Shown here: positions 1-64,000 of the stretch, piece by piece
Layout: every line of letters begins with the position of its first letter
Position numbering within the stretch: position 1 is the stretch's first letter
Assembly (NCBI GenBank): GCA_965221485.1
Contig: OZ244893.1
Span: 1,995,529 to 2,059,528, forward strand
Length of the DNA stretch: 64,000 bases
Source of the DNA: Alphaproteobacteria bacterium
Lineage (GTDB): Bacteria; Pseudomonadota; Alphaproteobacteria; MPNO01; UBA830
Direction: 5' to 3'
Made by a program: the position numbers and the translations under genes
The notes under the pieces: generated by a model
The model's database searches: none
What the model saw: the letters and a program-made list of their open reading frames with translations, nothing else
Told to the model about the DNA's origin: nothing

Positions 1-103
1 AGAGAGGACTTTCTCTCTGAAAACTCCGGATTCGGATATCAACCCGGGGGCATTCAGAACAACAGAAACCTGCAAAGAGTCGACATCATTCGGCAAACGA
101 GCA

Positions 104-616
104 TCAACTCATCGCCTTGACACCGCAAGCCTTGTTGATGGCGTTGTGAGCCGCGGTAAATCCCGTGAGCGAATAGGTATCGGTTGTCTCCGTTCCGCGT
201 GACGAGTACCCAACTACGACCATCTGATTACCCGCCCGCATCGCCCTGGAGAGCGCTCTATCCTGGTTCGCATTATGCGTCCATGCTGTATCGGCGTGGG
301 TAAACAGCTCGAACTTCTGGGACCCGATCGTGACCGTTACAACACTGTCTTTCCGGAAGGTGTAACCGGCCGTGAACTGCACCTGGTGATATGACTTGTC
401 CGAAAGCCGATGGCCCACCGCGACGTGTATGCGCCCTCGTTTGGTGTATTTCCCCTCATGTTTCTTGGGTTCGCTGTACATCCAGCAGGTACGCTGCTTC
501 CCCTTGCCGTCGGTGTGAGCCTGCCAGTCACCAAACACGCCAAGTGATCTGGCCATGACTGCGGAACCGGCAACCATGACCAGGCCGTAAACGAAGATAG
601 CGAACAGAATTTTCAC
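104..616 (-). CDS. Invasion-associated locus B (IalB) family periplasmic protein
   Basis: 170 aa with an N-terminal signal peptide (MKILFAIFVYGLVMVAGSAVMA). The overall sequence pattern matches the IalB family. It uses a GTG start at 616 with a GGGAGA RBS upstream. Confidence 0.7.
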   Translation of the reverse strand: MKILFAIFVYGLVMVAGSAVMARSLGVFGDWQAHTDGKGKQRTCWMYSEPKKHEGKYTKRGRIHVAVGHRLSDKSYHQVQFTAGYTFRKDSVVTVTIGSQKFELFTHADTAWTHNANQDRALSRAMRAGNQMVVVGYSSRGTETTDTYSLTGFTAAHNAINKACGVKAMS

Positions 617-619
617 TTT

Positions 620-1171
620 TCAACTCTCCCCGACAGTGCGGTTACGTCTGCCAATCACGGGATCGGCAAAGACATGCGCTGGCATGGGTTCAACCGCACC
701 ACCAGCCATCACCGGGCGCTCACCGAATTTCCGCATCGACAGCATGCGGTCATACATGACGATTCCTCCGGTGGTCGCAAGATTCAACGAAAAGGTCGTA
801 GGAACCTGGACGAGGTGGTCGCAATGGCTGATCATTGAATCTGAAAGCCCGATTCGTTCCATTCCAAGGACATAAGCCGCTCGGCGAGGATGCCGAAAAC
901 CGGGCAGCATGACAGACACCTCATCAATCTCGACGCCCACCAGCGAACACCCCTCGGGAAGCCGCATCGCATTGATCGACTCGAAATGGTAAGTCGGAAC
1001 CTGATTCGGCGTGTGGGACGTGTCCGACGCACTGGCTGTGAGGTCACAGTTTGCCCCCACGGTGAACACAAAACTGGCGCCAAACGCATGGGCCGTCCGG
1101 ATCAGATTACCGACATTGATCGGTTTGCTGACTCCTTCTATGCCAATCCCGAAATAACCGCGCATGGCCAT
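620..1171 (-). CDS. TrmH/SpoU family RNA 2'-O-methyltransferase
   Basis: 183 aa with SpoU-type motifs (GNLIRTAHAFG, LVGVEIDE, VLGMERIGLSD, NLATTGGIVMYD). ATG start verified at 1171. Confidence 0.8.
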   Translation of the reverse strand: MAMRGYFGIGIEGVSKPINVGNLIRTAHAFGASFVFTVGANCDLTASASDTSHTPNQVPTYHFESINAMRLPEGCSLVGVEIDEVSVMLPGFRHPRRAAYVLGMERIGLSDSMISHCDHLVQVPTTFSLNLATTGGIVMYDRMLSMRKFGERPVMAGGAVEPMPAHVFADPVIGRRNRTVGES

Positions 1172-1234
1172 TGAGTCTAGAGCATAATTCTATCAGGGCA
1201 AGGTGACACGGCATCACCGGGATCGGGTCCGGCC

Positions 1235-1984
1235 TCAGTTCACGTTGGCGACTTCTCCCAGGACTGGCCCGATCTCCCGATTGATCACAAGATCCGCATA
1301 ACCGTCAAGATCCGTCGCATCCCGATTGAGGATGACCAGAGCGGCGCCGTTTTGTTTGGCGAGAATGGGAAATCCGGCAGCAGGATGCACCGTCAGTGAA
1401 GAACCCACCACAAGGAAGAGGTCGCAGGCACTGGATTCATCATGTGCGCGTTGCATCGCCGCCTCGGGCATCGCCTGACCGAAGGAAATCGTTGCCGCCT
1501 TCACAATGCCGCCGCAGCACCGGCATGTGGGAAGAACACCCTGATCCCTGAAAGCCTTCTTGATGGGTCCAAGTTCGTGGCGAAGTCCGCAAGACAGGCA
1601 CGTGGCGTATGTACCGTTTCCGTGCAGCTCGATGATTTGAGTTTCCGGAACCCCGGATTCCTGGTGAAGGCCATCGATGTTCTGCGTGATGATCGAAACG
1701 AGCCGGCCTGTTCGCATCATCTTTGCGAGGGCACGATGTCCTCGGTTCGGCTCTGCCCCTTCAATATCGCGATCGATCTCCAGCTTGCGCCGCCATGTTT
1801 CCCTGCGGGCTTCTTCGGAGCGCATGAACTCATCGAAATAGATCGGTGTCGTTCGGGACCAGATTCCGCCCGGGCTGCGAAAATCAGGAATACCCGATTC
1901 CGTTGAAATACCGGCCCCGGTGAATGCAATGCTGTGACTTGACCGGTCAATCAGCGTCCTCAGTTCACCAATGTCCTCATTCAT
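1235..1984 (-). CDS. cobB: NAD-dependent protein deacylase, Sir2 family (CobB-type sirtuin)
   Basis: Canonical sirtuin N-terminus GAGISTESGIPDFRSPGGIW, Zn-ribbon cysteines (CLSCG...CRCCGG) and a GSSLTVHPAAGFP Rossmann tail. It overlaps the upstream gene by 4 nt. Confidence 0.85.
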   Translation of the reverse strand: MNEDIGELRTLIDRSSHSIAFTGAGISTESGIPDFRSPGGIWSRTTPIYFDEFMRSEEARRETWRRKLEIDRDIEGAEPNRGHRALAKMMRTGRLVSIITQNIDGLHQESGVPETQIIELHGNGTYATCLSCGLRHELGPIKKAFRDQGVLPTCRCCGGIVKAATISFGQAMPEAAMQRAHDESSACDLFLVVGSSLTVHPAAGFPILAKQNGAALVILNRDATDLDGYADLVINREIGPVLGEVANVN

Positions 1985-2658
1985 GCTGCCCTGCCAGGAG
2001 GTTCTTCGTATGCTGCCCAGATCCGCATCACCTCCGGACTTTCCGGAATATCACCGAAGATGAACTCGACGGATTTTATCGTCGCCTCATGCAACGCCGC
2101 ATTCGCGCTGCCGACGCAGTCGGGTGGCATCACAATATGATAGCCGTGGAAAAAACCCTCTCGAAGCGTCGATTCTACACAGACATTGGTTGCGACGCCC
2201 GTCATCACAAGCGTTCGAACGCCGTGCCGCCGGAGAAGATCATCCAGCCGTGTGTTGTGGAAACCGGAGTAACAGTGCTTTTCGACGACGGGTTCACCAG
2301 GTTCAGGCCCGACTCTGAAGAAATCGGCTCCCCACGAGCCGGAGGCGCAGCATACCGCTCCCTTTCCTTTTTCCAGCATCTTGGCAAGCATCGGTTGCGG
2401 TATCAGATCGTGGTCATAGACCGCCTTGATCCAGATGACCGGCGCCTTGACCTTTCGACCCGCTTCCACCAGCAAACGAATCCGATCGGCCAAAGAGATA
2501 TTGGGGACCATGTCGGCACCCTGGGTCTGCTGAATATATCCGCCCTCCGCACAGAAATCATTTTGCATGTCCACCACCACAATCGCGGTGTGGGAAGGGT
2601 GAAGGATTTCCCGCAGATCCGTGAGATGTCTGTCAGGCATATGCAGGGTCTTCCGCAA
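1981..2658 (-). CDS. Isochorismatase-family cysteine hydrolase (nicotinamidase/amidase-like)
   Basis: Contains the VVVDMQNDF motif, a conserved Lys and a catalytic Cys (VMTGVATNVCVEST). The true start may be the internal Met at ~2640, which would overlap ligB by 8 nt. Confidence 0.75.
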   Translation of the reverse strand: MRKTLHMPDRHLTDLREILHPSHTAIVVVDMQNDFCAEGGYIQQTQGADMVPNISLADRIRLLVEAGRKVKAPVIWIKAVYDHDLIPQPMLAKMLEKGKGAVCCASGSWGADFFRVGPEPGEPVVEKHCYSGFHNTRLDDLLRRHGVRTLVMTGVATNVCVESTLREGFFHGYHIVMPPDCVGSANAALHEATIKSVEFIFGDIPESPEVMRIWAAYEEPPGRAA

Positions 2659-3493
2659 CCGGCCAGTAGATGCAACCCATGCCGCATCTCAGTTCGACGG
2701 CCGGCTCATAACAGACAGTCCGGGCCGGTGTTCGACCGGCCGCACCCAGTGCGGCAATCCAGGCCAGCAGTTCCGTCGTACCGCCGTCGCCGGCCTTGAG
2801 CATTTTCTCAACGGTGCATTCGCGCAGAACGGCTGCCGGGTCACCCGCTTCCATCAGGTGAAGAAACCACCGGTCGAACGCTTCGTCGACCTGGAAGTAA
2901 CGCGGCCCGCCCGGATCATGCGACAGTCCGCCGGTTGCCATCAGCGCAACGCGCATACCGTCCGGCAGATCCTCGGCTATGGCCCGGGCAATGGCCTGTC
3001 CAGCCGCGTAACAGGTTTCAGGTGACGGGATTTCCGGGACCACACAGTTCATGTGGATGGGTATCAGGGGAATGTCATGGTCCGGCGTAAGGTAATAAAG
3101 CGGCACGGACCAGTTGTCATCGAACAGGAGATCGCTTCTGCTTATGACATCAAATCCCTCCCCGGCCAGTCGATCATGAATGGCATTTGCGCTGGCGCTA
3201 TGACCGGCAACCGAATAATCCGGAACCGCGATCCACTCGCGAAACCATTCGGCAGGCCCTTCCCAGGCGTCGGACGTGCCCACACAAAAATCATGAGTGT
3301 CATGGGTGGGCATATTCAGCACATGGTCGTTTGCAAGTCCCACAATCACATCGGGTCTTGCCTCGCGCAATCGTTCTCCAAGACTTCGAAATCCCTTTGT
3401 CAGGCTTTGCTGCTGAGCTTTGGGCGCCTGGTCCAGCCAACCCGTCAACCCCGGTGCATGGCTGAGAGCAATCAGTGAAACCAGTTTCGCCAT
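2633..3493 (-). CDS. Class III extradiol ring-cleavage dioxygenase, catalytic LigB-type subunit
   Basis: 286 aa. LigB/AmnB-family features: the N-terminus LSHAPG, the HMNCVVPE block and overall similarity to protocatechuate 4,5-dioxygenase beta. Its start is coupled to the upstream small subunit. Confidence 0.75.
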   Translation of the reverse strand: MAKLVSLIALSHAPGLTGWLDQAPKAQQQSLTKGFRSLGERLREARPDVIVGLANDHVLNMPTHDTHDFCVGTSDAWEGPAEWFREWIAVPDYSVAGHSASANAIHDRLAGEGFDVISRSDLLFDDNWSVPLYYLTPDHDIPLIPIHMNCVVPEIPSPETCYAAGQAIARAIAEDLPDGMRVALMATGGLSHDPGGPRYFQVDEAFDRWFLHLMEAGDPAAVLRECTVEKMLKAGDGGTTELLAWIAALGAAGRTPARTVCYEPAVELRCGMGCIYWPVAEDPAYA

Positions 3494-3804
3494 CAGCGTG
3501 TTCTCCCCTCTCTTTCCACCACACTCCGGCCGTAAACCTGCGCTGCTGTCGACCGGTTGTGATTATGGCTGCCGCCATGAAAAAGCCGCGATATCTGCGG
3601 CAGATAATACGGATGAACGCCGAGTTCCTTCAGGCGCATGAGATCAAGATGCCGAAATGCCGTCCGTTCGTCTTCAGACAGTCCGTATTCTTCCATCAGG
3701 ACTTCGAGATTTTCGACAAATTGGTTGAATCTCGCCGGATCACGGCGGACTTCGAAAACCATGCGGTTCGCCGGCAGGTCCGGTCTGGTGTCTTCGATTC
3801 CCAT
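3493..3804 (-). CDS. LigA-like small subunit of extradiol dioxygenase
   Basis: The ORF track gives a 202-aa ORF, but the N-terminal ~100 aa is Arg/Cys-rich junk. The internal ATG at 3804 (MGIEDTRPDLPANRMVF...) has a GAGGGA RBS and yields a ~103-aa protein of LigA size, ending where ligB starts. Confidence 0.6.
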   Translation of the reverse strand: MGIEDTRPDLPANRMVFEVRRDPARFNQFVENLEVLMEEYGLSEDERTAFRHLDLMRLKELGVHPYYLPQISRLFHGGSHNHNRSTAAQVYGRSVVEREGRTR

Positions 3805-3890
3805 CACTATGTCCCTCGTCGGTTTCGCGCCCTTCAAACAGGTTGTAGTTTTACCCAACCATAACCCGACGGGGACCAGGGAGAAAGCAA

Positions 3891-5534
3891 GTGACGATAA
3901 CGAATTCGCAAGCCATGACCGGCGGGGAAGCCATTGTGGCCTCTCTCGTGCAACATGATGTCGACACCGTTTTCGGTATTCCCGGTGTACAGCTTGATCC
4001 GCTATTCGCTGCCTTGCATGACGCCCGAAACAGGATACGTGTGATTCACACGCGGCATGAACAGGGAGCAGGATACATGGCACTGGGTTATGCCATGGCA
4101 ACCGGGCGCCCCGGCGTTGCCGTCGTGGTACCGGGACCAGGATTTCTCAACGCAGCATCTGCCATGGCGACCGCCGCGGCTCAAAACGCCCCCCTTCTCT
4201 GCGTCAGCGGACAGATTCCATCCCGTCTGATCGGCAAGGGTACCGGACAGCTCCACGAGATTCCCGACCAGCTGGGGATCGCACAAACCCTGTCAAAGTG
4301 GGCAGCTCGTATCGATACACCCGAAGAAACACCGGCGGTCATGGACGCAGCCTTTTGGCACCTGTCTACGGGGCGGCAAGGCCCGGTAGAGGTCGAAATG
4401 CCCATGGATATCATGCGACAAACCGGCACGGTCACACTCACCGCCCCCGAAACACCCGTATCGCTTGATCAGCCCGTTGCCGAGGATGTCGACCATGCAG
4501 CGCGCATTCTCAAGGAAGCCAAACGCCCCCTGATCGTGGCGGGCGGTGGAACGGTCAATGCGGGATCCGAACTGCTGTCCGTCGCTGATCGATTGCAGGC
4601 TCCTGTTGTGCTGTCGCGCAATGCGCTCGGTGTCATCGACTCCCGGCACCATCTGGCTGCAACCCCTCCACTCGGTCACCGTCTCTGGGCAGATACCGAT
4701 CTCGTGCTGGCAGTGGGGAGCCGCCTCAGCCCCATGATTCCCGGATGGGGGACGGACGCCGGTCTGCGGATTATTAGAATCGATATCGACCCGACAGAAA
4801 TGGTGCGCAATGTGGATCCCGATATCTCCATGCTGTGCGATGCTGCTGTCGGACTTTCGGCGCTTGAAGACGCTCTCTCGTCTCGCGGTGTGCGGCGCCA
4901 AAACCGGGCTATGGAATTGAAAAGGCTGAAAGCACAACTGCGAAACGACCTTGACCGTCTGGATCCTCAGGTTGCGATCATAGAGGCCATGCGCCGGGCT
5001 CTGCCTGAAGACGGGATCTTTGTCGAAGATCTTACACAGATCGGTTATGTGGCAAGGTTCGTATTTCCGGTTTACCAACCGCGAAGCTACATCAACCCCG
5101 GTTTCCAGGGCACGCTGGGCTATGCGGTACCGACGGCAATGGGCGTCAAGATCGGTCAGCCGGACCGGCCTGTGCTCGCGATTTCGGGGGATGGTGGTTT
5201 CATGTTCAATGTCCAGGAGCTTGCGACGGCGGCACAGCACGGAATAGACATTGTCGTGGTCGTCTTCAATGACGGGGCTTACGGCAACGTCAAGCGGCTC
5301 CAGCACCAGGAGTTCGAAGGCAAGGAAATTGCCGTGTCCCTTCGCAACCCCGATCTCATGAAACTTGCGGACGCCTTCGGCATTCAGGGTCTTCGGGCCC
5401 GGGATCCGTCGGAACTCGAGACCATGATCAGCCGGGGCTTCGATACTCCCGGACCCACTCTGATCGAATATGCGCTGGGTGAAGTACCGGATCCCTGGCC
5501 GTTCATCCAGATGGGTCGGGCCCGGGGCGGTTGA
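3891..5534 (+). CDS. Thiamine-pyrophosphate enzyme, acetolactate-synthase-like large subunit family
   Basis: 547 aa with three TPP-enzyme domains. These include the N-terminal pyrimidine-binding GIPGVQLDPLFAAL...HEQGAGYMALGYA and the C-terminal GDGGFMFNVQELATA...NDGAYGNV TPP-binding motif. It is divergent from the ligAB operon. Confidence 0.8.
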   Translation: MTITNSQAMTGGEAIVASLVQHDVDTVFGIPGVQLDPLFAALHDARNRIRVIHTRHEQGAGYMALGYAMATGRPGVAVVVPGPGFLNAASAMATAAAQNAPLLCVSGQIPSRLIGKGTGQLHEIPDQLGIAQTLSKWAARIDTPEETPAVMDAAFWHLSTGRQGPVEVEMPMDIMRQTGTVTLTAPETPVSLDQPVAEDVDHAARILKEAKRPLIVAGGGTVNAGSELLSVADRLQAPVVLSRNALGVIDSRHHLAATPPLGHRLWADTDLVLAVGSRLSPMIPGWGTDAGLRIIRIDIDPTEMVRNVDPDISMLCDAAVGLSALEDALSSRGVRRQNRAMELKRLKAQLRNDLDRLDPQVAIIEAMRRALPEDGIFVEDLTQIGYVARFVFPVYQPRSYINPGFQGTLGYAVPTAMGVKIGQPDRPVLAISGDGGFMFNVQELATAAQHGIDIVVVVFNDGAYGNVKRLQHQEFEGKEIAVSLRNPDLMKLADAFGIQGLRARDPSELETMISRGFDTPGPTLIEYALGEVPDPWPFIQMGRARGG

Positions 5535-6097
5535 CGAATTTGTATTCCTGCACCGAGTTCCGGAACGACCGCATCAGCAGCCTCCGATAATTTGCCAACG
5601 GTGTCTGTCGTCTGACGCGCAATTGCCCCTTCATTTCAGGTTTCGGTGTTGAAGTCATGGCACCCTGCCGCAGCGTGTTGACGATACCACTCGGCTTGCA
5701 GGCAGAGCGTTCTCCCGGTTGTCATCCGGATGTTTTATTCCCGACTGATGGCTAACCATGACGCGCCAATAGACGGAAACAGTACCAAGGGTCCCGGATA
5801 CCTCCAACGACCTGAAGTGGCCGAGGCCTGACACTTGTTCCCTTGAATGGTGCGAGATCTGCGCAGCACGTTTCTGATGACACCCCGGTTATCCGTGAAT
5901 GCCACCAGCTGCCGAACCCGACTGGCGAAAACTTGCCCACGGTTCGAGGCGCCGTGAGTTTCTGACCATGATCCGGAGGGGGTTTCCCGGTGTCAATCGG
6001 GGCATTTTCAACTCCGGTCGCGATCTCCAAAGAGACAACGTTGGGGGCAAATCGACCGGTTCACTTCCCTGCGATCATGGACGCTATGGCTGACCGG

Positions 6098-6814
6098 TCA
6101 GTGAAACTCCATGAGACGGCCGAAGCCCGGAGCCCGGTGGTTGATGTTCAACGTGCGGAGCGCGTGCCAGAGCATGGCCTGATTACTGGTAATGACCGGT
6201 TTCCCGATGTCCTTTTCGATCGGCTCGATCGCTTCGATCGCCCGCACGGCCGTGCAGCTGATGAAGGCGGCATCGGATGCCGCCTCGTCCTGAGCCTTCA
6301 CCCGCCTGTGCCACTCCTCGGGCGCCACCGCCAGCATGGCAGCGGCATCGCCTGCGATTCCCATGCCGGTCTCCGACAAGACCCTGATACCGTTCGCCTC
6401 AAGGTAGCCAACTTCACGATCGTTGGTTTCCTGTATGTAGGGTGTCGTCAGAGTAATTCGCTCGGCTTGCAGTGTGCGGAACGCTGCAAGACAAGCCTTG
6501 GATGTCGATGTGGCCGCCCGATTCGTCGCACCATGGATCCTTTCCAGAATCTCGTCGTCGAATCCCGGCGCGAACATCGAGGCAGCCGTACAATGAAACA
6601 CGATCAGGTCAACGTCAGCATCCGCCAGCAGGTCTGCACCGATCTCAAGGTCGGCCACCATATCCCTGACATCTTCTTCGCGGCTCGAACGCAGTCTCAG
6701 CCGGGTCGTATGAAGGGACACGCCCTTTGGCAGACTCGCCGTTATTTGAGGCTCCGCTGCCTGGTTCACCGACGGGAGGAGCATGCCGATACGGGCCCGA
6801 TCACCGTAGTTCAT
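6098..6814 (-). CDS. Asp/Glu/hydantoin racemase family protein (maleate isomerase / arylmalonate decarboxylase-like)
   Basis: 238 aa. The two catalytic Cys contexts (FHCTAAS, ISCTAVR) are typical of the maleate isomerase/Asp-Glu racemase superfamily. Confidence 0.65.
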   Translation of the reverse strand: MNYGDRARIGMLLPSVNQAAEPQITASLPKGVSLHTTRLRLRSSREEDVRDMVADLEIGADLLADADVDLIVFHCTAASMFAPGFDDEILERIHGATNRAATSTSKACLAAFRTLQAERITLTTPYIQETNDREVGYLEANGIRVLSETGMGIAGDAAAMLAVAPEEWHRRVKAQDEAASDAAFISCTAVRAIEAIEPIEKDIGKPVITSNQAMLWHALRTLNINHRAPGFGRLMEFH

Positions 6815-6850
6815 GACACTTTCCCTGAAACGGCCAGCAGTGCTGCGGCT

Positions 6851-7285
6851 TTACGGATTGATATAGTTGGCAAGGTTTGGCTGCTCCGGTATCCGCTCGA
6901 TTTCAGAATCCATGTGAACCCATGGAAGCGCCCGATCGGCCCAGATATTCAGCTGGATCGGAACCCAACTGGGATCATCCAGTGTGCCAGCATAAACGAC
7001 CCTCAGATGCGGGCGTGCTACCGACGCCGAATACAGGACCGTACCGCACTTGTCACAAAAATTGACGGAAATCCTGTTGCCGCTGTCGGCAACGCGGGTT
7101 CGGGATCTGGGCTCACCCTTCTTCAGTTTCAGCGCCTCGGTCCGAAGCTGAACCGAGATTCCGAACGCACTCCCGGTTCGGCGCTGGCATTCCTTGCAAT
7201 GGCAGCAATAGGACAGCAACGGCTTCTCTGTCATTTCGTATCGTATCTCGCCACAAGCGCAGCCGCCTTCGTAGGGTGGAGACAT
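6851..7285 (-). CDS. GFA (glutathione-dependent formaldehyde-activating / CENP-V-like) zinc-binding family protein
   Basis: The GFA Cys pattern is present (CACGEIRYE...CCHCKECQRRTGSAF...CDKCG). I chose the internal ATG at 7285 (MSPPYEGG) with an AAAGGGA RBS over the longer track ORF. Confidence 0.7.
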   Translation of the reverse strand: MSPPYEGGCACGEIRYEMTEKPLLSYCCHCKECQRRTGSAFGISVQLRTEALKLKKGEPRSRTRVADSGNRISVNFCDKCGTVLYSASVARPHLRVVYAGTLDDPSWVPIQLNIWADRALPWVHMDSEIERIPEQPNLANYINP

Positions 7286-7845
7286 GTTCAGTCCCTTTCG
7301 TTTCGAAACCCGGGAAAGTGTCATCCGGCCCTCTTGCCCGGGCCTTCGCGACAACGCCAATCATACAATGAAAAGCGGTCTATGATTCGTCAAATCTCGC
7401 GAATTTGAAGCTTGGCCAGAAGGAGCCAGAAACTCAGCTACCGCAACATTCACAGCTATGGGCGGAAGTATTGAACCACTGCCCCGACACGCAAAAACCG
7501 TGGTGTGGCATGACGATCCGGGGTCTGCCGGTTTCGTCATTATCTACGGGGCTGATCAGCGCGCGGTGAAAACTTCCGAAGCCACGCCAGGACGTCGGTC
7601 CCCAAATGACTATAATTGTTAGCGGCAACAATAAATCTCCCATTTTGGAGTGACAATCGGTGAAATTGCGTCAGTCGGATCCAAGTAAACATTCCCGAGG
7701 GTGTGTACAGCTGCTGACGTACAGCCGGATTCGACATGTGTGTCGAAAATGTTCCACGCTCCATTGCCGAGACGGAAAACCATACCGTCCCCGAAGACAA
7801 CACCAAGAAGCGTCAGCTCAGGCTCGCCCTTCGATCGAGGATTTC

Positions 7846-8232
7846 CTAACTCTCTAGTGGATTGAGCTCCGCTCTCACCTTGCGAGCCCAGTCTTCGCCC
7901 TGCCTCTGATCTGACCTGGCGACCCTCGGTAAATCGCGGAAAACAATCCGGGATACACGTTTCCGCGTTCCCTCAGGCGAACGCTCGTATCCGATGACCC
8001 AACGAAAGATGCTGCCCAAGACCATGCGCGAAGCGTCGTGTTCCGAAATTTCCGTCATCGGAATGATGGCTTCCTCGCTCTCGTACTCGCGGCCGGCTGT
8101 CAGATCGACCAACCTCGCCACGAACTCTTCGTCGCCAATATCGACCACATGTCCTTCCCACTGTTGCAATGCTTGCAGCGTAGGCCATCTGGCAACCCGA
8201 GCGACGGGTGGGGAAAAGTTAACTATCGGCAT
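7846..8232 (-). CDS. Hypothetical protein (island accessory ORF)
   Basis: ~128 aa from the internal ATG at 8232 (MPIVNFSPP...). I recognise no family. It lies in the lower-GC segment downstream of the ATPase/partner pair. It is weakly supported. Confidence 0.3.
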   Translation of the reverse strand: MPIVNFSPPVARVARWPTLQALQQWEGHVVDIGDEEFVARLVDLTAGREYESEEAIIPMTEISEHDASRMVLGSIFRWVIGYERSPEGTRKRVSRIVFRDLPRVARSDQRQGEDWARKVRAELNPLES

Positions 8233-8408
8233 GGTGTCCAAAGTATTGGGCAAAACAGTAGATGAGTGTAGAGTATCTGCTGTGTTGGCCCCTCGGCAAT
8301 AAGAGTTAGTCTCCACATGCGATCGTGTTTGCCTGACTGCGTCGTCCAATTCCAATCCCGGACTGGCGTGCTTGTCGTCGGGATTCTTTATGCGCAAATC
8401 CAAGCGCC

Positions 8409-9239
8409 TCACCGCAGTGGGCTGACCGGACGGCTCCATGGCTGCCCCCGCCCCGCAGTCGCCAGGGCCATCACATGATCGACGATGGCATCGGCGCGTC
8501 TAACCGACAATTCAAAGCCATTCTCGAGAAACCCGTGTAGCGCCGCGCGGCCGTCCGCTGCCGGGCTATCGATCAAAACGTGATCATTGATGTGAACGTA
8601 GATTTCGTTCCCTCTGTCTCCAATTTGAACCGACGGCTCTACCGTTAGTTTGATCTGTCCTCCCTAGGGTCTGCCCTCTGGCCGAATTTGCCTCATGGTC
8701 AGCGATCCCATCTCACCTTTAGATCCACCTGAACGGAACACATCGGTCCATTCACCCCAAGGCCCTACCGGCGCCAATAATCTGGCGGTCCGATCCGATG
8801 CTGTGGCGCCCAGCGCTCGAAAATGGATTCCGCGGTTGACGCCAAGCGCTTTGACTGGCGAATGGGAGAGCAGTTCCTTGAACACGCGAACCACCAGATC
8901 GCATATACCAACGTGTAAATCCTGCTGTGTCCTGGAGCAAAATCTGTCGTATGTCGCTCGAAACTGAAGCCATTCGGTGGAAAACGCCACTAGGTGACGA
9001 TGAGCGACCTGAATATCAGCGTATTCCACAACGGCTCTTGGCAGGATTTCATGACGAGCGAACCAAGGCGGCGTGAAGATTGCCAGATTGAAACACACCT
9101 GTGAAAGCCATCCAGGTACCCGGTGCTCCACCAATTCCACGGTGCACCCTGGCGACGGACGGCTGCGAAAACCTGTCCCAGTCCACCCGCGCCGTCGCGG
9201 TCGAGGTAATCGACAAGGTGGGGTGTTGGCCCACCCCAA
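8409..9239 (-). pseudogene. Partner gene of the AAA15 ATPase: TOPRIM-like (DUF4435 / split-OLD-like) nuclease candidate, interrupted by an in-frame TAG
   Basis: A TTG start at 9239 sits 14 nt after the ATPase stop (three frames open here; TTG/191-aa frame chosen as most protein-like, boundary low-confidence). The 191-aa ORF ends at a TAG at 8664–8666. The same frame stays open for another 84 codons to a TGA at 8409–8411. The read-through product would be ~275 aa. It contains VVEYADIQ (candidate TOPRIM Glu) and LIDSPAADGRAAL (candidate DxD...G metal site). The N-terminal 40 aa are Arg-rich, and the region after residue ~140 is Gly/Arg-rich, so additional frameshifts or decay are possible. Confidence 0.4.
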
Positions 9240-9252
9240 GCCCAGATACGCT

Positions 9253-10509
9253 TCACTGGGGCTTGCCCATACGCTCGAGCAACTTGAACCGCCTTACCTC
9301 GATGTCAGCCCGGCCAAGGGCAGGATCGCGCGGCGACAGTTCCAACAAACTTTGCCGCAGTTCGATAGCCTCCGGGGACTCGCCCATGCCGTTCGAAACC
9401 AGGTTCCTGTAATGCACCAGAATCTCTGCGAACTTGTTACCGTTTGGCCGCTCGTCTACCCCCATCACTGTCTCAAGCACATCGCCCGCTTCAGCGCCAT
9501 AGGTGGGTGCGGAGACCGACTCCGGCACGATTCCGTGCTGGTCTCGCCGAAGCCCTACGACATGTTCCGGTTTGACGGTCGTCAATACCGTCGGACTGTT
9601 CGTGGAAACGATAAACTGCGTGTTGGGAAACGTCCTCGCCAGGTCGTCGAGAACCCTCTGCTGCCACAAAGGATGTAAATGGAGTTCGATCTCGTCGATA
9701 AGCACGACCGCTTCTGACTGAAGCGGATCGTCGAGATGCGGATTCCCCTGAGCCATCCGCCGCGCCAGGTCAGCAGATAGGGCAAGCATGATGCTGCAAC
9801 CGCCACCCAACTGCTCGATAGAAAGTTCTTCCGACTGTAGGGTAACCACGAAACGAAGTGGACCGAACGCGATCTTTGGCTCAGATACGTCGGGGAGCAC
9901 GGATTCGATGGCCGCGCGTACAGCTTTCAGCTCCTTGAGTTGATGGCCGAAGTCGCGACGCTCCTTTTGTTCTCGCAGCTCTTCATTCTCTTTGGCGTAA
10001 AACCACTTGAAGAAATCCCGAAAGTCGGTCCGGGCAGACAATGCGCCCTGCAATGCCGCATAGCGCGTAAACTCGACCTTCAGCCCACTGCGGTACCGCG
10101 GCTGATCAAGGACAGCCCGATCTGCATTGTAAAAAGCCAAAATTGGCAGGTCGAGTGGCTGTGTCTTTTCCCGATCCGCATTCACGATGGCGGCCATCGC
10201 CTCCCTCAACTCCCGGTGTGCGGGCGTTCTTAGCGACCTCCCCAAGCGTCGGTCCCACGCGATTCCGTTCACGGCCGTCAGCCCCACCCGTGCCGGCTGT
10301 AGGTCGCGAGCGTCCGACCTGCGAAATCCAATACCTGACACATCGGGCAAAAGCAGGGAAATGCTTCCAAGCCCCGTTGCGATCGCGCTCAGCACACTGG
10401 TCTTTCCATGCGCATTGTTGCCGTGAAGAACCGTCAGATCGGGATTCAGCGTCAGGTCGAGCTTTTCGATCGCGCGATAGTTCTCGATCTCGACACGCGC
10501 CAGTTTCAT
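9253..10509 (-). CDS. AAA15/AAA21 (ABC-type, OLD / PtuA / AriA-like) ATPase without a nuclease domain
   Basis: The ATG at 10509 has a GGTGGAG RBS; the track ORF begins 19 codons earlier. The N-terminus is MKLARVEIENYRAIEKLDLTL with a Walker A LHGNNAHGKTSVLSAI. A long helical insertion follows, then Walker B/D-loop VVLIDEIELHLHPLWQQRVLDDL and STNSPTVL. ~130 aa follow the Walker B, too short for a fused TOPRIM. Confidence 0.75.
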   Translation of the reverse strand: MKLARVEIENYRAIEKLDLTLNPDLTVLHGNNAHGKTSVLSAIATGLGSISLLLPDVSGIGFRRSDARDLQPARVGLTAVNGIAWDRRLGRSLRTPAHRELREAMAAIVNADREKTQPLDLPILAFYNADRAVLDQPRYRSGLKVEFTRYAALQGALSARTDFRDFFKWFYAKENEELREQKERRDFGHQLKELKAVRAAIESVLPDVSEPKIAFGPLRFVVTLQSEELSIEQLGGGCSIMLALSADLARRMAQGNPHLDDPLQSEAVVLIDEIELHLHPLWQQRVLDDLARTFPNTQFIVSTNSPTVLTTVKPEHVVGLRRDQHGIVPESVSAPTYGAEAGDVLETVMGVDERPNGNKFAEILVHYRNLVSNGMGESPEAIELRQSLLELSPRDPALGRADIEVRRFKLLERMGKPQ

Positions 10510-11332
10510 GATCTCCACCCCGTCGTCCCGTATTCCATCAACAGGCATCACAGCGCGGTCGGACACTGTGCGGGTTCCTTCTGCACACCTTCATGCCGAG
10601 CCTGAAGGCTGACCCCTCACAGCCCATCGCCTCTACATCCTCCGCCAAGGCGCGAATGCTATAGCGGCTGCGCATGGGCGCCAGGGTAATAGACGCAACT
10701 CCAGCGTGAGCGTCATGTCTTCAGATCATCCAAAAATGTTCGCTCAAGACTCACCGTTCCCGGAGGATCGGTCGATCCGGTCAACGTCCCACTCAGCCAA
10801 CGCGGGCAAATACTTCTCGATCACGTCGCCAATACGGGCACCATAAACCTCTCGCCTGGTCAACGAGGCAACCAACATCAGTTCGTGCTCGTCTAGAGTG
10901 ATGAAGACTTAGCGCCTCCCGTGGAACCAAATTCTGCAGACTCTGGTTCAACTGGCCGCGCAAAATCCGATTTGCCAGGCGCTCTGTCGATCATAGCACC
11001 TGGGGTGCGCAAAGCATTTCGTTTCTTCCCCGCCGTTCCCTGACCGGGTAACCGGCCTCGCAAACAGCCTCGCCATCATCCATCGGTGGGGATTCACATG
11101 AATCGGATGGATAACAGATAGAAAGGAGGTTTGAACCATTGCAGTTCAAGAAGTCCGTAACAGCAGTGGCCTCCAACCAGCCGATGTCCCTGCCCCGGAA
11201 CCGCTCCGGAGACCTGACCCCTTGGTGTCAACCCCTGACCGGAAAATGACAAGACGAGTCGGCGGGGCTGGATACCAGCGCCCCTGTCACTGTCTTGCAG
11301 CACTTCACCAAAATGAGGTTTATAATGCCCAC

Positions 11333-12421
11333 ATGTATCTTGAGAATTGCTGGTATGTTGCTGCCTACTCCCACGAACTTGGCAAGGGCCAGGCGCTGGG
11401 CCGTACGCTGTTGAACCGGCCCGTGGTCCTGTTTCGCCTGTCTGACGGAACGGCCACAGCACTTGAAGACCGTTGCTGTCACAGGCAACTTCCCCTGTCG
11501 TGCGGCCAGGTAACCGGTGACCGAATACGTTGCGGTTATCACGGACTGGAATTCGACGCATCCGGTGCCTGTGTCGCCATACCCGGCCAGTCCCGAATTC
11601 CGCCCGACGCGTCGGTTCCGTCCTGGCCAGTCGTCGAGCGCCACGGTTTCCTTTGGCTCTGGCCGGGAGAAAAGGCACTTGCCGATACCAGCCTGATACC
11701 CGACTGGTGGTGGAGCAGTCATCCTGACTGGGCATTCAATCCGGGAGCGCTTCTCCACATTGACTGCCACTATCAGCTGATTGTTGACAATCTCCTCGAC
11801 CTTTCGCATCTCGGCTATGTCCATGCCAACAGTCTCGGTAACAGCGCCATTGTCGATTTTCCGGTCCGGACCGAGAAAGACGGCAGCATTGTCCGAATGA
11901 CTCGCTGGATCATGGATCGTCCACCTCCACCCCTTTACAGGAAAATCGGAGATTTTCAGGGCAACGTGGACCGTTGGCAGATCGTGGAAACGATCCCGCC
12001 TGGCCATACGACCATATTCGCCGGCTGCGGCCCCTCCGGGTCCGGAGACTCCCGAAACTGGGAAACATATGGAAACGCATTTCATCTCCGGGTCCTGAAT
12101 GCCCCGACACCGGAAACCGGGACGTCATCCTGGTATTTTTACGGCCATGCCTGGACTCCGGGGAACGGTGACCCCGCCCTCAAACAGCAGATGTATGACG
12201 ACTTTCTTCAGATATTCCATGAGGACGTGGCGATACTTGAAGCGCAACAGCGTTCCATGACGCGTGATCCGGAACGGCCTCTTGTCGATATTTCCGTTGA
12301 TGCGCCCGGACTCGCTGCGCGACGTGCCCTGGCCAAGCACATATCGGCCGAGAACATTCGAAGGTGTCAGGCATCCACAGCCACCGAAACCGATCCGGCG
12401 ATCGCTGTGGCACACCGGTAA
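11333..12421 (+). CDS. Rieske [2Fe-2S] non-heme-iron oxygenase alpha subunit, VanA / phthalate-family (paralog 1)
   Basis: The start was corrected to the ATG at 11333 (MYLENCWYVAAYSHEL); the track ORF has a 37-aa spurious extension. It has the Rieske motif CCHRQLPLSCG...CGYHG and the mononuclear-iron region NLLDLSHLGYVH. At ~362 aa it matches VanA-type single-component oxygenases. Confidence 0.8.
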   Translation: MYLENCWYVAAYSHELGKGQALGRTLLNRPVVLFRLSDGTATALEDRCCHRQLPLSCGQVTGDRIRCGYHGLEFDASGACVAIPGQSRIPPDASVPSWPVVERHGFLWLWPGEKALADTSLIPDWWWSSHPDWAFNPGALLHIDCHYQLIVDNLLDLSHLGYVHANSLGNSAIVDFPVRTEKDGSIVRMTRWIMDRPPPPLYRKIGDFQGNVDRWQIVETIPPGHTTIFAGCGPSGSGDSRNWETYGNAFHLRVLNAPTPETGTSSWYFYGHAWTPGNGDPALKQQMYDDFLQIFHEDVAILEAQQRSMTRDPERPLVDISVDAPGLAARRALAKHISAENIRRCQASTATETDPAIAVAHR

Positions 12422-12651
12422 CGATGCCGGGATCACGTTACTGGAAGGTACGGTTGCTCGACATCGGCGAACTGCTGACGATTTGCGGTATCACGAATTC
12501 CCTGGTTACCTGTGGGCCTCGAACCGGCCACCGGAACGGCGGACGCCATCGAAAACAGCTCTGCAACAGGCAAGCCGGAACATTGCAGCAGTGTGACAGC
12601 GCCACGCATAGCACCCACCGGAACCGGCAAAACAGCCGCGGCAAGAGACAG

Positions 12652-13461
12652 GTGAGGACTTGCCCCATCCGGATCACCGGATGCTGGGCGATTGTGTCCG
12701 TTCTCCTGGTCTTAAATCCCGCGTTCGCAGAAAACACCCGTTCACTGGATCCCGGGTCCGGTCTGCGGAAGAGCTGCGCCGGCATGGGGGGAGACTGCCG
12801 GAACGTGGCCATCCCGGACCATGTCAAAACCTATTTTACTTTGGGTGTCATGCACAGCCAGGGCCTTGGCGCAGACAGGGACCCCGCACGCGCCGCGGAA
12901 TGGTTTGGACGTGCGGCGGAACTTGGCCATCCGGAAGCGCAGTATCTGCTTGGTGCCATGTATGAAGAAGGTCGGGGTGTTCCCCTTGATGACAGCGCGG
13001 CAGCTTCCTGGTACCGGAAAGCTGCAGCCCAGGGCCACATCGTGGCCCAGTACAACCTGGGTGTCATGCTTGTCGAGGGCCGTGGCGTCAAAACCAATGA
13101 CACGGACGCTGTCAGCTGGCTGCAGCGGGCCGCGGAACAGGGGTCACCCGACGCACAGAACGTTTTGGGAATCCTCTATTCCCGGGGGCAGGGTGTCGAA
13201 GCCAATGATGAGCAGGCTGCCCACTTGTTCAGACTGGCTGCCGAACAGGGAAACCCGGACGCCCAGAACAATCTGGGTCTCCTCTATCGGAACGGACGCG
13301 GAGTTGAAATCAGTCCCGTCCGTGCCAAGGCATGGCTGAAACTTGCCGCAAGCAACGGCCACCAGGGGGCCACAAGACCACTTGAAGAAATAGAGAAGCA
13401 GATGTCAGCCACCGAGAATGCCGAAGCGGAGCAACTGTTTGAAGCCTTGCAGGCCAGATGA
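12652..13461 (+). CDS. Sel1-repeat (SLR/TPR-like) secreted protein
   Basis: At least 6 Sel1 repeats are present (AQYLLGAMYEEGRGVPLDDSAAASWYRKAAAQG, etc.). The signal peptide MRTCPIRITGCWAIVSVLLVLNPAFA comes from a GTG start at 12652. The track's 365-aa ORF carries a spurious N-terminal extension overlapping the upstream gene. Confidence 0.7.
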   Translation: MRTCPIRITGCWAIVSVLLVLNPAFAENTRSLDPGSGLRKSCAGMGGDCRNVAIPDHVKTYFTLGVMHSQGLGADRDPARAAEWFGRAAELGHPEAQYLLGAMYEEGRGVPLDDSAAASWYRKAAAQGHIVAQYNLGVMLVEGRGVKTNDTDAVSWLQRAAEQGSPDAQNVLGILYSRGQGVEANDEQAAHLFRLAAEQGNPDAQNNLGLLYRNGRGVEISPVRAKAWLKLAASNGHQGATRPLEEIEKQMSATENAEAEQLFEALQAR

Positions 13462-13663
13462 CCCCGCCAGTCGTAGTCATACTGTTCCATAAAACATCTC
13501 TGCCGGTTGTGGGGCCAGTTGCCTTCCGGCCCTCCTCTGATCCGAAGGCGATGAGGCGCGGTCAATCGCCAGCGCTTCTCCACATGCCGGCAACAGGACC
13601 GATGACAGGCGGGACACCCGCTTCCGGATTTCGTATTCTGAAACCGTCTGACTGCTGGGAGGA

Positions 13664-14719
13664 ATGACTATGTTCTTGCAGAACGCTTGGTATGTCGGCG
13701 CCTGGGGCACTGAGGTCGGCCGCCAGACTCTCCTGCGCCGTGTTCTTCTTGATGAGCCTGTCGTCTTCTACCGTCGCGAAGATGGCTCGCCGGTCGCACT
13801 TGCCGACAAGTGCGCCCATCGACATGCACCGCTGTCGCAAGGCCGTCTCGTAGGCAACGATATTGAATGCCCCTATCACGGCCTGACCTATGACGGCGCG
13901 GGCAACTGCGTCCGTGTCCCGGGCCAGTCAACAATCCCTCCGGGATGCCGGATTCGTTCCTACCCCGTTGTCGAACGCTATCAGTGGATCTGGATCTGGA
14001 TGGGGGATCCGGCCCTGGCCGACCCAGATGACATCGAGGACTTTCACTGGATGGACAGTCCCGGCTGGCGTGCCAAGGGCGAGCTGATGCATCTCGAAGC
14101 CAACTACAAGCTGCTCGTCGAGAATCTTCTCGATCTCTCGCACCTGACCTTCATTCACAAGACGACGCTCGGGACTGACGCCATTGCGGAGACACCGATG
14201 AAATTCGAGCGCGGGGATCGACATGTCACCGTGACCCGCTGGATCATGAATTCAACGGCTCCGGTGTTTTTCCAGAAGGCCGGCGGATTCACACCCGATG
14301 AGGCCGTCGATCGCTGGCAGCATATCACCTGGACTCCTCCTGCTTTCGTACGCCTCGATATTGGTGCGGCACGCGCCGGCACAGGTGCCATCAATGGCGA
14401 CCGGTCCCAGGGTTTCACCATGCGAAATCTAAATGCCATCACCCCGGAAACTGACAAGACCACCCATTATTTCTGGGCCCAGGCCCATGATTTCCGCGTC
14501 GACGAACCATGGATCACGGACCTTCTGGTCCAGAACATTCATGAGGCGTTTCTCGAGGATCTTGCGATCATCGGGTTGCAGCAGCGCAACCTGGATACCG
14601 GAACCACCTTGCCGCGAGTTGATATCAATCATGATGGCGGCGGGCTTCAGGCCATTCGGATGCTTGACGACTTCATAGAGGCCGATCAACGCGTTGCCAC
14701 AGCCCAGGCTGCGGAATAG
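13664..14719 (+). CDS. Rieske [2Fe-2S] non-heme-iron oxygenase alpha subunit, VanA-family (paralog 2)
   Basis: 351 aa with the N-terminus MFLQNAWYVGAW and the Rieske motif CAHRHAPLSQG...CPYHG, plus NLLDLSHLTFIH. A GGGAGG RBS precedes the ATG. It is clearly paralogous to 11333..12421. Confidence 0.85.
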   Translation: MTMFLQNAWYVGAWGTEVGRQTLLRRVLLDEPVVFYRREDGSPVALADKCAHRHAPLSQGRLVGNDIECPYHGLTYDGAGNCVRVPGQSTIPPGCRIRSYPVVERYQWIWIWMGDPALADPDDIEDFHWMDSPGWRAKGELMHLEANYKLLVENLLDLSHLTFIHKTTLGTDAIAETPMKFERGDRHVTVTRWIMNSTAPVFFQKAGGFTPDEAVDRWQHITWTPPAFVRLDIGAARAGTGAINGDRSQGFTMRNLNAITPETDKTTHYFWAQAHDFRVDEPWITDLLVQNIHEAFLEDLAIIGLQQRNLDTGTTLPRVDINHDGGGLQAIRMLDDFIEADQRVATAQAAE

Positions 14720-14746
14720 CCGACGGGCCGCACCCTCAACAAAAAA

Positions 14747-14774
14747 CCGGGCGCCTGACAGCGCCCGGTTGTGC
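14747..14774. terminator. Rho-independent terminator hairpin shared by convergent genes
   Basis: CCGGGCGC-ctgaca-GCGCCCGG is a perfect 8-bp stem. A6 precedes it on the + strand, giving a U-tract for the minus-strand BI-1 transcript. TTGTGC follows it on the + strand. It lies between the Rieske paralog 2 (ends 14719) and the BI-1 gene (ends 14798). Confidence 0.7.
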
Positions 14775-14797
14775 AGAAGCCAATTGGGCTGTTGCAA

Positions 14798-15556
14798 TCA
14801 GCGGCGCTCACCGAACAGGTGCAGCAGCATGATGAACAGGTTGATAAAGTCGAGATAAAGTCTCAGAGCACCGGAGATCGCCAGCTTCGCCTGGGTCTCC
14901 TCATTATAGTGTTCCGCGTACTCATTCTTGATGTTCTGGGTGTCATAAGCCGTCAGGCCGACAAAGACGAGAACACCGATGACGGAAATCGCGAACTGAA
15001 GCGCTGAACTCTGCAAAAACAGGTTCACGATCACAGCAATGATGACGCCGATCAGCCCCATCATCAGAAACCCGCCAAATCTCGAAAGATCCCGCTTGGT
15101 GGTATAGCCCCACAGGCTCATCGCCGCAAAGGTTCCAGCCGTTATGAAGAATACGCGCGCGACACTCTCTCCGGTGAACACAATCAGGACCGTCGCCAGG
15201 GATGCTCCCATCAGCGCGGCGTAGATCCAGAATACCGTCTGCGCCGTGGATGACCGGAGCGCATGCAGTCTCGCACTGAGAAAGAAGACAAGCCCAAGCG
15301 GCAGCAGCATGACCACCCATTTGAGGCCGGTCGCAAACAGTGTGTTTCCGAACGATGTGAGCGCCACGATCTGACCGGCGTCATTCATCTGCACCGACAT
15401 CTGGAACACCAGCACAGCAACAATTCCGGTCAGGGCCAGCCCGGACCCCATGTAATTGTAGACGCGGAGCATATGAGCCCGCAGCCCGGCATCGAACTCG
15501 TCCCGATCGAGGGCCCGCGCCGATTCGTAAGCCTGATTACCCCTTGTCAAAGCCAT
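14798..15556 (-). CDS. Bax-inhibitor-1 / YccA (TMBIM) family membrane protein
   Basis: 252 aa with seven hydrophobic segments. It has the characteristic BI-1 C-terminal half and the N-terminal LRAHMLRVYNYM. Confidence 0.8.
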   Translation of the reverse strand: MALTRGNQAYESARALDRDEFDAGLRAHMLRVYNYMGSGLALTGIVAVLVFQMSVQMNDAGQIVALTSFGNTLFATGLKWVVMLLPLGLVFFLSARLHALRSSTAQTVFWIYAALMGASLATVLIVFTGESVARVFFITAGTFAAMSLWGYTTKRDLSRFGGFLMMGLIGVIIAVIVNLFLQSSALQFAISVIGVLVFVGLTAYDTQNIKNEYAEHYNEETQAKLAISGALRLYLDFINLFIMLLHLFGERR

Positions 15557-15643
15557 CGAAAGACCCCTTGAAGTCTATTGAACAATGTGACCCGAATATG
15601 GGGAGTGCCGACCAGAAAATCAACCGTCATCACCGGACATCAA

Positions 15644-18205
15644 CTACTCGTTCCGAAGCAGCGGTGCAGCACGGTTCCCCAAGGCAAGCCAGGTTCCGTA
15701 AAATCCGAGACCCAGCGTAATCGAAACCGCGATTATCGTCGTGAGCAGGACAGCCCATGGATCAAACGTGAATGAAAAACGCATGACGTGGGTGACGACA
15801 CTCCAGGCCGCCACCGAACCCGCAAGTCCCGCAACAGCGGCTGTCACAACTCCGAGCAGGCCATACTCGAGAAGAAGTGCTTTCAAGACCCGCCATCTTG
15901 TCGCTCCCAGCACCTTGAGCACGACCGCATCATAAACCCGGCGCCGGTGACCGCTGGCGATTGCGCCGGCCAGAACCAGACCACCCGCCACGATGGCCAC
16001 AACAGCCGTCATGCGAAGGGCAAACCCCAACCGCCCGAGAAATGCGTTGACGGTATCAAGAACATCCCGCACGCGAACTGTTGTTACGGCGGGAAATGCG
16101 GCTGCAACAGCGCGCTCGATCTGTTCTTCCCGCTGTGGTTGCGTATGCACGGTAGCAAGAAGCGTCTGGGGCGCCGATCTCAGGGGGTTCGGCGAAAAGA
16201 TAAAGACAAAATTCATGCCCAGAGAGCCCCATTGAACATTCCGCAAATTGGTAATCTGCCCTGTGATATTCCGACCGAGAATGTTGATGGTCAGGCTGTC
16301 GCCAATGCCGAGGCCGAGTTCATTCGCTGTGCGAGCTGCCATCGATATCAGTGGCGGACCTTCATAGTCCGACGACCACCATTCGCCAGCAACCACCGTT
16401 TCCCCTTCGGGTCGTTCTGCCGCCCATGTAACGCCGCGATCGCCTCGTAAAACCCAGCGCCCGTCTGGTGGAACAGCTTCAGCACGCGCGGGCTTTCCGT
16501 TGAGGCGCACCACCCGGCCGCGCAGCATCGGCGTGTGGCGAAGTTCCGCCGCAGAATCCGCGGACTGCACCACTTCAGAAAAGTCACGCACCTGATCAGG
16601 TTGAACGTCGATAAAGAAGTATCCGGGGGCACGCTCGGGCAAGCTTCTCGTTATCTGCTTTTCGAGATTCACCTCGACGAGGGCTACGGTTACGAGAACT
16701 GTCAGGCCGAGGCCAAGCGAAAGCACGACGCTTGTCGTCGGCGCACCGGGCCGGTGAAGGTTGGCCAGCGCCAGCCGCCAGCCCATACGTGACACCCGTC
16801 CCGAAAGAAAAGCGGCGCAGCCTCGCACCACAAAGCCCGCCGCAACAAACAGGACGATTGCGGCCAGGGCACCGGCCACGAACCAGACCGCGATCATTTT
16901 CACCACAGCAGTCGCAATCGCCAGTCCTGCCAGCGCGATCAGCAGCACAATGCTCGCAACCATGAAAGGCCAGCGAGGCAGGCTGCGATCGGGCGATACG
17001 GTGTTGCGGAACAGGGCGGCTGCCGGAAGATCGCATGCCCGCGCGATCGGCCATATGGAAAATGCCAGTGCCGTCAGAAGTCCGAAGGCGGCAGCCAGGA
17101 ACAGGGGTTCGGCATAGAGATCCACACGCGTCGCCAAAGGCAAGGTCTCACGCAAGACATCGGCAAGCGCAATCGGCGCCAAACCTCCGATCACGAGTCC
17201 GATCGCAATGCCGACAAGGGCCATGACGGTCACCTGTATCAGGTAGAGCGAAAAGACCAGCCGGGCCGAAGCCCCCAGGCATTTGAGGGTCGCGATAGTG
17301 GCCATTTTTCCGGAAAGGAAACTGCGCACTGCATTTCCGACACCAACCCCGCCCACAAGCAACGCGGTCAAACCAACCAGTGTCATGAACAATGTGGTGC
17401 GCCCCACGAACCGTTCGATGGTCGGAGAGACATTGCGGCGATCACGAACGTTCCACTGGGCATCCGGGAACGCCCGCTCTAGATCCTGCTTCCAGATATC
17501 CAGTTCACCGGGATTGTTCAGACGAACCCGATAAAAGAACCAGACCTGGCTCCCTGGCCGAATCAATCCGCTTTCGGCAAGCGAATCAGATGAAGCGATC
17601 AGCCTCGGCCCCAGCTGAATCGCACGGGCACCGGAGACACGATCAGGTTCCCGTTCAATGATGCCCCGGATCTCGAATTTTGTTTCACCGATCTGAAGCG
17701 TGTCGCCCGGCTCGACCCCCAGTCGCCTCAGAAGAGAGGAGTCGACCGCCGCTCCCCACAAACCCTTTCGCTTTTCAAACAGCGCCCCGGGAAGCATATG
17801 AGGTTGCGTTTCCAGTGATCCATAAAGGGGATAGGCTCCGTCCACCATCTTCATTTCGACAAGAGACCGTTTTTCACCGGCCTCGGTCCGCGCCATGGAT
17901 CGGAGATATACCACTCGGCCAACGTCGCCTGCGCGCTCCAGCCACAACCGCTGTTCCGGGGAAATATCCCGATGGGTCATCCGCAGCGAAGCGTCGCCCC
18001 CCAGCATTATGGCGCCGTCCCTTTCCAGTCCGGCGATCACCGAGGCGGCAATGGAACCCACGCCGGCAATGGCGGCAACGCCGATGGCAAGACAGGACAG
18101 AAATACGCCAAATCCGCGCGATCCGTTCCGCAGCTCACGGCGGGCAAGAACGAGGGCGTTGATCAGGCCGTTCGCCCGGGAACTCCGCACTGCCGTTCCG
18201 TTCAC
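15644..18205 (-). CDS. ybbP: FtsX-like ABC transporter permease with duplicated FtsX domains (YbbP-type)
   Basis: 853 aa with two FtsX-type 4-TM modules separated by large periplasmic domains. It overlaps the start of the upstream ATPase gene by 4 nt. Confidence 0.8.
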
Positions 18206-18903
18206 GAATTTCGCCGGTCGTCGCGAATACGGCCGTCCTCAAGTTCCACGACCCGGCCGCATCGGTCGGCGAGCGATGTGTTGTGGGTAATCAGCATGAG
18301 CGTAGCATCCTGCTCCGAGCGCAGCATGAACAGAAGATCGATAACCTCACCGCCCGTTCGCCCGTCAAGATTCCCCGTCGGCTCATCAGCAAGAATCAGG
18401 CGGGGCTTCGTCACGATGGCGCGAGCGAGTGCCACCCGCTGCTGTTCCCCTCCGGAAAGCTGGCCCGGATAATGGGTCAACCGGTGATCGAGGCCCACCG
18501 AACCCAGCGCCTGCCGGGCCCGGTCAAAGGGACTGTCCATGCCAGCCAGTTCGACGGGTACGGCCACATTCTCCAAGGCGTTCATGGTGGGAACAAGGTG
18601 GAAATTCTGGAATACAATACCGATATGATCTCCCCGAAACCGTGCGAGATCGTCTTCGTCCAGAACGGCCAGATCCTGTTGAGCAACAGAGATTCGACCC
18701 GCCGTCTGGCGTTCAAGCCCCCCGATCAGAAGCATCATGGATGTCTTTCCGGAGCCCGAGGGTCCTACAATACCAACGGTTTCTCCGACACTGATATCGA
18801 GTGAAATACCATTGAGGATATTGACGAGACCCGCTGCACTCTTCAGCTTTAGCTCTACGTTTTCGAGGATAACCATGACTTCTTTAACTGTCTGCCCAGA
18901 CAA
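18202..18903 (-). CDS. ybbA: ABC transporter ATP-binding protein (YbbA-type)
   Basis: Walker [10 protein letters not shown], signature [14 protein letters not shown], Walker [13 protein letters not shown] and the H-loop. Confidence 0.9.
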
Positions 18904-18904
18904 G

Positions 18905-19585
18905 CTGGCATTACATCAACACTCTAGCGGTGGCTGCAGCTTTCCTCCAGATAAACGATTTTTTCGCATTCTCAAGACGTGGATCGCAGGATTTCTGGTT
19001 GCCCTGGCGATTTTGATGACAGCCAACCCTGCCCACCCCAAACGGTTGCTGGTCATGGGCGACAGTCTCGTATCCGGTTACGGACTTCCGAACGAGGACA
19101 GTTTCATCAGGCGCCTCGAGGGTGCCCTTCTGGAAAGCGGACTAGCGGTCACAGTACTGGACGGCGGCGTGTCCGGAGATACCACCGCCGGTGGATTGGC
19201 CCGTGTCGCCTGGAGTCTGGCCGACAAACCAACCCATGCGCTGGTCGAACTTGGCGCCAACGACGCACTTCGGGCCATTTCACCGGAAACCACCCGGAAC
19301 AATCTCGACAGGATTCTCTCGGCTTTTGAGAATGCCGGTGTGAAGGTTCTGCTTGCGGGTATGTACGCACCGCCGAATCTGGGGAAAACCTATGCAAACG
19401 CTTTCCGGCGCCTCTATCCTGAGCTCGCCAGCAAGTACCGGATCGAACTGTACCCGTTCTTTCTTGACGGTGTGGCAACAGTACCGACACTGAACCAGCC
19501 TGATGGCATTCACCCCAATGCTGAAGGCGTTGCCGTGATTGTGGACAGAATTCTCCCTTACGTAATCCGCCTTCTGAATCAATAA
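18905..19585 (+). CDS. tesA: SGNH/GDSL arylesterase-thioesterase (TesA-like)
   Basis: GDSL block LLVMGDSLVSGYG, GxND (LGANDALR) and the DGIHPN catalytic His block. It is divergent from ybbA, as in E. coli tesA–ybbA–ybbP. The start is uncertain. The hydrophobic signal-like segment (RILKTWIAGFLVALAILMTA) has no canonical in-frame start before the ATG at 19016, so the 5' coordinate is approximate. Confidence 0.7.
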   Translation: MALHQHSSGGCSFPPDKRFFRILKTWIAGFLVALAILMTANPAHPKRLLVMGDSLVSGYGLPNEDSFIRRLEGALLESGLAVTVLDGGVSGDTTAGGLARVAWSLADKPTHALVELGANDALRAISPETTRNNLDRILSAFENAGVKVLLAGMYAPPNLGKTYANAFRRLYPELASKYRIELYPFFLDGVATVPTLNQPDGIHPNAEGVAVIVDRILPYVIRLLNQ

Positions 19586-19604
19586 GTCCGGGACAAGGAG
19601 ACAC

Positions 19605-20726
19605 ATGACAGAAACCTTCAGGTTCGGCCACGCCGCCGGCTCCGAATGGACAACATTGACAGATCGCTGCCTCGAACAGATTGGCGAGCCGCCACCCGGG
19701 GCCAACATCGGCTTTGTCTACGTGACGGACATGATCGACGAAGAGTTTCCACAGATCTTCAACCGTCTCCGCAGCCGGACCGGTGTTGAGCACTGGTTCG
19801 GGACCGTCGGAATGGGGGTCATGGTTGGCGGCCAGGAATATTTCGGCGAACCCGCCATGGCAGCAATGGTAGGCAGCCTTCCTGAAGACAGCTTCCGGAT
19901 CCTTCCGACGGTCGAACGGCCCGGAGATGTGCTTCCGCAAGCCGTGAGTGAATGGTCCGCCGAGACCCGACCAAAACTCGGAATCGTCCATGCAGACCCG
20001 CGCAACGCCTATGTCGCGGATATTCTCCATTCCGTATCCGACGACACAGATGCCGTCCTGGTTGGCGGCCTCTCTGCCTCGCGCGGCCGCCAGACCCAGA
20101 TTGCAGGCAATCTGACAGAGGGTGGGATTTCGGGCGTCCTGCTGTCGGGAAAGGTTCTTGAGAGCCACGGCCTGAGCCAGGGATGCAAACCGATCGGCAA
20201 GATCCACGAGGTCACCGAGGCCCGGGACAACGTCCTGATCCATCTTGACGGCCGCCCGGCGCTGAGGGTTTTCCGGGAAGACATCGGCATCGCGCCTTCA
20301 GACAATCTCCCGCCCGACCTGGGAAGCTTTCACGCAGCCTTTCCGATCGCTGGCGGCGAGGGACGTGACTACCTGGTGCGCAATCTGACCGGAATCGGGG
20401 TGAAGGACGAAATCATGGCAATCGGGGCACGCGTCTCGCCCGGTGACCGTCTGATGTTCGTTCGCCGCGACCGGGTCTCCGCTCTGGAAGATCTCGAGCG
20501 CATGCTGGAGGACGTGACCGCCCGGTCAGAGAGACCTCCCCGATCGGCTCTCTATTTTTCGTGCGTGGCCCGCGGACCCAATCTCTTCGGTCCGGGTTCG
20601 CAAGAGCTCACGACAGTCCAGAATGCGTTGGGAGATGATGTTCCCGTCATCGGCTTCTTTGCCAACGGTGAAATTTGCGATAACCGCCTGTACGGCTATA
20701 CCGGGGTGCTCACGGTGCTGTACTGA
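19605..20726 (+). CDS. FIST-domain (FIST-N + FIST-C) sensory protein
   Basis: 373 aa with FIST_C-like C-terminal features (GFFANGEI...G). A GGAG RBS precedes the ATG at 19605. Confidence 0.65.
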   Translation: MTETFRFGHAAGSEWTTLTDRCLEQIGEPPPGANIGFVYVTDMIDEEFPQIFNRLRSRTGVEHWFGTVGMGVMVGGQEYFGEPAMAAMVGSLPEDSFRILPTVERPGDVLPQAVSEWSAETRPKLGIVHADPRNAYVADILHSVSDDTDAVLVGGLSASRGRQTQIAGNLTEGGISGVLLSGKVLESHGLSQGCKPIGKIHEVTEARDNVLIHLDGRPALRVFREDIGIAPSDNLPPDLGSFHAAFPIAGGEGRDYLVRNLTGIGVKDEIMAIGARVSPGDRLMFVRRDRVSALEDLERMLEDVTARSERPPRSALYFSCVARGPNLFGPGSQELTTVQNALGDDVPVIGFFANGEICDNRLYGYTGVLTVLY

Positions 20727-20776
20727 CCCGTGCCTGTCCGGCCGCTGCCGGTCGCAGGTTCGAACAATGGTGAATC

Positions 20777-21316
20777 ATGATTCGTCTGTTTACTGCCCTG
20801 TCCCTACCTCAGGATGTGCGCGTCCGCCTGGGGCTTCTCGCAGGAGGAATTCGCGGTGCCCGCTGGGTTGCCGAAGACTCGTTTCATATCACTCTGAGAT
20901 TTATCGGCAATGTTGCCGAGAACCGCCTCGATGACATCGTCGAATCCCTCCGCGATGTCGGGAACCCGGCCCTTTCCATACAGTTGTCCGGCGCCGGGCA
21001 TTTCGGCGGGAAGAAACCTCGAGCCGTATGGATCGGGGTCCGCAAGTCGGAAGCCCTGATGGCGCTCCACGACAAGATCGATCGTCGACTGGTCAGCTGC
21101 GGCCTGCAACCTGACGGTCGAAAATACGCTCCTCATGTGACAATCGCCCGTCTGGGCAATCCCTCCCGTGCCGATGTTCAGTCGTGGATCGAGCACAACG
21201 GGACATTCGGCACCCCTCCCTTTACGGCCTCAAGTTTCATTCTCTACCAGAGCCATCTGGGGAAATCGGGACCTGTCTACGCACCGGTGAGCGAATTTTC
21301 CCTGGAGTCACAGTGA
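20777..21316 (+). CDS. thpR: RNA 2',3'-cyclic phosphodiesterase (2H phosphoesterase, ThpR/LigT)
   Basis: Two HxT/S motifs (HITLRF and HVTIAR) are spaced as in LigT. Length is 179 aa. Confidence 0.85.
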   Translation: MIRLFTALSLPQDVRVRLGLLAGGIRGARWVAEDSFHITLRFIGNVAENRLDDIVESLRDVGNPALSIQLSGAGHFGGKKPRAVWIGVRKSEALMALHDKIDRRLVSCGLQPDGRKYAPHVTIARLGNPSRADVQSWIEHNGTFGTPPFTASSFILYQSHLGKSGPVYAPVSEFSLESQ

Positions 21317-21529
21317 CCGCGATTCCCTTGTCCCTGTCCATGCATAACCAGCTGTTTGGCACAGCCCGGTGCTTTTCCTTTCCCTGGCGACCGGAGCCAT
21401 TGTTGGAAGGCGAGCATGCGCCAATAACACTCGGGACCGCAGCGAGGGAACGGTGCCGATTCCGGTCACGCGTCATGTCCGGCCGGCTGGCGTGGTCTTC
21501 ACTGATCTGAACCGTCCCGACGACGGGGT

Positions 21530-22561
21530 ATGAAAGGAATTATTGAAATGAACCAGGCTATCGTTCTCAAGTCCTATCCTGTTGGTGCACCGGGCCCCGA
21601 GCACTTTGAGCTGAGAGAGTCCGCTGTGTCCGACCCGCTGCCCGGTCAGTTGCGGGTGCGCTCGATTTATCTGAGTGTCGATCCCTACATGAGGGGTCGA
21701 TTGCGTCCCGGCCCTTCCTATGCAGAACCCCAGAAGATCGGTGCGGTCATGGTCGGCGAGGTCGCAGGTCAGGTCGAAGCCTCCGACGTACCCGAATTCC
21801 CGGTGGGAAGCTTCGTGGCCGCCCCGGTCGGCTGGCAAACCCACGGCATTGTCGACCAGCGGGATGTTCGCAGGCTTGATCCGGGCGAAGTCCCGATCTC
21901 GACATCACTCGGTGTGACCGGAATGCCCGGCCTGACAGCATATTTCGGAACCCTTGATGTTCTGGGTCCCAGACCGGGAGACACATTGGTGGTCAATGCC
22001 GCCTCGGGCGCTGTCGGAAGCGTCGTCGGACAGATTGGCAGAATCGCCGGGTGTCGTGTCATCGGTATCGCGGGAAGTGATGAAAAATGTGACTTCCTGA
22101 CCCGTGAACTCGGCTTCGATGCTGCCATCAACCACCGGCTGACAGGGGATATGACCGCGGCGCTTCGCGAGACATGTCCCGACGGCATCGATTGTTACTT
22201 CGACAATGTCGGCGGTCCGATCACGGATGCAGCGATCGAAAACCTTGCAATGTGGGCCCGGATAGCCGTTTGTGGCCAGATCGCCCAGTATAACGACACG
22301 GACATCGCGATGGGCCCCCGCAATCTGCGCCAGTTTCTCGTCAAGCGCGCTACCCTTCGAGGACTTCTGGTGTTTGACTGGCAATCCCGCTATCCGGAGG
22401 GGAGAAAACGCCTGATCCAATGGGTCAGGGAGGGTGCGATCAGGTATCGCGAAGACATCGTTGACGGCCTCGCGAATGCTCCTGCAACTCTGGCCGGTCT
22501 GATGGAAGGTCGAAACTTCGGCAAGCAACTCGTCAGGATTGGCACTGATCCCACCTGCTGA
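21530..22561 (+). CDS. NADP-dependent oxidoreductase, medium-chain dehydrogenase/reductase family (CurA/YncB-like)
   Basis: The Rossmann motif AASGAVGSVVGQIGRIAGCRVIGIAGS and an N-terminal GroES-like fold are present. The likely true start is the ATG at 21548 (MNQAIVLK). Confidence 0.8.
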   Translation: MKGIIEMNQAIVLKSYPVGAPGPEHFELRESAVSDPLPGQLRVRSIYLSVDPYMRGRLRPGPSYAEPQKIGAVMVGEVAGQVEASDVPEFPVGSFVAAPVGWQTHGIVDQRDVRRLDPGEVPISTSLGVTGMPGLTAYFGTLDVLGPRPGDTLVVNAASGAVGSVVGQIGRIAGCRVIGIAGSDEKCDFLTRELGFDAAINHRLTGDMTAALRETCPDGIDCYFDNVGGPITDAAIENLAMWARIAVCGQIAQYNDTDIAMGPRNLRQFLVKRATLRGLLVFDWQSRYPEGRKRLIQWVREGAIRYREDIVDGLANAPATLAGLMEGRNFGKQLVRIGTDPTC

Positions 22562-22960
22562 CACCGCCTGATATCACCGTTCGAAGTCCGGCGACATTAT
22601 TGGGAAGACAGCAGACTGTTCGGAAATCTGTTGATTGTGACTGAATTCGAGGGTCTATTGTGGGAGACGCTTGCCCGTTGGTCTCTGCCCGCTTGACACG
22701 TGACGTAACCCGGTCCGATCGTTGTCGCGACGAGGACATGAGATCCTGAATCCACGGCGATGTCGCCTCGGGTTCCCGTATACCCGATCCCGCGCCCGAA
22801 CCCGGCGAGCCGCCCCGCCTTCCGCCGGAGTGCTTGAAACCGGGCACCGATTGCAGGGTCCGGCTGCACGATCCGGACTCCGGATTTGCCTCTGCTACGC
22901 GCCGTTTCGCCACAGCGTTCCAGAGCCCGTGACGCATCCGGATGGGGGCAACAAGAGCGA

Positions 22961-23749
22961 TTATTCGCAAACAACACCGTCGCGGTCGCCATCATTCATG
23001 AAGGGATAGGCGGGATGGCTTCGGTCAACCGGCGCAATGCCATGGCGTCGTGCCTCCCGGCAGGTGATCCGTCCATTGCCGTTGTCATCCCAAAGGCGCA
23101 ACGGGTCTTCGACTTGCCGGGATTTCTGCTGTTGGGGGAGCCCGGACGGCCCACGCTTGCTGCCGTTATCCATGAAAACCATATCGGTTGACGTGCAGTT
23201 CGAAAGGACACGTTCCAGCGTTCTCGCTTCTGCACGATCCACAGTGAGGCGATACTTTCGCTTGACGGAAACAACGCGGGCGGCAAACCAGCACCGGTTC
23301 AATTGCGGAAGCCAGCGGGCTGCATCATGGCCGCACTTTCCTCCGGGACCGCAGCGGTTCACCTCGGGGGATGCCAGTGTCAGATTGAGGAGATCTTCAG
23401 AGAAGCGCGCGCGAGCCCCTGCGCCAGCAGCGCAGAGACCACTGTCATGAGCCTCGGAAATGGCCACAATGTGATCAATGTCGGTCTGTCTCGTGCTGTG
23501 AAACGTGCGTCCCGTGTAAGGGCCGTAAATCCGATGCCCCATGGCCGCAACGATCCTGTGTTCAATGGACCGCGGGTAAGGGTAGTCTCCGCGGTTGTAG
23601 GGTGAACAACGGTGCTCCGGAGTGACCTCGAGACCGCGCCAGAATTCCCTTTCCTCTGCAGAGGACGGGCTTCCTGTGAGCGGTGCGGTGAGCGCAATGG
23701 CAACACTCAGGGTTCCCGGAATGGACCATCGGGCAATAAAACGGATCAC
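22961..23749 (-). CDS. Secreted HNH-type nuclease (DUF1524/GmrSD C-terminal-domain-like) with a C-terminal Excalibur calcium-binding domain
   Basis: Signal peptide MIRFIARWSIPGTLSVAIALTAPLTG. The DUF1524 HNH core is TDIDHIVAISEAHDSG. The C-terminus DDNGNGRITCREARRHGIAPV...NDGDRDGVVCE matches the Excalibur DxDxDGxxCE motif. Confidence 0.65.
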   Translation of the reverse strand: MIRFIARWSIPGTLSVAIALTAPLTGSPSSAEEREFWRGLEVTPEHRCSPYNRGDYPYPRSIEHRIVAAMGHRIYGPYTGRTFHSTRQTDIDHIVAISEAHDSGLCAAGAGARARFSEDLLNLTLASPEVNRCGPGGKCGHDAARWLPQLNRCWFAARVVSVKRKYRLTVDRAEARTLERVLSNCTSTDMVFMDNGSKRGPSGLPQQQKSRQVEDPLRLWDDNGNGRITCREARRHGIAPVDRSHPAYPFMNDGDRDGVVCE

Positions 23750-23960
23750 CGGCCCTTGCTCCTTGTCCGATCTGGTGGCCGTAACGGCCTTCGGGGAACA
23801 GAACGCTTCGGACGACTCCCCCCTGGCGTCTCCCTGGTCGCGTCACCACCCTGGAATCTGCGCCCCGGACATTCAGGAAAGCCGACAGAAGGTCCGCCTT
23901 CTGCATTCACATGGCAGGTTCCCGCGAAGTCCTGTCAAGATCCCCGATCAGCTGTGGTTG

Positions 23961-24569
23961 TCAACCCGAGGGGCGAGATCCGGAAAAGAACGGGTATTCG
24001 GAATTGAACCGGTCCAGCCAGGGAACAAGACCGGAATGCCGTGAGCGCCATTCATACGGTTGGCGGAAGTCGAGATACTCAAGCGCGCAAGCAAGGCCTA
24101 TGGCGCCAACGTCGACCGGAGAGATCGCAGGCGGCGATGCTCCCAGCGCGTCCAGCGCTCGTTCAATCTTGTCGCGCTGGAATGCAAGCCACGGTACATA
24201 GGGATCCTGGTCCGGCCTATACCGCCCCTCGTAAACCACCAGAAGGGCAGCCTCAAGAATTCCGTCACTTATGGCAGCCTGTCTCAGAGCCTCGAACCTG
24301 GCGGTTTCCTCAACAGGAATAATTCGATTTCCACCAGCCAGATGATCGAGAAATTCGAGAATCACGCGGCTGTCTGAAAGGATCCTGCCATCCTGCAACT
24401 CAAGAACCGGAATTTTGGCAAGTGGATTGAGCGCACGCAGACGGTCTTCGTCATCGGCAATCTGGATTCGCATGGAGTCAGCCATCCCGAGATGCTCGAC
24501 AGCGAACAGCACCTTGCGCCCGAACGGCGACGGGAGACGGGTGACAAGTGTAAATCGCATGACCATCAC
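23961..24569 (-). CDS. Glutathione S-transferase family protein
   Basis: Thioredoxin-like N-domain (LPSPFGRKV...IPVLE) and a helical C-domain. It overlaps the cysK-like gene start by 4 nt. Confidence 0.7.
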   Translation of the reverse strand: MMVMRFTLVTRLPSPFGRKVLFAVEHLGMADSMRIQIADDEDRLRALNPLAKIPVLELQDGRILSDSRVILEFLDHLAGGNRIIPVEETARFEALRQAAISDGILEAALLVVYEGRYRPDQDPYVPWLAFQRDKIERALDALGASPPAISPVDVGAIGLACALEYLDFRQPYEWRSRHSGLVPWLDRFNSEYPFFSGSRPSG

Positions 24570-25564
24570 ATCCAGTCGGGAACCGGCAACTGCTTGTCTC
24601 GCAGGAAATCCGGGCTAAAGAGTTTGGACTGGTAGCGCTGGCCCCCGTCGCACAATATGGTGACGATTGTATGGCCCGGACCCAGTTCGCGCGCCAGCCG
24701 GATTGCACCAGCAACATTGATGCCTGACGATCCACCCAGACAGAGACCTTCCTGTTTCAGAAGATCAAACAGCACCGGCAGGGCTTCGGAATCGGGGATG
24801 CGAAATGGGACATCAACTTGGGCTTCCGCCACATTGCCAGTCACCCGTCCCTGGCCAATGCCCTCGGTGATCGAGGAGCCTTCGCTCTTCAGCTCTCCGC
24901 TCCTGTAATATTCATACATGGCTGCGCCATCCGGATCGGCCAGCCCGATCCGGATATCCGGATTGGCTTCCTTCAGGAATGTTGAAACGCCGGCAAGCGT
25001 TCCACCCGTCCCCATCGCGCAAATAAAGCCGTCAAGTTTACCGTCCGTCTGCTCCCAGATCTCCGGACCGGTCGACCGGTAATGGCCCCGCCAGTTGGAC
25101 GGGTTGTCCCACTGATTGGCCCACCATGCCCCCTCGGGCTCACGTCTGGAAAGATCTTCGGCCACACGTTCCGACACCCGGACATAGTTTCCGGGATCCC
25201 GGTAAGGCTTGGCCGGGACCGGCATGAGTTCGGCGCCGCACAGCCGCAACATATCCATTTTTTCCTGGCTCTGGGTCTCCGGGATTACAATGACAGTCCG
25301 GTAACCCCGGGCATTCGCAACGAGCGCCAGACCAATTCCCGTGTTTCCGGCCGTACCTTCCACAATGACTCCGCCCGGTCGGATCAGGCCCTTCTCCTCG
25401 GCGTCCAGGATCATGTAAAGCGCTGCCCGATCCTTCACCGATCCCCCGGGATTGAGAAACTCGGCCTTGCCATAAATTTCACAACCCGTGATCTCGGAGG
25501 GCTTTCGGAGCCTGATCAGCGGAGTCTTGCCGACGGTCCCGAGAAAACCATCCCGAATATCCAT
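24566..25564 (-). CDS. cysK: Cysteine synthase / O-acetylserine sulfhydrylase family PLP enzyme
   Basis: PLP-Lys block GSVKDRAA plus the EGTAGNTGIGLA and GTGGT motifs. It lies immediately downstream of cysE. Confidence 0.8.
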   Translation of the reverse strand: MDIRDGFLGTVGKTPLIRLRKPSEITGCEIYGKAEFLNPGGSVKDRAALYMILDAEEKGLIRPGGVIVEGTAGNTGIGLALVANARGYRTVIVIPETQSQEKMDMLRLCGAELMPVPAKPYRDPGNYVRVSERVAEDLSRREPEGAWWANQWDNPSNWRGHYRSTGPEIWEQTDGKLDGFICAMGTGGTLAGVSTFLKEANPDIRIGLADPDGAAMYEYYRSGELKSEGSSITEGIGQGRVTGNVAEAQVDVPFRIPDSEALPVLFDLLKQEGLCLGGSSGINVAGAIRLARELGPGHTIVTILCDGGQRYQSKLFSPDFLRDKQLPVPDWM

Positions 25565-25579
25565 GTCTGCACAAATTCC

Positions 25580-26284
25580 CTATGGACGATCCGCAACACT
25601 GCTCCGTTCCTCGGGAACAGGCAAGTGGCCTTCGCGGTTTTCCACTTCATCGATCCGTGCCCGCAGCGACTGGACCTCAGCCATCATTCCTTCCAGCGCC
25701 CTGACGACGGGATCCGGAAGGTCACGGGCAGGAATACCGTAGGCCGCAAACGCATCGGCCGAAACGGGCCCCGATGCGGGGCGAGCCGGGATTCCGACCA
25801 TGGTGACTCCGGGCGGCACATCCTTGAGAACAACGGCATTTGCACCGATCAATGCCCCGTCCCCCACCGTGACAGGACCCAGCACCTGTGCACCGGCCCC
25901 GACGACCACGCCGTTGCCGATTGTGGGATGGCGTTTTTTCTTCTCAAGTGAAACACCACCCAATGTCACACCGTGATAAAGCGTGACATCGTCTCCCACC
26001 TCTGCCGTCTCGCCAATGACACAACCCATACCGTGATCAATGAACAGGCGGCGACCGAGTCTCGCGGCGGGATGAATTTCAATGCCTGTCAGGACCCGGC
26101 CCATATGCGAAACAAACCGCCCCGCGAGATGAAGTCTCGCGCGCCAGAGGCCATGCGCAATACGATAGAAAAGAAGCGCATGAAAGCCTGGATAACAAAC
26201 CACGGCCTCGAACCGGGAACGGGCCGCTGGATCTCTCTCCATGATCACACGGAGATCCTCGGCAACGTGCTCAAACCACCGCAT
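25580..26284 (-). CDS. cysE: Serine O-acetyltransferase
   Basis: The N-terminal helical SAT domain and hexapeptide LbH repeats ([21 protein letters not shown]...[15 protein letters not shown]) are present, with a C-terminal extension. Confidence 0.85.
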
Positions 26285-26314
26285 AGGCCAATCAAACCCC
26301 TTTACTTGTCAATC

Positions 26315-26344
26315 CGACATGGTGCCAAATGTCAGACATGTCAA
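26315..26344. promoter_or_regulatory. Clustered GACAT/ATGTC inverted-repeat half-sites upstream of cysE
   Basis: The sequence GACATggtgccaaATGTCaGACATGTC contains the palindrome GACATGTC and two 5-bp inverted arms. It lies 30–60 bp upstream of the cysE start, at the promoter-proximal end of a 460-bp ORF-free leader. Confidence 0.3.
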
Positions 26345-26743
26345 GTGGTTGGACGACAGCCGATACCTTGAAACCGGCCCCAAAGTCAAACAGGCCCGCT
26401 GCCGTGACGTCCGGCTCCGGCAGTATTCCTGTGATTGAATTCGCTGCGGAAACAGGAATCCCGCGACGGTTTCGCAAGGCTCCATCAAAGCCTTGCGGCC
26501 GGCCGGATGGCAGGGATGGTCGGACAAGACCTGCCTGATGTGCCGTCCGGAACTCACTGCCGTCCCTGAAATTTATGATCCCGGCAGTGTCGCAGGCCGG
26601 CACAGGCCGAACATAGTTCGCGAGCAAGCCGTGAGGCGCCGTACTGGCCCGAACAGCAACGAAGTGGATCCGACACCTGCCGGAGCAACCGTTCTCTGGC
26701 ATAATCTTCGGAATTGTAACGCGAGAACAGCGCTGCGCCCGGG

Positions 26744-27346
26744 ATGACGATCACACTTGAAGCCCTGCTGAGCGATATCCGGGCCTGCACCCGTTGCGCC
26801 GACAGTCTCCCTCTGGGCCCAAGACCGGTTCTGCGGGGCAAGGCCTCGGCACGACTTCTGATCGTCGGCCAGGCACCAGGAATTCGCGTCCACAATTCGG
26901 GCATTCCCTGGAACGATCCGAGTGGCCGACGTCTCCGGCATTGGCTCGACCTCAGTGACGAGACGTTCTATGACGAGACCAGAATTGCTATTGCACCGAT
27001 CGGGTTCTGTTATCCCGGAACCATGAAAAATGGTGGTGACTGTCCACCGCGCCCAGAATGTGCCCCCTCCTGGCACCCGGCTCTGCAAGGGGCTCTCGTG
27101 AATATCGAACTGACACTTCTGGTCGGCTCATACGCACAGGCATGGTATCTGGGCAAGCGCCGCGGGCGCACAATGACCGACACAGTCCGCGCCTGGCGTA
27201 CCTATCTCCCCGAATACCTCCCTGTCCCGCATCCAAGCTGGCGTACGACCGGCTGGCAAAACCGGAATACCTGGTTTGACGACGAGCTCTTACCGGCGCT
27301 TCGGGACAGGCTCAAGCCACTTCTGGGACTCGTTCCGGATCCTTGA
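26744..27346 (+). CDS. Uracil-DNA glycosylase superfamily protein (family 4/5-like)
   Basis: N-terminal C...CTRC cysteine cluster, the LLIVGQAPG motif-A equivalent and the HPSW motif-B (HPS...). Confidence 0.7.
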   Translation: MTITLEALLSDIRACTRCADSLPLGPRPVLRGKASARLLIVGQAPGIRVHNSGIPWNDPSGRRLRHWLDLSDETFYDETRIAIAPIGFCYPGTMKNGGDCPPRPECAPSWHPALQGALVNIELTLLVGSYAQAWYLGKRRGRTMTDTVRAWRTYLPEYLPVPHPSWRTTGWQNRNTWFDDELLPALRDRLKPLLGLVPDP

Positions 27347-27639
27347 GAGCATCCTCTGCAACCGGGCCCTTTACAGATTGCAGCCCTGGTGCCCGCGCTG
27401 CGGTTGTCACTCCCGCCTGGTACAAACCACGTTCAATTCATGTCCTCCCGAGCAAGACCGGACCTGACTTGTTTGGGCACAGGGGAGTAACCGGAACCGC
27501 GTGGAGATGCCGATTGGGGCATCAGAACCTGCCCGATCCGTCAGCCCCATCATCTGTGAACCAGCCAATTCCGACTGTCGCCTGCCAGGCTTCACGGATC
27601 CATTTCATCCGGCGCCCGGTACGGGTCGATTCTGGGGTC

Positions 27640-28041
27640 TCATCCGCTCTCAATGGCTTCCATATCTTCGTCCGAAAGCCCGAAATGATGTCCGATTTCA
27701 TGGACAATGACGTGGCGAACCAGGTGGCTGAGATCTTCCTCGGTCTCACACCAGTAATCGAGTAGTGGTCGCCGATAAAGAAACACCATGTCAACCTCGG
27801 GAACGGCTCCGCCGTCCTTCACACCAATTGGTGTGCCCCGATAGAGACCCATGAGATCGAACGGACTCTGAAGAGCCATTTCCCGCTCGGTCGCCGTATC
27901 CGGAAAATCCTCGACCCGGAAAACGATTTCCTTTGTCAGGGATCGAAATGACGACGGAAGTTCCAGATAAGCCTGCCGCGCGATGGTCTCAATCTCGTCA
28001 AGAGTGGGAGCAGTGGTATGACGGGGCTGTGGAGACAACAT
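27640..28041 (-). CDS. Zincin-like metallopeptidase family protein (DUF1025-type)
   Basis: HEIGHHFGLSDEDM is a HExxH zinc site. Size is 133 aa. Confidence 0.7.
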   Translation of the reverse strand: MLSPQPRHTTAPTLDEIETIARQAYLELPSSFRSLTKEIVFRVEDFPDTATEREMALQSPFDLMGLYRGTPIGVKDGGAVPEVDMVFLYRRPLLDYWCETEEDLSHLVRHVIVHEIGHHFGLSDEDMEAIESG

Positions 28042-28612
28042 TGACTACCAGATCGAGCGGTCGATGGCGGCCGACCGGGTTTCGGCAAGACCTTTACAAT
28101 ACATGACCGGGTGACAGAGCGAAAATATTCTCCCGGAAACGCCCCCGCCGGTCCTTTCTTCTGTCCGGGGCCGAAGCTGCCTTTTTCCGAACCTCGCGGA
28201 AAGCACGAATCCAGGCAGGCCCCGATCCCCGGGCAAGATTCTTGCTCAGGAATAATGGTCACGAGGCCTGAAACCGTGCTGCAGCAGGCTTGCCAGCCAC
28301 CACTTCACGCGTCAGGAGGGGAAGACCAGTGCTGTGCGAGTCGGTCCAGCACCCGGGTGTTGTCAGTCAGCGGATTCGGGACAGGCTGCACACGCTCCGC
28401 CGGGCAGGACAACACATGCGACCCCACCCCATCGGGAAGAACATGGTACCGGACGGTATCCGAGGCCGCGCCCGTACCCGGCCTGCATGAATTGTCGCAT
28501 CCAGCCGGCCCGGAACCACGCTATACTGGCGTTGGCAGGCACCGGGCTGGACAGGGTTCGTGCCCGTCCCCGATGTGCAGGGAAAAGGCGTTCATCAACA
28601 GGAACGGGAGAA

Positions 28613-28924
28613 ATGCTGATGGTCGAAAAACTTGCGGGAGAAGCCCGGCAAATGGCACTCCAGTCTCTGGGCGGCTGGACGGTTACCGACGGGCGCGATG
28701 CAATCACCCGGTCCTTTCGCTTTTCGGATTTCAATGAAGCTTTCGGGTTCATGGCCCGGGTCGCAATCAAGGCCGACCAGATGGATCATCACCCCGAGTG
28801 GTTCAACGTTTACAATCGGGTCGATGTCACACTGTCGACCCACGATGTTGGCGGACTCTCGGAGCGCGACATCGCCCTTGCAAAATTCATCGACAATATT
28901 GCAGGCTCCGCCGGAGATTGGTGA
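28613..28924 (+). CDS. Pterin-4a-carbinolamine dehydratase (PCD/DCoH)
   Basis: The ATG at 28613 has a GGAACGGGAG RBS; the track ORF has a 93-aa spurious extension. It carries the PCD signature [37 protein letters not shown]. Confidence 0.85.
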
Positions 28925-28926
28925 GT

Positions 28927-29859
28927 TCACGAGGCTTTCCCGGATCGGTGCGATGCCAGTCCCGGAATGGTCAACCATAATGATGCACCAAAGATGATGG
29001 CGCCTCCGATCCATGTCCAGACATCCGGAAAGTCCCCGAATACGGCCCATCCCAGGACCGCCGCCCATATCAGTCGCGTGAAATTGAACGGCATGGCGAC
29101 AGAGACGTCCGCAGCCTGTATCCCGCGATTGAAAGTCCGCTGAAGGATAAAACTGGCAAGGCCCATGCTGCCAATCAGGATCCACAGTTCTGGTGGCGGC
29201 GTTTTCCAGACAATCGCAGTGGGAATCACAAGCAGGGCTGTCTGGGTGATAAAAAGCCAGGCGGCGATCGTATCCGGCGTATCCGTGCGCACCAGGGTCT
29301 TGATCAGAACCGTGATCACCGCTCCCGAGAGAGTAGAACCGAGGGCGAAAAGGATGCCCCAGTTCAGTTCGGTAAAGCCCGGTCGTATGACGGCAACCGC
29401 CCCGACAAATCCGACCAGTATGGCCGCCCACCGCTTCACTCCGGCGACTTCCCCAAGAAACAGCACGGCGATGGCCGCACCGATCACCGGCTGCAGGAAA
29501 TTGATAGCCGATATGTCGGCAATAGGCAGGAACGCTGTAGCTGCAAACAAAAGCGTCACATTGATGGAAGACAAGGTGCCGCGCAGGATATGGCGCCCGA
29601 TCCGCTGCGTCTGAAGGGCGGACCTGCCAACACGCATGAACCAGGGGAGCATGAACACCATGGCAAATGCGTTCCTGAGAAAAACGATCTGAAAGACGTG
29701 AATGTCGGGTGCCAGCAGCTTGCTGATGGCAAGCGACACCACGAAAGCAATCGCGGAAAGCGACATCCATATCCCGGCGCGCACAGAACCTGGCAGCGAC
29801 GAAAAAACACCGCGCAACGACCGGACGAGACGATCCGGACTGCGGTTCCTCACCGGCAT
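28927..29859 (-). CDS. DMT-superfamily transporter (EamA/RhaT, 10-TM)
   Basis: Two EamA-type halves are present. The start is probably the ATG at 29859 (MPVRNRS...). Confidence 0.7.
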   Translation of the reverse strand: MPVRNRSPDRLVRSLRGVFSSLPGSVRAGIWMSLSAIAFVVSLAISKLLAPDIHVFQIVFLRNAFAMVFMLPWFMRVGRSALQTQRIGRHILRGTLSSINVTLLFAATAFLPIADISAINFLQPVIGAAIAVLFLGEVAGVKRWAAILVGFVGAVAVIRPGFTELNWGILFALGSTLSGAVITVLIKTLVRTDTPDTIAAWLFITQTALLVIPTAIVWKTPPPELWILIGSMGLASFILQRTFNRGIQAADVSVAMPFNFTRLIWAAVLGWAVFGDFPDVWTWIGGAIIFGASLWLTIPGLASHRSGKAS

Positions 29860-29878
29860 CCCTCCCTGTCCGCGTTTC

Positions 29879-30775
29879 TCATCCAGTGTTCCGGCCCGGT
29901 TTCCTGTCCCGCCTGCCGGCGAATATCGAAGCCGAAAAAATGACGATCGCCCCAACAACGGTCCAGATATCCGGCAATTCCGAAAACGCCACAAACCCGA
30001 TCAGGATCGCAAACAGCAGACGGCTGAAGTCGAACGGCGCAACAGCACTCGCGTCACCGATGGCAAAAGCACGCGAATAGAACCGTTGGGCGGTGGTCGA
30101 AGCGGCTCCGAGAGCAAAGCCCCACAACCATTGCTCCGGATCAGGCCAGGTCCAGACAAACGCAGCGCCCAGCGTCGCAAAGGGCAGCATGTAGACGGAC
30201 TGGTACAATGCTGCTGTATCCGGTCGGTCTGTCCGCAAGGTTACCTTCAGAATCATGGCCGTACACGCAATCAGAAGCCCTGCACCAACGACCATCACGG
30301 CTCCGATATTGACGTCCTGAAACCCCGGCCGAATGACGATCAGCGTCCCAAGGAAACCGACAAGCAACGCCAACCAGCTCCGGCGGCGAAACGGCTCACG
30401 CAGGAACAGAACGCCGAACAGGGCGATGAAGAGCGGAAACGTGAACGAGATCGCGGTCGCATCCGCAATCGGAATCAATGCGACCCCGCCAAACCATCCA
30501 TACATCGCAACCGTGCTGAGCAATCCGCGGCAGACATACAGGCGGGAATGGCGGGTCCTCATTGCGCTGATTCCGACCCGCATCAGCCACGGCAGCATAA
30601 TGACGATCCCGAAAAGGGCTCGAAACAACGAAATCTCCAGAAAATGGAGTTCCTTTGAGAGATGACGCACAATGGCAGCCTGAATAGCGAACATGACGGC
30701 ACTGAGCGTCATCCACAGCGCGCCCTGCCAGGACCTTGGAACACGAGAAATCATCCGGGAAGAAAACGGGTTCAT
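29879..30775 (-). CDS. DMT-superfamily transporter (EamA/RhaT), tandem paralog
   Basis: 298 aa with the same architecture and clear similarity to the neighbouring EamA gene. Confidence 0.7.
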   Translation of the reverse strand: MNPFSSRMISRVPRSWQGALWMTLSAVMFAIQAAIVRHLSKELHFLEISLFRALFGIVIMLPWLMRVGISAMRTRHSRLYVCRGLLSTVAMYGWFGGVALIPIADATAISFTFPLFIALFGVLFLREPFRRRSWLALLVGFLGTLIVIRPGFQDVNIGAVMVVGAGLLIACTAMILKVTLRTDRPDTAALYQSVYMLPFATLGAAFVWTWPDPEQWLWGFALGAASTTAQRFYSRAFAIGDASAVAPFDFSRLLFAILIGFVAFSELPDIWTVVGAIVIFSASIFAGRRDRKPGRNTG

Positions 30776-30813
30776 GGATCGCCCGGATGGTCACATATTC
30801 GAGCGGAATACCC

Positions 30814-31605
30814 ATGCGTTTTGCCAACAGGACAGTCTGGATCACGGGGGCGTCGTCGGGAATCGGCGAAGCTCTCGCAAAGGCTTTTCACGCTGAAGGA
30901 GCCAGCGTCATCCTGTCTTCCCGGCGGGAAAAAGAACTCAACCAGGTAGCCAACACACTTACGGGTGTGTCCGGCGCCGGGGTCACGGTCCTGCCATTTG
31001 ATGTAACCGATGAAACCGCCGTCATGGAAGCAGCCCGAAAGATTATCGAACAATCGGGACCCATTGACATACTCGTGAACAATGCCGGGCTGACACAAAG
31101 GGCAAGGGTCGCTGAAACCGAACTTTCCGTCTTTCGAGAGGTCATGGAAGTAAACTATTTTGGCCCCCTGATGATGACGAAAGCAGTCCTGCCGTCCATG
31201 ATCGATCATGGACGCGGGCATATCGTCACCATCACCAGCGTTGCTGCAAAGTACGGATCACCCCTGCGTTCCGGATATAATGCTGCCAAGCATGCAGCAC
31301 ACGGATTTTTCGATGCGCTGCGCGAGGAAGTGACCGAACACGGAATCGACGTCACCCTTATCGTTCCGGGTGCGGTGAGGACAAACATATCCCTCAATGC
31401 GCTTACCGGCAACGGTGCCCGATACGGACGAATGGACCGCTTTCTCGAACGCGGACTGCCGCCGGAGATCTGCGCGACACGAATACTTGATGCGGTTCAC
31501 ACCAGAAAACGGGAAATCATGATCGCACGGGGCGCTGCGCGCCGACATGTCTATCTCAAGGCGGTTGCGCCGCGACTGCTGTCCCGGGTTCTGCGACGCC
31601 GCTGA
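30814..31605 (+). CDS. Short-chain dehydrogenase/reductase (SDR) family oxidoreductase
   Basis: [12 protein letters not shown] glycine motif, NNAG and the YxxxK motif (YNAAKHA). The start is the ATG at 30814. Confidence 0.8.
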
Positions 31606-31675
31606 GTTGGGGACAATTTCCCCGGAACCCGCAAGAATGATAGCTTGCGAGGCGCATTGGCAAAGGAGCAAGTTC

Positions 31676-33631
31676 TTGGTGCAACCGCTGTGGCAGCCGT
31701 CGCAAGACCGGATCGCGGCCTCCGGAATGACACGTTTTCTGGATGAGGAGGTGCGCAGGCGCTGGAACGTCACACCTTCTGACTACGAAGAGTTTCATCG
31801 CTGGTCGGTTACGGAAAAGGAAAAGTTCTGGCAGTCGATATGGTCCTTTGGCAGAGTCATCGGAGACGGTCCCGGAGACACAGTCCTTGTAAACGGCGAT
31901 CATATGCTTGAGGCCCGGTGGTTTCCCGATGCGAGGCTGAATTTCGCGGAAAACCTCCTGCGACGACGCGATGCCGGACCGGCCCTGATTTTCCGGGGGG
32001 AAAACAGGGTCGAAAGAACCCTGAGCTTCAAGGAGCTTCATGACCTCGTCTCCAGACTGTCATCCGCTCTCAGGAATGAAGGCATCGGACCTGGTGACCG
32101 TGTTGCCGGATATCTTCCCAACATGCCTGAATCTGTCGCTGCGATGCTGGCGGTGGCGAGCGTGGGCGCCATCTGGTCATCCTGCTCTCCCGATTTCGGG
32201 GTCCCCGGCGTGGTTGACAGGTTCGGCCAGATCAAACCGACGCTGTTGTTTTGTTCGGACGGGTACTTCTATAACGGCAAGAGAATCGACATTCTGGACC
32301 GTACGGCCGAAATCCTGGCGCAGATACCGACGATCCAGCGGACCGTTGTCCTGCCCTATGACAGTGATGCCGGAGATATCTCCGCCGTCCGCCAAGCTGT
32401 CAGTCTCGAGGATTTTACGGCGGCCCACCCGCCCGGAGACATCCGGTTCACGCGTACCGAATTCAGTCATCCTCTCTACATTCTGTTTTCGTCAGGAACC
32501 ACCGGAGCTCCGAAATGCATCGTTCACAGCGCCGGGGGCACGCTGCTGAAGCATTTGAGCGAGCACATGCTGCATACGGACATCCGGCGGGATGATCGTG
32601 TGTTCTATTTCACGACCCTGGGCTGGATGATGTCCAATTGGCTTTTTTCCGCCCTCGCATCGGAAGCCACCCTGTTGCTGTATGATGGATCTCCGTTCCA
32701 CCCCGGACCAGAAGCGCTCTTCGACTTTGCAGACGCCGCCGGGATGACACATTTCGGAACCTCGGCCAAGTATATCGATGCCATCAAGAATGCGGGTCTG
32801 AAGCCCGCCAGGACCCATGACCTGTCCCCGGTCCGCACAATCCTGTCCACCGGATCCCCGCTTGTGGAGGAAAGCTACGACTACATCTATGACTGCGTGA
32901 AGTCCGATGTCTGTCTTTCGTCAATCTCCGGCGGAACTGATATCGTGGGTTGTTTCGTCCTCGGAAACCCCAATGGACCGGTTTACCGCGGAGAAATTCA
33001 GGCCAAGGCTCTGGGCCTCGATGTCGATATCCTCGACGATGTTGGCCGCCCAATCACAGGCGAGAAAGGTGAACTTGTCTGCAAGGCACCATTTCCGTCG
33101 ATGCCCGTGAAATTCTGGAACGATCCCGACGGATCCAGGTACCGGACGGCCTACTTCGATCGTTTCAGGAACATATGGTGCCACGGAGACTATGCCGAAA
33201 TTACCGGACAGGGCGGCATGAGAATCTTCGGGAGATCCGACGCCGTTCTGAATCCCGGTGGTGTCAGGATAGGTACTGCCGAGATTTATCGGCAGGTCGA
33301 ACAGTTTCCGGAAATTGAAGAAGGACTCGCCATCGGGCAGGAATGGAAAAACGATCAACGTGTGATCCTGTTCGTTCGCCTCTCCGAAACAGCCGCGCTC
33401 GACGACGAACTGGTTCATCGGATACGGCAACGCATCCGCCAGAATTGTTCGCCACGACATGTCCCATCAAAAATCCTTTCGGTATCCGATATTCCACGCA
33501 CCAAATCAGGTAAAATAACGGAACTGGCGGTCCGGGAAGTGGTTCACGGACGAACTGTCAGGAATGTTGAAGCGCTTGCCAATCCGGAAGCACTGGACTA
33601 CTTCAGGGATCGGGAGGAACTCGCGGACTGA
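31676..33631 (+). CDS. Acetoacetyl-CoA synthetase-like acyl/acetoacetate–CoA ligase
   Basis: ~650 aa from the TTG at 31676 with a perfect AAGGAG RBS 8 nt upstream. The N-terminus (LVQPLWQPS...MTRFLD...YEEFHRWSV...FWQSIW) matches the AcsA pattern. It has the AMP-binding motifs SSGTTGAPK and the YxxGD/Lys tail. Confidence 0.75.
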
Positions 33632-33726
33632 ACCGGAACCCAGGTGCCACCCGGCTGAATTCTTCTGTTATCGTTATGAAAAACGGCGGAAGTGTTGCCT
33701 GCCAATCGTGTAACAACAGGGTCGTT

Positions 33727-35613
33727 ATGACCAAAACAGCGTGGAGACTGCGCGCAAAAATGCCCATTAGACGGATTTGGGGCCGCGTTCCTGCTGCCGC
33801 AATAGCCATTGCAGTGGCAATCTCTCTGGCTGGCATCACATCGGATGTGCTCGCTCAGGACAAGACCCTCGGCCCGCGCGCTGCGGCCATCGACGCAAAC
33901 AAGAACGGCGTCATTGATCGGAACGAAGCCAGGGGGCCACTCGACGAGAGTTTCAGCGAAATGGACTGCGACAGGTCCGGTGCGCTTGATGGCGAAGAAA
34001 TCAGAAACTTCTTTTCCGGCACCGGATGCCCGGAGACCCAGACTGCCGCTCCGGAATCGACAAGCCCCGCCCCCGACACGACACTCGGCCCGCGCGCTGC
34101 AGCCATTGACGCAAACAAGAACGGCGTCATTGATCGGGACGAGGCAAGGGGACCGCTCGACGAGAGTTTCAGCGAAATGGACTGCGACAGGTCCGGTGCG
34201 CTCGATGGGGCAGAAATCAGAAACTTCTTTTCCGGCACCGGATGCCCGGAGACCCAGACTGCCGCTCCGGAATCGACGGGCCCCGCCCCCGACACGACAC
34301 TCGGCCCGCGCGCTGCAGCCATTGACGCAAACAAGAACGGCGTCATTGATCGGGACGAGGCAAGGGGACCGCTCGACGAGAGTTTCAACGAGATGGACTG
34401 CGACAAGTCAGGTGCGCTCGATGGCGCAGAAATCAGGAACTTTTTTTCCGGTTCGGGGTGCCCCGAGACCCAGACTGCCGGCCGTACAGGGGCAACACCG
34501 CCCGGGCCGCAACCGGGACAAGCTTCCGGCGGGAGCAACGCACAGCGACCACGCGGGCGTCCGCCCCGTTCGGTGCGCGTCGATGAGGTGATCAGGGAAA
34601 CGCAGTCGCAAACGTTTCCGGTCATCGGCCGGTTGGTGGCACGCCGTGCCGGCATCGTCGCATCCTTCATCCCGGGCGCCGTCGCCGGACTTAACTTTGA
34701 CGTGGGAGACCGGGTTAAAAAGCGTGACATCATTGCTACTCTGGCTCCCGCCAGACTGAAGGCGGCCCGCGACAAGTTTCAGGCTGCGAGGGCAACCCGC
34801 GATGCCATGGTGCGAACAGCCGAATCAGAACATAACAAGAAGGTGCAGGAACTTCGGCGCATGGAGAGCCTGCGTACGTCTTCCGCGTTCTCACGTGCAC
34901 GATACGAGGATCTTGTCCGCGATGTCGAGGGGCGCAAGGCGGTCATCGCAGAACGACGTTCACTGCTGAAACAAGCGGAAGCGGAACTCAAGCAGGCCTC
35001 GATCGATCTTGCGAATGCCACTATCCGCGCACCCTATGACGGTGTGATCGTGGAGAAACACACCGAAATTGGCTCCTACGTCAGCTTCGGTGGATCGGTC
35101 GTCACCATGATCAGCGATAGCGATATCGAGGTCGAAGCCGGCGTTCCCTCCGACCTGATCGCCGGCCTCAATCGTGGAATGGCGATTCGCGTAAGGCTTG
35201 ACGACGAAACGGAACACCGGTCCGTGATCCGCGCCATCGTGCCACAGGAAAATCCGCGTACCCGAACCCGTCTTGTGCGCATGACGCCGGAGTTTGGAGA
35301 GACGTCCAAGCAACTGGCTGTCAACCAAAGTGCGACCGCGATGATCCCGATTGGCAAGATTCGTGAGGTTGTCACTGTCCACAAGGATGCCATCGTACAC
35401 CGGAACAATGCCCAGCAGGTCTATGTTGTCCGCAACAACCGCGCCTTTCAGAGACCGGTCGAAATCGGCGATGCTGTCGGTAATCGATACATTGTCCTGT
35501 CAGGACTGAAGCCTGGTGATGTTGTGGTGGTCCAGGGCAACGAGGGACTGCCCCCGGGATCCAGGATCCGTATCTTGACCGACACCCTGGCAGTCGGGGT
35601 CACCACACAATGA
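33727..35613 (+). CDS. RND-efflux membrane-fusion protein (periplasmic adaptor) with an N-terminal triple EF-hand-pair repeat extension
   Basis: The C-terminal ~350 aa form a typical HlyD/AcrA-like adaptor (coiled-coil hairpin, lipoyl and beta-barrel regions), and the gene overlaps the RND pump start (ATGA). The N-terminal ~270 aa are a signal peptide plus three ~72-aa repeats. Each repeat contains two 12-residue EF-hand loops (DANKNGVIDRNE and DCDRSGALDGEE). Start choice (33727) is uncertain. Confidence 0.75.
   Translation: MTKTAWRLRAKMPIRRIWGRVPAAAIAIAVAISLAGITSDVLAQDKTLGPRAAAIDANKNGVIDRNEARGPLDESFSEMDCDRSGALDGEEIRNFFSGTGCPETQTAAPESTSPAPDTTLGPRAAAIDANKNGVIDRDEARGPLDESFSEMDCDRSGALDGAEIRNFFSGTGCPETQTAAPESTGPAPDTTLGPRAAAIDANKNGVIDRDEARGPLDESFNEMDCDKSGALDGAEIRNFFSGSGCPETQTAGRTGATPPGPQPGQASGGSNAQRPRGRPPRSVRVDEVIRETQSQTFPVIGRLVARRAGIVASFIPGAVAGLNFDVGDRVKKRDIIATLAPARLKAARDKFQAARATRDAMVRTAESEHNKKVQELRRMESLRTSSAFSRARYEDLVRDVEGRKAVIAERRSLLKQAEAELKQASIDLANATIRAPYDGVIVEKHTEIGSYVSFGGSVVTMISDSDIEVEAGVPSDLIAGLNRGMAIRVRLDDETEHRSVIRAIVPQENPRTRTRLVRMTPEFGETSKQLAVNQSATAMIPIGKIREVVTVHKDAIVHRNNAQQVYVVRNNRAFQRPVEIGDAVGNRYIVLSGLKPGDVVVVQGNEGLPPGSRIRILTDTLAVGVTTQ
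33868..34480 (+). repeat. 216-bp near-perfect tandem repeat (~2.8 copies) inside the adaptor-protein gene
   Basis: Copies begin at 33868, 34084 and 34300 (CTCGGCCCGCGCGCTGC...). Only a few substitutions separate the copies. The repeats are in-frame and encode the EF-hand-pair module. Confidence 0.85.
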
Positions 35614-38600
35614 ATATCATTCGCCTTGCTATCGAACGACCGACCGCGGTCGTTGCGCTGGTGCTCATGATCATCCTTTTCGGATATGTCGCCCTGCAAC
35701 GGATTCCGATTCAGATGGCGCCGGATGTACGTCAGCCGATCATCAATGTGACGACCGTTTGGCCGGGAGCGGCGCCGGCTGAGATCGAGCGCGAAATCAT
35801 TCTCCCACAGGAAGATCAGCTCAAGGGGCTCGAGGGTGTGCGGAAGATGACGTCGCGGGCCATGCCGAACCGCAGTCAGATCACCCTGGAGTTCGGGCCA
35901 AGTGTCAATTTCAATCGCGCCTTGCTGCTGGTTGCCAACCGGCTCGATCGGGTCGCCCGTTATCCGAACGAGGCCAATCAACCTGTTCTGTCTACATCGG
36001 GGACCGAAGACAACGCCATTGCCTGGTTCGTCCTGACCCGCGAGGAGGGCAATAATCGGGATCTGATAAATTACGGCGATTTCCTGATTGATGTGGTTCA
36101 GGAACGTTTTGAGCGCATCAAGGGCGTAGCCGGGGTCAATATATTTGGCGACACGGAACGCGAAATGACCATCACGGTTACGCCGCAGTCCCTGGCCCGT
36201 TACGGAATGACGGTCAGCGAGGTGCTTCGTCGATTGCGTGCCTCAAACACTTCCATGACAGCCGGAGATGTGGAGGAGGGGAAACGCCGCTATGTCGTGC
36301 GGACCGAAGGCGGCATCACCGCAACCCGGGAAGCCGAACAGATCGTTCTCCGCTCGGACAGCAACAGCGGGACAAATTTCGGTTCGGGAGCCGGTCTTGG
36401 TCGGGTTCTTGTCGGAGATATTGCCGGGGTCAATATCGGATACAAGAAGGCGCAGGCGCGGCTGCGGCAGCTGGATGAACCGGCACTGGGTTTCAATATA
36501 ACCCGTGAGCAGGGCGCAAACGTCATCGAAACGATGAGAGAGGTGAACCTCGTCGCTGCAGAACTGGCGGCCGGTCCCCTCAAGGAACAGGGGCTGATTG
36601 TCGAACAGGTCTATGACGAAACCGACTACATCCAGTCCTCTATCAATCTGGTGCTCCAGAATATCTATGTGGGCGGCGTACTCGCAATTGTGATCCTGCT
36701 GGTTTTTCTTCGCTCCTGGCGCCCCACCCTCGTGATCGCCCTGTCCATCCCCGTATCTGTCATCGGATCCTTCGTGGCCATGGCCGTCCTTGGTCGATCT
36801 CTGAACGTGGTCAGCCTTGCTGGAATAGCCTTCGCTGTCGGTATGGTTGTTGACGCCGCGATTGTGGTGCTGGAGAACATCTACAGGATGCGTCAGGAGG
36901 GCCGATCCGCTGCGGAAGCAGCCTATCATGGTGTCCAGCAGGTCTGGCCGGCGGTTCTGGTTTCCTCCCTGACAACCGTGATGGTGTTCATCCCGATTCT
37001 GATCATGGACCTTGAAGTCGGCCAGTTGTTCCGGGATATCGCTGTCGCGATTTCTGTTTCGGTCCTGCTCTCGCTGCTGGTTGCGGTCACGCTGATTCCG
37101 GCATTATCGAAGGGCCTGCTTGGTGGCCGCGTCGACAGGAAGGATTTCAGGATACGCGTTCCTATCGTTGACTGGTTTTCAGCCTGGTTTGTGAGATTTT
37201 GGACCGGTTATGCGCGCGTGGTTGCGCGCTACAAGGCGGCTGCACTTGTTCTGGTTGCGTGCATCATCGGTGTCGCCACCGTTGTCACCATCGCGATCAT
37301 GCCCAAGCTCGACTACCTTCCAACAGGAAGCCGAAACTTCGCGATCGGGATTGTCATTCCGCCGGCCGGCTACAACCTCGACACTAACGAAGCCATCCTC
37401 AAGAAGCTGTCAGACGCCACAAAACCCTTTTGGTCGCGTGGTCCGGAAGCTGAAACAACACCGCCCGAAGATCAGATTATCGATCGCTTTTTCTATGTCG
37501 CCCGCCTTGGCCGCATGTTTTTCGCTGCCACCCATGTCAATGAACGCCGGGCCCATGAACTGATTCCCTTGCTTACGGAGCGGGCGCGGAAGGAGCCCGG
37601 CGTCCTTGCCTTTGTATTCCAGCCCTCGCTGTTCGGGCGCTCCATCGGTTCGGGGCGTAACATCGACATTGAAGTCGCGGGGCCCCAGCTCGATGATGTC
37701 TATGCGGTGGGGCAGGAGGTCTTCTTCTCGACCCTAGGAGCGTTGCCGCCAAGTCAGGGACATCGTGCACGCCCCCGCCCCGCACTGACCCTGGGAGCCC
37801 CCGAAGTCAGAATTCTGCCTGATCATGTCCGTCTCACCGACAACGGCCTGTCAGCACGGGAGCTCGCTGAGTCCGTTGACGCGTTCAACGACGGCGTGCG
37901 CGTGGATGAAATCTCCTTGGACGGCCGGCGGATCGATCTGGTTCTGAAGGGCCCGGAACCGCAAAGGGAATCGACACAGGCCATAAGGGCCTTGCCTGTC
38001 GTTACGTCAGATGGCCGGATCGTTAACGTCTCCAGTCTGGCTGATGTCATCGAAACCGCCGGGCCCACAGAAATCCAGAGGATAGACCGGGCACGAACTA
38101 TAACCATCCGGGTCAGCCCGTCTCCCGGAATGCCGCTCCAGGCGGCGATGGACATCATTGAAAAAGATGTGCTGGCCCCGATCACAGCCAAGGGTCTTCC
38201 CGAGGGTGTGCGATTTCGCCTTGCGGGAAGCGCCGACAAACTCGTCGTGACCTGGAATCATATGGTTCTCGACCTCGTTCTCGCTCTGATCATCGTCTAT
38301 CTGGTGATGGCGGTTCTGTTCGAGAGTTTTCTTTATCCCTGGATTGTCATGCTTGCGGTGCCGGTCGCGGCGGCCGGAGGGTTAGGCGGCCTCGCGCTGC
38401 TCAACACATATGTGAACCAGCCCCTCGACATGCTCACAATGCTTGGCTTCGTGATATTGATCGGAATTGTTGTCAATAGCGCCATTCTGCTTGTGCACCA
38501 AACCCTCTACCACACGCGTCACGACGGAATGGAAGTCAACCGGGCCATAGAAACGGCGACCCGAAACCGTATTCGCCCTATCTTCATGTCCACCCTGACG

Positions 38601-38819
38601 TCGATATTTGGAATGCTGCCGCTTGTCGTCTTTCCCGGCTCCGGTTCGGAACTCTACCGGGGCCTTGGTTCAGTAGTCCTTGGAGGCCTGGCGTTATCGG
38701 CGGTTCTGACAATGGCTATCGTTCCGCCAATGATGTCCCTGACTGTCGGAGTCGTTGAACGCCGGAGAATGCGACGGAAAAAGATGACGGTTCCGGAGGC
38801 GCAACCGGCACAGACATGA
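35610..38819 (+). CDS. RND-family efflux pump inner-membrane permease (AcrB/AcrD-like)
   Basis: 1069 aa with 12 TMs and two large periplasmic loops. The start is translationally coupled to the adaptor gene. Confidence 0.9.
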   Translation: MNIIRLAIERPTAVVALVLMIILFGYVALQRIPIQMAPDVRQPIINVTTVWPGAAPAEIEREIILPQEDQLKGLEGVRKMTSRAMPNRSQITLEFGPSVNFNRALLLVANRLDRVARYPNEANQPVLSTSGTEDNAIAWFVLTREEGNNRDLINYGDFLIDVVQERFERIKGVAGVNIFGDTEREMTITVTPQSLARYGMTVSEVLRRLRASNTSMTAGDVEEGKRRYVVRTEGGITATREAEQIVLRSDSNSGTNFGSGAGLGRVLVGDIAGVNIGYKKAQARLRQLDEPALGFNITREQGANVIETMREVNLVAAELAAGPLKEQGLIVEQVYDETDYIQSSINLVLQNIYVGGVLAIVILLVFLRSWRPTLVIALSIPVSVIGSFVAMAVLGRSLNVVSLAGIAFAVGMVVDAAIVVLENIYRMRQEGRSAAEAAYHGVQQVWPAVLVSSLTTVMVFIPILIMDLEVGQLFRDIAVAISVSVLLSLLVAVTLIPALSKGLLGGRVDRKDFRIRVPIVDWFSAWFVRFWTGYARVVARYKAAALVLVACIIGVATVVTIAIMPKLDYLPTGSRNFAIGIVIPPAGYNLDTNEAILKKLSDATKPFWSRGPEAETTPPEDQIIDRFFYVARLGRMFFAATHVNERRAHELIPLLTERARKEPGVLAFVFQPSLFGRSIGSGRNIDIEVAGPQLDDVYAVGQEVFFSTLGALPPSQGHRARPRPALTLGAPEVRILPDHVRLTDNGLSARELAESVDAFNDGVRVDEISLDGRRIDLVLKGPEPQRESTQAIRALPVVTSDGRIVNVSSLADVIETAGPTEIQRIDRARTITIRVSPSPGMPLQAAMDIIEKDVLAPITAKGLPEGVRFRLAGSADKLVVTWNHMVLDLVLALIIVYLVMAVLFESFLYPWIVMLAVPVAAAGGLGGLALLNTYVNQPLDMLTMLGFVILIGIVVNSAILLVHQTLYHTRHDGMEVNRAIETATRNRIRPIFMSTLTSIFGMLPLVVFPGSGSELYRGLGSVVLGGLALSAVLTMAIVPPMMSLTVGVVERRRMRRKKMTVPEAQPAQT

Positions 38820-39205
38820 ACCGATCTGTCTACGGGGCCCCATTCGGACCAGCGCCGACTGACAGCGCCTGAAGCGGCGGAGTTGTCTCCGCTGTGATGA
38901 GATCAGTGTTCAACGTGGCCTCTTCGCATTCCGTCAGGATGGGCACGGTTTGGCCTCGGATTGCTCGGGGCGAACACTGCGGAGTTTGCAGAGAATAATG
39001 CGAAACTCTGTGTCGGCCTCATATGGACCGGTATCATCAGTCAGTCGGCTGTCGCGCTGATAGCCGCAGGCCAGGTGCACATCGCGACCAAGGAATTAGC
39101 AATCCACGCTTGGTCCGCTTTCGGACAGGCACGGAGAATGGACCAGCCATGGTCCCGGTTTCTGCCACTGTGACTCTTCAGGTCCAGAACTGCCTCACCT
39201 CCGGG

Positions 39206-40525
39206 TTACAGCCGCCACAAATCCACATCCGGTGGACAATCATCCGGGGGAAGTATTGACTTGACGTCGATCACGGCGCCCCGTTCGGCACGAAGCAGTT
39301 TCTTCACACCTGCCCAGCCTGCATCCCGGAACAGCTGATGAGAAACTGCGACGATCACGCAATCTGCCGGTCGCAGGCTGGACACAGGGACGAGGTCGAG
39401 TTCGAACAATCGCCTGGCCTCACAGGGATCAGCAATCGGATCACAAATCTGGAGGTCAAACCCGTAATCGCGCAATTCTCTCACGATATCGATGACGCGC
39501 GTGTTACGCAGGTCCGCAACATTTTCCTTGAAAGTCAGACCCAATATGGTAACGACACGGTTTTGAGAGCCGCCGTCCAGCCTCGCGAGGTGTTTGACAG
39601 CTTGCTGGGCAACATAGGCACCCATCGCGTCATTGATGCGCCGGGCAGTGAGAATCAGCTCGGCGTAGGATCCCATGGTCGCGGCCTTGTGGGAGAGGTA
39701 ATAGGGATCGACCCCGATACAATGGCCTCCCACAAGTCCGGGGGTGAACGGCAGAAAGTTCCACTTTGTTCCTGCCACCGCCAGAACTTCACCGGTATCA
39801 ATGTCCATGCGGTCGAACAGCATCGCGATTTCATTCATGAAAGCGATATTCAGATCCCGCTGCGTGTTCTCGACCACCTTTGCAGCTTCGGCAATCCGGA
39901 TGCTGGAAGCGCGATGCACGCCCGCCGTTACCACCGATCCGTACACTGCGGAAATGATATCAAGTGTGCGTTTGTCCTGACCCGACACAACCTTCACGAT
40001 ATCGGCAAACCCTCGCGCCAAATCGCCTGGATTGATTCGCTCGGGTGAATAGCCAACCGTAAACTCCACACCGGCCGTCAACCCTGAGCAGTGCTCCAGC
40101 AACGGGACGCACTCATCTTCAGTGACTCCCGGATATACCGTGGATTCAAAAACCACAATGTCCCCTTCACCGAGCTGCTCGCCGACGATGCGGCATGCAG
40201 ACCGCACCTGGTCAAGATCGGGCCCTCGGGCTGCATTGACCGGGGTTGGTACCGTCACAATATGGAAATCGGCCCGGGCCAAATGCCGGGGATCGGCTGT
40301 AAATCCGATATCCGCTTCGGCAAGTGTCGTTGGATCGAATGCGCCTGTTCGATCAACGCCTGCAATCAGTTCGTCAATTCGCGCCCCGTCAATATCGAAG
40401 CCCACCACGCGGCCGTGGTTGCCGAAACTGACAGCGACGGGCAGACCCACGTAGCCAAGCCCCACCACCGAAATTTTGCGACCATGGCTCACAGCCGGGA
40501 TATCCCGGAACAAACGATTTGCCAC
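39206..40525 (-). CDS. Nucleotide-sugar dehydrogenase (UDP-glucose/GDP-mannose dehydrogenase family; WbpA/TviB-like)
   Basis: N-terminal NAD fold ISVVGLGYVGLPVA and the catalytic Cys region GGHCIGVDPYYL. Length is 439 aa. Confidence 0.8.
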   Translation of the reverse strand: MANRLFRDIPAVSHGRKISVVGLGYVGLPVAVSFGNHGRVVGFDIDGARIDELIAGVDRTGAFDPTTLAEADIGFTADPRHLARADFHIVTVPTPVNAARGPDLDQVRSACRIVGEQLGEGDIVVFESTVYPGVTEDECVPLLEHCSGLTAGVEFTVGYSPERINPGDLARGFADIVKVVSGQDKRTLDIISAVYGSVVTAGVHRASSIRIAEAAKVVENTQRDLNIAFMNEIAMLFDRMDIDTGEVLAVAGTKWNFLPFTPGLVGGHCIGVDPYYLSHKAATMGSYAELILTARRINDAMGAYVAQQAVKHLARLDGGSQNRVVTILGLTFKENVADLRNTRVIDIVRELRDYGFDLQICDPIADPCEARRLFELDLVPVSSLRPADCVIVAVSHQLFRDAGWAGVKKLLRAERGAVIDVKSILPPDDCPPDVDLWRL

Positions 40526-40984
40526 GTTGACCAGCCCGGCAACGGGTCAACAGCGTCGATTGTTGTCAATGCCGAACCGGTATCGCTGAACACGGCCTCG
40601 CGAAGGTCTGCACTCATGATGTCCCTATCCTCTGCCTCAACCTCGTCATCGCGACTTCCGGGTCTTCGTTACCGCCTGCAAACACTCCGGGCAAGCCCCG
40701 AACACGCTAACGGGGCAACCGACGCCGCCGGATTGCCCGATCAGTGTTCGCAAAGCCAATCAGTCACCCCATGGTCGACTGTCGAATGTCCCGGTCAGCG
40801 GTGCATCGAGAATAACCAGAGCCATCCGGCCTGCGCTCGGACCGTTCGCGCAAAATTTGCCGGGGCAGAATGGCGTTAAAGCGCGGACACCCCGATAAAC
40901 TGCCACAATGAACGTGCCTTGTTCGGTCAGAACTGGATTTACGCGCAAACCGGTCCTAACTTGCGAGGCGAGGAGTTGGCTTTC

Positions 40985-41833
40985 ATGCAGACCATCAACT
41001 GGGTTTCCCTTTCCCGGCGACGCATCCTGTCCTTGTCGGGGAACGATGCAAGACCTTTTCTTCAGGGACTGATCACGAACGACATAGACGGGATCGCACC
41101 ATCACGGGCAATCTACGCGGCTCTTCTGACACCCCAGGGAAGATTTCTCCACGATTTTTTCATTGCGCAGTGCGGTGATCGGCTCTTTGTGGATACCGAC
41201 ATGGACCATCTGCCTGATCTGTTGAAACGCCTGGGGATGTACAGGCTGCGCGCCAAAGTAGACATCCGGGACGAATCCGGACAATGGCGGGTCATCGCGC
41301 TCCCCGGAGATTCCGGCAGGGCCATCAGTCGAGAGCCGTGGCCCGGATGTGTGATTTTCGCCGATCCAAGAGACCCTGCGCTGGGCAGCAGAATCATTCT
41401 CCCTGCTGATTTTGCCGACACAGTCATCGGAAGCAAGGAATATTGTGAGGTCGATTTCAATGTCTATGAGCGTCTCCGCATCTCACGCGGGGTTCCGGAT
41501 GGCGCTGTTGACTGCATCCAGGACAAGACGCTTGCCCTTGAGGGACGGCTGGACGAATGCAACGGGATTTCGTTTGAAAAAGGCTGTTATGTCGGACAGG
41601 AAGTCACGACCCGGATGAAACACCGGAACCTTGTCAAGCGAAGTCTGGTCCCGGTCTCCTTCGACGGACCGCCGCCCGAACCCGGTAGTCCTGTGACGAG
41701 CGATGATCTCGATGCGGGGGAAATCCGTTCCGGTGTCGATGGCCTTGCACTTGCCATGGTGCGGCTTGACCTGGCGAGAAAAGGCGGCCTGGAGACCCGA
41801 GGCCGATCCCTGCTCCTGGCAGGACCGGTTTAG
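40985..41833 (+). CDS. ygfZ: YgfZ/CAF17 folate-binding Fe-S cluster assembly/repair protein
   Basis: The KGCYVGQE signature is present, with a GcvT-like fold. The ATG at 40985 has a GAGGAG RBS; the track ORF has a 22-aa extension. Confidence 0.8.
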   Translation: MQTINWVSLSRRRILSLSGNDARPFLQGLITNDIDGIAPSRAIYAALLTPQGRFLHDFFIAQCGDRLFVDTDMDHLPDLLKRLGMYRLRAKVDIRDESGQWRVIALPGDSGRAISREPWPGCVIFADPRDPALGSRIILPADFADTVIGSKEYCEVDFNVYERLRISRGVPDGAVDCIQDKTLALEGRLDECNGISFEKGCYVGQEVTTRMKHRNLVKRSLVPVSFDGPPPEPGSPVTSDDLDAGEIRSGVDGLALAMVRLDLARKGGLETRGRSLLLAGPV

Positions 41834-41865
41834 AGCCCCGCAGACCGGGTCGCCCTGCCTGCCTG

Positions 41866-42867
41866 CTACTTCCTCACGTCAATCACGACCCGCCCCCGGG
41901 TCTGTCCTTCGAGTATTTTCTGGCCGAGTTCCGTCAACTCGCCAAGCGTTGCCATCGTGGTCAGCGACCGAAGCCCGTCCAGTGAGAGATCGCGGGCAAG
42001 CCGCCGCCATGCCGTGCGTCGACGCTCATACGGACACATCACCGAATCTATTCCCAGCAACCGGACACCGCGTAACAGGAAAGGAATCACGGTTGTGTTC
42101 AGATCGCTGCCACCCGCCAGTCCGCATGAGGCCACCGCTCCTCCGTAAGCTATCTGGGGCAGTATGGAGGCCAGGGTCGCACCCCCGACCGAATCAATGC
42201 AGCCCGCCCACCGCTCTGAAAGCAAAGGGCGCTTCGGGGGCTCTGAGAGGTCGGACCGATCAATGATTTCGCTCGCTCCGAGCGACCGCAGATGATCCGC
42301 CTGATCGGAACGGCCGGTCGACGCAGCGACTTCGTAACCAAGACCCGCGAGCAAGGCGACCGCGACACCGCCAAGGCCGCCATTGGCGCCTGTTACCAGC
42401 ACCTTGCCGCAACTGGGATCGAGGCCCGCATCCTCCAGAGCCATGACCGCAAGCATGGCCGTGAAACCCGCTGTCCCGATAGCCATCGCCTGCTCGGTGG
42501 ACAATTCATCGGGGCAGGCCACAAGCCATTCCGACTTCACGCGTGCACGCCCGGAATATCCGCCCCAGTAACGCTCCCCGACACGCCAGCCCGTCAGGAT
42601 GACCCGGTCACCAGTCTGGTATCGGCTGGACGATGAGGACGCGACGGTTCCCGCAAAATCTATTCCCGGAACATGCGGATAGTCCCTGACCAGATTCCCG
42701 AGACCCTTCAAAATCAGTCCGTCCTTGTAGTTCAGGGTCGAGTGAGCCACCTCGACCACGACGTCACCGTCCGGCAGATCGGCTTCATCCAGCGTTCGGA
42801 TACTCCCGACAACCCTGTCGTCAACCTTGTCAAGGACAAATGCCCTGAATTCACCACTCTTTTCCAT
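41866..42867 (-). CDS. MDR-family NADPH-dependent oxidoreductase, YhdH/AcuI-like (acrylyl-CoA reductase family)
   Basis: 333 aa. It has the YhdH-type N-terminus (FRAFVLDK...DGDVVVEVAHSTLNYKDGL) and the Rossmann motif VTGANGGLGGVAVALLA. Confidence 0.75.
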   Translation of the reverse strand: MEKSGEFRAFVLDKVDDRVVGSIRTLDEADLPDGDVVVEVAHSTLNYKDGLILKGLGNLVRDYPHVPGIDFAGTVASSSSSRYQTGDRVILTGWRVGERYWGGYSGRARVKSEWLVACPDELSTEQAMAIGTAGFTAMLAVMALEDAGLDPSCGKVLVTGANGGLGGVAVALLAGLGYEVAASTGRSDQADHLRSLGASEIIDRSDLSEPPKRPLLSERWAGCIDSVGGATLASILPQIAYGGAVASCGLAGGSDLNTTVIPFLLRGVRLLGIDSVMCPYERRRTAWRRLARDLSLDGLRSLTTMATLGELTELGQKILEGQTRGRVVIDVRK

Positions 42868-42917
42868 GATCGCTCCCCTGTTTTTTCACAGCAACTTCAC
42901 GCCTTGTTCACCACTTT

Positions 42918-42934
42918 CTGCACAGCCTGTGCAG
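42918..42934. promoter_or_regulatory. Perfect 17-bp palindrome CTGCACAGcCTGTGCAG upstream of the acuI-like gene
   Basis: It lies ~50–65 bp upstream of the AcuI-like start (42867) and downstream of the ppdK stop. It is either an operator candidate or part of the ppdK terminator. Confidence 0.3.
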
Positions 42935-43039
42935 ATTGCTGGCCTACGCAGGACACCGGCTCGATCCGGTGCACCTCATGTCTGGAAGAATGGGCCATAC
43001 AATCGCGGGACGCGTTCGGCTCGCTGCGCCACTGAAGCG

Positions 43040-45718
43040 TCATTCCGTCCGGTTCAGACGCAAGGCCACCTGCGCAGCCGCCAGACGGGCTACCGGAACG
43101 CGATAGGGCGAGCAGGATACGTAGTCCAGACCTGTTTCCCCGCAGAACTGGATCGATGCAGGATCTCCTCCGTGCTCGCCGCAAACTCCGAGTTTAAGGT
43201 CGGGACGGACCTTGCGTCCGCGCTCGGCAGCCATACGGACAAGTTCACCAACACCATCGACATCAAGAGAAACGAACGGATCTGTCTCCAGAATCCCGCG
43301 CCGCGTATATTCGCTCAGCAGACTGCCGGTATCGTCGCGAGACAGCCCAAAGGTTGTCTGTGTCAGATCGTTCGTGCCAAATGAGAAGAATTCGGCCCCC
43401 TGGGCAATCTCTCCGGCGCGCAGGGCCGCTCGCGGTAACTCGATCATCGTGCCCACGACATATTTGACGGAAGTTCCGGAGTCCTCGAATACGCGGGAAG
43501 CAACCGCATCGATACGTTCGCGCAGGAGGTCGAACTCCTTGTGACCAAACACCAGGGGAATCATGACTTCAGGAGAGACCTCCTGGCCCGTTTCACAGGA
43601 GACTTCGCATGCCGCCTCAAAGATCGCTCGGGCCTGCATTTCGGCAATTTCGGGATAGGACAGGGCGAGGCGACAACCGCGAAGGCCAAGCATGGGGTTG
43701 ACCTCCTGCAGTTCGCGGGCTCTCGCCCGCACGGCATCGGCATCAACTCCGGCTGCAGAGGCCACCCGGCGGATTTCAGCTTCGTCCCTGGGCAGAAACT
43801 CATGCAGGGGCGGATCCAGCAGCCGGACGGCGACTGGTCGGTTGTGGGCAATGCGAAACAGTTCGACGAAGTCCTGCCTCTGCATTGGCAGGAGTTTGTC
43901 CAGCGCCACCTGCCGGGCTTCCTCGGATCGCGCCAGAATCATCTCCCGAACCGCAACAATGCGCTCCGAATCGAAGAACATGTGCTCGGTTCGACACAAA
44001 CCGATCCCTTCCGCGCCAAAGCCGAATGCAGTATCGCAATCGCTGGTCGTCTCGGCATTGGCACGGACTCCCAAAGTCCGGATTTCATCGGCCCAGGTCA
44101 TCAAACGCAGGAACTCTTCTGACATCTCGGGTTGCTGGCTGGCGATTTCTCCCAGCATCACCTCGCCGGTCGTTCCGTCGATCGTCATCATTTCGCCGGC
44201 ACGGACGATCTGTCCTGATGCTTCCAGACAACCCGAAGCCGGATCGACACGGGCTCCTCCCACCCCGACGACACAGGGGCGGCCCATCCCCCGGGCCACA
44301 ACAGCTGCATGACTTGTCATTCCTCCCCGGCAGGTAAGAATTCCGGACGCCGCATGCATGCCATGGATATCCTCAGGGCTTGTTTCCATCCTCACGAGTA
44401 TGGAGCGAATTCCCTGGGCTGCCATGCGCTCGGCTTCATCGGCGGTGAACACTGCCACACCCGAAGCCGCGCCCGGCGACGCCGGCAAACCCCGAGCCAG
44501 CAGGACCCGGGGAGCATCCGGATCCAGGACGGGATGCAACAACTGATTGAGCGCCTCCGGATCAATTCTCGAGACGGCATCGCTGCGCGAGATCAGCCCC
44601 TCATCCACGAGGTCGCAAGCAATTCTCAAAGCCGCTTTTGTCGTTCGTTTTCCCGACCGTGTTTGCAGAAACCAGAGCCTGTGCTGTTGAATGGTAAATT
44701 CAATGTCCTGCATGTCACCGAAATGCTGCTCGAGTGTTGTACCGAGCTGACAGAGTTCCCTGAATTCCTCGGGAAACGCTTCCTCAAAGACCGGGATTGA
44801 ATCATCGTGCAGACTCTTGCCCGCATCCGTCAGTGCCTGCGGTGTGCGGAGGCCTGCCACCAGGTCCTCGCCCTGGGCGTTGACCAGATACTCCCCGAAA
44901 CGCTCGCTTTCTCCCGTCGATGGATTACGGGTAAAAAACACACCGGTTGCACAGTCGTTGCCCATATTTCCAAACACCATCGCCTGGACACTGGCTGCTG
45001 TTCCCCAGCTCGCATCGATACCGTGAAGTTGACGGTAGGTCTGTGCGCGCCGGTTGTTCCAGCTATCAAAAACAGCTGATACAGCTCCCCAGAGCTGCTG
45101 CCCGGGGTCCTGGGGAAAGGGCTCACCGGATTCCTGCTCGATCAGCTGCTTGAACGCGTCCACGACAGCACGCCAGTCATCGGCTTCAAGCTCCGAGTCG
45201 AGAGCCACATTGTTTCGTGCCCGCCCCATGTCGGTCAGGTCTTCGAAGCGGCCAATATCGATCCCGAGAACCACGTTTCCATACATTTGTATAAAGCGCC
45301 GATAACTGTCCCAGGCAAATCGGGGATCACCGCTCCGGTGGGCAAGCCCCTCGACAGTCCGGTCATTGAGGCCCAGATTGAGAATGGTATCCAGCATGCC
45401 CGGCATCGAGACCCGGGCACCGGAACGCACCGAGACCAGCAGGGGATTACCGGCATCGCCGAAGCCGGCCCCTATGGTCTCTTCAATGGCCGCCAGCCCC
45501 TGTAGGACTTCATCTTCGAGACCATCAGGCAAGCGGCAGCCATGATCAAAATAGGCAATACATGCGTCGGTAGTGATCGTGAAACCTGGGGGGACAGGAA
45601 GACCCAGTCGAGACATTTCGGCAAGATTGGCGCCCTTGCCGCCCAGCCGGTCGGCCATGTCGGCTGTGCCCTCTGCCACGCCGCCGCCAAATCTGTAAAC
45701 CCACTTCCCGTCACCCAT
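43040..45718 (-). CDS. ppdK: Pyruvate, phosphate dikinase
   Basis: 892 aa with the PEP-utilising enzyme signature around the catalytic His (GGMTSHAAVVARGMG), an N-terminal ATP-grasp domain and a C-terminal TIM barrel. Confidence 0.95.
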   Translation of the reverse strand: MGDGKWVYRFGGGVAEGTADMADRLGGKGANLAEMSRLGLPVPPGFTITTDACIAYFDHGCRLPDGLEDEVLQGLAAIEETIGAGFGDAGNPLLVSVRSGARVSMPGMLDTILNLGLNDRTVEGLAHRSGDPRFAWDSYRRFIQMYGNVVLGIDIGRFEDLTDMGRARNNVALDSELEADDWRAVVDAFKQLIEQESGEPFPQDPGQQLWGAVSAVFDSWNNRRAQTYRQLHGIDASWGTAASVQAMVFGNMGNDCATGVFFTRNPSTGESERFGEYLVNAQGEDLVAGLRTPQALTDAGKSLHDDSIPVFEEAFPEEFRELCQLGTTLEQHFGDMQDIEFTIQQHRLWFLQTRSGKRTTKAALRIACDLVDEGLISRSDAVSRIDPEALNQLLHPVLDPDAPRVLLARGLPASPGAASGVAVFTADEAERMAAQGIRSILVRMETSPEDIHGMHAASGILTCRGGMTSHAAVVARGMGRPCVVGVGGARVDPASGCLEASGQIVRAGEMMTIDGTTGEVMLGEIASQQPEMSEEFLRLMTWADEIRTLGVRANAETTSDCDTAFGFGAEGIGLCRTEHMFFDSERIVAVREMILARSEEARQVALDKLLPMQRQDFVELFRIAHNRPVAVRLLDPPLHEFLPRDEAEIRRVASAAGVDADAVRARARELQEVNPMLGLRGCRLALSYPEIAEMQARAIFEAACEVSCETGQEVSPEVMIPLVFGHKEFDLLRERIDAVASRVFEDSGTSVKYVVGTMIELPRAALRAGEIAQGAEFFSFGTNDLTQTTFGLSRDDTGSLLSEYTRRGILETDPFVSLDVDGVGELVRMAAERGRKVRPDLKLGVCGEHGGDPASIQFCGETGLDYVSCSPYRVPVARLAAAQVALRLNRTE

Positions 45719-45724
45719 GGGGTC

Positions 45725-47851
45725 TTACCCTTCTATCATCGAAAAATCGCCAATTTTCCCGAGTGTTGCACGAAACCGGGACAGGAGCCGGAGACGATTC
45801 AAACGCAATTCCGGATCCTCCGAGTTCACCGTCACGGTATCGAAAAACCGATCAACCGGCTGACGCAGCGCTGCCATGGCTTTCATGGCATCAACATAGC
45901 GCTCGTTGACAACAGCCGTTTGAGCGGCTCCGGATGCCCGATCAAGCTCTTGGGCCAGATCCCGTTCCTCGGCAGTGACGAGCCGTCCCACGTCTGGCTC
46001 GCCCGCGTGAGACACACCATCGCGTTTTTCCTCGATCGCTACGATATTGCTGGCTCGCCTGTAGGCCATCAACAAATTGCCCCCGTCAGCCGAGTCCAGG
46101 AAATCCGACAGGGCACCGACCCGCGCCAGGAGTCGCACCAGATCATCCTCGTCGCCCAGTGCGAAAACCGCAGAAATGTGGTCATGGGCTGTGCCCTCGG
46201 CACGCAAATGCACCTTCAATCGATCCGCGAAAAAGCCGAGAAGTTCGTTCTCCAGATCGTCCGGCATCATCGCCCCTTCCGGCATGGTCCAGGCATCAAC
46301 CCGGTCATACCCGGTTCGGGCGAGCCTGAACGCCGTACGAAGCGGCAACCGCAGGTCATTTTCGACGACGAGACGAATAATTCCCAACGCTGCCCGCCGC
46401 AACGCGTAAGGATCCCGGGAACCGGTCGGTTTTTCACCAACGGCGAAAAATCCTGCAACCGTGTCAAACTTGTCAGCCAATGCAACCACGATGGACAATG
46501 GCGCCGTAGGGCATTGGTCGGAAGGTCCTGCCGGTGCATAGTGCGCCGCGATCGCATCTGCGACGGATTTCTTTTCGCCGTCACCCAGGGCGTAATACCG
46601 GCCCATCACGCCCTGCAATTCGGGAAATTCACCTACCATCTCGGTCACGAGATCGGCCTTGGCCAGCCAGGCCGCCCTGGCCGCGTCTTCCGGATCGCAG
46701 TCCGGGACGAATTCGGCAAGATGTCTGGCCAGCATGGTCAATCGCTGCACCCTGTGAGCCATCGAACCCAGCTGCGCATGAAAGACTATGTCCTCGAGGG
46801 ATCCGACCCGCTCTGCGAGCGGAAGCCTGCGGTCCTGATCCCAGAAAAACTTGGCGTCCGAAAGCCGGGCACGGAGCACCCGTTCATTGCCAGCGACAAT
46901 CTCCTTGCCGCCATCGTCGGCTTCAAGACCGGCGACGACAACGAAACGGGGCGCCAGTGATCCATCCGGCTTCAGCAACGGAAAATACTTCTGGTGTATT
47001 CGCATCGAGGTCATCAGGACTTCCGCCGGGAGGTCCATGAACCCGGAATCGATCTGCCCGGCAAGGGGAACCGGCCACTCCACCAAACCTGCGACCTCGT
47101 CGATGAGACCGGGGTCATCATGAACGCGAAGGCCGGCCTCCGCCGCCAGCCTCGTCACCCCTTCGCGGATGACACTTTTTCGCTCTTCCTGATCAAGCAT
47201 GACAAAGGCTGAACGGAGGCGGGCTTCATAATCAGCAAAGTTGAGAACCGGAATTTCAGCGGGAGCCATGAAGCGGTGACCGCTGGTGGTATCAGTCCAG
47301 GCCGCAACCCCGGAGTCCTTCAGCCGGTCTCTCGGCAGTCCGGTTGATAGCGGCACCTTCCGGTCCCCCTCTGTGAGGACGCAAACGACACGCTCCAGCG
47401 GCCTTACCCAGCGCAGATCTCCGGAACCCCAGCGCATTGACTTTGGCCAGGACAGACCTGCAATGGCTTCGGCGAGCAAAGGCACCAGGATCTCTCCCGT
47501 ATCCCTGCCCGGTTCAACGCGAACGGCGAAAAGAAACCGTCCGTTCGGAGTGTCCCGTTCCTCGCATTGATCCCTGGTCAACCCGTTCGCACGGAGAAAA
47601 CCCTCGATGGCGCGTTCCGGGGCTTCAACCCGTGGGCCACGCCTTTCCTCGCGTCGTTCAGGCTGGCGCTCCGGAAGATCGTCGATGACCAGCACCAGCC
47701 GCCGGGGCGTGACGAAATGACGCACCAACCCATGGTCAAGGCCGGCACCCTTCAACTGGCCGCAGACGCGCTGTTCGAGCTGTTCACCCCCCCGCTCCTG
47801 CATCCGGAAAGGTATTTCTTCGGATTTGAGTTCCAGAATCAGCTGGAGCAC
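45725..47851 (-). CDS. glyS: Glycine--tRNA ligase beta subunit
   Basis: ~708 aa from the GTG at 47851 ([14 protein letters not shown]...), matching the E. coli GlyS N-terminus. It overlaps the glyQ stop. Confidence 0.9.
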
Positions 47852-48744
47852 AGCGACGACGACCCCTGCCCTGCGTTGCTGTCGGCCGTCAGCCAGGTTT
47901 CGCAGCACCCCCTCGCCAGGGTCCTTACCCGGCCGATATAGGAAGCGCGTTCAGTCACGCTGATTGCGTGGCGGGCATCGAGGAGATTGAAGACGTGACT
48001 TGCCTTGATGCATTGGTCATAAGCAGGCAGGGCAAGTTTCCGCTCCAGCAGCGAGGCACATTCCTGTTCAGCGATCGTAAATTGCCGGAACAGGGCATCG
48101 GTGTTCGCATGCTCGAAGTTATAGGCGGAAAATTCCTGCTCCGCACGGAGAAATACATCACCGTAGGTCACGCCCTGTCCGTTGAAGTCTAGGTCATAGA
48201 CATTTTCGATCCCCTGGACATACATGGCCAGCCGCTCGAGCCCGTACGTCAATTCGACAGGAACCGGATCGCAGTCGATGCCGCCAACCTGCTGAAAATA
48301 CGTGAACTGTGTCACTTCCATACCGTCGCACCAGACCTCCCAGCCGAGACCAGCCGCTCCGAGCGTGGGGCTTTCCCAGTCGTCTTCCACGAATCGAATG
48401 TCGTGGTGTTCCGGATCGATTCCAAGTGTACGCAGGCTGCCGAGATACAGGGTCTGACTGTCTGGAGGAGAGGGTTTCAGAATCACCTGGTATTGATAGT
48501 AGTGCTGCAAGCGGTTCGGGTTTTGCCCGTAGCGTCCGTCCGTAGGACGCCTTGATGGCTGAACATAGGCCGCCTTCCAGTGATCCGGTCCGAGCGCCCT
48601 CAATGTTGTCGCCGGATGGAACGTTCCGGCACCGACTTCCATGTCATAGGGCTGCAAGATTACACAGCCCTGCTCTGCCCAGTAGGCGTGCAACCTGAGA
48701 ATCAGTGACTGGAACGAATTGTCGGAAGGGTTTGATGACAGCAT
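47839..48744 (-). CDS. glyQ: Glycine--tRNA ligase alpha subunit
   Basis: The start was set at the ATG at 48744 ([27 protein letters not shown]...), matching E. coli GlyQ. The protein is highly conserved throughout. Confidence 0.9.
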
Positions 48745-48837
48745 GCCGGCCGACCCGGTTGAAAGCGATTGCTGCACCGCACAATAAAATCCCCGCCCCC
48801 TGCCGTCAATGTGGCCGGAAGTGCAAACCTGCGGCGC

Positions 48838-49056
48838 TCATGATCGGGGAAAGGTGCAGTCGCCTCTTCCGCAATGGCGCTGGTTGGCACCCACATAAGC
48901 ATCACAGATCGGACAGGGCCGCAAATCCTCGATCCCCTCCTTTTTCCTGCGATGCCGGGCGAGTTGCTGTTCCTTGTTACGCCGAATAATGATCTTGAAG
49001 CCGTACCAGACGACCGCAACAATCGCGATCAGGACAAGCCATTTGGCGATCATCAA
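48838..49056 (-). CDS. Small membrane protein with a C-terminal zinc-ribbon-like CxxC...CGxGDC motif
   Basis: 72 aa with one TM helix (IAKWLVLIAIVAVVWYGFKIII), a basic linker and CPICDAYV...HCGRGDC. It sits between sppA and glyQ on the same strand. Confidence 0.45.
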   Translation of the reverse strand: MMIAKWLVLIAIVAVVWYGFKIIIRRNKEQQLARHRRKKEGIEDLRPCPICDAYVGANQRHCGRGDCTFPRS

Positions 49057-49062
49057 TAATCC

Positions 49063-49926
49063 TCAGATCTTGAAGCGCTGCCACAGCGCCCATTCATCGA
49101 GCGCCGCCACGATCTCGGCAGGCTCGATGGTCACGGTAAGACCCCGGCGAAGTCGGCTCACCATACCGCGTTTTATCGTAGCATGGTGGAATCTGACCTT
49201 GTCTCCGAGACGTCGTCTCATTTCTGTCCGTAATTCCGCAATTCCGTCAGCGAGACCGATTTCACAGGCCTGGCGACCAGTCCAGATGTCGCCAGTGAAC
49301 AATGCATCATCCGCCGATGGCAGCCGATCGCCGCGACGCTTGCGTACATAGTCCCTGAAACTGTCGAATATGTCAGACTGCAGTTCACGCAGACGCTCGA
49401 CATGTTCGGTATTCTCCTCCTGGAAAGGATCGAGCATTCCCTTTCGATGGCCACTTGCATGGACACGGCGTTCGATCCCGGCGCGTTCCAGAAGGTCCGC
49501 GAATCCGAAGCCCGCAAAAATCACACCTATTGACCCGACCAGGGAATTGGAGTCGACATAGATTTCGTCAGCCGCACAGGCAAGCCAATATCCTCCGGAA
49601 GCAGCAACATCCTCACAGAACGCGATAACAGGAACCTGCTTTTCCTCTGCCAGGTTTCTAATTCTCTGCGCAATCAGTGAGGACTGGACGGGTGATCCTC
49701 CCGGCGAATTCACAATGATTGCGACCGCACTCAGTCCACGCCTCGCGAATACACTCGAGATGACCCTCTGATAGGACTGAAGGGTCATTCCGGCCCGACC
49801 CGGGCGAGAACCACCGATCACGCCTTCAAAGCGAATAACGCCGACCCGGGGCGGTGATTCACGAAACCAGCCGAGCGGCAATCTGGCGAGCAGGTCGGCA
49901 ATCCAATCCTTGAGCGCATCTATCAT
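49063..49926 (-). CDS. sppA: S49-family signal-peptide peptidase (SppA/SohB-like)
   Basis: Catalytic Ser context AASGGYWLA and the Lys block. Confidence 0.8.
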   Translation of the reverse strand: MIDALKDWIADLLARLPLGWFRESPPRVGVIRFEGVIGGSRPGRAGMTLQSYQRVISSVFARRGLSAVAIIVNSPGGSPVQSSLIAQRIRNLAEEKQVPVIAFCEDVAASGGYWLACAADEIYVDSNSLVGSIGVIFAGFGFADLLERAGIERRVHASGHRKGMLDPFQEENTEHVERLRELQSDIFDSFRDYVRKRRGDRLPSADDALFTGDIWTGRQACEIGLADGIAELRTEMRRRLGDKVRFHHATIKRGMVSRLRRGLTVTIEPAEIVAALDEWALWQRFKI

Positions 49927-49941
49927 GATGAACCGGTTATA

Positions 49942-50772
49942 TCACAATCCTGTCAGGGCGGTATCCATGGCGGCACCGGTCAACACCGCCTGCGCCGCCG
50001 GCGAGAAACCTCCGTCGGGATGATGAAGCGTCAAACCTGCGGTGAGACTGAGCGGCGTCCGGGCACCCTTGCGGGCTCGCAGGATTACACGCTTTGCAGC
50101 CACACCGGGCTTGGGCCACAGGGGAATAATGACAATGCCACCCACCCGGCCCTTGAGCAGTGACAGGATCCGGTCCAACCTGTCTGCACGATGAACCAGC
50201 GTGACATGGGCGCCATGCCGCGCCGTCTGCAACATGAATTCGAGCCACGCTTCAAGGGTCGTGCATCCTTCAGCGCGTGAGATCCGCTCTGGCCCGTCAA
50301 CCGGCAGGCAATCCCGCTTCGGATCCAGATACGGAGGATTGGCCATAACATGATCGAAGCGACCTGCCAGGTCCGCAGGCACAACCTGCATGATATCTCC
50401 GCATCTGATCGCAACCCGATCTGCCAACGCATTCAATCGCGCGTTTTCATTTGCCAACCGGACCAGATGCGGCTGCAGTTCAACCCCGCAAATCGTGCAG
50501 CCCGGCACGCGCCGGGCGAGGCACAGCGCGGCCGTGCCGTGCCCGGCTCCCACATCAAGGATGTTCTCGCCCGGGCGAGCCGTGACCGCAGCAGCGAGGC
50601 AGATCGGGTCAATCGCTGCCCGATATCCGGAAACAGGCTGGCGCAAGACAAGCTGACCACCCAGAAATCTGTCTTCGGTGAGCGGGAATGCAGACGCGGT
50701 CCCGGGATCAGGCAAGCCGACTTCCCTCGCCGGCATCCTCAAGCAGGCGTCGCGCTTGCTCATAATCCTCAT
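49942..50772 (-). CDS. SAM-dependent N6-adenine / N5-glutamine-type methyltransferase (NPPY motif; tRNA m6A37 TrmN6/YfiC-like)
   Basis: SAM-binding motif ILDVGAGHGTAAL and the NPPY catalytic motif. The start may be an internal Met (50736). Confidence 0.7.
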   Translation of the reverse strand: MRIMSKRDACLRMPAREVGLPDPGTASAFPLTEDRFLGGQLVLRQPVSGYRAAIDPICLAAAVTARPGENILDVGAGHGTAALCLARRVPGCTICGVELQPHLVRLANENARLNALADRVAIRCGDIMQVVPADLAGRFDHVMANPPYLDPKRDCLPVDGPERISRAEGCTTLEAWLEFMLQTARHGAHVTLVHRADRLDRILSLLKGRVGGIVIIPLWPKPGVAAKRVILRARKGARTPLSLTAGLTLHHPDGGFSPAAQAVLTGAAMDTALTGL

Positions 50773-50926
50773 CAGCCACCATCATCCGTCTCAGAATAGC
50801 CCCTGCGCTGCCTTCAAGCGTGCTCATGTGACCGTCGAGAACGAAGGTTTCAATGTCTTCCGCGCCGAGCAGAGCCTCTACCCACGATAAAAACACCATT
50901 TCATTGGTTCTAAGCAGTTCCTTCAC
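50708..50926 (-). CDS. DUF2007-family small protein (putative signal-transducing protein)
   Basis: ~72 aa from the GTG at 50926 with an AAGGGA RBS (MKELLRTNEMVFLSWVEALLGAEDIETFVLDGHMSTLEGS...). The track ORF has a longer N-terminal extension. Confidence 0.5.
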   Translation of the reverse strand: MKELLRTNEMVFLSWVEALLGAEDIETFVLDGHMSTLEGSAGAILRRMMVADEDYEQARRLLEDAGEGSRLA

Positions 50927-51003
50927 GAGCAAGTCCCTTGACCCGAAAATCTTCCTGTCTATGTTCCAACGGTCCGCACTGATCGTCAAGAATTGAGAAT
51001 TTC

Positions 51004-52026
51004 ATGAGCGTCGTTATCGACTTGGACCGCGAACGCCGGGATCGGCCCCAGCCCAGCCTCAACACTCTGGCAGCGCTTACCACCGATGACATGACGCAGG
51101 TGAATCAGACCATCGTTGACCGGATGGACAGTCCGGTGATTCTCATTCCCCAGGTCGCCCGTCACATTACGGCAGCGGGCGGCAAACGATTGCGCCCGAT
51201 GCTGACACTGGCAAGTTCCCGGCTTTGCGGATATCAGGGCACGCGGCATATCAGTCTCGCTGCCTGTGTCGAATTTATCCACACCGCGACGCTGCTTCAT
51301 GACGATGTCGTCGACGAGAGCAACATGCGCCGTGGCACAGCAAGCGCCAACGCGATCTGGGGCAACAAGTCCAGCGTCCTGGTCGGCGACTTCCTGTTCA
51401 GTCGCGCTTTTGAACTGATGGTGGAAGACGGGGACCTCAAGGTCCTGGAAATCCTTTCAACCGCTTCATCGGTCATTGCGGAAGGCGAAGTCCTGCAGCT
51501 TGTCATCGCCAACGACACGGAAACGACCGAAGCCGATTACCTGGAAGTTGTCCGGTGCAAGACTGCCAGGCTGTTCGCGGCCGCTTGCGAAATTGGAGCG
51601 GTGATATCCGGGAGCCCGGAACGGGAACGCAACGCGCTTCGCGCCTTTGGACACAATCTGGGAATGGCATTTCAGCTGGTCGACGATGTCCTCGACTATT
51701 CGGCCAAGCAAGCCGCCCTCGGCAAGACTGTGGGGGACGACTTTCGGGAGGGAAAGATCACGCTCCCCATTGTTCTGGCCTTTCAGTCGGCAGATGAGGA
51801 AGGCCGGAAGTTCTGGCGACGGACGCTCGAGGAACTCGAACAGAAGAAAAGCGATATTCGTCGAGCCGTCAAGATGCTGGAACAATCAGGAGCCCTGGCG
51901 GCCACCATGAACAGGGCCCGCGAGTATGCGATCAAGGCCCAGTCCGAACTTGAAGAGTTTCCTTCGAATCAGTTCAAGGCCGCACTCATGGAAGCTGTAT
52001 CATTCACGGTCAGCCGATCCTGCTAG
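51004..52026 (+). CDS. ispB: Polyprenyl diphosphate synthase (octaprenyl-diphosphate synthase-like)
   Basis: First and second aspartate-rich motifs (LLHDDVVDES and FQLVDDVLD). Length is 340 aa. Confidence 0.85.
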   Translation: MSVVIDLDRERRDRPQPSLNTLAALTTDDMTQVNQTIVDRMDSPVILIPQVARHITAAGGKRLRPMLTLASSRLCGYQGTRHISLAACVEFIHTATLLHDDVVDESNMRRGTASANAIWGNKSSVLVGDFLFSRAFELMVEDGDLKVLEILSTASSVIAEGEVLQLVIANDTETTEADYLEVVRCKTARLFAAACEIGAVISGSPERERNALRAFGHNLGMAFQLVDDVLDYSAKQAALGKTVGDDFREGKITLPIVLAFQSADEEGRKFWRRTLEELEQKKSDIRRAVKMLEQSGALAATMNRAREYAIKAQSELEEFPSNQFKAALMEAVSFTVSRSC

Positions 52027-52738
52027 AACGGCACTTGCTTCGGTGGTGACGGACAGCTTCACCGCGACGCGCCCCACATTTGCCTTTCAATCATGGCTCA
52101 GGCTGTCCCGCATTCAATGATCAATTCCCGGAATTCGGTCAAAGAAGCACAGCCAACAGTCCTCCATCGAGCGTCCTGTCTTCTCTCGACAGCAGTCTCT
52201 TGAAGCCACTGTCGCCCAGGGTCAAGCTCGCTCTCGCTGTCTTTACCCTCGGCCCTTTTCGTGGCAAGCCGTGATACGGGCCTGAGCTGGTCGTGCTCCG
52301 ACGGCAGCGTTCTGCAAGAAATCGGGGGCGGGATAAACTGTCGGCGACGAACACGCCATTACAACGCGGGCCCAACGGCACAAAATGCCCGACGTTGTGG
52401 GATGTTCTCCAAAGGCGCCGGCAATCTGGCGCCGACACGGCACCTGCAATATCATTACATTCAAAAGCATTACGGACGGTCGCGAGTGCGGATCGCAAGA
52501 CACTTGATACCTTACGGGGGCCGGCATCCTTCTCCTGACGGTATCGGTCTGGCTGGGCCTCGTGCCTGCCCACCAGGTTCGCTGCCTTGTGCAGGTTCAC
52601 TTGTCTCGCACGTGGAGTTCCGCTCCGGAGTTTCGTCGATCATGAAATCGACGGCTTATGATGCAAGCTCCCGGGCTTCGGACAGGCCCGACATCCGCAT
52701 CAGGGGATCCCGTTCAGTATCCGTCATCGCGACACCCC

Positions 52739-53659
52739 CTACCCCAGGAAACACTTCTCGTTGTGCCAGGCCAGGACATCGGGATCGGGCCGGCGTGAGG
52801 CGTCCTCGGGCACGCTGATGCGGTGACCATGGAGCGCGTAATAATGCCGGCCGTTTTCGAACTCCTCCCTGATCCTGCGGCTGACCTCGAAGTCCAGACT
52901 CGGCGTCACCGTCACATAGCCGGCATCGAACAGGCTGTGGATGTCGCGTCTGAGCAGAAGCCCGTTTTGCTCATCATGGGCGCCGCCGTCCCCATAGGGC
53001 CGGATATGCGCCGCTTCCAGCGCCGGCAGCGTCCGTTCCTCGGTCACCGCGCAGCGACGGCTATAGATGTCGGTCACCATGACACGGAAGGCGCCTTGCC
53101 CGAGACGTGGCGGGATGAGATACGGTTCACCGAATCGCGCCCGTTCCTCCGCCATACCAGGGATTGGACGCCGGCTCAGGCGTTCGTTGACCCTCTCCCA
53201 CAGGGCCAGGCCTTCGGAGTCGCCCGTATTGTAGGTCTTGAACCGGACAATGTTCGGCGACCAGCTTTTCGGCGCAGGGATCCAGTCGGCCTCGTCGAAA
53301 AAGAACGGCTGGGTCAGGATACGGCAGCCAATGTCAAAATCGCGGCGGTCGTCGGGATTGACCCTTCTGTACTTGGCGATGTGCGCGCGCATTTCCCCGG
53401 CGGACCGCGCACCGTTGGCCTCACCAAACGCTTCCCAGGCCAGCGAGCACGGCAGTGCATTGGCATAGGCAAAAATCCCCCCTCCGACGATAAAGTTGCG
53501 CGGCGAGCGCAGCTTGAACAGGAATATTTCACCCCGCTGGAGCGCCCCGAAATTCCCCGCCGAGGGCGACCAGAAATTGACCTCGCCAAGGTCCGGCTGG
53601 CGTCGCAGCATCTCGAACCAGTCTCCGTCGGTGACGGCGACAACAAGGTTGATGCCCAT
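52739..53659 (-). CDS. PUA/EVE-like N-terminal domain fused to a C-terminal HNH nuclease (COG3440-type putative modification-dependent restriction endonuclease)
   Basis: The C-terminal HNH motif is TLPALEAAHIRPYGDGGAHDEQNGLLLRRDIHSLFDAGYV. The N-terminal ~150 aa show an EVE/PUA beta-barrel-like pattern (WFEMLRRQ...VNFWSP...GEIFLFKLRSP...IVGGGIFAYAN). Confidence 0.6.
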   Translation of the reverse strand: MGINLVVAVTDGDWFEMLRRQPDLGEVNFWSPSAGNFGALQRGEIFLFKLRSPRNFIVGGGIFAYANALPCSLAWEAFGEANGARSAGEMRAHIAKYRRVNPDDRRDFDIGCRILTQPFFFDEADWIPAPKSWSPNIVRFKTYNTGDSEGLALWERVNERLSRRPIPGMAEERARFGEPYLIPPRLGQGAFRVMVTDIYSRRCAVTEERTLPALEAAHIRPYGDGGAHDEQNGLLLRRDIHSLFDAGYVTVTPSLDFEVSRRIREEFENGRHYYALHGHRISVPEDASRRPDPDVLAWHNEKCFLG

Positions 53660-53748
53660 GGCCAGTTGCCCCCTTTATTCCTGCCTAGAGATTACGATCC
53701 GCAGCGACGCATTTGCCAGGATTGTCGTCGAGGAAATATACCAGATCC

Positions 53749-54516
53749 TCAGGCAGGAGCCTGGAGCTCATATCGGATCGCCTCTTCGATTTCCACAGGA
53801 TTGCGTTCGTAGTCCTGCACCAGATCACTGACAGATTCACCGGCCCTGTAGCGCTCCGCGATCACTTCTGTTGCCAGTCCGGTACCGGCAATCACGGGGC
53901 GTCCAGCGGAGAGAGTGGGGTCAATGACCACGAGCGCCGGATCGTCTTTCAGCGCGGAGCGCGTATACGGATAGAGTCTGATGGGTACGCCATTGCTGTC
54001 ACGTTCTATTCGCCTCAAGGCCGCACTGATGATCTCCCGCATCGCCATCTGTCCTTCCCGGCCGATATTGACGAGCTCGTCATATTGCTGAATCAACAGG
54101 TCCAGACCATTCGCTGCCAGTTCACGGCTGATCAGCGGATGCAGTTCATCCCCTGGATGTTTCGCGCATGTGCCGAGGAACCGGATCGCTTTTCGTACCT
54201 TTGCCATCCTGATCCGATGGTCTCTCCGGATGGCGGCAAGCACATGAAGCTCCACCAGATTCAGAAAGGAAAGCCGTGTCGGAGATTTCGCGGGCACCGT
54301 GATCAGCGGCCCATGGCTGGCACGACCCATCGACCAGTATCGAACAGTTGCCGCTGGCAGAGACAGGTATTGAGCCGCCTCTGAAACTGTATAGGCCGGG
54401 AGTTCGCGCGGATCCCGGGTCTGGTTCGGGCTTTTTGTCACGATGAGGCGTCTCCCCATCCTGATTCCCGTTTCAGGAACACAACGATTAACACGATCGG
54501 GTTTTGTACTCCACAC
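53749..54516 (-). CDS. HTH (MerR/excisionase-like) + DUF433 domain protein
   Basis: The N-terminus YTVSEAAQYLSLPAATVRYW is an HTH. The C-terminus GRPVIAGTGLATEVIAERYRAGESVSDLVQDYERNPVEIEEAIRYE matches the DUF433 pattern. It is 90 bp upstream of the EVE-HNH gene on the same strand. The start could be the internal ATG at ~54459. Confidence 0.55.
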   Translation of the reverse strand: MWSTKPDRVNRCVPETGIRMGRRLIVTKSPNQTRDPRELPAYTVSEAAQYLSLPAATVRYWSMGRASHGPLITVPAKSPTRLSFLNLVELHVLAAIRRDHRIRMAKVRKAIRFLGTCAKHPGDELHPLISRELAANGLDLLIQQYDELVNIGREGQMAMREIISAALRRIERDSNGVPIRLYPYTRSALKDDPALVVIDPTLSAGRPVIAGTGLATEVIAERYRAGESVSDLVQDYERNPVEIEEAIRYELQAPA

Positions 54517-55279
54517 AGCAGAATTGCAGGGTGCCAGGAACGCAGCAGGGGCGTCAGGCCTCGGAGAGCCTTGGGCCGGAAATGATCTCGATCAGGAACT
54601 TCTCGCTGCGGGGCAAACGAACAAGGGGATATTCCGCAAGCTGAGGATGAAACCTGAAGGCCGTACGCTACCGGTTCCCGTCCGTTATCGAGACATCGTG
54701 CGCGAATTTGGGGCAGGTCCTGATCTCGACTGCAACATGACGTCCAGACAAAAGAAAACCTGTGAGGAAAAATGTGCAAAATTCAGGCCACAACAACCTG
54801 ATGCAGGACTGAAATCAGCACCTGGGTGCCTACAGACCGCGAGGGAAACCATCTCTTGGGTGGCGACCGTTTACGAACTGGCAGCCAACCCGGCGCCTTC
54901 TTGGTGAGGTCAGCTTGCGCAAACACCGTGCCATGCCCACCTTCTCGGTCCGTGATATAGGAAGACTCCAGATCGCGTTGGTAGTTTTGCGGATTGTCTT
55001 CCCGAACAACATGATGATCTGGGCAATTGGTCAGCAGGACCTTCATCACATTGTGAGCCTTTTCGAACGGTTTGACAGCCGCACAAGGTTCCCCGATCAC
55101 CGTCCCCGCACCGCCAGGCTCACGGCAGCGACGGGTGGTCCATCTTCGCTACCAGGCAGCCCGCACCAGATCAGCTATTACCGTCCGCCATTCGGGCCTG
55201 GGTATCATGGCCCGTCGCCGGGCCCGGCGCTGGACCATCTGGCGAACCTGCAGTGAGGTCGTGCTTCGTCAGGACATCG

Positions 55280-55651
55280 TCATCCGGCTGCATCGGACGG
55301 TTGATGAATTTCCACGATCCGATCCGGCGAAACATGCACGCCGTAGGTCTTCAGGGGCTGGTCTCCTGTCACGCGGAAGCCGTGGACACGGCCGGCGGGA
55401 AACACCAGTGTCATCTCGGGCGCAAGGTCGATCCTGTCGTCATGACCCTCCATCCACGCTTCGCCATGTCCTTCCAGTACGGTCAGAATTTCCATGTAGG
55501 GGTGGGAATGATCCGGCGTTTCATATCCCGGCGGCGAGGTTTGAATCCCGCACCGCACCGGGGTCGAGCCGACACCATCCCCCACCAGCGTCTGATAGAA
55601 CGCGCCGCCGGGAAACGGTTCCTTTTCGACATCCGGATGACGAATGATCAT
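55280..55651 (-). CDS. Cupin-domain protein
   Basis: Cupin motifs PDHSHPYMEILTVLEGHGE and FPAGRVHGF. The start is the ATG at 55651 (MIIRHPDVEK). Confidence 0.65.
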   Translation of the reverse strand: MIIRHPDVEKEPFPGGAFYQTLVGDGVGSTPVRCGIQTSPPGYETPDHSHPYMEILTVLEGHGEAWMEGHDDRIDLAPEMTLVFPAGRVHGFRVTGDQPLKTYGVHVSPDRIVEIHQPSDAAG

Positions 55652-55687
55652 GGCAATTGTCCCCTTCTCGCAGCCTGACACCACAGT

Positions 55688-57586
55688 TCAACACCCTTCA
55701 CCGGTCATGACCAGCGACGAATCCCGGGATCGGCGTACAGCCATGTAGACAATACCACAACCTGCGGCTGCAACGATCAGAACCACTGGCGACTCGGGTC
55801 CCATCCAGATGGTGCTCGAGCCCACAATCAGGCAGGCACAATACATAAGGATTGCCCGGACCCATCCTGAAGAGCCGCCGCTACCGAACACCGTCACCGA
55901 ATTGGCAAGCAAAAGGCCTGCTGATACCGTCGTTGCCACTGCATAAATAATCGCAATCAGGCTGCCTTCCAGCAGCATGGCAGGATTGAAAGCCCAGAGA
56001 TAGGGAAGCAGATAGGCCGTGGCAGCGAGCTGGACACCGATGAAGCCCGTCCTCCACATATTTGCGCCAGCCATTTCAGCCGCGACCATCGACGCAATCG
56101 CAACCGGCGGCGTCAACATGCTGATCAGTCCAAAATAAAACAGGAACAGGTGCGCACCAATCGGTACCAGCCCCATATTGATAAGGGCCGGACCGATAAC
56201 CGAAACCAGTACGATATACACGGTAGCTGTCGGCATGCCCATTCCGAGAATGATGCAGATCGCGGAGGTCAGCATCAGCATGACCAGAATGCCGCTGCTC
56301 TTTCCGATCGCGGTCAGGATCAGGCTCAGCTGAAAGGCCAGACCTGTCGAGTTCAGGACGCCAAGTATGATGCCTGCGGCCCCACCGATCAGGAGGAGCG
56401 GTACAAGAATTTCACCGCTTCCTAGAAAAAAGTTCCGCCATTGCAGCAGAGACGGCGGGCGCCGGTCACGGATGGTCATGAGAACAATCAGGCTCGCGCC
56501 CGAATACAGAGCCGACAGGCCCGGATTGTATCCAAGCCAGAACAGGAAATAGAGAAGAACCACAATCGGCAATATGAAGATCCAGCCGGTCTTGAGGACC
56601 GAAAGAACCACCGGAAGTTCCTCTCGCGGCAACCCCTTGATGTGATAGCGCCGGGCAATGGCATCAACCTGAATGAAAAGAACAAGAAAATAGATGGCCG
56701 CCGGCAGGGCTGCCGCGATCACCACATCCTGGTAGGGGATCTCGAGAAATTCAGCAATGATGAAGGCCGTAGCTCCCATCACCGGAGGGGCAATCTGGCC
56801 TCCGTTTGAGGCCACGGCCTCAATCGCCCCGGCATATTCCTTTCGAAATCCGGTACGCTTCATGAGCGGTATGGTCACAATCCCGGTCGACATGATATTC
56901 GCTACAGTCGATCCCGAAATCGTGCCGAACGCACTTGATGCAATCACGGCGACCTTTGCCGGTCCGCCGCGGCGATGCCCCATCCAGCCCATCGCCAGAT
57001 CGTTCAGAAACGCAGTGCCACCGCTCACTTCCATCAGCTTGCCGAAAATGATGAAAGCAAGCACGAGGTTGACCACGACCTGGAGCACAAGGCCCGGCAC
57101 CCCGTTATTGTCAGCATAGTAATAGGTGATGGTCTTGGTGGTCGGGAAGACTTCCGCTTCAAGAACACCTGGCAAATGATGGCCCAGAAACGCATAGAGA
57201 ATAATGACCCAGACCAGGCCGGCAATGATCTTTCCGGCCGCCTTGCGCAGCCCTTCCATCATAAGCACCAGGGCAATCAGGCCGGGCACCCATTTGTCGG
57301 GAGTGCGTTCGTGTGCCGTGACGATCCAGTCCTCAAAATTGTAGGCCATCCAGAACCAGCACAGAAAGGCGATCAGCGCCAGCGCCAGCTCCAGCATGGT
57401 TGGACGGCTGAAATACGGATATCTCAGAAAGCCACAGGCACAGGCCAGCCCCAGTATCACTCCCAGAATCTGCTGAAAGGTGAGAGCGATACCAAAGTAA
57501 TCGGTTACGGCCAGAATCCAGCCAATTCCAACCACGGGAATGGCGGCAAGACACACATTCAGCGTTACGCCGGCAACTCTCTCCAT
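55688..57586 (-). CDS. TRAP transporter fused permease (4TM/12TM fusion, TAXI-associated)
   Basis: 632 aa, highly hydrophobic. It is a DctQ-like + DctM-like fusion located directly downstream of the TAXI receptor gene. Confidence 0.8.
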   Translation of the reverse strand: MERVAGVTLNVCLAAIPVVGIGWILAVTDYFGIALTFQQILGVILGLACACGFLRYPYFSRPTMLELALALIAFLCWFWMAYNFEDWIVTAHERTPDKWVPGLIALVLMMEGLRKAAGKIIAGLVWVIILYAFLGHHLPGVLEAEVFPTTKTITYYYADNNGVPGLVLQVVVNLVLAFIIFGKLMEVSGGTAFLNDLAMGWMGHRRGGPAKVAVIASSAFGTISGSTVANIMSTGIVTIPLMKRTGFRKEYAGAIEAVASNGGQIAPPVMGATAFIIAEFLEIPYQDVVIAAALPAAIYFLVLFIQVDAIARRYHIKGLPREELPVVLSVLKTGWIFILPIVVLLYFLFWLGYNPGLSALYSGASLIVLMTIRDRRPPSLLQWRNFFLGSGEILVPLLLIGGAAGIILGVLNSTGLAFQLSLILTAIGKSSGILVMLMLTSAICIILGMGMPTATVYIVLVSVIGPALINMGLVPIGAHLFLFYFGLISMLTPPVAIASMVAAEMAGANMWRTGFIGVQLAATAYLLPYLWAFNPAMLLEGSLIAIIYAVATTVSAGLLLANSVTVFGSGGSSGWVRAILMYCACLIVGSSTIWMGPESPVVLIVAAAGCGIVYMAVRRSRDSSLVMTGEGC

Positions 57587-57628
57587 GACCGGGCCGTTAT
57601 GCGTTTGCGCGACTTGCCGCCATCAGGC

Positions 57629-58648
57629 CTACTTCATGAGCATGGCGTCCTGTTGGGCATTGGCGTCCGTGTAGATGCCGGCTTCCTTGTAATATTTTGC
57701 CGCACCGGGATGATACGGAATCGGATTGTTGGACGGCGCGAGGGCACCCAGTTTCGTGCCTCTGAGCGGCGGATAGTCCTTTTGCATCTGCGCCCAGTTT
57801 TCGTAGATGGCCTTGGCCAGATTGTACGCATCCTGGTCACTGACCCCGGTACCGACATTGAGAAAGGAATCGAAGGCCGCGATCTTTGTCGCACCGCGAA
57901 CAAACGGCTTGTTCTTGCTTGGATTTTCAACCATGGAATAAAGGCCGGCCATGCCCTTGCCGAGAAACTCGTCGGTAGCCTTCGGTCCAACCGGAAGAAT
58001 CCGCAGCCCACCGGGGACTGTTGCATGCGCCTTGCGCAGTGCCGGCATGCCCGTTGCGATGGGAGCTGCATCGACCCGTCCCTGCACCACCATTCCGATA
58101 CTCGCAACCACGCCGCCCGACTCGACGGCCGTATAATCGCCCGGCATCAGGTTTGCCGAGCTGAGAATCGTCCGGTTGGCCTGGGCAAGAGAAACATTGG
58201 TCTTGAACTTCACGACCACCCGCTTGCCCTTCAGGTCCTCAAGCTTCCTGATTCCCGAATTGTCCTTGACCATATAGGCATAAGGCAGGATCCAGACACG
58301 TGCGATCGACCGCACATTCTTGGTCGCTGACTTGTACGGAGCGTGACCGCCATAGGCCAGACCCGAGTCCAGCGACGAGTTCAGACCCAGTGTGATTTCG
58401 CCGGCATCCATCAGCGGAAGATAAACCGATGAGCCAGCATGCGGCTGCGCGGTTGAACGAATGCCCAGTTTCTCCTGAAACAGCTTGGCAAACCCGCTCC
58501 CCAGGAGAAAATATGTTGATCCCTGGGGGTTTGTGCCAATGGTAATGCGTTTCAACTGGGCATCGGCGGACGATGAAAGGCCAGCGGCAAAGGCGCCGAC
58601 GGCAGCGGTGACAACCGCAAACCCGAGCACACGTGTCAACATGATCAA
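57629..58648 (-). CDS. TAXI-family TRAP transporter solute-binding protein
   Basis: Signal peptide plus the TAXI hallmarks (ITIGTNPQGSTYFLLGSGFAKL, ...DAGEITLG...). Confidence 0.8.
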   Translation of the reverse strand: MIMLTRVLGFAVVTAAVGAFAAGLSSSADAQLKRITIGTNPQGSTYFLLGSGFAKLFQEKLGIRSTAQPHAGSSVYLPLMDAGEITLGLNSSLDSGLAYGGHAPYKSATKNVRSIARVWILPYAYMVKDNSGIRKLEDLKGKRVVVKFKTNVSLAQANRTILSSANLMPGDYTAVESGGVVASIGMVVQGRVDAAPIATGMPALRKAHATVPGGLRILPVGPKATDEFLGKGMAGLYSMVENPSKNKPFVRGATKIAAFDSFLNVGTGVSDQDAYNLAKAIYENWAQMQKDYPPLRGTKLGALAPSNNPIPYHPGAAKYYKEAGIYTDANAQQDAMLMK

Positions 58649-58835
58649 CTCCCTGAATTCAATTTGATGATTAGCGCATTATCTTTCATAAGATGCATGA
58701 AGGTGCAAGCATAACACCGGCAGCGAGGACGGTTAACCTTAACTTTGGCCGCGGACCGGTTTCGTCCGGCCCCTCCTTTGCCTCCCGAACATTCCCGACT
58801 TAGACTCACGATCAGTTCAAATAGCCGGTCCACAT

Positions 58836-59615
58836 ATGAGTTACGAAACTATTCTCTACGAAGTGGAGGGACCCGTGGGGACCCTCACGCTCAACCGCCC
58901 TCATGACGGCAACATGTTTACCGAAACCATGTGCCACGAGGTTCGCGACGTCATCAACGGCATACGTCGGGAAACACGCACCCGGGTGATCGTGATCACC
59001 GGCGCCGGGGACCGGTTCTTTTGCATCGGGGGCCGCAAGGACGGCATGGAGGACTCGCGGCTCTATGCCGGGGTTCTGCCAACCCTCGAAATGTATGAGG
59101 CAATCGATAAACTCCAGAAACCGGTGATCGCCAGCGTGAACGGTTACGCTGTTGGCGGCGGCAACGTTCTGCAGATGGTGTGCGATCTCACCATAGCCAG
59201 GGAAAGCGCCGTGTTCCGACAGGTAGGGCCAATGATGGGCTCTTTCGATGCGGGCTATGGCACCTGGTACCTCGAAGATCTCGTTGGCAAGAAAAAAGCC
59301 AAGGAACTCTGGTATTGCAATGTCAGAATTCCGGCCCGGGAAGCCCTTGAAATGGGGCTGGTCAACCGGGTGGTCCCGGATGACCAGTTGAGCGAGGCAA
59401 CCCGGGACTTCGCTCTCGAGGTAGCCGAACGTGGTTCGTTTGCTCTCGCTTCGATCAAGGCTGCGTTCAATGCGCGTCACGGGGGCGTGGGCGGACTTTC
59501 GCGCATGGCCCATGATCTCCTGCTGCGAAGCTATCTCGACAGCGGCGAGTCCAGGGAACTGGCCTCTGCCTTTGGCGAGCGCAGGAAACCGGACGCGAAC
59601 AGGTTCGGCACGTGA
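58836..59615 (+). CDS. Crotonase-superfamily enzyme of the MenB / BadI (2-ketocyclohexanecarboxyl-CoA hydrolase) subfamily
   Basis: GAGDRFFCIGG...IASVNGYAVGGGNVLQMVCDLTIA closely parallels the MenB/BadI active-site block ([25 protein letters not shown]). There is no menaquinone context. Confidence 0.65.
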   Translation: MSYETILYEVEGPVGTLTLNRPHDGNMFTETMCHEVRDVINGIRRETRTRVIVITGAGDRFFCIGGRKDGMEDSRLYAGVLPTLEMYEAIDKLQKPVIASVNGYAVGGGNVLQMVCDLTIARESAVFRQVGPMMGSFDAGYGTWYLEDLVGKKKAKELWYCNVRIPAREALEMGLVNRVVPDDQLSEATRDFALEVAERGSFALASIKAAFNARHGGVGGLSRMAHDLLLRSYLDSGESRELASAFGERRKPDANRFGT

Positions 59616-59618
59616 CGC

Positions 59619-61247
59619 ATGCGGCCCTATCTTACGCTGCACGATCCCGAACAGGCACGAGCCTGGTATCGCGACGGTTTGTGGACGGACGATACGCCGT
59701 GGTCCCTTCTCACCCGGCATGCGAGCGAAAGGCCGCAAGCGGTGGCCCTGCGGGACGGGCGATCCCGGCTGACATGGACGCAACTCCTGGAGCGCACTGA
59801 AACCCTCGCCGGAGTTCTGGAGCGAAGGGGCCTTGTAACGGGCGATCGTGTTTCGGTCTGGATGTCTGACCGCGTGGAACCGGTGCTTGCCCTCCTTGCC
59901 TGCTCGCGTAACGGCTATACCCTGAATCCGTCTCTTCACCGGACTCATACCTGCGCCGAGGTCGCGGCCCTCCTGCGTCTTATCGGCACCCGCGTCCTGA
60001 TCACGGAACCCGGCTGGGGTGCCGACAATTCAAAGGGAACTTTGGAAGAGGTGGCGACCCATCTGCCGGACGGTCTCTTTATCGACACACCGGGTTCGCT
60101 TCCGGTCAAGGGCCCAGGACCTGAAAAATCTCCGGCCGACAACGCGGACAGGATTTCCTATCTTGCATTCACTTCAGGCACGACAGGCCCGCCCAAATGC
60201 GTGATGCATTCCGCAAACACCCTGTTTTCCAATGCCCGCGACATGGTGCGATTCTGGAAGCTGGATACCGGGACCCGTATCCTTACGCTGAGCCCGCTGT
60301 CTCATCACATCGCCTGGGTTGCCGTCGCCGAATGGTTGACCTGCGGCGGGCAACTGATCGTAAACGATCCACCGTCCGGCCTTGGTCAGCTGGGCTGGAT
60401 CGTGGAGACCGGTGCAACCTGCGTGATGGGTGTGCCGACCCACGCCATGGATATCCTTCAGGAACAGCGTGAGGCAGAGCTTCCGCGTCTTGGCTCTGTG
60501 ACCATGTTCTACATGGCCGGCGCACCAATTCCTCCGGTCGTCTGCGAGGCCCTCATTGCGCAGGACATCAGGCCCCAGAACGTCTATGGCATGACCGAAA
60601 ACTCTTCGCATCATTTCACACATCCTGGCGACGATCCGGACACCTGGATCAATTCCTGCGGACGCGGCGGCCCGGCCTACGAGGTGATGATCGTTGACGC
60701 CGAGGATCCGGATCGGCCGGCCGCGCCCGGTGCCACAGGACAGATCGCCGGGCGAGGTGCTGCCCTGATGCTCGGTTATTACGGAGAACAGGACGCAACC
60801 GCACGCAGTTTCAACAAGGACGGCTGGTTCCTGTCCGGCGATCTGGGTTACCTCGACCAGAACGGCAATCTTCATGTTTCCGGAAGGCTGAAAGATCTGA
60901 TCATTCGGGGTGGCCACAATATCTATCCGGCCCACATCGAGGCGCTCGCATTGCGGAGTCCTCACATCACCAGAGCGGCCGTTTTTCCGATCCCCGACGA
61001 ACGTCTGGGTGAACGCGCGTGCATCGCAATTGTCGGGGACCTCGACGGCAGTCGGACGCTTGAGCATCTGGCCGCCGAGGGACTGTCTCGCTATGACATG
61101 CCCGAGTATTTCCTGTCACTCCCCAGCTTCCCGCTCACCGCAAGCGGCAAGGTCCTCAAAAGAGAGCTCATGAACATGCTGGCGCTCAACGAAATCTCTC
61201 CGGTGGCGGTCCGGTATCAACCAGGGAAAGAGGCCGATGAGCATTGA
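59619..61247 (+). CDS. AMP-dependent acyl-CoA ligase (AliA / benzoate–CoA ligase-like)
   Basis: AMP-binding motifs FTSGTTGPPK, YGMTE and DGWFLSGDLGYLD. Confidence 0.8.
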   Translation: MRPYLTLHDPEQARAWYRDGLWTDDTPWSLLTRHASERPQAVALRDGRSRLTWTQLLERTETLAGVLERRGLVTGDRVSVWMSDRVEPVLALLACSRNGYTLNPSLHRTHTCAEVAALLRLIGTRVLITEPGWGADNSKGTLEEVATHLPDGLFIDTPGSLPVKGPGPEKSPADNADRISYLAFTSGTTGPPKCVMHSANTLFSNARDMVRFWKLDTGTRILTLSPLSHHIAWVAVAEWLTCGGQLIVNDPPSGLGQLGWIVETGATCVMGVPTHAMDILQEQREAELPRLGSVTMFYMAGAPIPPVVCEALIAQDIRPQNVYGMTENSSHHFTHPGDDPDTWINSCGRGGPAYEVMIVDAEDPDRPAAPGATGQIAGRGAALMLGYYGEQDATARSFNKDGWFLSGDLGYLDQNGNLHVSGRLKDLIIRGGHNIYPAHIEALALRSPHITRAAVFPIPDERLGERACIAIVGDLDGSRTLEHLAAEGLSRYDMPEYFLSLPSFPLTASGKVLKRELMNMLALNEISPVAVRYQPGKEADEH

Positions 61248-62004
61248 CCTGTCGTTCCGGGATAATGTTGCGGTTCTCGCACTGGACCGCCCGGAAGTCC
61301 TGAATGCGTTGAGTTTTGATGTCCTGCGCCGCCTCGAGGCAACCCTGCAGGACGTCAGAAATTCATCGGCCCGCGCACTGATCGTGACCGGGCGAGGCGA
61401 TCGGGCCTTTTGCGCCGGCGCGGACATCAAGGAACTGCAGGATCGCGACCTGATCAGCCAGAAGCGCGGCAGCGAGCTGGGTCAAAGGATTTTCAGCGCC
61501 GTCGCTTCACTCCCTGTCGCGTCCATCGCAGTCATAGGCGGCTACGCATTTGGCGGCGGATTGGAACTCGCGCTCGCCTGCACGTTCCGGCTTGCCCTTC
61601 CCAACGCCAGACTGGGTTTGCCTGAAATCAAGCTCGGACTGATCCCGGGTTACGGCGGCACCCAGCGGCTGCCGCGATTGATCGGCGAAGCCCGGGCCCT
61701 CGAGATGATCATGACGGGACGCACGATCTATGCAGAAGAGGCAGAACGTATCGGGCTGGTATCGCGGATCGTGGAAGGTGATCCGGTGGAAGCGGGTCTC
61801 TCCTTCGCTTCGTCCTTTACGAATCATAGCCTGCCCGTTCTCGAGTTTGCACGCGCGGCCGTGAGCCGGGCCCATGAAACTCCGCTTCACGAAGGTCTCA
61901 AGATCGAGGCAGATTTGTCCACTCTCGCGTATCGTACGGCGGACGCGGCAGAGGGCATGGCCGCCTTCCTGGAAAAAAGAAAGCCGAGGTTCAAGGATGG
62001 TTGA
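61237..62004 (+). CDS. Enoyl-CoA hydratase/isomerase (crotonase) family protein
   Basis: Classic crotonase blocks ALIVTGRGDRAFCAGADI and IAVIGGYAFGGGLELALAC. It overlaps the ligase stop by 11 nt. Confidence 0.8.
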   Translation: MSIDLSFRDNVAVLALDRPEVLNALSFDVLRRLEATLQDVRNSSARALIVTGRGDRAFCAGADIKELQDRDLISQKRGSELGQRIFSAVASLPVASIAVIGGYAFGGGLELALACTFRLALPNARLGLPEIKLGLIPGYGGTQRLPRLIGEARALEMIMTGRTIYAEEAERIGLVSRIVEGDPVEAGLSFASSFTNHSLPVLEFARAAVSRAHETPLHEGLKIEADLSTLAYRTADAAEGMAAFLEKRKPRFKDG

Positions 62005-62713
62005 CGCGATGGAGGCCGGGCGGGTCATTGTTACCGGCGGCAGTCGGGGTATCGGCGCCGCCATCGTGACCGCACTCGATGCGGCAGGCCTTGACGTCGT
62101 AGCTGTTTCAAGGTCCGGCGATGCACCGGCGGGCCGGGGAGTGGCCTGTGACCTTACTGATGAAGTCATGCTGAAGCGGGTCTTCGCCGAAATCGGAAAC
62201 TCCGGCCCGGTAGACGGGCTTGTCAATAATGCCGGCCGCCATCTGGGCGGAAAAACCTCCGATCTCCCCATTGAAGACTATGAAAAAGTAATGGCCCTGA
62301 ACGCCACATCTGTGTTGCTGGCCTCAAGGGAAGCCTATCCGTACCTCAAGGCCAGTCGAGGTCTGATCATCAATATCGGCTCATTTTTCGACAAGCTCGG
62401 CGTACCGAATACGGTCGCTTACTGCGCTTCGAAGGCGGCTGTCGGAGCCATCACGCGCTGCCTTGCCGTTGAATGGGCTCGGGACGGCATTCGCGTGATG
62501 AATGTGGCGCCTGGATATATCGCCACGGACCTGAACAGGGAATTCCTGTCGCGAAGCGATATTCGGAAGTGGCTTGGCGAAAGGATCGCAACCGGAGGGC
62601 CCGGTAAACCCGAGGATGTAGCCACACTGGTCACCAGCCTCATTACCGGTTCGATACCCTTTCTTACCGGTGAAACCATTTATATTGACGGTGCTCAGGG
62701 CATGAAACTCTGA
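61997..62713 (+). CDS. SDR-family oxidoreductase (3-hydroxyacyl-CoA dehydrogenase-like)
   Basis: The ATG at 61997 (MVDAMEAGRVIVTGGSRGIGAAIV) overlaps the hydratase stop by 8 nt. It carries NNAG and YCASKAA (YxxxK). Confidence 0.8.
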   Translation: MVDAMEAGRVIVTGGSRGIGAAIVTALDAAGLDVVAVSRSGDAPAGRGVACDLTDEVMLKRVFAEIGNSGPVDGLVNNAGRHLGGKTSDLPIEDYEKVMALNATSVLLASREAYPYLKASRGLIINIGSFFDKLGVPNTVAYCASKAAVGAITRCLAVEWARDGIRVMNVAPGYIATDLNREFLSRSDIRKWLGERIATGGPGKPEDVATLVTSLITGSIPFLTGETIYIDGAQGMKL

Positions 62714-63191
62714 TCCGGGCTTATGTTGCCTTTTCTTGTCCTCCATGACACTGTCACAGCAAGCAGCCAACCGCAGCGGCTCTGTTTCTTGATCTGCATT
62801 GCCCGGAAACCGGACACCCGAAGGGACATCGCCAAGCCTTTACGCCGACAGCCACGGATCAAATCGGGTGGATGTAAATCCGGGCGGGTCGATCAGGGCA
62901 GCAGCAACGGCCGGCGCCTCCTCGGGGGGTCTTTGCGGCGCAACCGGCCCTCTCGTCGGCACGCCGCCCGTTGTCCCCGCCAAAAAGATGATATTCTGAA
63001 CATTCCGATCCCCGGTCTCAACTCCATCACCTTGAGTGATCTGCAGGACCTGCTCAGAAAATTGTACTGTCTTGCCAGACAACCCATGGGTAACACTTCA
63101 GACGTAACCCGCATCGAACGCTCTCGTTGCAACGCTGGTTCAACTGGGTTCGGCCGGATTGTCACCCCTGCCAATGAAAGGAGACCCGGAA

Positions 63192-64000
63192 ATGACCCAT
63201 GAACCGTTTGGGGGTGTGCTCGTTCCGGCACTCACACCATTTTCGAGCAATCTCGACGTGGACTCCGGCCGCTTTGTCGATCACTGCAGATGGCTGCTTG
63301 ATCAGGGTGTATCCGGACTCGCCATATTCGGCACAACCAGCGAAGCCAACTCGCTCACGGTCGAAGAAAAACTTGCCCTTCTGGACCTTCTGGTGTCGGA
63401 AGGCATACCCGCCGGCAAATTGATGCCAGGAACCGGTGCCTGTGCCATCGGTGATGCCGTCAAACTGACAGGGCACGCTGTCGATCTCGGTTGTGGCGGC
63501 GTGCTGATGCTGCCGCCATTCTATTACAAGGGTGTCAGCGACAGCGGCCTGTTCGCCGCATTTTCAGAAGTGATCGAGCGGGTCGGATCAGAAAAACTCA
63601 AGGTTTATCTCTATCATATCCCTCCGATGTCCCAGGTCGCCATCTCCCTCGACCTGATTGAACAGCTGCTGAGCGCCTATCCGGAGACCGTCGTCGGGTT
63701 GAAAGACAGTTCGGGTGACTGGTCGAATACCAACGCAGTTCTCCGGACGTTTCCAGGGTTCGGTGTATTTGCAGGCTCGGAAGTGTTTCTTCTCGATACA
63801 CTCCGTGCAGGTGGCGCGGGATCCATAACCGCAACCGGTAACGTGAATCCGGCCGGCATATGCAAGCTTTACGAACACTGGCAGTCCGGCGAGGCTGATG
63901 CCTTGCAGGCGCGCGTGACCGAAATCCGGAAAACAATCCAGGCCTATCCCGCCATTCCTGCGATGAAAAGGATGATCGAGGAAGTGACCGGCCTCCGCGG
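63192..64000 (+). CDS. Dihydrodipicolinate synthase / N-acetylneuraminate lyase (DapA) family class-I aldolase, 3' partial at the window end
   Basis: The ATG at 63192 has an AAGGAG RBS. The product begins MTHEPFGGVLVPALTPF...GLAIFGTTSEANSLT... with a Schiff-base Lys region (...GLKDSSGD). It is not in the ORF track because no stop falls within the window. Confidence 0.7.
   Translation, partial: MTHEPFGGVLVPALTPFSSNLDVDSGRFVDHCRWLLDQGVSGLAIFGTTSEANSLTVEEKLALLDLLVSEGIPAGKLMPGTGACAIGDAVKLTGHAVDLGCGGVLMLPPFYYKGVSDSGLFAAFSEVIERVGSEKLKVYLYHIPPMSQVAISLDLIEQLLSAYPETVVGLKDSSGDWSNTNAVLRTFPGFGVFAGSEVFLLDTLRAGGAGSITATGNVNPAGICKLYEHWQSGEADALQARVTEIRKTIQAYPAIPAMKRMIEEVTGLR

What the first reader, a model, noticed from the sequence alone, without database searches (positions are those of the whole stretch)
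7290..11330. Lower-GC accessory segment carrying an AAA15/ABC ATPase + TOPRIM-like partner: candidate OLD / PARIS (AriAB) / Septu-class anti-phage module
Between the GFA gene and the first Rieske oxygenase the sequence is visibly AT-richer than the flanks. My by-eye estimate is mid-50s % GC against ~62%. It encodes no housekeeping genes. Its core is a 418-aa ATPase with Walker A (GNNAHGKTS) and a Walker B/D-loop (VVLIDEIELHLHPLWQQRV) separated by a long helical insert. This is the ABC-type AAA15/AAA21 architecture of OLD-family, PtuA and AriA proteins. The ATPase has no nuclease domain of its own. A partner ORF on the same strand starts 14 nt after the ATPase stop. Its reading frame, ignoring one TAG, would give a ~275-aa protein with TOPRIM-like Glu and DxD...G motifs, as in DUF4435/AriB. 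ATPase plus small nuclease pairs of this kind are recurrent phage-defence systems. There is no recognisable integrase, but an orphan 44-codon remnant sits at the right edge.
Basis: partly seen in the sequence, partly recalled or inferred. Interest (0 to 1): 0.75.

Follow-up and report, generated by a model that had tools for sequence, protein, structure and literature searches.

The report
Decayed Septu defence-island relic
The segment is the broken remains of a phage-defence island: a Septu ATPase that has lost its nuclease partner, joined to a damaged copy of a widespread but undescribed three-gene cassette, so this copy is ordinary and probably inactive, though the cassette itself deserves testing.

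Summary
The 418-aa ATPase (10512..9253, minus strand) is real and is a PtuA, the Septu ATPase (PADLOC E=1.9e-109). The proposed TOPRIM/AriB partner is not supported. In 63 of 80 relatives, PtuA is followed directly by a ~250-aa HNH nuclease, PtuB. Here only the first 22 PtuB codons survive (9256..9191).

The "partner ORF" is a chimera. A short DUF7680 fragment is fused to codon 18 of an unannotated ~233-aa protein I call X. X carries the TAG and deviates at 29 of 101 family-conserved positions. Downstream lie an intact partner gene Y (8439..7846) and the first 85 codons of a metallo-beta-lactamase (MBL) gene. A DUF7680 remnant lies upstream of PtuA.

In related genomes, PtuA-PtuB and X-Y-MBL sit as cargo inside Hma (DUF499 / DUF7680 / DUF1156 / SNF2) defence operons. 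The window holds none of the three large Hma genes. PtuA has also lost its signature serine and H-loop histidine.

The GC dip is real but small: 56.6% against 58.4%, not against 62%.

Verdict: this is a relic of a known island architecture and very probably inactive. X-Y-MBL has no Pfam, NCBIfam or PADLOC model, yet X forms 2,330 clusters at 50% identity. It is a candidate new defence cassette.

The parts
10562..10702 (-). Remnant of a DUF7680 gene, the small gene that follows HmaC/DUF499 in Hma operons. Only residues ~100-146 of ~159 survive.
   Evidence: tblastn gives 57% identity over 47 aa to DUF7680 of L001 (E=6e-12 in the 4.2-kb segment database). It lies just upstream of PtuA, in the position the intact gene occupies in other loci such as L019 and L074.
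9253..10512 (-). PtuA, the Septu ABC-type ATPase. It is a full-length 418-aa ORF; the longest ORF starts at GTG 10566.
   Evidence: PADLOC PtuA PDLC00311 at E=1.9e-109; Pfam AAA_15 and AAA_21; 51-73% identity over residues 1-417 to 80 loci. Signature LSGG is LGGG here (Ser in 72 of 74 relatives). The H-loop His is Asn (His in 73 of 74).
9191..9256 (-). First 22 codons of PtuB, the HNH nuclease partner of PtuA. The rest of the gene is deleted.
   Evidence: MKRIWAWGGPTPHLVDYLDRDG against VKRIRALDGPTPGLVDYLDCDG of L016: 77% identity, E=2e-6. The start overlaps the PtuA stop as GTGA. Intact PtuB of relatives hits PADLOC PtuB at E=5e-59.
9093..9149 (-). Short internal fragment of a second DUF7680 copy (residues ~57-73), fused in frame to X. 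The GTG at 9140 is the start of the pseudo-ORF called in another assembly.
   Evidence: GCTVELVEHRVPGWLSQ against GRNLELVEHRVLRRLSQ of L001 DUF7680: 12 of 22 identical, E=0.006 in the segment database. This match is weak and the assignment is an inference.
8412..9092 (-). Pseudogene of X, an unannotated ~233-aa family. It covers codon ~18 to the end, with an in-frame TAG at 8664-8666.
   Evidence: 49-54% identity to P0002-P0004, which read Pro or Leu at the TAG position. The N-terminal 17 residues are replaced. 29 of 101 family-conserved columns deviate, against a median of 2.5 and a maximum of 9 in 120 relatives. TAG is a normal stop codon in 7 of 38 long ORFs of the window.
7846..8439 (-). 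Y, the conserved partner gene of X (197 aa). It is intact and overlaps the end of X.
7637..7891 (-). Degenerate N-terminal 85 codons of the MBL-fold gene that follows Y in intact cassettes. It is cut off at the metal-binding motif.
   Evidence: 38% identity over 85 aa to the L085 MBL, E=2e-13. The family-invariant ATHWHDDH reads TPKWE here, and the homology ends there.
10703..11329 (.). Unassigned spacer between the island relic and the first Rieske/VanA oxygenase gene. It contains the 44-codon ORF at 10744..10878.
   Evidence: No protein-family, Rfam, tblastn or repeat signal.
7325..7636 (.). Unassigned, AT-richer spacer between the MBL remnant and the GFA gene.
   Evidence: The interval 7361-7845 is 51.8% GC. 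No homology was found.

Best explanation
The segment is a deletion-riddled relic of a horizontally acquired composite defence island.

In intact relatives the operon is HmaC(DUF499) - DUF7680 - [cargo] - HmaB(DUF1156 methylase) - HmaA(SNF2/PLD helicase). The cargo slot holds Septu (PtuA-PtuB), the three-gene cassette X-Y-MBL, a GmrSD-like gene, or several of these in tandem. Here deletions have removed:
- HmaC and most of DUF7680;
- all but 22 codons of PtuB;
- the start of X;
- everything from MBL codon ~85 onward, including HmaB and HmaA.

What remains is, in order on the minus strand: a DUF7680 remnant, PtuA, a PtuB remnant, a second DUF7680 fragment fused to X (with a TAG), Y, and an MBL remnant.

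Shown: the identity of each piece, the missing parts, the nonsense codon, and the loss of conserved residues.

Inferred: the module no longer defends against phage. Both predicted nucleases are gone (the PtuB HNH and the ComEC-type MBL). PtuA also carries substitutions of the ABC signature Ser and the H-loop His, which is what relaxed selection would produce.
For: - PtuA identity: PADLOC E=1.9e-109.
- In 80 loci with PtuA relatives, 63 have intact PtuB immediately downstream. None has X directly after PtuA.
- 47 of the 80 carry Hma genes or remnants within 6 kb. Many show the full order DUF499 - DUF7680 - PtuA - PtuB - DUF1156 - SNF2, for example L019, L023, L026 and L074.
- Hma identity: HmaC 1.5e-95, HmaB 4e-69, HmaA 8e-56.
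- X-Y-MBL occupies the same slot in L001 and L002.
- The window remnants were mapped by tblastn.
- X is degenerate: a TAG, a replaced N-terminus, and 29 of 101 conserved columns changed.
- In PtuA, signature S is G and H-loop H is N, at positions conserved in 72 and 73 of 74 relatives.
- No DUF499, DUF1156 or SNF2 hit exists anywhere in the 64-kb window.
- The TAG is present in a second assembly of the same genome, and TAG is used as a stop elsewhere in the window.
- Literature: Septu is commonly embedded between the hma genes (bioRxiv 10.1101/2024.01.29.577857). PtuA and PtuB act as a 6:2 complex with PtuB as the nuclease (PMC12640716).
Against: - PtuA (418 codons) and Y (197 codons) are still open. 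Y is as well conserved as its relatives (2 of 53 deviant columns). So either the decay is recent or these two genes are still under selection.
- The total number of deviant columns in PtuA (7 of 149) is within the family range (median 4, maximum 12).
- No sister genome was available to date the deletions.
- There are no expression data.
Confidence: 0.85

Rival explanations
1. PtuA has swapped its HNH partner for X and Y, and PtuA - X - Y is a working, non-canonical ATPase-plus-effector defence module. The TAG is either tolerated, giving a split X, or suppressed.
For: - PtuA and Y are intact ORFs on one strand with short gaps between them.
- Y or X-Y-MBL lies within 6 kb of PtuA in 7 of 80 relatives.
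- The part of X after the TAG is still recognisably conserved.
Against: - None of the 80 relatives has X directly after PtuA. Where both modules occur they are separate cassettes, each with its own partners.
- X lacks its conserved N-terminus and 29 of 101 conserved residues.
- The MBL gene, the only predicted enzyme of the cassette, is truncated at its metal-binding site.
- A 22-codon PtuB stub still overlaps the PtuA stop, which marks a deletion rather than a designed swap.
- TAG is an ordinary stop codon in this genome.
Confidence: 0.06
2. The island is dead as a system, but the orphan PtuA (and perhaps Y) is retained for another role, for example as a nuclease-free ATP-binding sensor or decoy, or as a partner acting in trans with a Septu or Hma locus elsewhere in the 4.48-Mb chromosome.
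For: - PtuA is a full-length open frame with Walker A and B intact.
- An H-loop His-to-Asn change would lower hydrolysis but not necessarily ATP binding (general knowledge of ABC ATPases).
- Other loci also carry PtuA without intact PtuB: 17 of 80, some at contig ends.
Against: - The signature Ser and H-loop His are conserved in at least 97% of relatives and both are lost here.
- No second Septu or Hma locus is visible in the 64-kb window. The rest of the chromosome could not be searched.
Confidence: 0.07
3. Assembly or sequencing errors create the apparent damage, and the real locus is intact.
For: The two assemblies of this genome differ by one homopolymer indel (window 12135), so indel errors do occur.
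Against: - The TAG is a substitution and is identical in both assemblies.
- About 680 nt of PtuB, about 860 nt of MBL and more than 9 kb of Hma genes are missing. Base-calling errors cannot produce that.
Confidence: 0.02

Closest known systems
Septu (PtuA ABC ATPase + PtuB HNH nuclease), type I
   Same: The ATPase matches PtuA models end to end (PADLOC E=1.9e-109). Its relatives are followed by PtuB (PADLOC E=5e-59). The first 22 PtuB codons, with the usual start/stop overlap, are still present.
   Different: PtuB, the effector, is deleted. The PtuA signature Ser and H-loop His are substituted. This is a remnant, not a functional Septu system.
Hma system (HmaA helicase, HmaB methylase, HmaC DUF499 ATPase), also called Type-1 BREX-related (BR) system, with embedded cargo (Payne et al., bioRxiv 10.1101/2024.01.29.577857; PMC12839542)
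   Same: Relatives of this PtuA sit between DUF7680 (after HmaC) and HmaB, exactly the 'embedded Septu' architecture described. The window keeps DUF7680 fragments at the expected positions.
   Different: None of the three Hma genes is present in the window. Only scars of the host operon remain.
Hma-embedded candidate (HEC) defence cassettes, HEC-01 to HEC-09
   Same: X-Y-MBL occupies the same cargo slot (L001, L002, L031) and also occurs free-standing (L094-L104). That is the paper's criterion for an autonomous embedded defence module.
   Different: None of HEC-01 to HEC-09 has this gene content. X and Y hit no PADLOC v2 model, even when 42 diverse family members are scanned. The MBL gives only weak hits to LmuA, RTasMBL and PDC-M48B.
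PARIS (AriA/AriB), OLD and Gabija: ATPase plus TOPRIM systems
   Same: They share the general ABC-ATPase architecture (AAA_15/AAA_21).
   Different: No TOPRIM or DUF4435 domain appears in any frame of the segment. The best ATPase hits are nearly all PtuA models; none is AriA, GajA or OLD.
Retron type I-A (Ec78/Eco7), which co-opts PtuAB
   Same: The ATPase also hits retron ATPase_I-A (8e-82) and NCBIfam PtuA of retron Ec78 (267 bits).
   Different: The score is below the equivalog cutoff of 500. There is no reverse transcriptase and no retron ncRNA or other Rfam hit in 7000-11600.

Membership tests
Septu | PtuA-family ABC ATPase | tested here: met
   PADLOC PtuA PDLC00311 at E=1.9e-109, with further full-length PtuA model hits. 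51-73% identity to 80 PtuA loci.
Septu | Adjacent PtuB HNH nuclease gene | tested here: not met
   Only codons 1-22 remain (9256..9191). There is no HNH motif in any frame. 63 of 80 relatives have intact PtuB.
Septu | Conserved ATPase catalytic motifs (Walker A, Walker B, signature, H-loop) | tested here: inconclusive
   Walker A and B are present. Signature LSGG reads LGGG and the H-loop His is Asn, at positions conserved in 72 and 73 of 74 relatives. The effect on activity was not measured.
PARIS (AriA/AriB) | DUF4435/TOPRIM partner AriB next to the ATPase | tested here: not met
   No Pfam, PADLOC or NCBIfam hit for the partner ORF, with or without read-through. The fold of its family is not TOPRIM.
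OLD / Gabija | TOPRIM nuclease domain fused to or beside the ATPase | tested here: not met
   The ATPase has no C-terminal nuclease domain and no TOPRIM hit occurs in the segment.
Retron type I-A | Reverse transcriptase and msr/msd ncRNA upstream of PtuA | tested here: not met
   No RT ORF. No Rfam match at E<=1 in 7000-11600. NCBIfam PtuA scores 267 bits against a cutoff of 500.
Hma / Type-1 BR system | HmaC (DUF499), HmaB (DUF1156 methylase) and HmaA (SNF2 helicase) genes | tested here: not met
   No tblastn hit at E<=1e-4 anywhere in the window. Only DUF7680 fragments are found.
X-Y-MBL cassette (undescribed; defined here) | Three intact co-directional genes: X (~233 aa), Y (~200 aa) and MBL (~360 aa, with HxHxDH and PHHGS motifs) | tested here: not met
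   X is interrupted by a TAG and has lost its N-terminus. Y is intact. MBL is reduced to 85 degenerate codons without the metal-binding motif.
Genomic island (horizontally acquired) | Absent from the same position in related genomes | not testable with these tools
   No close relative of the flanking genes was found. The best GFA hits are 36-44% identical. Exact-protein look-up returns only the same genome. Indirect support: relatives of the cargo genes occur in unrelated phyla, and this is among the lowest-GC 4 kb of the window (lowest 0.5% of 4-kb windows).

The most novel reading that the evidence does not exclude
X-Y-MBL is an undescribed, widespread, autonomous anti-phage cassette. It comprises a protein of TBP/AdoMetDC-like alpha+beta fold (X), a protein with an OB-like barrel (Y), and a ComEC-type metallo-beta-lactamase nuclease (MBL). 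It rides in the cargo slot of Hma/BR-type-1 operons. The partial DUF7680 3' ends and DUF1156 5' ends that flank cassettes in many loci, and the scars in this window, record cassette exchange by recombination at those conserved flanks.
Probability: 0.4. Interest if true: 0.6.

Novelty: new member of a known kind. Interest (0 to 1): 0.35.

Why it matters
For this window, the result corrects an attractive but wrong annotation. There is no ATPase-plus-TOPRIM pair here and probably no working defence system, only the wreck of a Septu-in-Hma island.

More broadly, the relic led to a three-gene cassette, X-Y-MBL:
- X alone forms 2,330 clusters at 50% identity, and no Pfam, NCBIfam or PADLOC model covers X or Y.
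- It occupies the same Hma slot from which seven of nine tested candidates proved to be real defence systems (bioRxiv 10.1101/2024.01.29.577857).
- It also exists free-standing and conserved across strains.

That makes it directly testable.

The tandem cassettes, each bordered by fragments of the same two host genes, also suggest how cargo is exchanged inside such operons.

Tried and rejected
- **TOPRIM/DUF4435/AriB partner:** rejected. No HMM hit in three libraries and a different predicted fold for the family.
- **Partner ORF starting at TTG 9239:** rejected. Residues before 9149 match nothing, and 9256..9191 in another frame is the PtuB start.
- **Retron:** rejected. No RT and no ncRNA.
- **TAG recoding:** rejected. 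TAG ends 7 of 38 long ORFs in the window.
- **Independent confirmation of the TAG:** only partial. L003 is another assembly of the same genome, 99.993% identical.
- **Synteny test for island absence:** failed for lack of relatives.
- **Naming the source organism:** failed. The cluster look-up shows only that the window comes from a 4.48-Mb contig.
- **Sequence search of X and Y against PDB:** nothing significant.
- **afdb50 fold library:** unavailable.
- **Flanking repeats, tRNA or integrase as island borders:** none found.
Full report
**1. What is at the coordinates**

All candidate genes between the GFA gene (6851..7324, Pfam GFA 8e-32) and the first Rieske/VanA oxygenase (Pfam Rieske and VanA_C) lie on the minus strand.

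- It has Walker A and Walker B/D-loop and hits Pfam AAA_15 (7.7e-18) and AAA_21 (3e-13).
- The mechanical ORF beginning 14 nt after its stop (TTG 9239) and the in-frame TAG at 8664-8666 are also there.
- The GC dip is real but modest: 56.6% against 58.4% for the window (SD 0.9 for 4-kb windows, lowest 0.5% of such windows). The flanks are 58.1% and 58.6%, not about 62%.

**2. The ATPase is PtuA of Septu**

- PADLOC gives PtuA models as all but one of the 25 best hits listed, the best at E=1.9e-109 (the other is the retron type I-A ATPase, 8e-82).
- NCBIfam's retron-Ec78 PtuA equivalog scores 267 bits, below its cutoff of 500.
- There is no reverse transcriptase ORF and no Rfam hit, so this is not a retron.

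**3. The proposed TOPRIM partner does not exist**

- The 191-aa ORF and the 276-aa read-through hit nothing in Pfam, PADLOC or NCBIfam at E<=1.
- A search of 5.8 billion proteins found three ~235-aa homologues at about 50% identity, plus a 99%-identical copy truncated at the same place.
- These homologues read Pro or Leu where the window has TAG. They align only from window position 9092 onward. I call this family X.
- The next ORF (8439..7846, 197 aa), which I call Y, is homologous to the gene after X in all three homologue loci. There a metallo-beta-lactamase-fold (MBL) gene follows Y.

**4. The true partner of this ATPase is PtuB, and it is deleted here**

- A scan of one genome per species returned 80 loci with PtuA relatives at 51-73% identity.
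- These are MAGs of Binatia, Latescibacterota, Dehalococcoidia, Acidobacteriota, Alpha- and Gammaproteobacteria, Spirochaetia and Candidatus Synechococcus spongiarum. From my own knowledge this looks like a sponge-symbiont community; that is an inference.
- In 63 of the 80, the gene immediately after PtuA is a ~250-aa protein with an HNH motif. It matches PADLOC PtuB at E=5e-59.
- In the window only its first 22 codons survive (9256..9191). They are 77% identical to L016 and start in the usual GTGA overlap with the PtuA stop.

**5. The genomic frame: cargo inside Hma operons**

A tblastn map of all loci shows that PtuA-PtuB of this clade usually lies inside a larger operon: DUF499 - DUF7680 - [PtuA-PtuB] - DUF1156 - SNF2/PLD helicase. 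Of the 80 loci, 47 carry such genes or remnants within 6 kb.

- PADLOC identifies the large genes as HmaC (1.5e-95), HmaB (4e-69) and HmaA/BrxH/DrmD-like.
- NCBIfam calls them "anti-phage-associated" DUF499, DUF1156 and phospholipase-D-like proteins.
- This is the published "Septu embedded in Hma" architecture (bioRxiv 10.1101/2024.01.29.577857). The same system was renamed the Type-1 BREX-related system in PMC12839542.
- X-Y-MBL occupies the same slot in L001 and L002. GmrSD/NsnA-like genes do so in ten loci. Several loci carry two cassettes in tandem, for example L031: DUF499 - DUF7680 remnant - X-Y-MBL - DUF7680 - PtuA-PtuB.
- Cassettes are often bordered by partial DUF7680 3' ends and partial DUF1156 5' ends (L001, L007, L016, L022, L031, L067, L085-L087). 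I read this as a sign of cassette exchange or accretion by recombination at these conserved flanks. That is an inference.

**6. Fine map of the window**

On the minus strand, in order:
- DUF7680 remnant, 10702..10562 (residues 100-146 of 159, 57% identity, E=6e-12);
- PtuA, 10512..9253;
- PtuB codons 1-22, 9256..9191;
- a weak fragment of a second DUF7680 copy, 9149..9093 (residues ~57-73, containing ELVEHRV and LSQ), fused in frame to X;
- X from codon ~18, 9092..8412, with the TAG;
- Y, 8439..7846;
- the first 85 codons of MBL, 7891..7637 (38% identity, E=2e-13).

The MBL remnant ends exactly where the family-invariant ATHWHDDH metal-binding motif should be; the window reads TPKWE. No DUF499, DUF1156 or SNF2 homology exists anywhere in the 64 kb.

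**7. State of the surviving genes**

- X deviates at 29 of 101 columns that are at least 90% conserved in 120 relatives (median 2.5, maximum 9). It is a pseudogene.
- Y deviates at 2 of 53 such columns (median 1), so it looks intact.
- PtuA deviates at 7 of 149 (median 4, maximum 12). Two of those are the ABC signature Ser (LSGG to LGGG; Ser in 72 of 74 relatives) and the H-loop His (to Asn; His in 73 of 74).
- TAG is a normal stop codon here, ending 7 of 38 long ORFs.
- The TAG is also present in a second assembly of the same genome. That assembly differs from the window by a single homopolymer indel, in the Rieske gene.

**8. Mechanism**

Septu works as a 6:2 PtuA:PtuB complex in which the PtuB HNH is the nuclease and ATP binding restrains it (PMC12640716). 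Without PtuB there is no effector. The only predicted enzyme of X-Y-MBL is also truncated. The best-supported reading is therefore an inactive relic of a horizontally acquired Hma island that carried Septu and X-Y-MBL as tandem cargo.

The still-open PtuA and Y frames mean the decay is recent or that these two genes are retained. I could not decide between these, because no sister genome was found.

**9. The X-Y-MBL cassette itself**

- X has 1,177 clusters at 90% identity and 2,330 clusters at 50% identity with E<=1e-3. Y has 679 homologues.
- Neither has a Pfam, NCBIfam or PADLOC hit. For X this holds even when 42 diverse members are scanned individually against Pfam and PADLOC.
- The cassette also occurs free-standing and intact among metabolic genes, conserved across several strains and with no Hma remnants (L094-L097 and L100-L104).
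- A natural X-Y fusion protein exists: P0248, 438 aa.
- The MBL keeps an invariant HxHxDH motif and a PHHGS motif. It is distantly related to the ComEC/Rec2 nuclease domain (PDB 9ic4 at 6e-5; NCBIfam ComEC at 3.6e-7).
- By the "guilt by embedding" criterion, this is a good untested defence candidate. None of the nine published HECs has this content.

**10. Verdict**

- The thing in the window is a new but broken member of a known architecture.
- The interesting by-product is the undescribed cassette.

Noticed in passing
L001, L007, L016, L022, L031, L067, L085-L087: Cargo cassettes inside Hma operons are repeatedly bordered by partial duplicates of the DUF7680 3' end and the DUF1156 5' end. 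Tandem cassettes each carry their own fragment. This looks like cassette exchange or accretion by recombination at conserved flanks.
   Followed up: partly
P0248 (438 aa), from the 50%-identity representative library: A natural fusion of X (residues 1-230) and Y (residues 268-433, 57% identical to a Y homologue). This supports a physical X-Y partnership.
   Followed up: partly
L005-L084 record titles: PtuA relatives at 51-73% identity occur in MAGs of at least eight phyla, including Candidatus Synechococcus spongiarum. This pattern suggests extensive horizontal spread of Hma/Septu islands within one, probably sponge-associated, community. Many copies are fragmented (L007, L009, L039).
   Followed up: no
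window 12135 (inside the first Rieske/VanA gene, 11222..12421): The only difference between the window and a second assembly of the same genome (L003) is an A5/A6 homopolymer indel. It frameshifts the oxygenase in L003, where the gene caller then called a 107-aa fragment and a 285-aa antisense ORF.
   Followed up: yes
window 11222..12421 and 13664..14719: Two paralogous Rieske/VanA-type oxygenase genes flank a Sel1-repeat protein (12364..13461, five Sel1 repeats, Pfam 5.7e-53). Sel1 proteins are a eukaryote-like repeat class. From my own knowledge they are often noted in host-associated bacteria.
   Followed up: no
window 33676..35613: A HlyD-type membrane-fusion protein with N-terminal EF-hand calcium-binding motifs sits directly upstream of an AcrB-family RND pump (35610..38819). 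This is an unusual domain combination.
   Followed up: no
L068 and L070: These Hma loci carry two or three tandem PtuA paralogues (49-53% identity to the window PtuA) but only one PtuB.
   Followed up: no
L098 versus L097: The two strains share the same chromosomal site and an identical X. In L098 the X-Y-MBL cassette is followed by a DUF499 (HmaC) gene. In L097 it is followed by a hydrolase gene instead. This is strain-level gain or loss of Hma parts next to the cassette.
   Followed up: no

Follow-up and report, generated by a model that had tools for sequence, protein, structure and literature searches.

The minus-strand ORF flagged next to an ATPase gene in the stretch of DNA analyzed here (the window, 64,000 nucleotides in all) is very probably a dead pseudogene within a relic of two defense cassettes, and not a conditionally expressed nuclease. 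Its parent is an uncharacterized family of ~231-aa proteins, which we name p231. The decay suspected in the first-pass annotation is borne out by three lesions: an in-frame TAG, a 5' truncation, and a cut MBL-fold gene nearby. We propose that positions 7637 to 10702 of the minus strand represent a ~3-kb relic of cassettes of the kind embedded in Hma systems (DUF499/DUF1156 methylase/SNF2 helicase), in which a deletion would have joined a Septu pair, ptuA-ptuB, to a trio consisting of p231, a second gene (p196), and an MBL-fold hydrolase. The features of the relic, read 5' to 3' along the minus strand, are as follows.

10562–10702, minus strand: DUF7680 fragment, residues ~100–146 of ~159, forming the upstream edge of the relic.
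9253–10566, minus strand: ptuA-like gene (Septu) for an ABC ATPase of the AAA_15/AAA_21 type, apparently intact, with its likely start at Met20 (10509).
9129–9256, minus strand: ptuB stub, the first ~43 codons, with a GTG overlapping the ptuA TGA and frameshifts near 9189 and 9173.
9093–9128, minus strand: deletion junction of 12 codons, EHRVPGWLSQVC, matching neither PtuB nor the p231 N-terminus MRIEPEISGVSVVLLG.
8667–9092, minus strand: 5' part of the p231 pseudogene, family positions ~18–159, with its own start codon and first beta-strand gone.
8664–8666, minus strand: premature TAG, a sense codon in 78 of 78 distinct intact homologues.
8409–8663, minus strand: 3' part of the p231 pseudogene, 84 open codons and a TGA, family positions ~161–231, overlapping the start of p196 by 31 nt.
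7846–8439, minus strand: p196, the second gene of the trio, a full-length ORF of 197 aa with all family-invariant residues kept.
7637–7891, minus strand: stub of the MBL-fold gene, the first ~85 of ~370 codons, forming the downstream edge of the relic.

The flagged frame extends from 9239 to 8409 on the minus strand. A TTG at 9239 opens 191 codons that end at the TAG at 8664–8666, beyond which another 84 codons stay open up to a TGA at 8409–8411, and translation confirmed that the TAG is the sole interruption. The proposal that the two halves are one gene holds, as homology to a single protein family extends through the codons before the TAG and the 84 that follow it. We likewise found no plausible start after the TAG, the nearest in-frame candidate being a TTG at 8576, 29 codons on. 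The GGAGG that follows the TAG, remarked on earlier, is not a ribosome-binding site and instead represents the codons GGA GGA for a near-invariant Gly-Gly of the family.

A search of a protein collection returned 15 intact relatives of 227–240 aa at 47–64% identity, together with the 158-aa gene call of the locus itself. In the alignment these 15 proteins run past the TAG column by ~70 residues that match the window's post-TAG codons. Versions of 270–300 aa had been anticipated for the intact gene; the relatives are shorter, at ~231 aa. We then scanned one genome per species, which gave at least 200 relatives, and took the best 80, corresponding to 78 distinct intact proteins of 215–250 aa. 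None of the 78 ends naturally at the TAG, and their residues in that column are P (25), A (14), L (12), S (8), and Q (3), with T, V, E, and others also present. The closest homologue, in locus L002, reads AGA CCC CAG GGC where the window reads AGA CCC TAG GGA, so that a single C>T transition explains the stop. Identity to the L002 protein is 62% upstream of the TAG and 66% (71 aligned residues) downstream, indicating no additional decay of the 3' part.

The damage to the coding sequence extends beyond the stop. Of 44 alignment columns with conservation of 95% or more, 10 differ in the window copy, 7 of them within the homologous body. The other 78 copies differ at a median of 1 column and at no more than 6; two intact homologues reach 6, and we regard the excess as moderate. 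Full-length p231 proteins are ~231 aa long and begin with the conserved N-terminus MRIEPEISGVSVVLLG-FNPAIFTPAWF, whereas in the window tblastn homology begins only at 9092, corresponding to family position ~18, and is broken by the TAG at ~160. An exhaustive profile search, which collected 2,326 cluster representatives (50% identity) of p231 at E≤1e-3, also matched the product of this locus only from profile position 18. MAFFT suggested a 6-codon in-frame deletion at the p231 N-terminus, which we rejected because the segment concerned is derived from ptuB and is non-homologous.

These comparisons bear on whether the TAG could be a sequencing or assembly error in a p231 copy that otherwise works. 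A change of one base, CAG to TAG, would suffice for this, and the 84 undamaged codons downstream would fit it. The TAG and the same sequence are nevertheless present in a second assembly, ENA ERZ26695467 contig_43 (locus L001), which possibly derives from the same population or project, and the stop is therefore not a one-off assembly glitch. Over the 15,381 bp that contig_43 shares with the window (3760–19139), the sole difference is an A5/A6 homopolymer at 12135; this shows that the data are not error-free, but the difference is an indel rather than a substitution. Even with a sense codon restored, p231 would have neither its start nor the ~17 codons that open the family, and the MBL gene would still be a stub. 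We consider an error highly improbable. The homopolymer itself falls within a gene for a VanA-like Rieske oxygenase (ORF 11222–12421, plus strand), which is an intact 399 aa in the window and split in the gene calls of contig_43. This oxygenase gene borders the interval that holds the relic, with GFA/Amdase genes on the other side.

The open frame beyond the stop could alternatively mean that the TAG is read through, by a suppressor tRNA, recoding, or leaky termination, to yield a conditional full-length protein working with PtuA. Termination at a TAG is less than maximally strong when the next base is G. Against such decoding, the absence of a stop from the column in all 78 homologues means that there is no conserved recoding site, and TAG terminates 7 of the 37 long ORFs in the window, as expected of a normal stop. 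A tRNA scan of the 64-kb window found no tRNA gene. Any read-through product would still be chimeric at its N-terminus and lack the first beta-strand, the cassette would lack its MBL component, and p231 is never the partner of PtuA in the other loci surveyed. The conditional read-through nuclease of the first-pass annotation thus becomes irrelevant given the lost first ~17 codons and the truncated MBL gene, and we attach scarcely any weight to it. Promoter and terminator scans and a GC profile of the window were uninformative.

The 5' end of the flagged ORF is accounted for by its upstream neighbor. The ptuA product matches PADLOC PtuA (PDLC00311) over its full length with an E-value of 1.9e-109 and contains Pfam AAA_15 and AAA_21; its NCBIfam PtuA score of 267 bits lies below the 500-bit equivalog cut-off of that model. 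It is 73–74% identical, again over its full length, to PtuA proteins that precede PtuB in three other loci (L086–L088), where a 249-aa HNH PtuB begins at a GTG overlapping the ptuA stop. Intact PtuB is also found in the related loci L034 and L036, and the PtuB proteins of these relatives score strongly with PADLOC PtuB and weakly, below the Pfam cut-off, with HNH_5. The mechanical ptuA ORF carries a 19-codon N-terminal extension (from a GTG at 10566) that overlaps the DUF7680 fragment; homologues begin at the Met corresponding to 10509.

In the window, the same overlapping GTG at 9256 begins VKRIWAWGGPTPHLVDYLDRDG, which aligns to PtuB residues 1–22 of L088, L086, and L036 with scores of 52–62 that none of 500–1000 shuffles reached. 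Frameshift-aware protein-to-DNA alignment extends the match to 43 codons with scores of 77–81, and the second part alone was equaled by 0–2 of 200 shuffles. Alignments using tblastn with the distant PtuB proteins of L034 and L036, and local alignments of the stub at the DNA level, were weak or non-significant, and the stub was established only through the closer PtuB proteins and the frameshift-aware alignment. The rest of ptuB, ~205 codons, is deleted, and the HNH motif with it. The locus thus shares with Septu a full-length PtuA-like ABC ATPase and, for 43 codons, the overlapping-start arrangement of ptuB; it differs in that PtuB is destroyed by two frameshifts and by the loss of the HNH region, leaving no intact HNH nuclease beside the ATPase. 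The flagged ORF is not PtuB and contains no HNH motif.

Judging by these alignments, the 191-aa TTG ORF arose by accident as a chimera of ptuB stub (partly out of frame, partly in frame), junction, and p231 codons 18–159. The extent first reported for the gene is wrong, and the N-terminal ~50 codons of the ORF lie outside the family. All three minus-strand frames are open across ~9049–9234, as described earlier, and the ambiguity of the N-terminal frame noted at that time follows from the chimeric nature of the ORF. The 12-codon junction is explained by neither PtuB nor p231 and counts as evidence against our reconstruction.

The flagged ORF had also been regarded as the partner of the ATPase. 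Relatives of this PtuA pair with the HNH protein PtuB, whereas p231 heads another cassette, and PtuA never lies directly upstream of p231 in the surveyed p231 loci. We considered PtuA-p231 as a recurrent pair and rejected it, the combination being absent from 82 p231 loci and from the three closest PtuA loci examined. A truncated product of 158–191 aa could still have been exapted from the chimeric ORF as a new partner or modulator of the orphan PtuA. ptuA looks intact despite the loss of ptuB, the ORF lies directly downstream of it on the same strand, and orphan PtuA genes persist elsewhere, as in locus L079, where only a ptuB stub accompanies PtuA. Yet neither a convincing ribosome-binding site nor a coupled start serves the ORF; a coupled GTG does exist at 9256, but it opens a different frame that ends at 8990. 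It carries substitutions at invariant family positions, its arrangement is absent from every other genome searched, and its product would lack both halves required by the predicted pseudo-symmetric fold. Such an exaptation seems to us very unlikely, and a dead pseudogene remains the preferred reading. In L079 (12846–14269), PtuA is 69% identical to that of the window, ptuB is cut to ~19 codons, and the stub directly abuts an oppositely oriented hsdR gene of type I restriction.

p196, downstream of p231, has an N-terminal half that is disordered and, at its C-terminus, an OB-fold/cold-shock-like barrel. Beyond it, tblastn with the MBL proteins of L002, L003, and L005 identified residues 1–85 of the MBL protein (E 6.5e-10). 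This homology ends precisely at the expected HxHxDH motif, with the window reading IVTPKWEIYCCR followed by a stop and relatives reading IVATHWHDDHIRG, and the adjacent MBL gene therefore lacks the motif. At the other edge, a DUF7680 protein from L003, confirmed by Pfam, matches across 47 aa at 57% identity (E 1e-10). In Hma systems, hmaC (DUF499) is followed by the small DUF7680 gene; apart from this fragment, tblastn with the L003 core proteins found no hmaA, hmaB, or hmaC in the 64-kb window.

We also asked whether p231 is a nuclease, the identity suggested by the first-pass annotation. The read-through protein has no DUF4435, TOPRIM, or HNH match in Pfam, NCBIfam, or PADLOC; scans of it and of an intact homologue (P0002) against these collections and PHROGs returned nothing, including for HNH profiles. 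The flagged ORF matches no TOPRIM or DUF4435 profile and shows no TOPRIM fold bearing acidic metal-binding motifs. The "DxD..G" and "VVEYADIQ Glu" strings that had been singled out are present, but they fall in variable or semi-conserved alignment columns and correspond to no nuclease profile. More broadly, no Pfam, NCBIfam, PADLOC, or PHROG model covers the p231 family; the p231 profile matched nothing among PDB sequences below an E-value of 0.08, and p231 had no sequence match to HEC-07 models.

The AlphaFold model of P0002 (pLDDT 86.7, pTM 0.83), in which the first beta-strand spans residues 5–16, resembles no nuclease fold, and Foldseek against the PDB found only weak, non-nuclease neighbors. 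The nearest are alpha/beta folds of the AdoMetDC-like, TBP-like, and phosphagen-kinase C-domain types, at TM-scores of at most 0.33 and identities of at most 11% with no catalytic residues mappable. The predicted structure thus suggests resemblance to these folds rather than membership in them.

Taken in sequence, the lesions could have arisen as follows. The deletion joining the two cassettes would have taken out the bulk of ptuB along with ~17 codons at the start of p231. Two frameshifts in the ptuB stub, the CAG>TAG change, and the substitutions at conserved p231 positions would have come afterwards. A further deletion would have cut the MBL gene after codon ~85, and the Hma core genes would have been lost. 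On this reconstruction the ancestral locus probably lay within an Hma system, and the pseudogene is presumably not expressed. Set against it are the full length and conserved residues of ptuA and p196, indicating that decay is recent or partial; both genes may retain residual function. The 84 post-TAG codons, free of stops and frameshifts and conserved like the upstream part, are also compatible with a very recent mutation and, in a formal sense, with read-through. The premature stop, 5' truncation, frameshifted stubs, and truncated partners are the same traits seen in nonsense and deletion pseudogenes of decaying defense islands, and the sole oddity here is that the parent family is uncharacterized.

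We next considered the intact trio. p231 is the first gene of a p231, ~196-aa p196, and ~370-aa MBL trio in nearly all of 80 loci, and the MBL protein carries HWHDDH and HHGS motifs. The trio occurs in at least 200 species-representative genomes spanning more than 10 phyla, between which its proteins are 50–69% identical. Nearly all of the 80 hosts examined are MAGs of lineages that we take to be typical sponge symbionts (Latescibacterota, Poribacteria, Entotheonella, Binatia, SAR202, Spirochaetia, and others). Half of the copies are free-standing: in 41 loci the surrounding 10 kb contain no Hma gene, and those examined are flanked by housekeeping genes. In ~20 of 82 loci the trio instead sits between DUF499/DUF7680 and DUF1156/SNF2 genes, identified by PADLOC as HmaC, HmaB, and HmaA, and a further ~10 loci have a DUF7680 fragment.

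Hma is treated as a group of DUF499-centered BREX-related systems (NAR 2026 gkag035) and is reported to host embedded defense cassettes frequently, Septu above all (bioRxiv 10.1101/2024.01.29.577857). The slot from hmaC/DUF7680 to hmaB/hmaA is occupied by the trio, Septu, and GmrSD cassettes alike, and in L034 and L036 a PtuA-PtuB pair forms a separate cassette within the same Hma locus as the trio. The window retains a DUF7680 fragment and differs from Hma in lacking hmaA, hmaB, and hmaC. As in the window, Septu cassettes that have left Hma seem to retain a piece of DUF7680. In L086 and L087 a DUF7680 gene or fragment lies upstream amid housekeeping genes, and the intact 249-aa PtuB with its GTG start (~6270–7020) was missed by public gene calls, which report smaller ORFs.

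Occupancy of the embedded Hma slot suggests a defense role for the trio, and recurrence both inside Hma/BREX-related systems and free-standing is the signature that Payne et al. used to nominate defense systems. The trio is absent from the nine named HEC systems (HEC-01 to HEC-09) as described by Payne et al. 2024 and matches no PADLOC v2 model, nor, as a cassette, any model in Pfam, NCBIfam, or PHROGs; p231, p196, and the trio MBL protein belong to no named PADLOC system beyond weak MBL matches. We therefore put forward, tentatively and at slightly under even odds, that the intact trio is a new self-contained system against phages or mobile elements, of which the window carries a dead copy. 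Of the three products, only the MBL protein is obviously an enzyme; p196, through its OB-fold, may bind nucleic acids. Mechanistically, detection of foreign nucleic acid by p231 and the OB-fold protein could plausibly trigger release of the MBL nuclease.

For annotation, the flagged ORF should neither be joined across the TAG nor labeled as a nuclease or a PtuA partner. Embedded cassettes can outlast their host system as scrambled relics and mislead guilt-by-association annotation, a case in point being this ATPase-adjacent ORF that resembled an "effector". The locus is valuable for drawing attention to a family and a three-gene cassette that lack annotation, and the parent trio, a more interesting by-product than the pseudogene, may merit separate study.

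Damaged p231 genes were also seen elsewhere: a p231-p196 read-through fusion without MBL in L014 (9998–11296), a frameshifted copy without MBL in L085 (9998–10691), and early stops in L067 (codon 26) and L055 (codon 134). In three Hma loci, L034 (9735–18293), L003 (6105–8001), and L036 (8958–12174), short core-gene duplications lie between the embedded cassettes, comprising ~30–45 N-terminal codons of hmaB/DUF1156, C-terminal DUF7680 fragments, and a C-terminal DUF499 fragment. It looks as if recombination through the ends of the flanking core genes stacks or exchanges the cassettes.

What the first reader, a model, noticed from the sequence alone, without database searches (positions are those of the whole stretch)
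33727..34500. RND membrane-fusion protein with an N-terminal array of three tandem EF-hand pairs (six canonical Ca2+-binding loops)
The adaptor gene contains a 216-bp repeat in ~2.8 near-identical copies (starts 33868, 34084 and 34300). Each 72-aa unit has two textbook 12-residue EF-hand loops: DANKNGVIDRNE (D1, N3, N5, G6, I8, E12) and DCDRSGALDGEE (D1, D3, S5, G6, L8, E12), bridged by a short segment, which is an EF-hand pair. The units are joined by Pro/Thr-rich linkers (TQTAAPESTSPAPDTT), and a Gly/Pro/Arg-rich stretch follows. After that the protein becomes a normal AcrA/HlyD-type adaptor, translationally coupled to an AcrB-like pump. A periplasmic calcium-sensing module fused to a tripartite-efflux adaptor is unusual. 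It could gate efflux on periplasmic Ca2+ or sequester Ca2+. The very high copy identity indicates recent expansion.
Basis: seen in the sequence. Interest (0 to 1): 0.6.

Follow-up and report, generated by a model that had tools for sequence, protein, structure and literature searches.

The report
Efflux-pump adaptor carrying calcium-binding EF-hand beads
A periplasmic adaptor protein of a bacterial efflux pump really does carry three tandem calcium-binding (EF-hand pair) modules at its front end; this undescribed architecture marks a whole clade of adaptors in uncultured, mostly marine Alphaproteobacteria, and what the modules do is untested.

Summary
An in-frame 216-bp repeat (2.9 copies, 33859-34480) encodes three 59-residue EF-hand pairs, six canonical loops in all. 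They lie between a Sec signal peptide and a classical four-domain RND adaptor, whose stop codon overlaps the start of an RND pump gene (ATGA). This is not a one-off. All 120 best homologues carry one (17), two (97) or three (4) such units, and two N-terminally truncated records show three loops. All related loci come from uncultured alphaproteobacterial MAGs, with the pump directly downstream. Each unit has lanmodulin-like 12-residue loop spacing. Each also has two cysteines that are kept or lost only together, which implies a periplasmic disulfide. The units are more conserved (67%) than the adaptor core (59%), while the linkers are not (21-25%). The window's middle copy is a mosaic of the outer two, so the array grew from two units to three by unequal crossing-over. 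A sister clade lacks the units. The same unit also heads TRAP solute-binding proteins and metallo-beta-lactamase-fold proteins. I found no paper describing the fusion. Most likely it is a portable, Ca2+-folded, disulfide-stapled periplasmic module at the adaptor's membrane-proximal end, with a structural or association role. A Ca2+ gate is not excluded. It is a new variant of a known kind, of moderate interest.

The parts
33676..35613 (+). Adaptor (membrane fusion protein) gene. The longest ORF is 645 aa. Alternative starts are 33727 (M18, used in the NCBI record P0001, 628 aa) and 33760 (M29, which best matches homologue N-termini).
33760..33855 (+). Sec-type signal peptide (MPIRRIWGRVPAAAIAIAVAISLAGITSDVLA), with a predicted signal peptidase I site after A60 (VLA|QDK). 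There is no lipobox.
   Evidence: An [AVSGT]-x-[AGS]-Q motif lies 8-18 residues before loop 1 in 72 of 78 distinct homologue N-termini, and only 1 of 78 has a lipobox-like motif. Cleavage is inferred, not shown.
33859..34480 (+). 216-bp tandem repeat array, 2.9 copies
33865..34041 (+). EF-hand pair unit 1 (T64-Q122). Loop 1 is at 33892-33927 (DANKNGVIDRNE) and loop 2 at 33964-33999 (DCDRSGALDGEE). The cysteines are Cys98 and Cys118.
34042..34080 (+). Pro/Thr/Ala-rich linker 1, predicted disordered
   Evidence: pLDDT below 50; 21-25% identity to homologues
34081..34257 (+). EF-hand pair unit 2 (T136-Q194). Loops are at 34108-34143 and 34180-34215. This is a mosaic copy: codons 1-30 are identical to unit 3, and codons 31-40 and 45-65 are identical to unit 1.
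34258..34296 (+). Pro/Thr/Ala-rich linker 2, predicted disordered
34297..34473 (+). EF-hand pair unit 3 (T208-Q266). Loops are at 34324-34359 and 34396-34431. This core-proximal unit aligns with the unit present in every homologue.
34474..34563 (+). Gly/Pro/Arg-rich linker ending in the conserved GRPPRSVRVD entry into the membrane-proximal domain
34564..35613 (+). Four-domain RND adaptor core (membrane-proximal, beta-barrel, lipoyl and alpha-hairpin domains). The hairpin helices span residues 358-398 and 407-446 (34747-35013).
   Evidence: TIGR01730 matches residues 301-633. AF2 pLDDT exceeds 90 over most of the core. Foldseek matches AcrA/MexA/MacA at E 7e-27 to 1e-23. phmmer matches TriAB 6vej at 5e-28 and MexJ at 5e-20.
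35610..38819 (+). RND permease (1069 aa). Its start overlaps the adaptor's stop (ATGA). The TM4 motif is GMVVDAAIVVLEN.

Best explanation
The gene encodes an exported RND adaptor without a lipid anchor. In the mature protein, three compact EF-hand pair modules come first, followed by the normal four-domain adaptor.

Supported by sequence and homologue evidence:
- Each module is about 55 residues, with two canonical 12-residue loops only 12 residues apart.
- The modules are joined by unconserved Pro/Ala/Thr linkers that are predicted to be disordered.
- The module is the defining, strongly conserved feature of a clade of adaptor-pump operons in uncultured, mostly marine Alphaproteobacteria, with 1-3 copies per protein.
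- This genome gained its third copy by unequal crossing-over within a two-unit array.

Inferred:
- After Sec export and signal-peptide cleavage, each unit binds two Ca2+ ions. Ca2+ is plentiful in a marine periplasm.
- Each unit then folds into a small EF-hand lobe, locked by a disulfide between the Cys at loop-2 position 2 and the Cys 20 residues downstream.
- Both termini of an adaptor lie in its membrane-proximal domain. The beads therefore hang beside the pump's periplasmic domain and the inner-membrane surface, up to 18 beads (36 sites) per hexameric adaptor ring.

Most likely role: a portable, Ca2+-dependent structural or association module. It would help an anchor-less periplasmic protein fold, stay soluble, self-associate or stay close to its membrane partner. 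A pump-specific Ca2+ gate or a Ca2+ hand-off device is less likely.
For: Anatomy.
Clade-wide conservation:
- All 120 best homologues have 1-3 units.
- All 61 related genome loci are alphaproteobacterial MAGs, and the pump lies directly downstream in 55 of them.
- Mean identity to 62 homologues is 67% for the EF units, 59% for the adaptor core and 21-25% for the linkers.
Metal ligands: D1 and E12 are invariant in both loops, but the finder pattern required D at position 1 and allowed only E/D/Q or E/D at position 12. N3 is 98%, N5 92%, G6 92% and I8 94% in loop 1; L8 and D9 are 100% in loop 2. These figures come from 187 unique units and are partly shaped by the pattern.
Disulfide: both Cys are present in 182 units, both absent in 5, and never one alone.
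Export: the A-x-A-Q site is conserved in 72 of 78 N-termini, with no lipobox.
Fold:
- The AF2 unit model has pLDDT 85.5, with helix-loop-helix twice and an inter-loop beta bridge.
- The full-length model shows three confident beads (pLDDT 83-96) separated by segments below 50.
Accessory and portable nature:
- An EF-less sister clade has the same signal peptide joined directly to the core, and the same pump family.
- The same Cys-stapled unit follows the signal peptide of TRAP DctP proteins (P0202 in a DctP-DctQM operon, P0203, P0212) and of MBL-fold proteins (P0130, P0171).
Copy-number dynamics:
- The middle copy is a mosaic of the outer two.
- Units within one protein are a median 86% identical, against about 60-64% between the window's units and orthologous units.
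Against: No metal binding, cleavage, disulfide or phenotype has been measured, so the functional step is inference.
- Conservation higher than that of the adaptor core could equally reflect a specific regulatory interface.
- Two of the three carrier families (adaptors and TRAP binding proteins) are partners of inner-membrane transporters. This would also fit a Ca2+-dependent docking or regulatory role.
- Foldseek found only weak structural matches for the unit (best E 0.11, TM 0.5-0.6), so the model is not independently anchored.
- Ca2+ affinity is unknown. If it is millimolar, as lanmodulin's Ca2+ response is (my recollection, not checked in a paper here), the units could sense changes around environmental Ca2+ levels.
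Confidence: 0.45

Rival explanations
1. Ca2+ sensor or gate. Ca2+ occupancy of the EF array changes the conformation or assembly of the adaptor, and so switches the pump on or off with periplasmic Ca2+.
For: The loops are canonical and strongly conserved. The units are more conserved than the adaptor core. They are attached at the membrane-proximal end, where CusB's regulatory metal-binding tail also sits (review PMC4446572). A periplasm-facing EF-hand protein, EfhP, mediates Ca2+ responses in Pseudomonas (PMC4053335). One other adaptor, P0175, independently carries three compact EF pairs at its C-terminus, which lies in the same physical region.
Against: Copy number varies from 1 to 3 among close orthologues. 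The linkers to the core are unconserved and predicted to be disordered. An EF-less sister clade uses the same pump family. The same unit sits on DctP and MBL-fold proteins. Most members are marine or sponge MAGs, where Ca2+ is about 10 mM and steady (established knowledge), which leaves little signal to sense. The P0175-type fusion is a singleton.
Confidence: 0.2
2. Substrate-metal capture and hand-off, as in CusB or SilB. The EF array would bind a hard cation (Ca2+ or another di- or trivalent metal) and deliver it to the pump for export.
For: HME-type adaptors are known to carry extra N- or C-terminal metal-binding domains, such as the CusB N-terminus and the SilB CusF-like domain (PMC4446572). 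There are weak CzcB-family signals: TIGR00999 at 108 bits, and BSH_CzcB and CzcB_C Pfam hits. The pump's TM4 has a single Asp (VVDAAIV) where solved multidrug pumps have VVDDAIV.
Against: All heavy-metal family models score far below their cut-offs: TIGR00999 108 v 319, CusB 20 v 390, and pump TIGR00914 312 v 701. The closest solved pumps and adaptors are multidrug-type, namely OqxB, CmeB, MdtB, TriAB and MexJ. Exporting Ca2+ from a periplasm that equilibrates with 10 mM seawater Ca2+ would be futile (inference). The unit also occurs on proteins that are not part of pumps.
Confidence: 0.08
3. Lanthanide-binding module related to lanmodulin, tying the pump to rare-earth homeostasis.
For: The best solved-structure sequence match for the array is lanmodulin (6mi5 E 6e-6; 8fns), gapless across both loops and the 12-residue spacer. 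The NCBIfam LanM model gives E 6e-13. The 12-13-residue spacing is a stated LanM hallmark (PMC10232371). Asp at loop position 9 is conserved.
Against: The LanM model scores 48.9 bits against a cut-off of 135. No loop has Pro at position 2; the residues there are Ala/Lys/Thr and Cys. Loop 1 has neutral Asn at positions 3 and 5 instead of Asp. The protein is not a small four-EF protein. No lanthanide-related genes were noticed in the window.
Confidence: 0.05
4. Artefact: an assembly-expanded repeat, or a non-coding repeat upstream of the true start codon.
For: Tandem repeats can be mis-assembled, and raw reads were not inspected.
Against: The copies are distinguishable (13-43 differences). An independently assembled contig with 18 indel differences elsewhere carries the identical three-copy gene. 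Three-unit arrays also occur in other lineages: P0002/L002, P0003, P0110/L025, L038, P0121 and P0122. Synonymous changes predominate: 10 synonymous to 3 non-synonymous codons between copies 1 and 2. The repeats follow a conserved signal peptide, in frame.
Confidence: 0.02

Closest known systems
Heavy-metal RND adaptors with accessory metal-binding domains (CusB N-terminal Met-rich tail; SilB C-terminal CusF-like domain)
   Same: A periplasmic adaptor of an RND pump carries an extra metal-binding region at a terminus, which places it at the membrane-proximal end next to the pump. The adaptor has no lipid anchor; CusB is described as a soluble adaptor (abstract of PMC6235853). Extra N- and C-terminal domains on HME adaptors are described in PMC4446572.
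   Different: The extra region is built from EF-hand pairs with oxygen ligands, not Met or CusF-type soft-metal sites. It is repeated 1-3 times on flexible linkers. The core and pump score as multidrug-type rather than HME. The review does not mention EF-hands or calcium.
Lanmodulin (LanM)
   Same: Both are periplasmic bacterial EF-hand proteins with adjacent loops only 12-13 residues apart. Lanmodulin is the best solved-structure sequence match, gapless over loop-spacer-loop. They share the E12-A-x-x-x-x-x-x-x-F-D/x-x-[ML]-D1 spacing pattern.
   Different: The unit scores below the LanM model cut-off (48.9 v 135 bits). It has no Pro at loop position 2, and Asn rather than Asp at positions 3 and 5 of loop 1. 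There are two loops per unit rather than a four-EF three-helix bundle. The unit has a disulfide staple and is fused to a 350-residue adaptor.
EfhP (PA4107) of Pseudomonas aeruginosa
   Same: A pair of closely spaced EF loops (residues 88-99 and 115-126), predicted to face the periplasm of a Gram-negative bacterium and linked to Ca2+ responses (PMC4053335).
   Different: EfhP is a small stand-alone protein predicted to be anchored in the membrane, not part of an efflux adaptor. Sequence relatedness was not tested here.
Calsymin (CasA) of Rhizobium etli
   Same: A secreted alphaproteobacterial protein that, from my own knowledge (Xi et al. 2000, PNAS), is built of three repeated domains with two EF-hands each. 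That is the same 3 x 2 layout. It is cited as a bacterial EF-hand Ca2+ transducer in PMC4053335.
   Different: Calsymin is a stand-alone protein with no adaptor domain.
TriA/TriB, MexJ, AcrA/MexA and MacA adaptors
   Same: The C-terminal 350 residues form a standard four-domain adaptor with a long alpha-hairpin: 6vej 5e-28 and MexJ 5e-20 by sequence, and AcrA/MexA/MacA at E 7e-27 to 1e-23 by fold. The gene lies in an operon with its RND pump.
   Different: The protein has a cleavable signal peptide without a lipobox or TM anchor, and a 200-residue EF-hand array precedes the membrane-proximal domain.

Membership tests
RND periplasmic adaptor / membrane fusion protein (TIGR01730 RND_mfp) | Family HMM above the curated cut-off | tested here: met
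   187.2 bits against a cut-off of 94.9, residues 301-633
RND periplasmic adaptor / membrane fusion protein (TIGR01730 RND_mfp) | Four-domain fold: membrane-proximal, beta-barrel, lipoyl, alpha-hairpin | tested here: met
   The AF2 model has pLDDT above 90 over most of the core, with hairpin helices of 41 and 40 residues. Foldseek matches AcrA, MexA and MacA at E 7e-27 to 1e-23.
RND periplasmic adaptor / membrane fusion protein (TIGR01730 RND_mfp) | Encoded next to its RND permease | tested here: met
   The pump gene overlaps the adaptor's stop by 4 nt. The pump lies directly downstream in 55 of 61 related loci.
RND periplasmic adaptor / membrane fusion protein (TIGR01730 RND_mfp) | Works with an outer-membrane factor (TolC-like) | not testable with these tools
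   No OMF was found in the window or conserved near related loci. The rest of the genome was not available.
Canonical EF-hand (Pfam PF00036 / PF13499) | Family HMMs above gathering score | tested here: met
   EF-hand_1 67.5 v 25.4; EF-hand_6 65.4 v 25; EF-hand_7 62.3 v 30; EF-hand_5 48.4 v 25.9
Canonical EF-hand (Pfam PF00036 / PF13499) | 12-residue loop with ligands at positions 1, 3, 5 and 12, Gly at 6 and a hydrophobic residue at 8 | tested here: met
   All six loops in the window conform. The positions are conserved across 187 unique units, although the finder pattern itself required part of this.
Canonical EF-hand (Pfam PF00036 / PF13499) | Helix-loop-helix motifs paired through a short beta bridge | tested here: met
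   The AF2 unit model has helices 7-12, 28-36 and 46-54 and strands 20-21/43-44, with pLDDT 85.5. All Foldseek hits are EF-hand lobes, but weak (best E 0.11).
Canonical EF-hand (Pfam PF00036 / PF13499) | Binds Ca2+ | not testable with these tools
   This needs ITC, 45Ca overlay or CD on purified protein.
Lanmodulin (NCBIfam NF053806; criteria in PMC10232371) | Family HMM above the curated cut-off | tested here: not met
   48.9 bits against a cut-off of 135
Lanmodulin (NCBIfam NF053806; criteria in PMC10232371) | Adjacent EF hands separated by 12-13 residues | tested here: met
   The spacer within each unit is exactly 12 residues in all proteins examined. Between units the spacer is 36 residues.
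Lanmodulin (NCBIfam NF053806; criteria in PMC10232371) | Proline at loop position 2 in at least one EF hand | tested here: not met
   Position 2 is Ala 43%/Lys 42%/Thr 6% in loop 1 and Cys 97% in loop 2. Pro is not among the four commonest residues at either position, and none of the window's six loops has it.
Lanmodulin (NCBIfam NF053806; criteria in PMC10232371) | Small (<200 aa) protein with four EF hands | tested here: not met
   The protein is 645 aa with six loops and is fused to an adaptor.
Heavy-metal-efflux adaptor (CzcB/CusB type) | CzcB/NccB or CusB family HMM above cut-off | tested here: not met
   TIGR00999 108.2 v 319.3; NF007303 CusB 20.2 v 390
Heavy-metal-efflux adaptor (CzcB/CusB type) | Partner pump of the CusA/CzcA (HME) family | tested here: not met
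   TIGR00914 scores 311.7 v 701.45. The multidrug-type models score higher (574 and 494 bits) but are also below their cut-offs. The nearest solved pumps are multidrug-type.
Dockerin type I (duplicated Ca2+-binding loop-helix module) | Pfam Dockerin_1 match | tested here: not met
   Dockerin_1 is not among the hits at E <= 1.
EfhP / calsymin-type bacterial EF-hand proteins | Sequence relatedness to PA4107 or CasA | not tested
The comparison rests on the descriptions in PMC4053335 and on my own knowledge.

The most novel reading that the evidence does not exclude
The EF-hand beads are a metal-operated device for assembly or activity. Ca2+ (or another hard cation) would fold them, and they would then dock on the pump, the membrane or each other, so controlling whether an anchor-less adaptor ring forms around a non-metal RND pump. 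This would be the first metal-regulated multidrug-type tripartite pump. It would also be a portable 'Ca2+ latch' shared with TRAP binding proteins.
Probability: 0.2. Interest if true: 0.75.

Novelty: new variant of a known kind. Interest (0 to 1): 0.5.

Why it matters
RND adaptors are intensively studied as the parts of efflux machines that couple and regulate the pump. The only accessory domains the 2015 adaptor review describes are soft-metal sites on heavy-metal pumps (PMC4446572). Here, a conserved clade of adaptors carries one to three canonical EF-hand pairs that appear to be disulfide-stapled. These units are more conserved than the adaptor core itself. That is a new architecture, and it comes with clear, inexpensive experiments. 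The unit is also a compact EF-hand pair of about 55 residues with lanmodulin-like loop spacing, and it has been moved onto at least three kinds of periplasmic protein. It may therefore be a general periplasmic Ca2+-dependent module, and it is of possible interest for protein engineering. All carriers found are uncultured Alphaproteobacteria, which probably explains why the architecture has gone unnoticed.

Tried and rejected
- **Assembly artefact or non-coding repeat.** Rejected. The copies are distinguishable, an independent contig carries the same array, and other lineages have three-unit arrays.
- **Lipoprotein or TM-anchored adaptor.** Rejected. There is no lipobox (1 of 78), and an A-x-A-Q signal-peptidase site is conserved.
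- **The EF module replaces a lost membrane anchor.** Not supported. The EF-less sister clade has the same cleavable signal peptide and no anchor either.
- **Lanmodulin membership.** Rejected: HMM below cut-off and no Pro at loop position 2.
- **Dockerin.** No Pfam hit.
- **Heavy-metal efflux system.** The family models score far below their cut-offs, and the nearest solved relatives are multidrug-type.
- **Conserved neighbours that might hint at substrate or regulation.** I found only patchy synteny: EamA, SDR, Sir2, Pterin_4a, CMD and others. No OMF and no regulator turned up.
- **Promoter and terminator scan of 33300-39300.** No more sites than in shuffled sequence.
- **Foldseek of the single-unit model against the PDB.** Only weak EF-lobe hits (best E 0.11), and lanmodulin was not among the 50 best hits listed.
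- **Literature.** No paper combines EF-hand, 'membrane fusion protein' and RND. No paper combines lanmodulin, EF-hand, efflux and RND. Two papers contain both 'EF-hand' and 'periplasmic adaptor' (a Xanthomonas effector screen and a Flavobacterium transcriptome), and neither title nor abstract concerns such a fusion.
- **A second class of adaptors with C-terminal EF arrays.** The one example (P0175) is a singleton. Its nearest homologues have no EF-hand Pfam hits.
- **Organism name.** Not obtained. The cluster look-up returned no names or accessions, and the species-representative genome set did not include this genome.
Full report

Yes. ORF 33676-35613 (+, 645 aa) contains a tandem repeat at 33859-34480 with period 216, 2.9 copies, 93% matches and no indels. 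The period equals 72 codons and is in frame.

Six 12-residue EF-hand loops start at 33892, 33964, 34108, 34180, 34324 and 34396. Pfam EF-hand_1, _6, _7 and _5 all exceed their curated cut-offs (E 3e-19 to 4.5e-13). HlyD_3 and HlyD_D23 cover the C-terminal half. NCBIfam TIGR01730 (RND adaptor) scores 187 bits against a cut-off of 94.9 over residues 301-633. The next ORF (35610-38819, 1069 aa) is an RND permease whose ATG overlaps the adaptor's stop codon.

An independently assembled ENA contig (L001) matches window 26611-45611 at 99.9% identity, but with 18 gap openings. It encodes the identical 645-aa protein. The three-copy array is therefore not peculiar to one assembly. Raw reads could not be checked.

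**2. Anatomy**

*Start and export signal.* Three ATG codons (33676, 33727, 33760) precede a typical signal peptide, which ends ...SDVLA|QDK. In 72 of 78 distinct homologue N-termini, an [AVSGT]-x-[AGS]-Q motif sits 8-18 residues before the first loop. A lipobox-like motif occurs once. Whichever start is used, and whether or not the peptide is cleaved, the repeats are coding and end up on the periplasmic side with the adaptor core.

*The EF units.* The mature protein would begin at Q61. Three units follow (T64-Q122, T136-Q194, T208-Q266). Each consists of a short helix, loop 1 (D-A-N-K-N-G-V-I-D-R-x-E), a 12-residue spacer (A-R-G-P-L-D-E-S-F-x-E-M), loop 2 (D-C-D-[RK]-S-G-A-L-D-G-x-E), and a helix ending in F-F-S-G-x-G-C-P.

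*Linkers.* The units are joined by 13-residue Pro/Thr/Ala-rich linkers. A 30-residue Gly/Pro/Arg stretch leads into the conserved GRPPxxVRVD entry of the membrane-proximal domain.

*Predicted structure.*
- AlphaFold2 on one unit with a 77-sequence alignment gives pLDDT 85.5. It shows two helix-loop-helix motifs bridged by a two-residue beta ladder, which is the classic EF-hand pair.
- The full-length model (pLDDT 83.5) has three confident beads (pLDDT 83-96), separated by segments with pLDDT below 50 at residues 121-131, 193-203 and 265-292.
- After the beads comes a standard four-domain adaptor with a 41 + 40-residue alpha-hairpin.
- That core matches AcrA, MexA and MacA by fold (E 7e-27 to 1e-23). 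By sequence it matches TriA-TriB (6vej, 5e-28) and MexJ (5e-20).

**3. It is a family, not a one-off**

*Homologues.* A search of 5.8 billion proteins gave 264 hits. Every one of the 120 best (42-61% identity) has EF-hand pairs in front of the adaptor. Seventeen have two loops, 97 have four and four have six. Two N-terminally truncated records show three. Where the sources name these proteins, they call them only 'RND family efflux transporter MFP subunit'.

*Genomes.* A scan of species-representative genomes returned 61 loci. All are MAGs or single-cell genomes of uncultured Alphaproteobacteria. They include Rhodospirillaceae, UBA830, MarineAlpha3, Defluviicoccus (some from sponge bins), Paracoccaceae and Methyloligellaceae. 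The pump lies directly downstream in 55 of them, at 55-78% identity. Nothing else is consistently conserved nearby, and there is no outer-membrane factor and no regulator.

*Sister clade.* A sister group (L051-L056; adaptor 38-42% and pump about 55% identical) has no EF-hands. There the same A-x-A-Q-G signal-peptide end runs straight into the RVRVDAV core. The units were therefore inserted between the cleavage site and the core of an adaptor that already lacked an anchor.

**4. Signs of selection and of a disulfide**

- Mean identity of the window protein to 62 homologues is 67% in the EF units and 59% in the adaptor core. It is 21-25% in the linkers and signal peptide.
- Across 187 unique units, the metal-ligand positions are essentially fixed. 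Part of this was imposed by the search pattern. However, no protein showed a degenerate unit or an odd loop count unless it was truncated or frameshifted.
- The two cysteines, at loop-2 position 2 and 20 residues downstream, are present together in 182 units and absent together in 5. They never occur singly. That pattern is what a structural disulfide predicts, and it fits a periplasmic location. The bond itself is inferred.

**5. How the third copy arose**

- Copies 1 and 2 differ at 13 of 216 nt (10 synonymous and 3 non-synonymous codons).
- Copy 2 is identical to copy 3 over codons 1-30, and identical to copy 1 over codons 31-40 and 45-65.
- A hybrid middle unit with a 5' part like the last unit and a 3' part like the first is the expected product of unequal crossing-over in a two-unit array (A-B becomes A-B/A-B). 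A short conversion patch lies at codons 41-44.
- Two units is the modal state of the family.
- More generally, units within one protein are a median 86% identical. The window's units are only 60-64% identical to units of orthologues. The arrays therefore evolve in concert or re-duplicate repeatedly.
- Three-unit arrays have arisen in several lineages: L002/P0002, P0003, P0110/L025, L038, P0121 and P0122.

**6. What kind of EF-hand is this?**

The 12-residue spacing between paired loops is about half the usual roughly 25 residues. It is one of the published hallmarks of lanmodulin (PMC10232371). Lanmodulin is also the best solved-structure sequence match for the array (6mi5 E 6e-6, gapless). 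The NCBIfam LanM model gives E 6e-13.

Membership of the lanmodulin family nevertheless fails:
- The score is 48.9 bits against a cut-off of 135.
- No loop has Pro at position 2.
- Loop 1 has Asn at positions 3 and 5.
- The protein is not a small four-EF bundle.

Foldseek finds only weak similarity to ordinary EF lobes such as RASEF, calmodulin, troponin C and polcalcin (best E 0.11, TM 0.5-0.6).

A profile of the unit finds 3994 representatives at E <= 1e-3 among 1.84 billion proteins. Most are secreted multi-EF repeat proteins with the same compact spacing and the same E-A-x-G-[PR]-L...F-D-x-[IM]-D spacer. The unit thus belongs to a broad bacterial class of compact EF pairs, and lanmodulin is the characterised member of that class.

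**7. The unit is portable**

Full-length Cys-stapled units also sit directly after the signal peptide of other periplasmic proteins:
- TRAP-type DctP solute-binding proteins: P0202, P0203 and P0212. P0202 lies in a DctP-DctQM operon (L063).
- Metallo-beta-lactamase-fold proteins: P0130, with two units, and P0171.

One unrelated, TM-anchored adaptor (P0175) carries three compact EF pairs at its C-terminus. Its nearest homologues have no EF-hand Pfam hits, so that fusion is a singleton.

**8. Mechanism**

*Supported by sequence, homologues and models:* the architecture, the conservation, the export signal motif, the cysteine covariation, the bead-on-string prediction and the accessory nature of the module.

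*Inferred:* Ca2+ binding, signal-peptide cleavage, the disulfide, and the position of the beads. In adaptors, both the N- and C-terminal segments build the membrane-proximal domain (established knowledge). The beads should therefore hang beside the pump's periplasmic domain and the inner-membrane surface.

Most carriers come from marine or sponge samples. There, external Ca2+ is about 10 mM and porins equilibrate the periplasm with the outside (established knowledge). The sites are therefore probably always occupied.

Five observations point the same way: the floating copy number, the unconserved linkers, the EF-less sister clade, the reuse on other periplasmic proteins, and the likely saturation with Ca2+. 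Together they make a general role the best-supported reading: Ca2+-dependent folding, stabilising, association or retention. I put this at about 0.45.

The rivals are:
- A Ca2+ gate, at about 0.2. It is kept alive by the very strong conservation of the units and by the fact that two of the three carrier families are partners of inner-membrane transporters.
- Metal hand-off in the manner of CusB or SilB, at about 0.08. All heavy-metal family models fail, and exporting Ca2+ into seawater makes little sense.
- A lanthanide role, at about 0.05.
- An artefact, at about 0.02.

**9. Comparison with what is known, and novelty**

The 2015 review of periplasmic adaptors lists only the CusB N-terminal and SilB C-terminal metal domains as extras. 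It contains neither 'EF-hand' nor 'calcium'. The held part of a 2021 Chem Rev review (300,000 of 747,799 characters) contains no 'EF-hand'. Full-text searches found no paper on such a fusion.

The core is an ordinary member of the adaptor family. The EF-hand array in front of it is a new variant of the known theme 'adaptor with an accessory metal-binding region'. It is built from a compact, lanmodulin-spaced EF pair that appears to be disulfide-stapled. It is not categorically new, and public databases already hold hundreds of unannotated examples.

**10. Verdict**

Interest is moderate (0.5). An efflux or bacterial-calcium specialist would find the architecture unexpected and easy to test. 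The function is unknown, however, and the evidence leans away from the most exciting reading.

Noticed in passing
window 35610-38819, motif at about 36840; loci L001-L060: The pump's TM4 motif reads GMVVDAAIVVLEN. It is invariant in all 54 related pumps examined, including those of the EF-less sister clade. The four solved multidrug RND pumps whose alignments were shown (7wlv, MdtB 9lyq, 8yr0 and CmeB 5lq3) all have VVDDAIVV, with two adjacent Asp. This pump family has a single Asp at the proton-relay site and scores below the cut-offs of every NCBIfam RND model.
   Followed up: partly
P0202 (locus L063 181-1452), P0203, P0212, P0130, P0171: The same Cys-stapled EF-hand pair unit sits directly after the signal peptide of TRAP DctP solute-binding proteins; one of them lies in a DctP-DctQM-PhyH operon. 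It also heads metallo-beta-lactamase-fold proteins. The unit therefore looks like a mobile periplasmic module.
   Followed up: partly
P0175 (617 aa, ENA contig of 105 kb): An unrelated adaptor with an N-terminal hydrophobic (probable transmembrane) segment carries three compact EF-hand pairs at its C-terminus, on Gly-rich linkers. Its closest homologues (P0271, P0272; 57-60% identity) have no EF-hand Pfam hits, so this is an independent, singleton EF-adaptor fusion.
   Followed up: yes
loci L051-L056: A sister clade of adaptor-pump operons (adaptor 38-42% and pump about 55% identical) has no EF-hands. The signal peptide ends A-x-A-Q-G and joins the RVRVDAV core directly. This is a natural 'minus-module' control.
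   Followed up: partly
window 22961-23749 (-): A 262-aa protein with an N-terminal hydrophobic segment has a C-terminal Excalibur calcium-binding domain (PF05901, E 6e-8; motifs DDNGNGRITCRE and DGDRDGVVCE). It also has a DIDHIV motif that resembles HNH/DUF1524 nucleases; that resemblance was not verified. It is a second extracytoplasmic Ca2+-binding protein in the same window.
   Followed up: partly
L001 1-2919 compared with window upstream of 26611: The ENA contig that otherwise matches the window at 99.9% begins with 2.9 kb of 37% GC sequence that contains no ORFs and has no counterpart in the window (58% GC). This is probably a chimeric contig end or a strain-specific insertion.
   Followed up: partly
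window 9253-10566 (-): A 437-aa ATPase with AAA_15/AAA_21 domains (AbiEii/OLD-like). It may be part of a defence or toxin-antitoxin-type locus.
   Followed up: no
window 5990-7408 (+) and 28595-29770 (-): Two long ORFs (472 and 391 aa) have no Pfam match at E <= 1e-5.
   Followed up: no
window 55688-57586 (-): A TRAP DctM-type permease (PF06808, E 6e-79). The ORF upstream of it on the same strand (57629-58648) was not annotated. No EF-hand loop was detected anywhere in that region, so no EF-tagged protein lies next to this TRAP gene.
   Followed up: partly

Follow-up and report, generated by a model that had tools for sequence, protein, structure and literature searches.

An HNH_2 nuclease gene beside an orphan VapB45-like antitoxin gene: a probable composite of two unrelated mobile modules

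Results

Gene content of the locus

The locus is part of a 64,000-nucleotide stretch of alphaproteobacterial DNA, hereafter called the window. By ORF calling, two genes were found on the minus strand: a nuclease gene at 52739-53659 (306 aa), here termed HNH-A, and an HTH-DUF433 ORF at 53749-54516, which encodes 255 aa if counted from a GTG codon. The gap between them is 89 nt, in agreement with the preliminary description of two same-strand genes about 90 bp apart. On either side lies a gap of 0.7-0.8 kb, and these gaps are unusual because the rest of the 64-kb window is densely coding. The following features were delineated:

52027..52687, no strand: non-coding stretch between the convergent ispB gene and the HNH cassette
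52688..52727, minus strand: HNH-B relic, ~13 initial codons of another HNH_2 gene; ATG 11 nt past the HNH-A stop, residual ORF to a TAA at 52656
52739..53164, minus strand: linker and C-terminal HNH_2 domain of HNH-A (aa 166-306) and stop; Pfam core aa 203-251 at 52907-53053
53165..53659, minus strand: N-terminal PUA-superfamily (ASCH/EVE-like) domain of HNH-A (aa 1-165), putative modified-base sensor
53660..53672, minus strand: 5' boundary of the acquired segment, with PIN_10 homology up to ~53672 and homology to HNH loci from 53667
53670..53807, minus strand: toxin-gene relic of PIN_10 (VapC45-like) type, spanning codons ~2-47; in-frame TAG at 53685-53687, overlap with the antitoxin gene at that gene's 3' end
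53749..54459, minus strand: VapB45-like antitoxin gene (HTH_66 + DUF433), 236 aa, intact; extendable to the GTG at 54516
54460..55279, no strand: 820-bp stretch 5' of the antitoxin gene, presumed site of the toxin-antitoxin (TA) promoter

The flanks had been described as free of convincing ORFs. No ORF in 52027-52738 or in 54460/54517-55279 had a Pfam match, and neither flank contained an Rfam match, a tRNA, a dispersed repeat, attachment-site-like repeats or a tRNA target. This part of the description thus stands, except that the first ~50 nt past the HNH-A stop belong to the HNH-B relic. The codon-phase GC content is flat in 52027-52738, whereas neighbouring genes differ by 0.2-0.4 between phases; in 54460-55279 a weak codon-phase signal was seen at 54880-55060 only. 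The ORF at 54783-55100 had no family match in a protein-level search. The flanks showed no similarity to any of the fetched loci (tblastx, blastn), to plasmid DNA or to the genes neighbouring DUF433 in relatives. A promoter scan found no sigma-70 consensus, and a palindrome (I8) is located at 55207-55238, just downstream of the cupin gene.

A VapB45-like antitoxin gene with a truncated toxin gene

In the 255-aa ORF, DUF433 (aa 196-249, E 9e-11) and HTH_66 (aa 40-111, E 6e-6) were both identified above the Pfam cut-offs, and the HTH_17 and MerR matches in the same search were sub-threshold. We place the start at the ATG at 54459, which yields 236 aa, because the family length is ~230 aa and an identical 236-aa protein is present in the database (P0241). 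The original assignment as an HTH-DUF433 protein is retained, with a length of 236 rather than 255 aa. The protein matches PDB 5af3 over its full length (aa 38-247, E 2.6e-12), which is VapB45/Rv2018 of M. tuberculosis (PMC5499597), and is ~65-70% identical to homologues of ~230 aa. PIN_10-DUF433 has been defined as a TA family (PMC5499597), and Rv2019/Rv2018 has been shown experimentally to be an RNase toxin/antitoxin pair (PMC5175181).

The similarity to VapBC45 (Rv2018 antitoxin, Rv2019 PIN_10 RNase toxin) extends from the HTH_66 + DUF433 layout and full-length homology to the gene order: here, as in intact relatives, the toxin start lies within the last part of the antitoxin gene. A PIN_10 gene follows the DUF433 gene in all ten loci from relatives, intact in seven and truncated in three; the metagenome scan for DUF433 yielded one locus. 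Unlike in VapBC45, the toxin gene in the window is cut to ~45 codons with a stop, and the antitoxin is therefore an orphan.

The toxin relic was recognized by tblastn with the PIN_10 protein of one relative (L081; 45% identity over 49 aa, E 4e-4) and by an HMM of four intact PIN_10 proteins, which matched at positions 2-47 of 149 (E 1.6e-7). Positions 48-149 of the HMM matched nothing anywhere in 51900-55400, and no intact toxin gene is adjacent. A weak tblastn match at 52445-52546 (E 9), considered as the missing 3' part, was not confirmed by the HMM. The 89-nt spacer consists mostly of this relic. In the DNA alignment, PIN_10 homology stops at the sequence GGAAT near 53672, ~10 bp before the HNH-A gene, and in blastn searches against 80 HNH loci homology begins at 53659-53667. 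A purine-rich sequence, AAAGGGGG, is present at 53670-53677, 10 nt ahead of the HNH-A ATG. The PIN_10 gene of another relative (L084) is interrupted at the same codon as that of the window; its insert was compared with the HNH protein and turned out to be an unrelated ORF.

A relic of a second HNH_2 gene downstream of HNH-A

For 54 nt past the HNH-A stop, the window is 70-78% identical to the closest loci, after which identity falls to ~35%, and blastn homology to many HNH loci stops at 52688. The N-terminus of HNH-B gave weak protein matches at the relic from several independent queries, and the HMM match was weak as well (E 0.7). Intact HNH-B is located 6-15 bp past HNH-A, or overlaps it, in 22 of the 80 loci, and adjoins HNH-A on two of six viral contigs; the remaining 58 loci have no intact adjacent HNH_2 paralogue. 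HNH-B, likewise an HNH_2 nuclease, differs from HNH-A in its N-terminal domain and elsewhere is its usual operon partner on the downstream side. In hhalign comparisons of the two families, the nuclease domains alone align.

Domains of HNH-A and comparison with known enzymes

The C-terminal HNH motif quoted in the preliminary description is present in the 306-aa protein and matches Pfam HNH_2 (aa 203-251, E 9e-13). H218, N232 and H241 are invariant among 70 homologues, and the catalytic residues of HNH-A are intact. In the N-terminal domain, the aromatic residues W14, F29, W30, W75 and F78 are invariant as well. Residues 1-180 had no Pfam match at E<=1, and the N-terminal domain had no sequence-profile match to EVE, ASCH, SRA or YTH. 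HMM searches with Pfam, NCBIfam, PADLOC, PHROGs and PDB sequences returned nothing outside the HNH part, and a profile of the 70 homologues matched PDB sequences through the HNH part only. In the AlphaFold model (pLDDT 88), the N-terminal domain has a PUA-superfamily fold, nearest to ASCH, then EVE and YTH, with ZmASCH as its best structural neighbour. Thus, the domain first described as PUA/EVE-like does have the superfamily fold in the model, but it has no sequence-family match and is closer to ASCH than to EVE. Its role as a sensor rests on the predicted fold, since it has no sequence-level match to EVE, ASCH, SRA or YTH.

The best whole-protein matches of HNH-A were the modification-dependent enzymes VcaM4I and TagI, with VcaM4I as the best whole-chain Foldseek match. 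The EVE-HNH type IV enzymes VcaM4I, TspA15I and CmeDI (PDB 6yex) share with HNH-A their length (~306-309 aa) and their layout, in which a PUA-superfamily domain is followed by a linker helix and then by an HNH domain; that of VcaM4I is homologous by sequence to that of HNH-A (profile E 1.5e-11), and both lack an adjacent methyltransferase. Unlike the EVE-HNH subgroup (VcaM4I/TspA15I), HNH-A has no PF01878 match and EVE is not its nearest structural family; unlike the SRA-HNH enzymes TagI and ScoA3IV, it has no SRA match. The HNH_2-type C-terminal domain of the phosphorothioate-dependent enzymes ScoMcrA and SprMcrA (NF045808) also matches HNH-A (E 2e-15), but the alignment covers no more than the C-terminal 115 residues and scores 56.6 bits, far short of the SBD-HNH cut-off of 180. 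No sulfur-binding domain was detected in HNH-A. ScoA3V (Sco5330, NP_629471.1) is a "distantly PUA-like"-HNH protein and a 6mA-stimulated nickase, with close homologues reported in Actinomycetales only (PMC6765204). Judged by this description, the HNH-A family differs in occurring mainly in Proteobacteria, Acidobacteriota and other phyla.

Spread and genomic context of the HNH-A family

The family comprises 627 clusters at 50% identity (E<=1e-30) and more than 8000 close sequences. Protein identity between HNH-A and its close copies is 78-85% over all 306 aa; these copies were found in Alphaproteobacteria, Thermodesulfobacteriota, Binatia, Acidobacteriota, Dehalococcoidia and Gemmatimonadota. 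Comparison of the seven closest copies gave dS values of 0.58-0.88 and dN/dS ratios of 0.13-0.19. The family is thus under purifying selection while crossing phyla. It moves between phyla and is often accompanied by the second HNH_2 nuclease.

No flanking gene is common to the window and any of the 80 HNH loci. The genes directly beside HNH-A in 75 loci included the HNH_2 paralogue (22), GmrSD, Schlafen-type helicases, type I R subunits, integrases and transposases. Plasmid copies adjoin a type ISP RM enzyme and AbiE, or integrases and IS4, and on IMG/VR contigs a family gene is located next to a serine recombinase. No DNA methyltransferase family was among the 25 commonest Pfam families listed for the 150 immediate neighbours of the 75 loci, and the sole methyltransferase near HNH-A in the window is a core MTS-family enzyme beyond ispB. 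The absence of a nearby methyltransferase and a patchy distribution are hallmarks of PUA-superfamily-HNH modification-dependent enzymes (PMC6765204, PMC7897488).

Discussion

Origin of the locus

We consider it probable (about 0.7) that the islet consists of two unrelated mobile modules, one of which has been in part overwritten by the other. The first module would be a VapBC45-type TA locus, with an HTH_66-DUF433 antitoxin gene followed by an overlapping PIN_10 RNase toxin gene. The second would be an imported segment carrying the whole PUA-like (ASCH/EVE-fold)-HNH_2 nuclease gene and the first ~13 codons of HNH-B, which would have taken the place of PIN_10 from ~codon 46 onward. Both relics and both junctions therefore point to a segment of ~980 bp (~52688-53667) that replaced most of the toxin gene. 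What remains would be an antitoxin gene still intact but without its toxin, an inactive stub of the toxin gene and a nuclease gene on its own. That the segment was inserted into the TA locus, and the locus not rearranged in some other way, is deduced from the relics alone. The two genes are adjacent by accident and form no joint system, as the relics reveal directly. Of the acquired defence islet proposed earlier, the import of the nuclease segment is upheld, but the locus is a composite of two unrelated modules and not one system.

Upstream of its start, the HNH-A gene would have carried over just ~8 bp, and nothing resembling a terminator was seen between the two genes; transcription of HNH-A therefore probably begins at the TA promoter. 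This promoter would still be under autoregulation by the orphan VapB45-like HTH protein, but such a regulatory connection would have arisen by chance from the insertion and not by design.

The same strand, the 89-nt spacing and the lack of a terminator-like site, together with the fact that DUF433 proteins are antitoxins, might instead indicate that the two genes function together in defence or in the manner of a TA pair, with the DUF433 protein neutralizing or specifically controlling the nuclease, as had been suggested. This is very improbable and largely refuted by the distribution of the genes. An HTH-DUF433 gene was found within 6 kb of HNH homologues in none of the 80 loci, an HNH gene near none of the ten DUF433 loci and the pairing in none of the six viral loci. 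Elsewhere, the nuclease is solo or accompanied by an HNH_2 paralogue, and the HTH-DUF433 protein is a homologue of VapB45, whose partner is PIN_10. Since the spacer is a PIN_10 pseudogene, the adjacency of the antitoxin and HNH-A genes is secondary. Site-specific insertion of a selfish homing-type endonuclease into PIN_10 would agree with a clean junction that leaves just ~8 bp ahead of the HNH-A gene, with the wide horizontal spread and with the interruption of PIN_10 at the same codon in L084. Yet the insert in that relative is an unrelated ORF, none of the 80 HNH loci contains a PIN_10 fragment, no intron or intein context was seen, and the combination of HNH_2 and a PUA-like domain is an arrangement of restriction enzymes. 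The 3' breakpoint is located inside HNH-B, which favours illegitimate recombination, and we regard homing as scarcely credible.

Two further alternatives concern the activity of HNH-A. The enzyme might work only when paired with HNH-B, as two sensors on a heteromeric nuclease, in which case the copy in the window would be the non-functional leftover of a half-deleted operon. The presence of HNH-B beside HNH-A in 22 of the 80 loci and on two of the six viral contigs is consistent with this idea, as is the dimerization of VcaM4I-type HNH domains (PMC7897488), and the retained start of HNH-B suggests that the pair was imported or once present. It is nevertheless unlikely, given that 58 loci have no intact adjacent paralogue, that HNH-A of the window is full length with all invariant residues, and that dN/dS is 0.13-0.19 against copies from loci both with and without the partner. 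HNH-A could also be an RNA-directed or nucleotide-sensing effector, with an ASCH-like domain that binds modified RNA or a small nucleotide signal and activates the HNH domain. The nearest fold belongs to ZmASCH, an RNase specific for ssRNA; YqfB acts as an N4-acetylcytidine amidohydrolase, and m6-dAMP has been reported to trigger a defence protein with a PUA domain (PMC12871103). This proposal appears quite improbable, as the HNH_2 domain is most similar to those of the DNA-cutting enzymes VcaM4I and TagI, the whole-chain architecture fits them, and RNA-directed activity of PUA-nuclease fusions is without experimental support (PMC7897488).

Predicted function and significance

Judging by its architecture, HNH-A probably restricts foreign DNA that carries modifications, as a type IV (modification-dependent) enzyme. 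The earlier proposal to this effect is supported in that respect, but the sensor domain has no sequence-family match. The PUA-like domain would capture the flipped, modified base in a pocket, and DNA nearby would be cut by the HNH domain, probably acting as a dimer as in VcaM4I; a methyltransferase would not be needed because the host would lack the modification. The ASCH-like fold would be compatible with recognition of 6mA, 4mC/N4-acyl-C or 5mC/5hmC. No ASCH domain has been confirmed by experiment to read DNA modifications (PMC11037411).

The PIN_10 gene is truncated beside intact VapB45-like antitoxin genes in three of ten relatives and in the window, which adds a small datum on the decay of TA loci into orphan antitoxins. 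The locus is also a worked example of how the gene neighbourhood in a single genome can mislead annotation. In databases the HNH-A family is named just "HNH endonuclease", and Pfam does not recognize its sensor domain. Tentatively, and with more doubt than confidence, we suggest that the 306-aa family may be a widespread type IV class whose ASCH-like sensor reads a modification beyond those of the known PUA-HNH enzymes (e.g. 6mA, 4mC or N4-acyl-cytosine), and whose natural form may be two HNH_2 nucleases with different sensors, covering two modifications at once. If true, an ASCH-like domain would for the first time have a DNA-reader role backed by experiment. The family can reasonably be considered a candidate source of a new modification specificity, of value both as a reagent and in understanding phage DNA modifications.

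Gene content of the locus

The locus contains two genes on the same strand; in the direction of transcription, the HTH-DUF433 gene precedes the HNH gene by 89 nt:

52739–53659, minus strand, HNH nuclease gene (HNH-A), ORF of 306 aa
53749–54516, minus strand, HTH-DUF433 gene, ORF of 255 aa counted from GTG

The identical database protein of the HTH-DUF433 gene is 236 aa long and the family length is about 230 aa, suggesting that the true start is most likely the ATG at 54459. Pfam searches identified HNH_2 at aa 203–251 of the nuclease (E 9e-13), and DUF433 at aa 196–249 (E 9e-11) and HTH_66 at aa 40–111 (E 6e-6) of the second protein. Matches of the latter to MerR, HTH_17 and excisionase families were below the threshold and confined to the first helix-turn-helix.

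The rest of the window is tightly packed with genes, with housekeeping genes on one side (PPDK, glyS, glyQ, S49 peptidase, MTS-family methyltransferase, DUF2007 and ispB) and a cupin and a TRAP/TAXI transporter on the opposite side of the islet. In the two flanks, no ORF had a family match, and searches for Rfam families, tRNAs and repeats able to mark an element found none. Codon-phase GC was flat across 52027–52700, as compared to differences of 0.2–0.4 in the neighbouring genes. Both ORFs, their Pfam domains and the ORF-poor flanks were thereby confirmed.

A 105-aa ORF in the upstream flank (54783–55100, minus strand), with a weak codon-phase GC signal (0.28 at 54880–55059) and neither a Pfam nor a plasmid protein match, could be either a small orphan gene or the remains of a decayed one. 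An imperfect 17-nt palindrome at 55207–55238, about 40 bp downstream of the cupin stop codon, may serve the cupin/TRAP operon as its terminator and would part this operon from the antitoxin promoter region. Two genes from the nuclease is a 276-aa methyltransferase (49942–50772, minus strand) with an NPPY motif and a Pfam match to MTS (small-domain methyltransferase). It lies within the housekeeping block (glyQS, S49 peptidase, DUF2007, ispB), with ispB between it and the nuclease, and was not treated as a restriction-modification partner.

The spacer is a toxin pseudogene

The HTH-DUF433 protein matches PDB entry 5af3 over its full length (aa 38–247, E 2.6e-12). This entry is the M. tuberculosis antitoxin VapB45 (Rv2018), which contains DUF433 and is paired with a PIN_10 toxin (PMC5499597); Rv2019 was shown experimentally to be a growth-inhibiting RNase that is neutralised by Rv2018 (PMC5175181). 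In ten fetched loci with DUF433 homologues 48–70% identical to the window protein, the PIN_10 gene always begins within the 3' end of the DUF433 gene. Seven of these loci (L081, L082, L083, L086, L090, L091, L093) have an intact PIN_10 gene, and in the other three it is truncated beside an intact antitoxin:

L084, 3615–4385, PIN_10 truncated at aa 44
L085, 3632–3862, PIN_10 truncated at aa 78
L092, 2611–2961, PIN_10 truncated at aa 117

The HNH gene is absent from all ten loci. Their flanking genes vary, which shows that the DUF433/PIN_10 toxin-antitoxin (TA) module is itself mobile.

In the window, the PIN_10 protein of L081 matches 53792–53646 (45% identity over 49 aa, E 4e-4), and positions 2–47 of an HMM from four intact PIN_10 proteins match at 53807–53670 (E 1.6e-7); positions 48–149 matched nowhere in 51900–55400. 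About 20 of the matched codons extend past the antitoxin stop codon, so the overlapping antitoxin frame does not account for the similarity. The stub includes the conserved FLDxNxGKxVxADR motif (10 of 16 identical) and an in-frame TAG at 53685–53687, and DNA homology to the intact PIN_10 loci ends with ...GGAAT at about 53672. Thus, based on the match, the stop codon and the end of the alignment, we conclude that the presumed 90-bp spacer is a toxin pseudogene. The antitoxin belongs to the VapB45 family, but as a system the TA pair has been lost here.

The PIN_10 break in L084, at codon ~44–45, falls in the same alignment column as the break in the window and is followed by an unrelated 200-aa ORF without a Pfam match. 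The common column could mark a hot spot of recombination or be coincidental.

The nuclease gene lies on an acquired segment

A scan with one genome per species yielded 80 HNH loci. DNA homology of the nuclease to these loci starts at 53659–53667, at most 8 bp upstream of the ATG, and homology to the closest loci stops at 52688, 50 bp past the stop codon. These limits define an acquired segment of ~980 bp (about 52688–53667), which replaced PIN_10 from about codon 46.

In 22 of the 80 loci, the next downstream gene on the same strand is an intact HNH_2 paralogue (HNH-B, ~290–345 aa), which in 19 of the 22 starts 6–15 bp after the HNH-A stop codon or overlaps it:

L001, 6906–7856, HNH-B
L033, 6891–7856, HNH-B
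L044, 6926–7846, HNH-B
19 other loci, HNH-B

In the window, an ATG 11 nt after the HNH-A stop codon is followed by ~13 codons homologous to the start of HNH-B. The 54 nt after the stop codon are 70–78% identical to the nearest loci, about like the gene body, and beyond them identity collapses to ~35%. The protein-level signal of this HNH-B relic is weak (E 0.009–0.7); it is the position and the DNA alignment that make it convincing. The remaining 660 bp down to ispB gave no match in family, fetched-locus and plasmid comparisons. Besides an intact antitoxin gene of the VapB45-like type and a complete gene for the PUA-like-HNH_2 protein, the window thus holds two remnants, the dead stub of PIN_10 and the stub of the partner gene.

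Comparison by hhalign showed that the nuclease domain is the sole part common to HNH-A and HNH-B. The N-domain of HNH-B (~190 aa) matched nothing in Pfam or among PDB sequences and has no relationship to the PUA-like domain that HNH-A carries. Elsewhere, the place of HNH-B is taken by a 289-aa protein (L012, 6925–7791; L013; L015), whose sole NCBIfam match, a weak one, is to an unknown domain found in a MobB fusion, or by a 750-aa Schlafen-group-3/DUF2075-type helicase (L043, 6918–9167; L060, 949–3204).

Distribution, neighbours and selection

The nuclease has more than 8000 matches among database proteins, and the best 120 of these are 77–85% identical and nearly all exactly 306 aa long. The 80 loci, many in chromosome-level MAGs, are from Alphaproteobacteria, Thermodesulfobacteriota, Binatia, Acidobacteriota, Nitrospinaceae, Dehalococcoidia, Gemmatimonadota, Verrucomicrobiota, Spirochaetales and others. 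The window has no flanking gene in common with any of them, which, together with the spread over phyla, supports the proposal of a horizontally acquired islet.

Among 150 immediate neighbours at 75 loci, HNH_2 (22) was the sole recurrent family, followed by GmrSD (3) and by Schlafen-type helicase, type I R-subunit domains, integrase, transposase and Fic (two each). The 25 commonest neighbour families listed included no DNA-methyltransferase family, DUF433 or PIN_10, and tblastn detected neither DUF433 nor PIN_10 in any of the 80 loci. Plasmid copies adjoin a type ISP RM enzyme and the toxin AbiE in Mesorhizobium, and lie among integrases and IS4 in Deinococcus. The nuclease gene was also found on six IMG/VR contigs, two of which carry HNH-B:

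L096, 39–6860, HNH-A/HNH-B pair on a predicted viral/proviral contig
L094, 5001–6855, HNH-A/HNH-B pair on a predicted viral/proviral contig

On L096, the pair comes after a large serine recombinase, an AAA ATPase and an S8 subtilase, an arrangement resembling defence cargo of an integrative element. Comparison of the window copy with its seven closest counterparts analysed, all from other lineages, gave dS of 0.58–0.88 and dN/dS of 0.13–0.19, indicating a transfer far more recent than the phyla and subsequent purifying selection. Such features, among them the lack of a nearby methyltransferase and a patchy distribution, are the hallmarks from which the literature argues that PUA-superfamily-nuclease fusions are modification-dependent (PMC6765204, PMC7897488).

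Fold and putative function of the nuclease

An AlphaFold2 model from 70 homologues was confident (pLDDT 88, pTM 0.79). Foldseek against the PDB placed VcaM4I (EVE-HNH, E 3e-9) and TagI (SRA-HNH) on top for the whole chain, with ASCH proteins next for the N-terminal half; no sequence method tried gave a match for the N-domain. The model thus predicts a PUA-superfamily fold closer to ASCH than to EVE, so that the PUA assignment stands, whereas EVE as the nearest family and a sequence match do not. H218, N232 and H241 of the HNH domain and the N-domain aromatics W14, F29, W75 and F78 are invariant among the 70 homologues, and W30 is present in at least 90% of them. By architecture the nuclease groups with the PUA-superfamily-HNH type IV enzymes, and it would work like them; by the tests run it falls outside the EVE-HNH subgroup.

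The predicted fold and the context support the earlier idea of a type IV restriction enzyme, to which we assign a probability of about 0.6. The N-domain would probably flip and check a modified base and the HNH domain would cut the DNA nearby; a methyltransferase is not needed in a host without the mark. The role of ASCH domains as DNA readers is so far a prediction (PMC11037411), and an RNA- or nucleotide-sensing role, with which the ASCH-like predicted fold is consistent, is a conceivable alternative.

The HTH-DUF433 protein had also been taken for a controller or antitoxin of the nuclease. Such a DUF433-HNH system is contradicted by the absence of co-occurrence in 96 loci (80 HNH, 10 DUF433 and 6 IMG/VR) and by the PIN_10 pseudogene in the spacer; there is no evolutionary linkage of the antitoxin with the nuclease. 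A homing endonuclease is unlikely, as none of the 80 HNH loci contains PIN_10 sequence and the 3' breakpoint falls inside another gene. It is possible that HNH-A and HNH-B form an obligate pair, of which the window copy would be a dead remnant, but most loci are without an intact adjacent paralogue and selection on the nuclease is purifying.

The nuclease gene has almost no upstream sequence of its own and lies behind the antitoxin gene with no terminator-like site in between, suggesting that it is probably transcribed from the TA promoter; a search for a promoter consensus in the upstream region found none. There is perhaps an even chance that the nuclease gene is read from this promoter, to which the orphan antitoxin would still bind; such control would be a by-product of where the segment landed.

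The islet thus consists of a PUA-like-HNH_2 nuclease gene inside a TA locus that has decayed. As a lead, the ASCH-like-HNH family, very large and unnamed, is the most useful, along with the two-nuclease cassette that it frequently forms.
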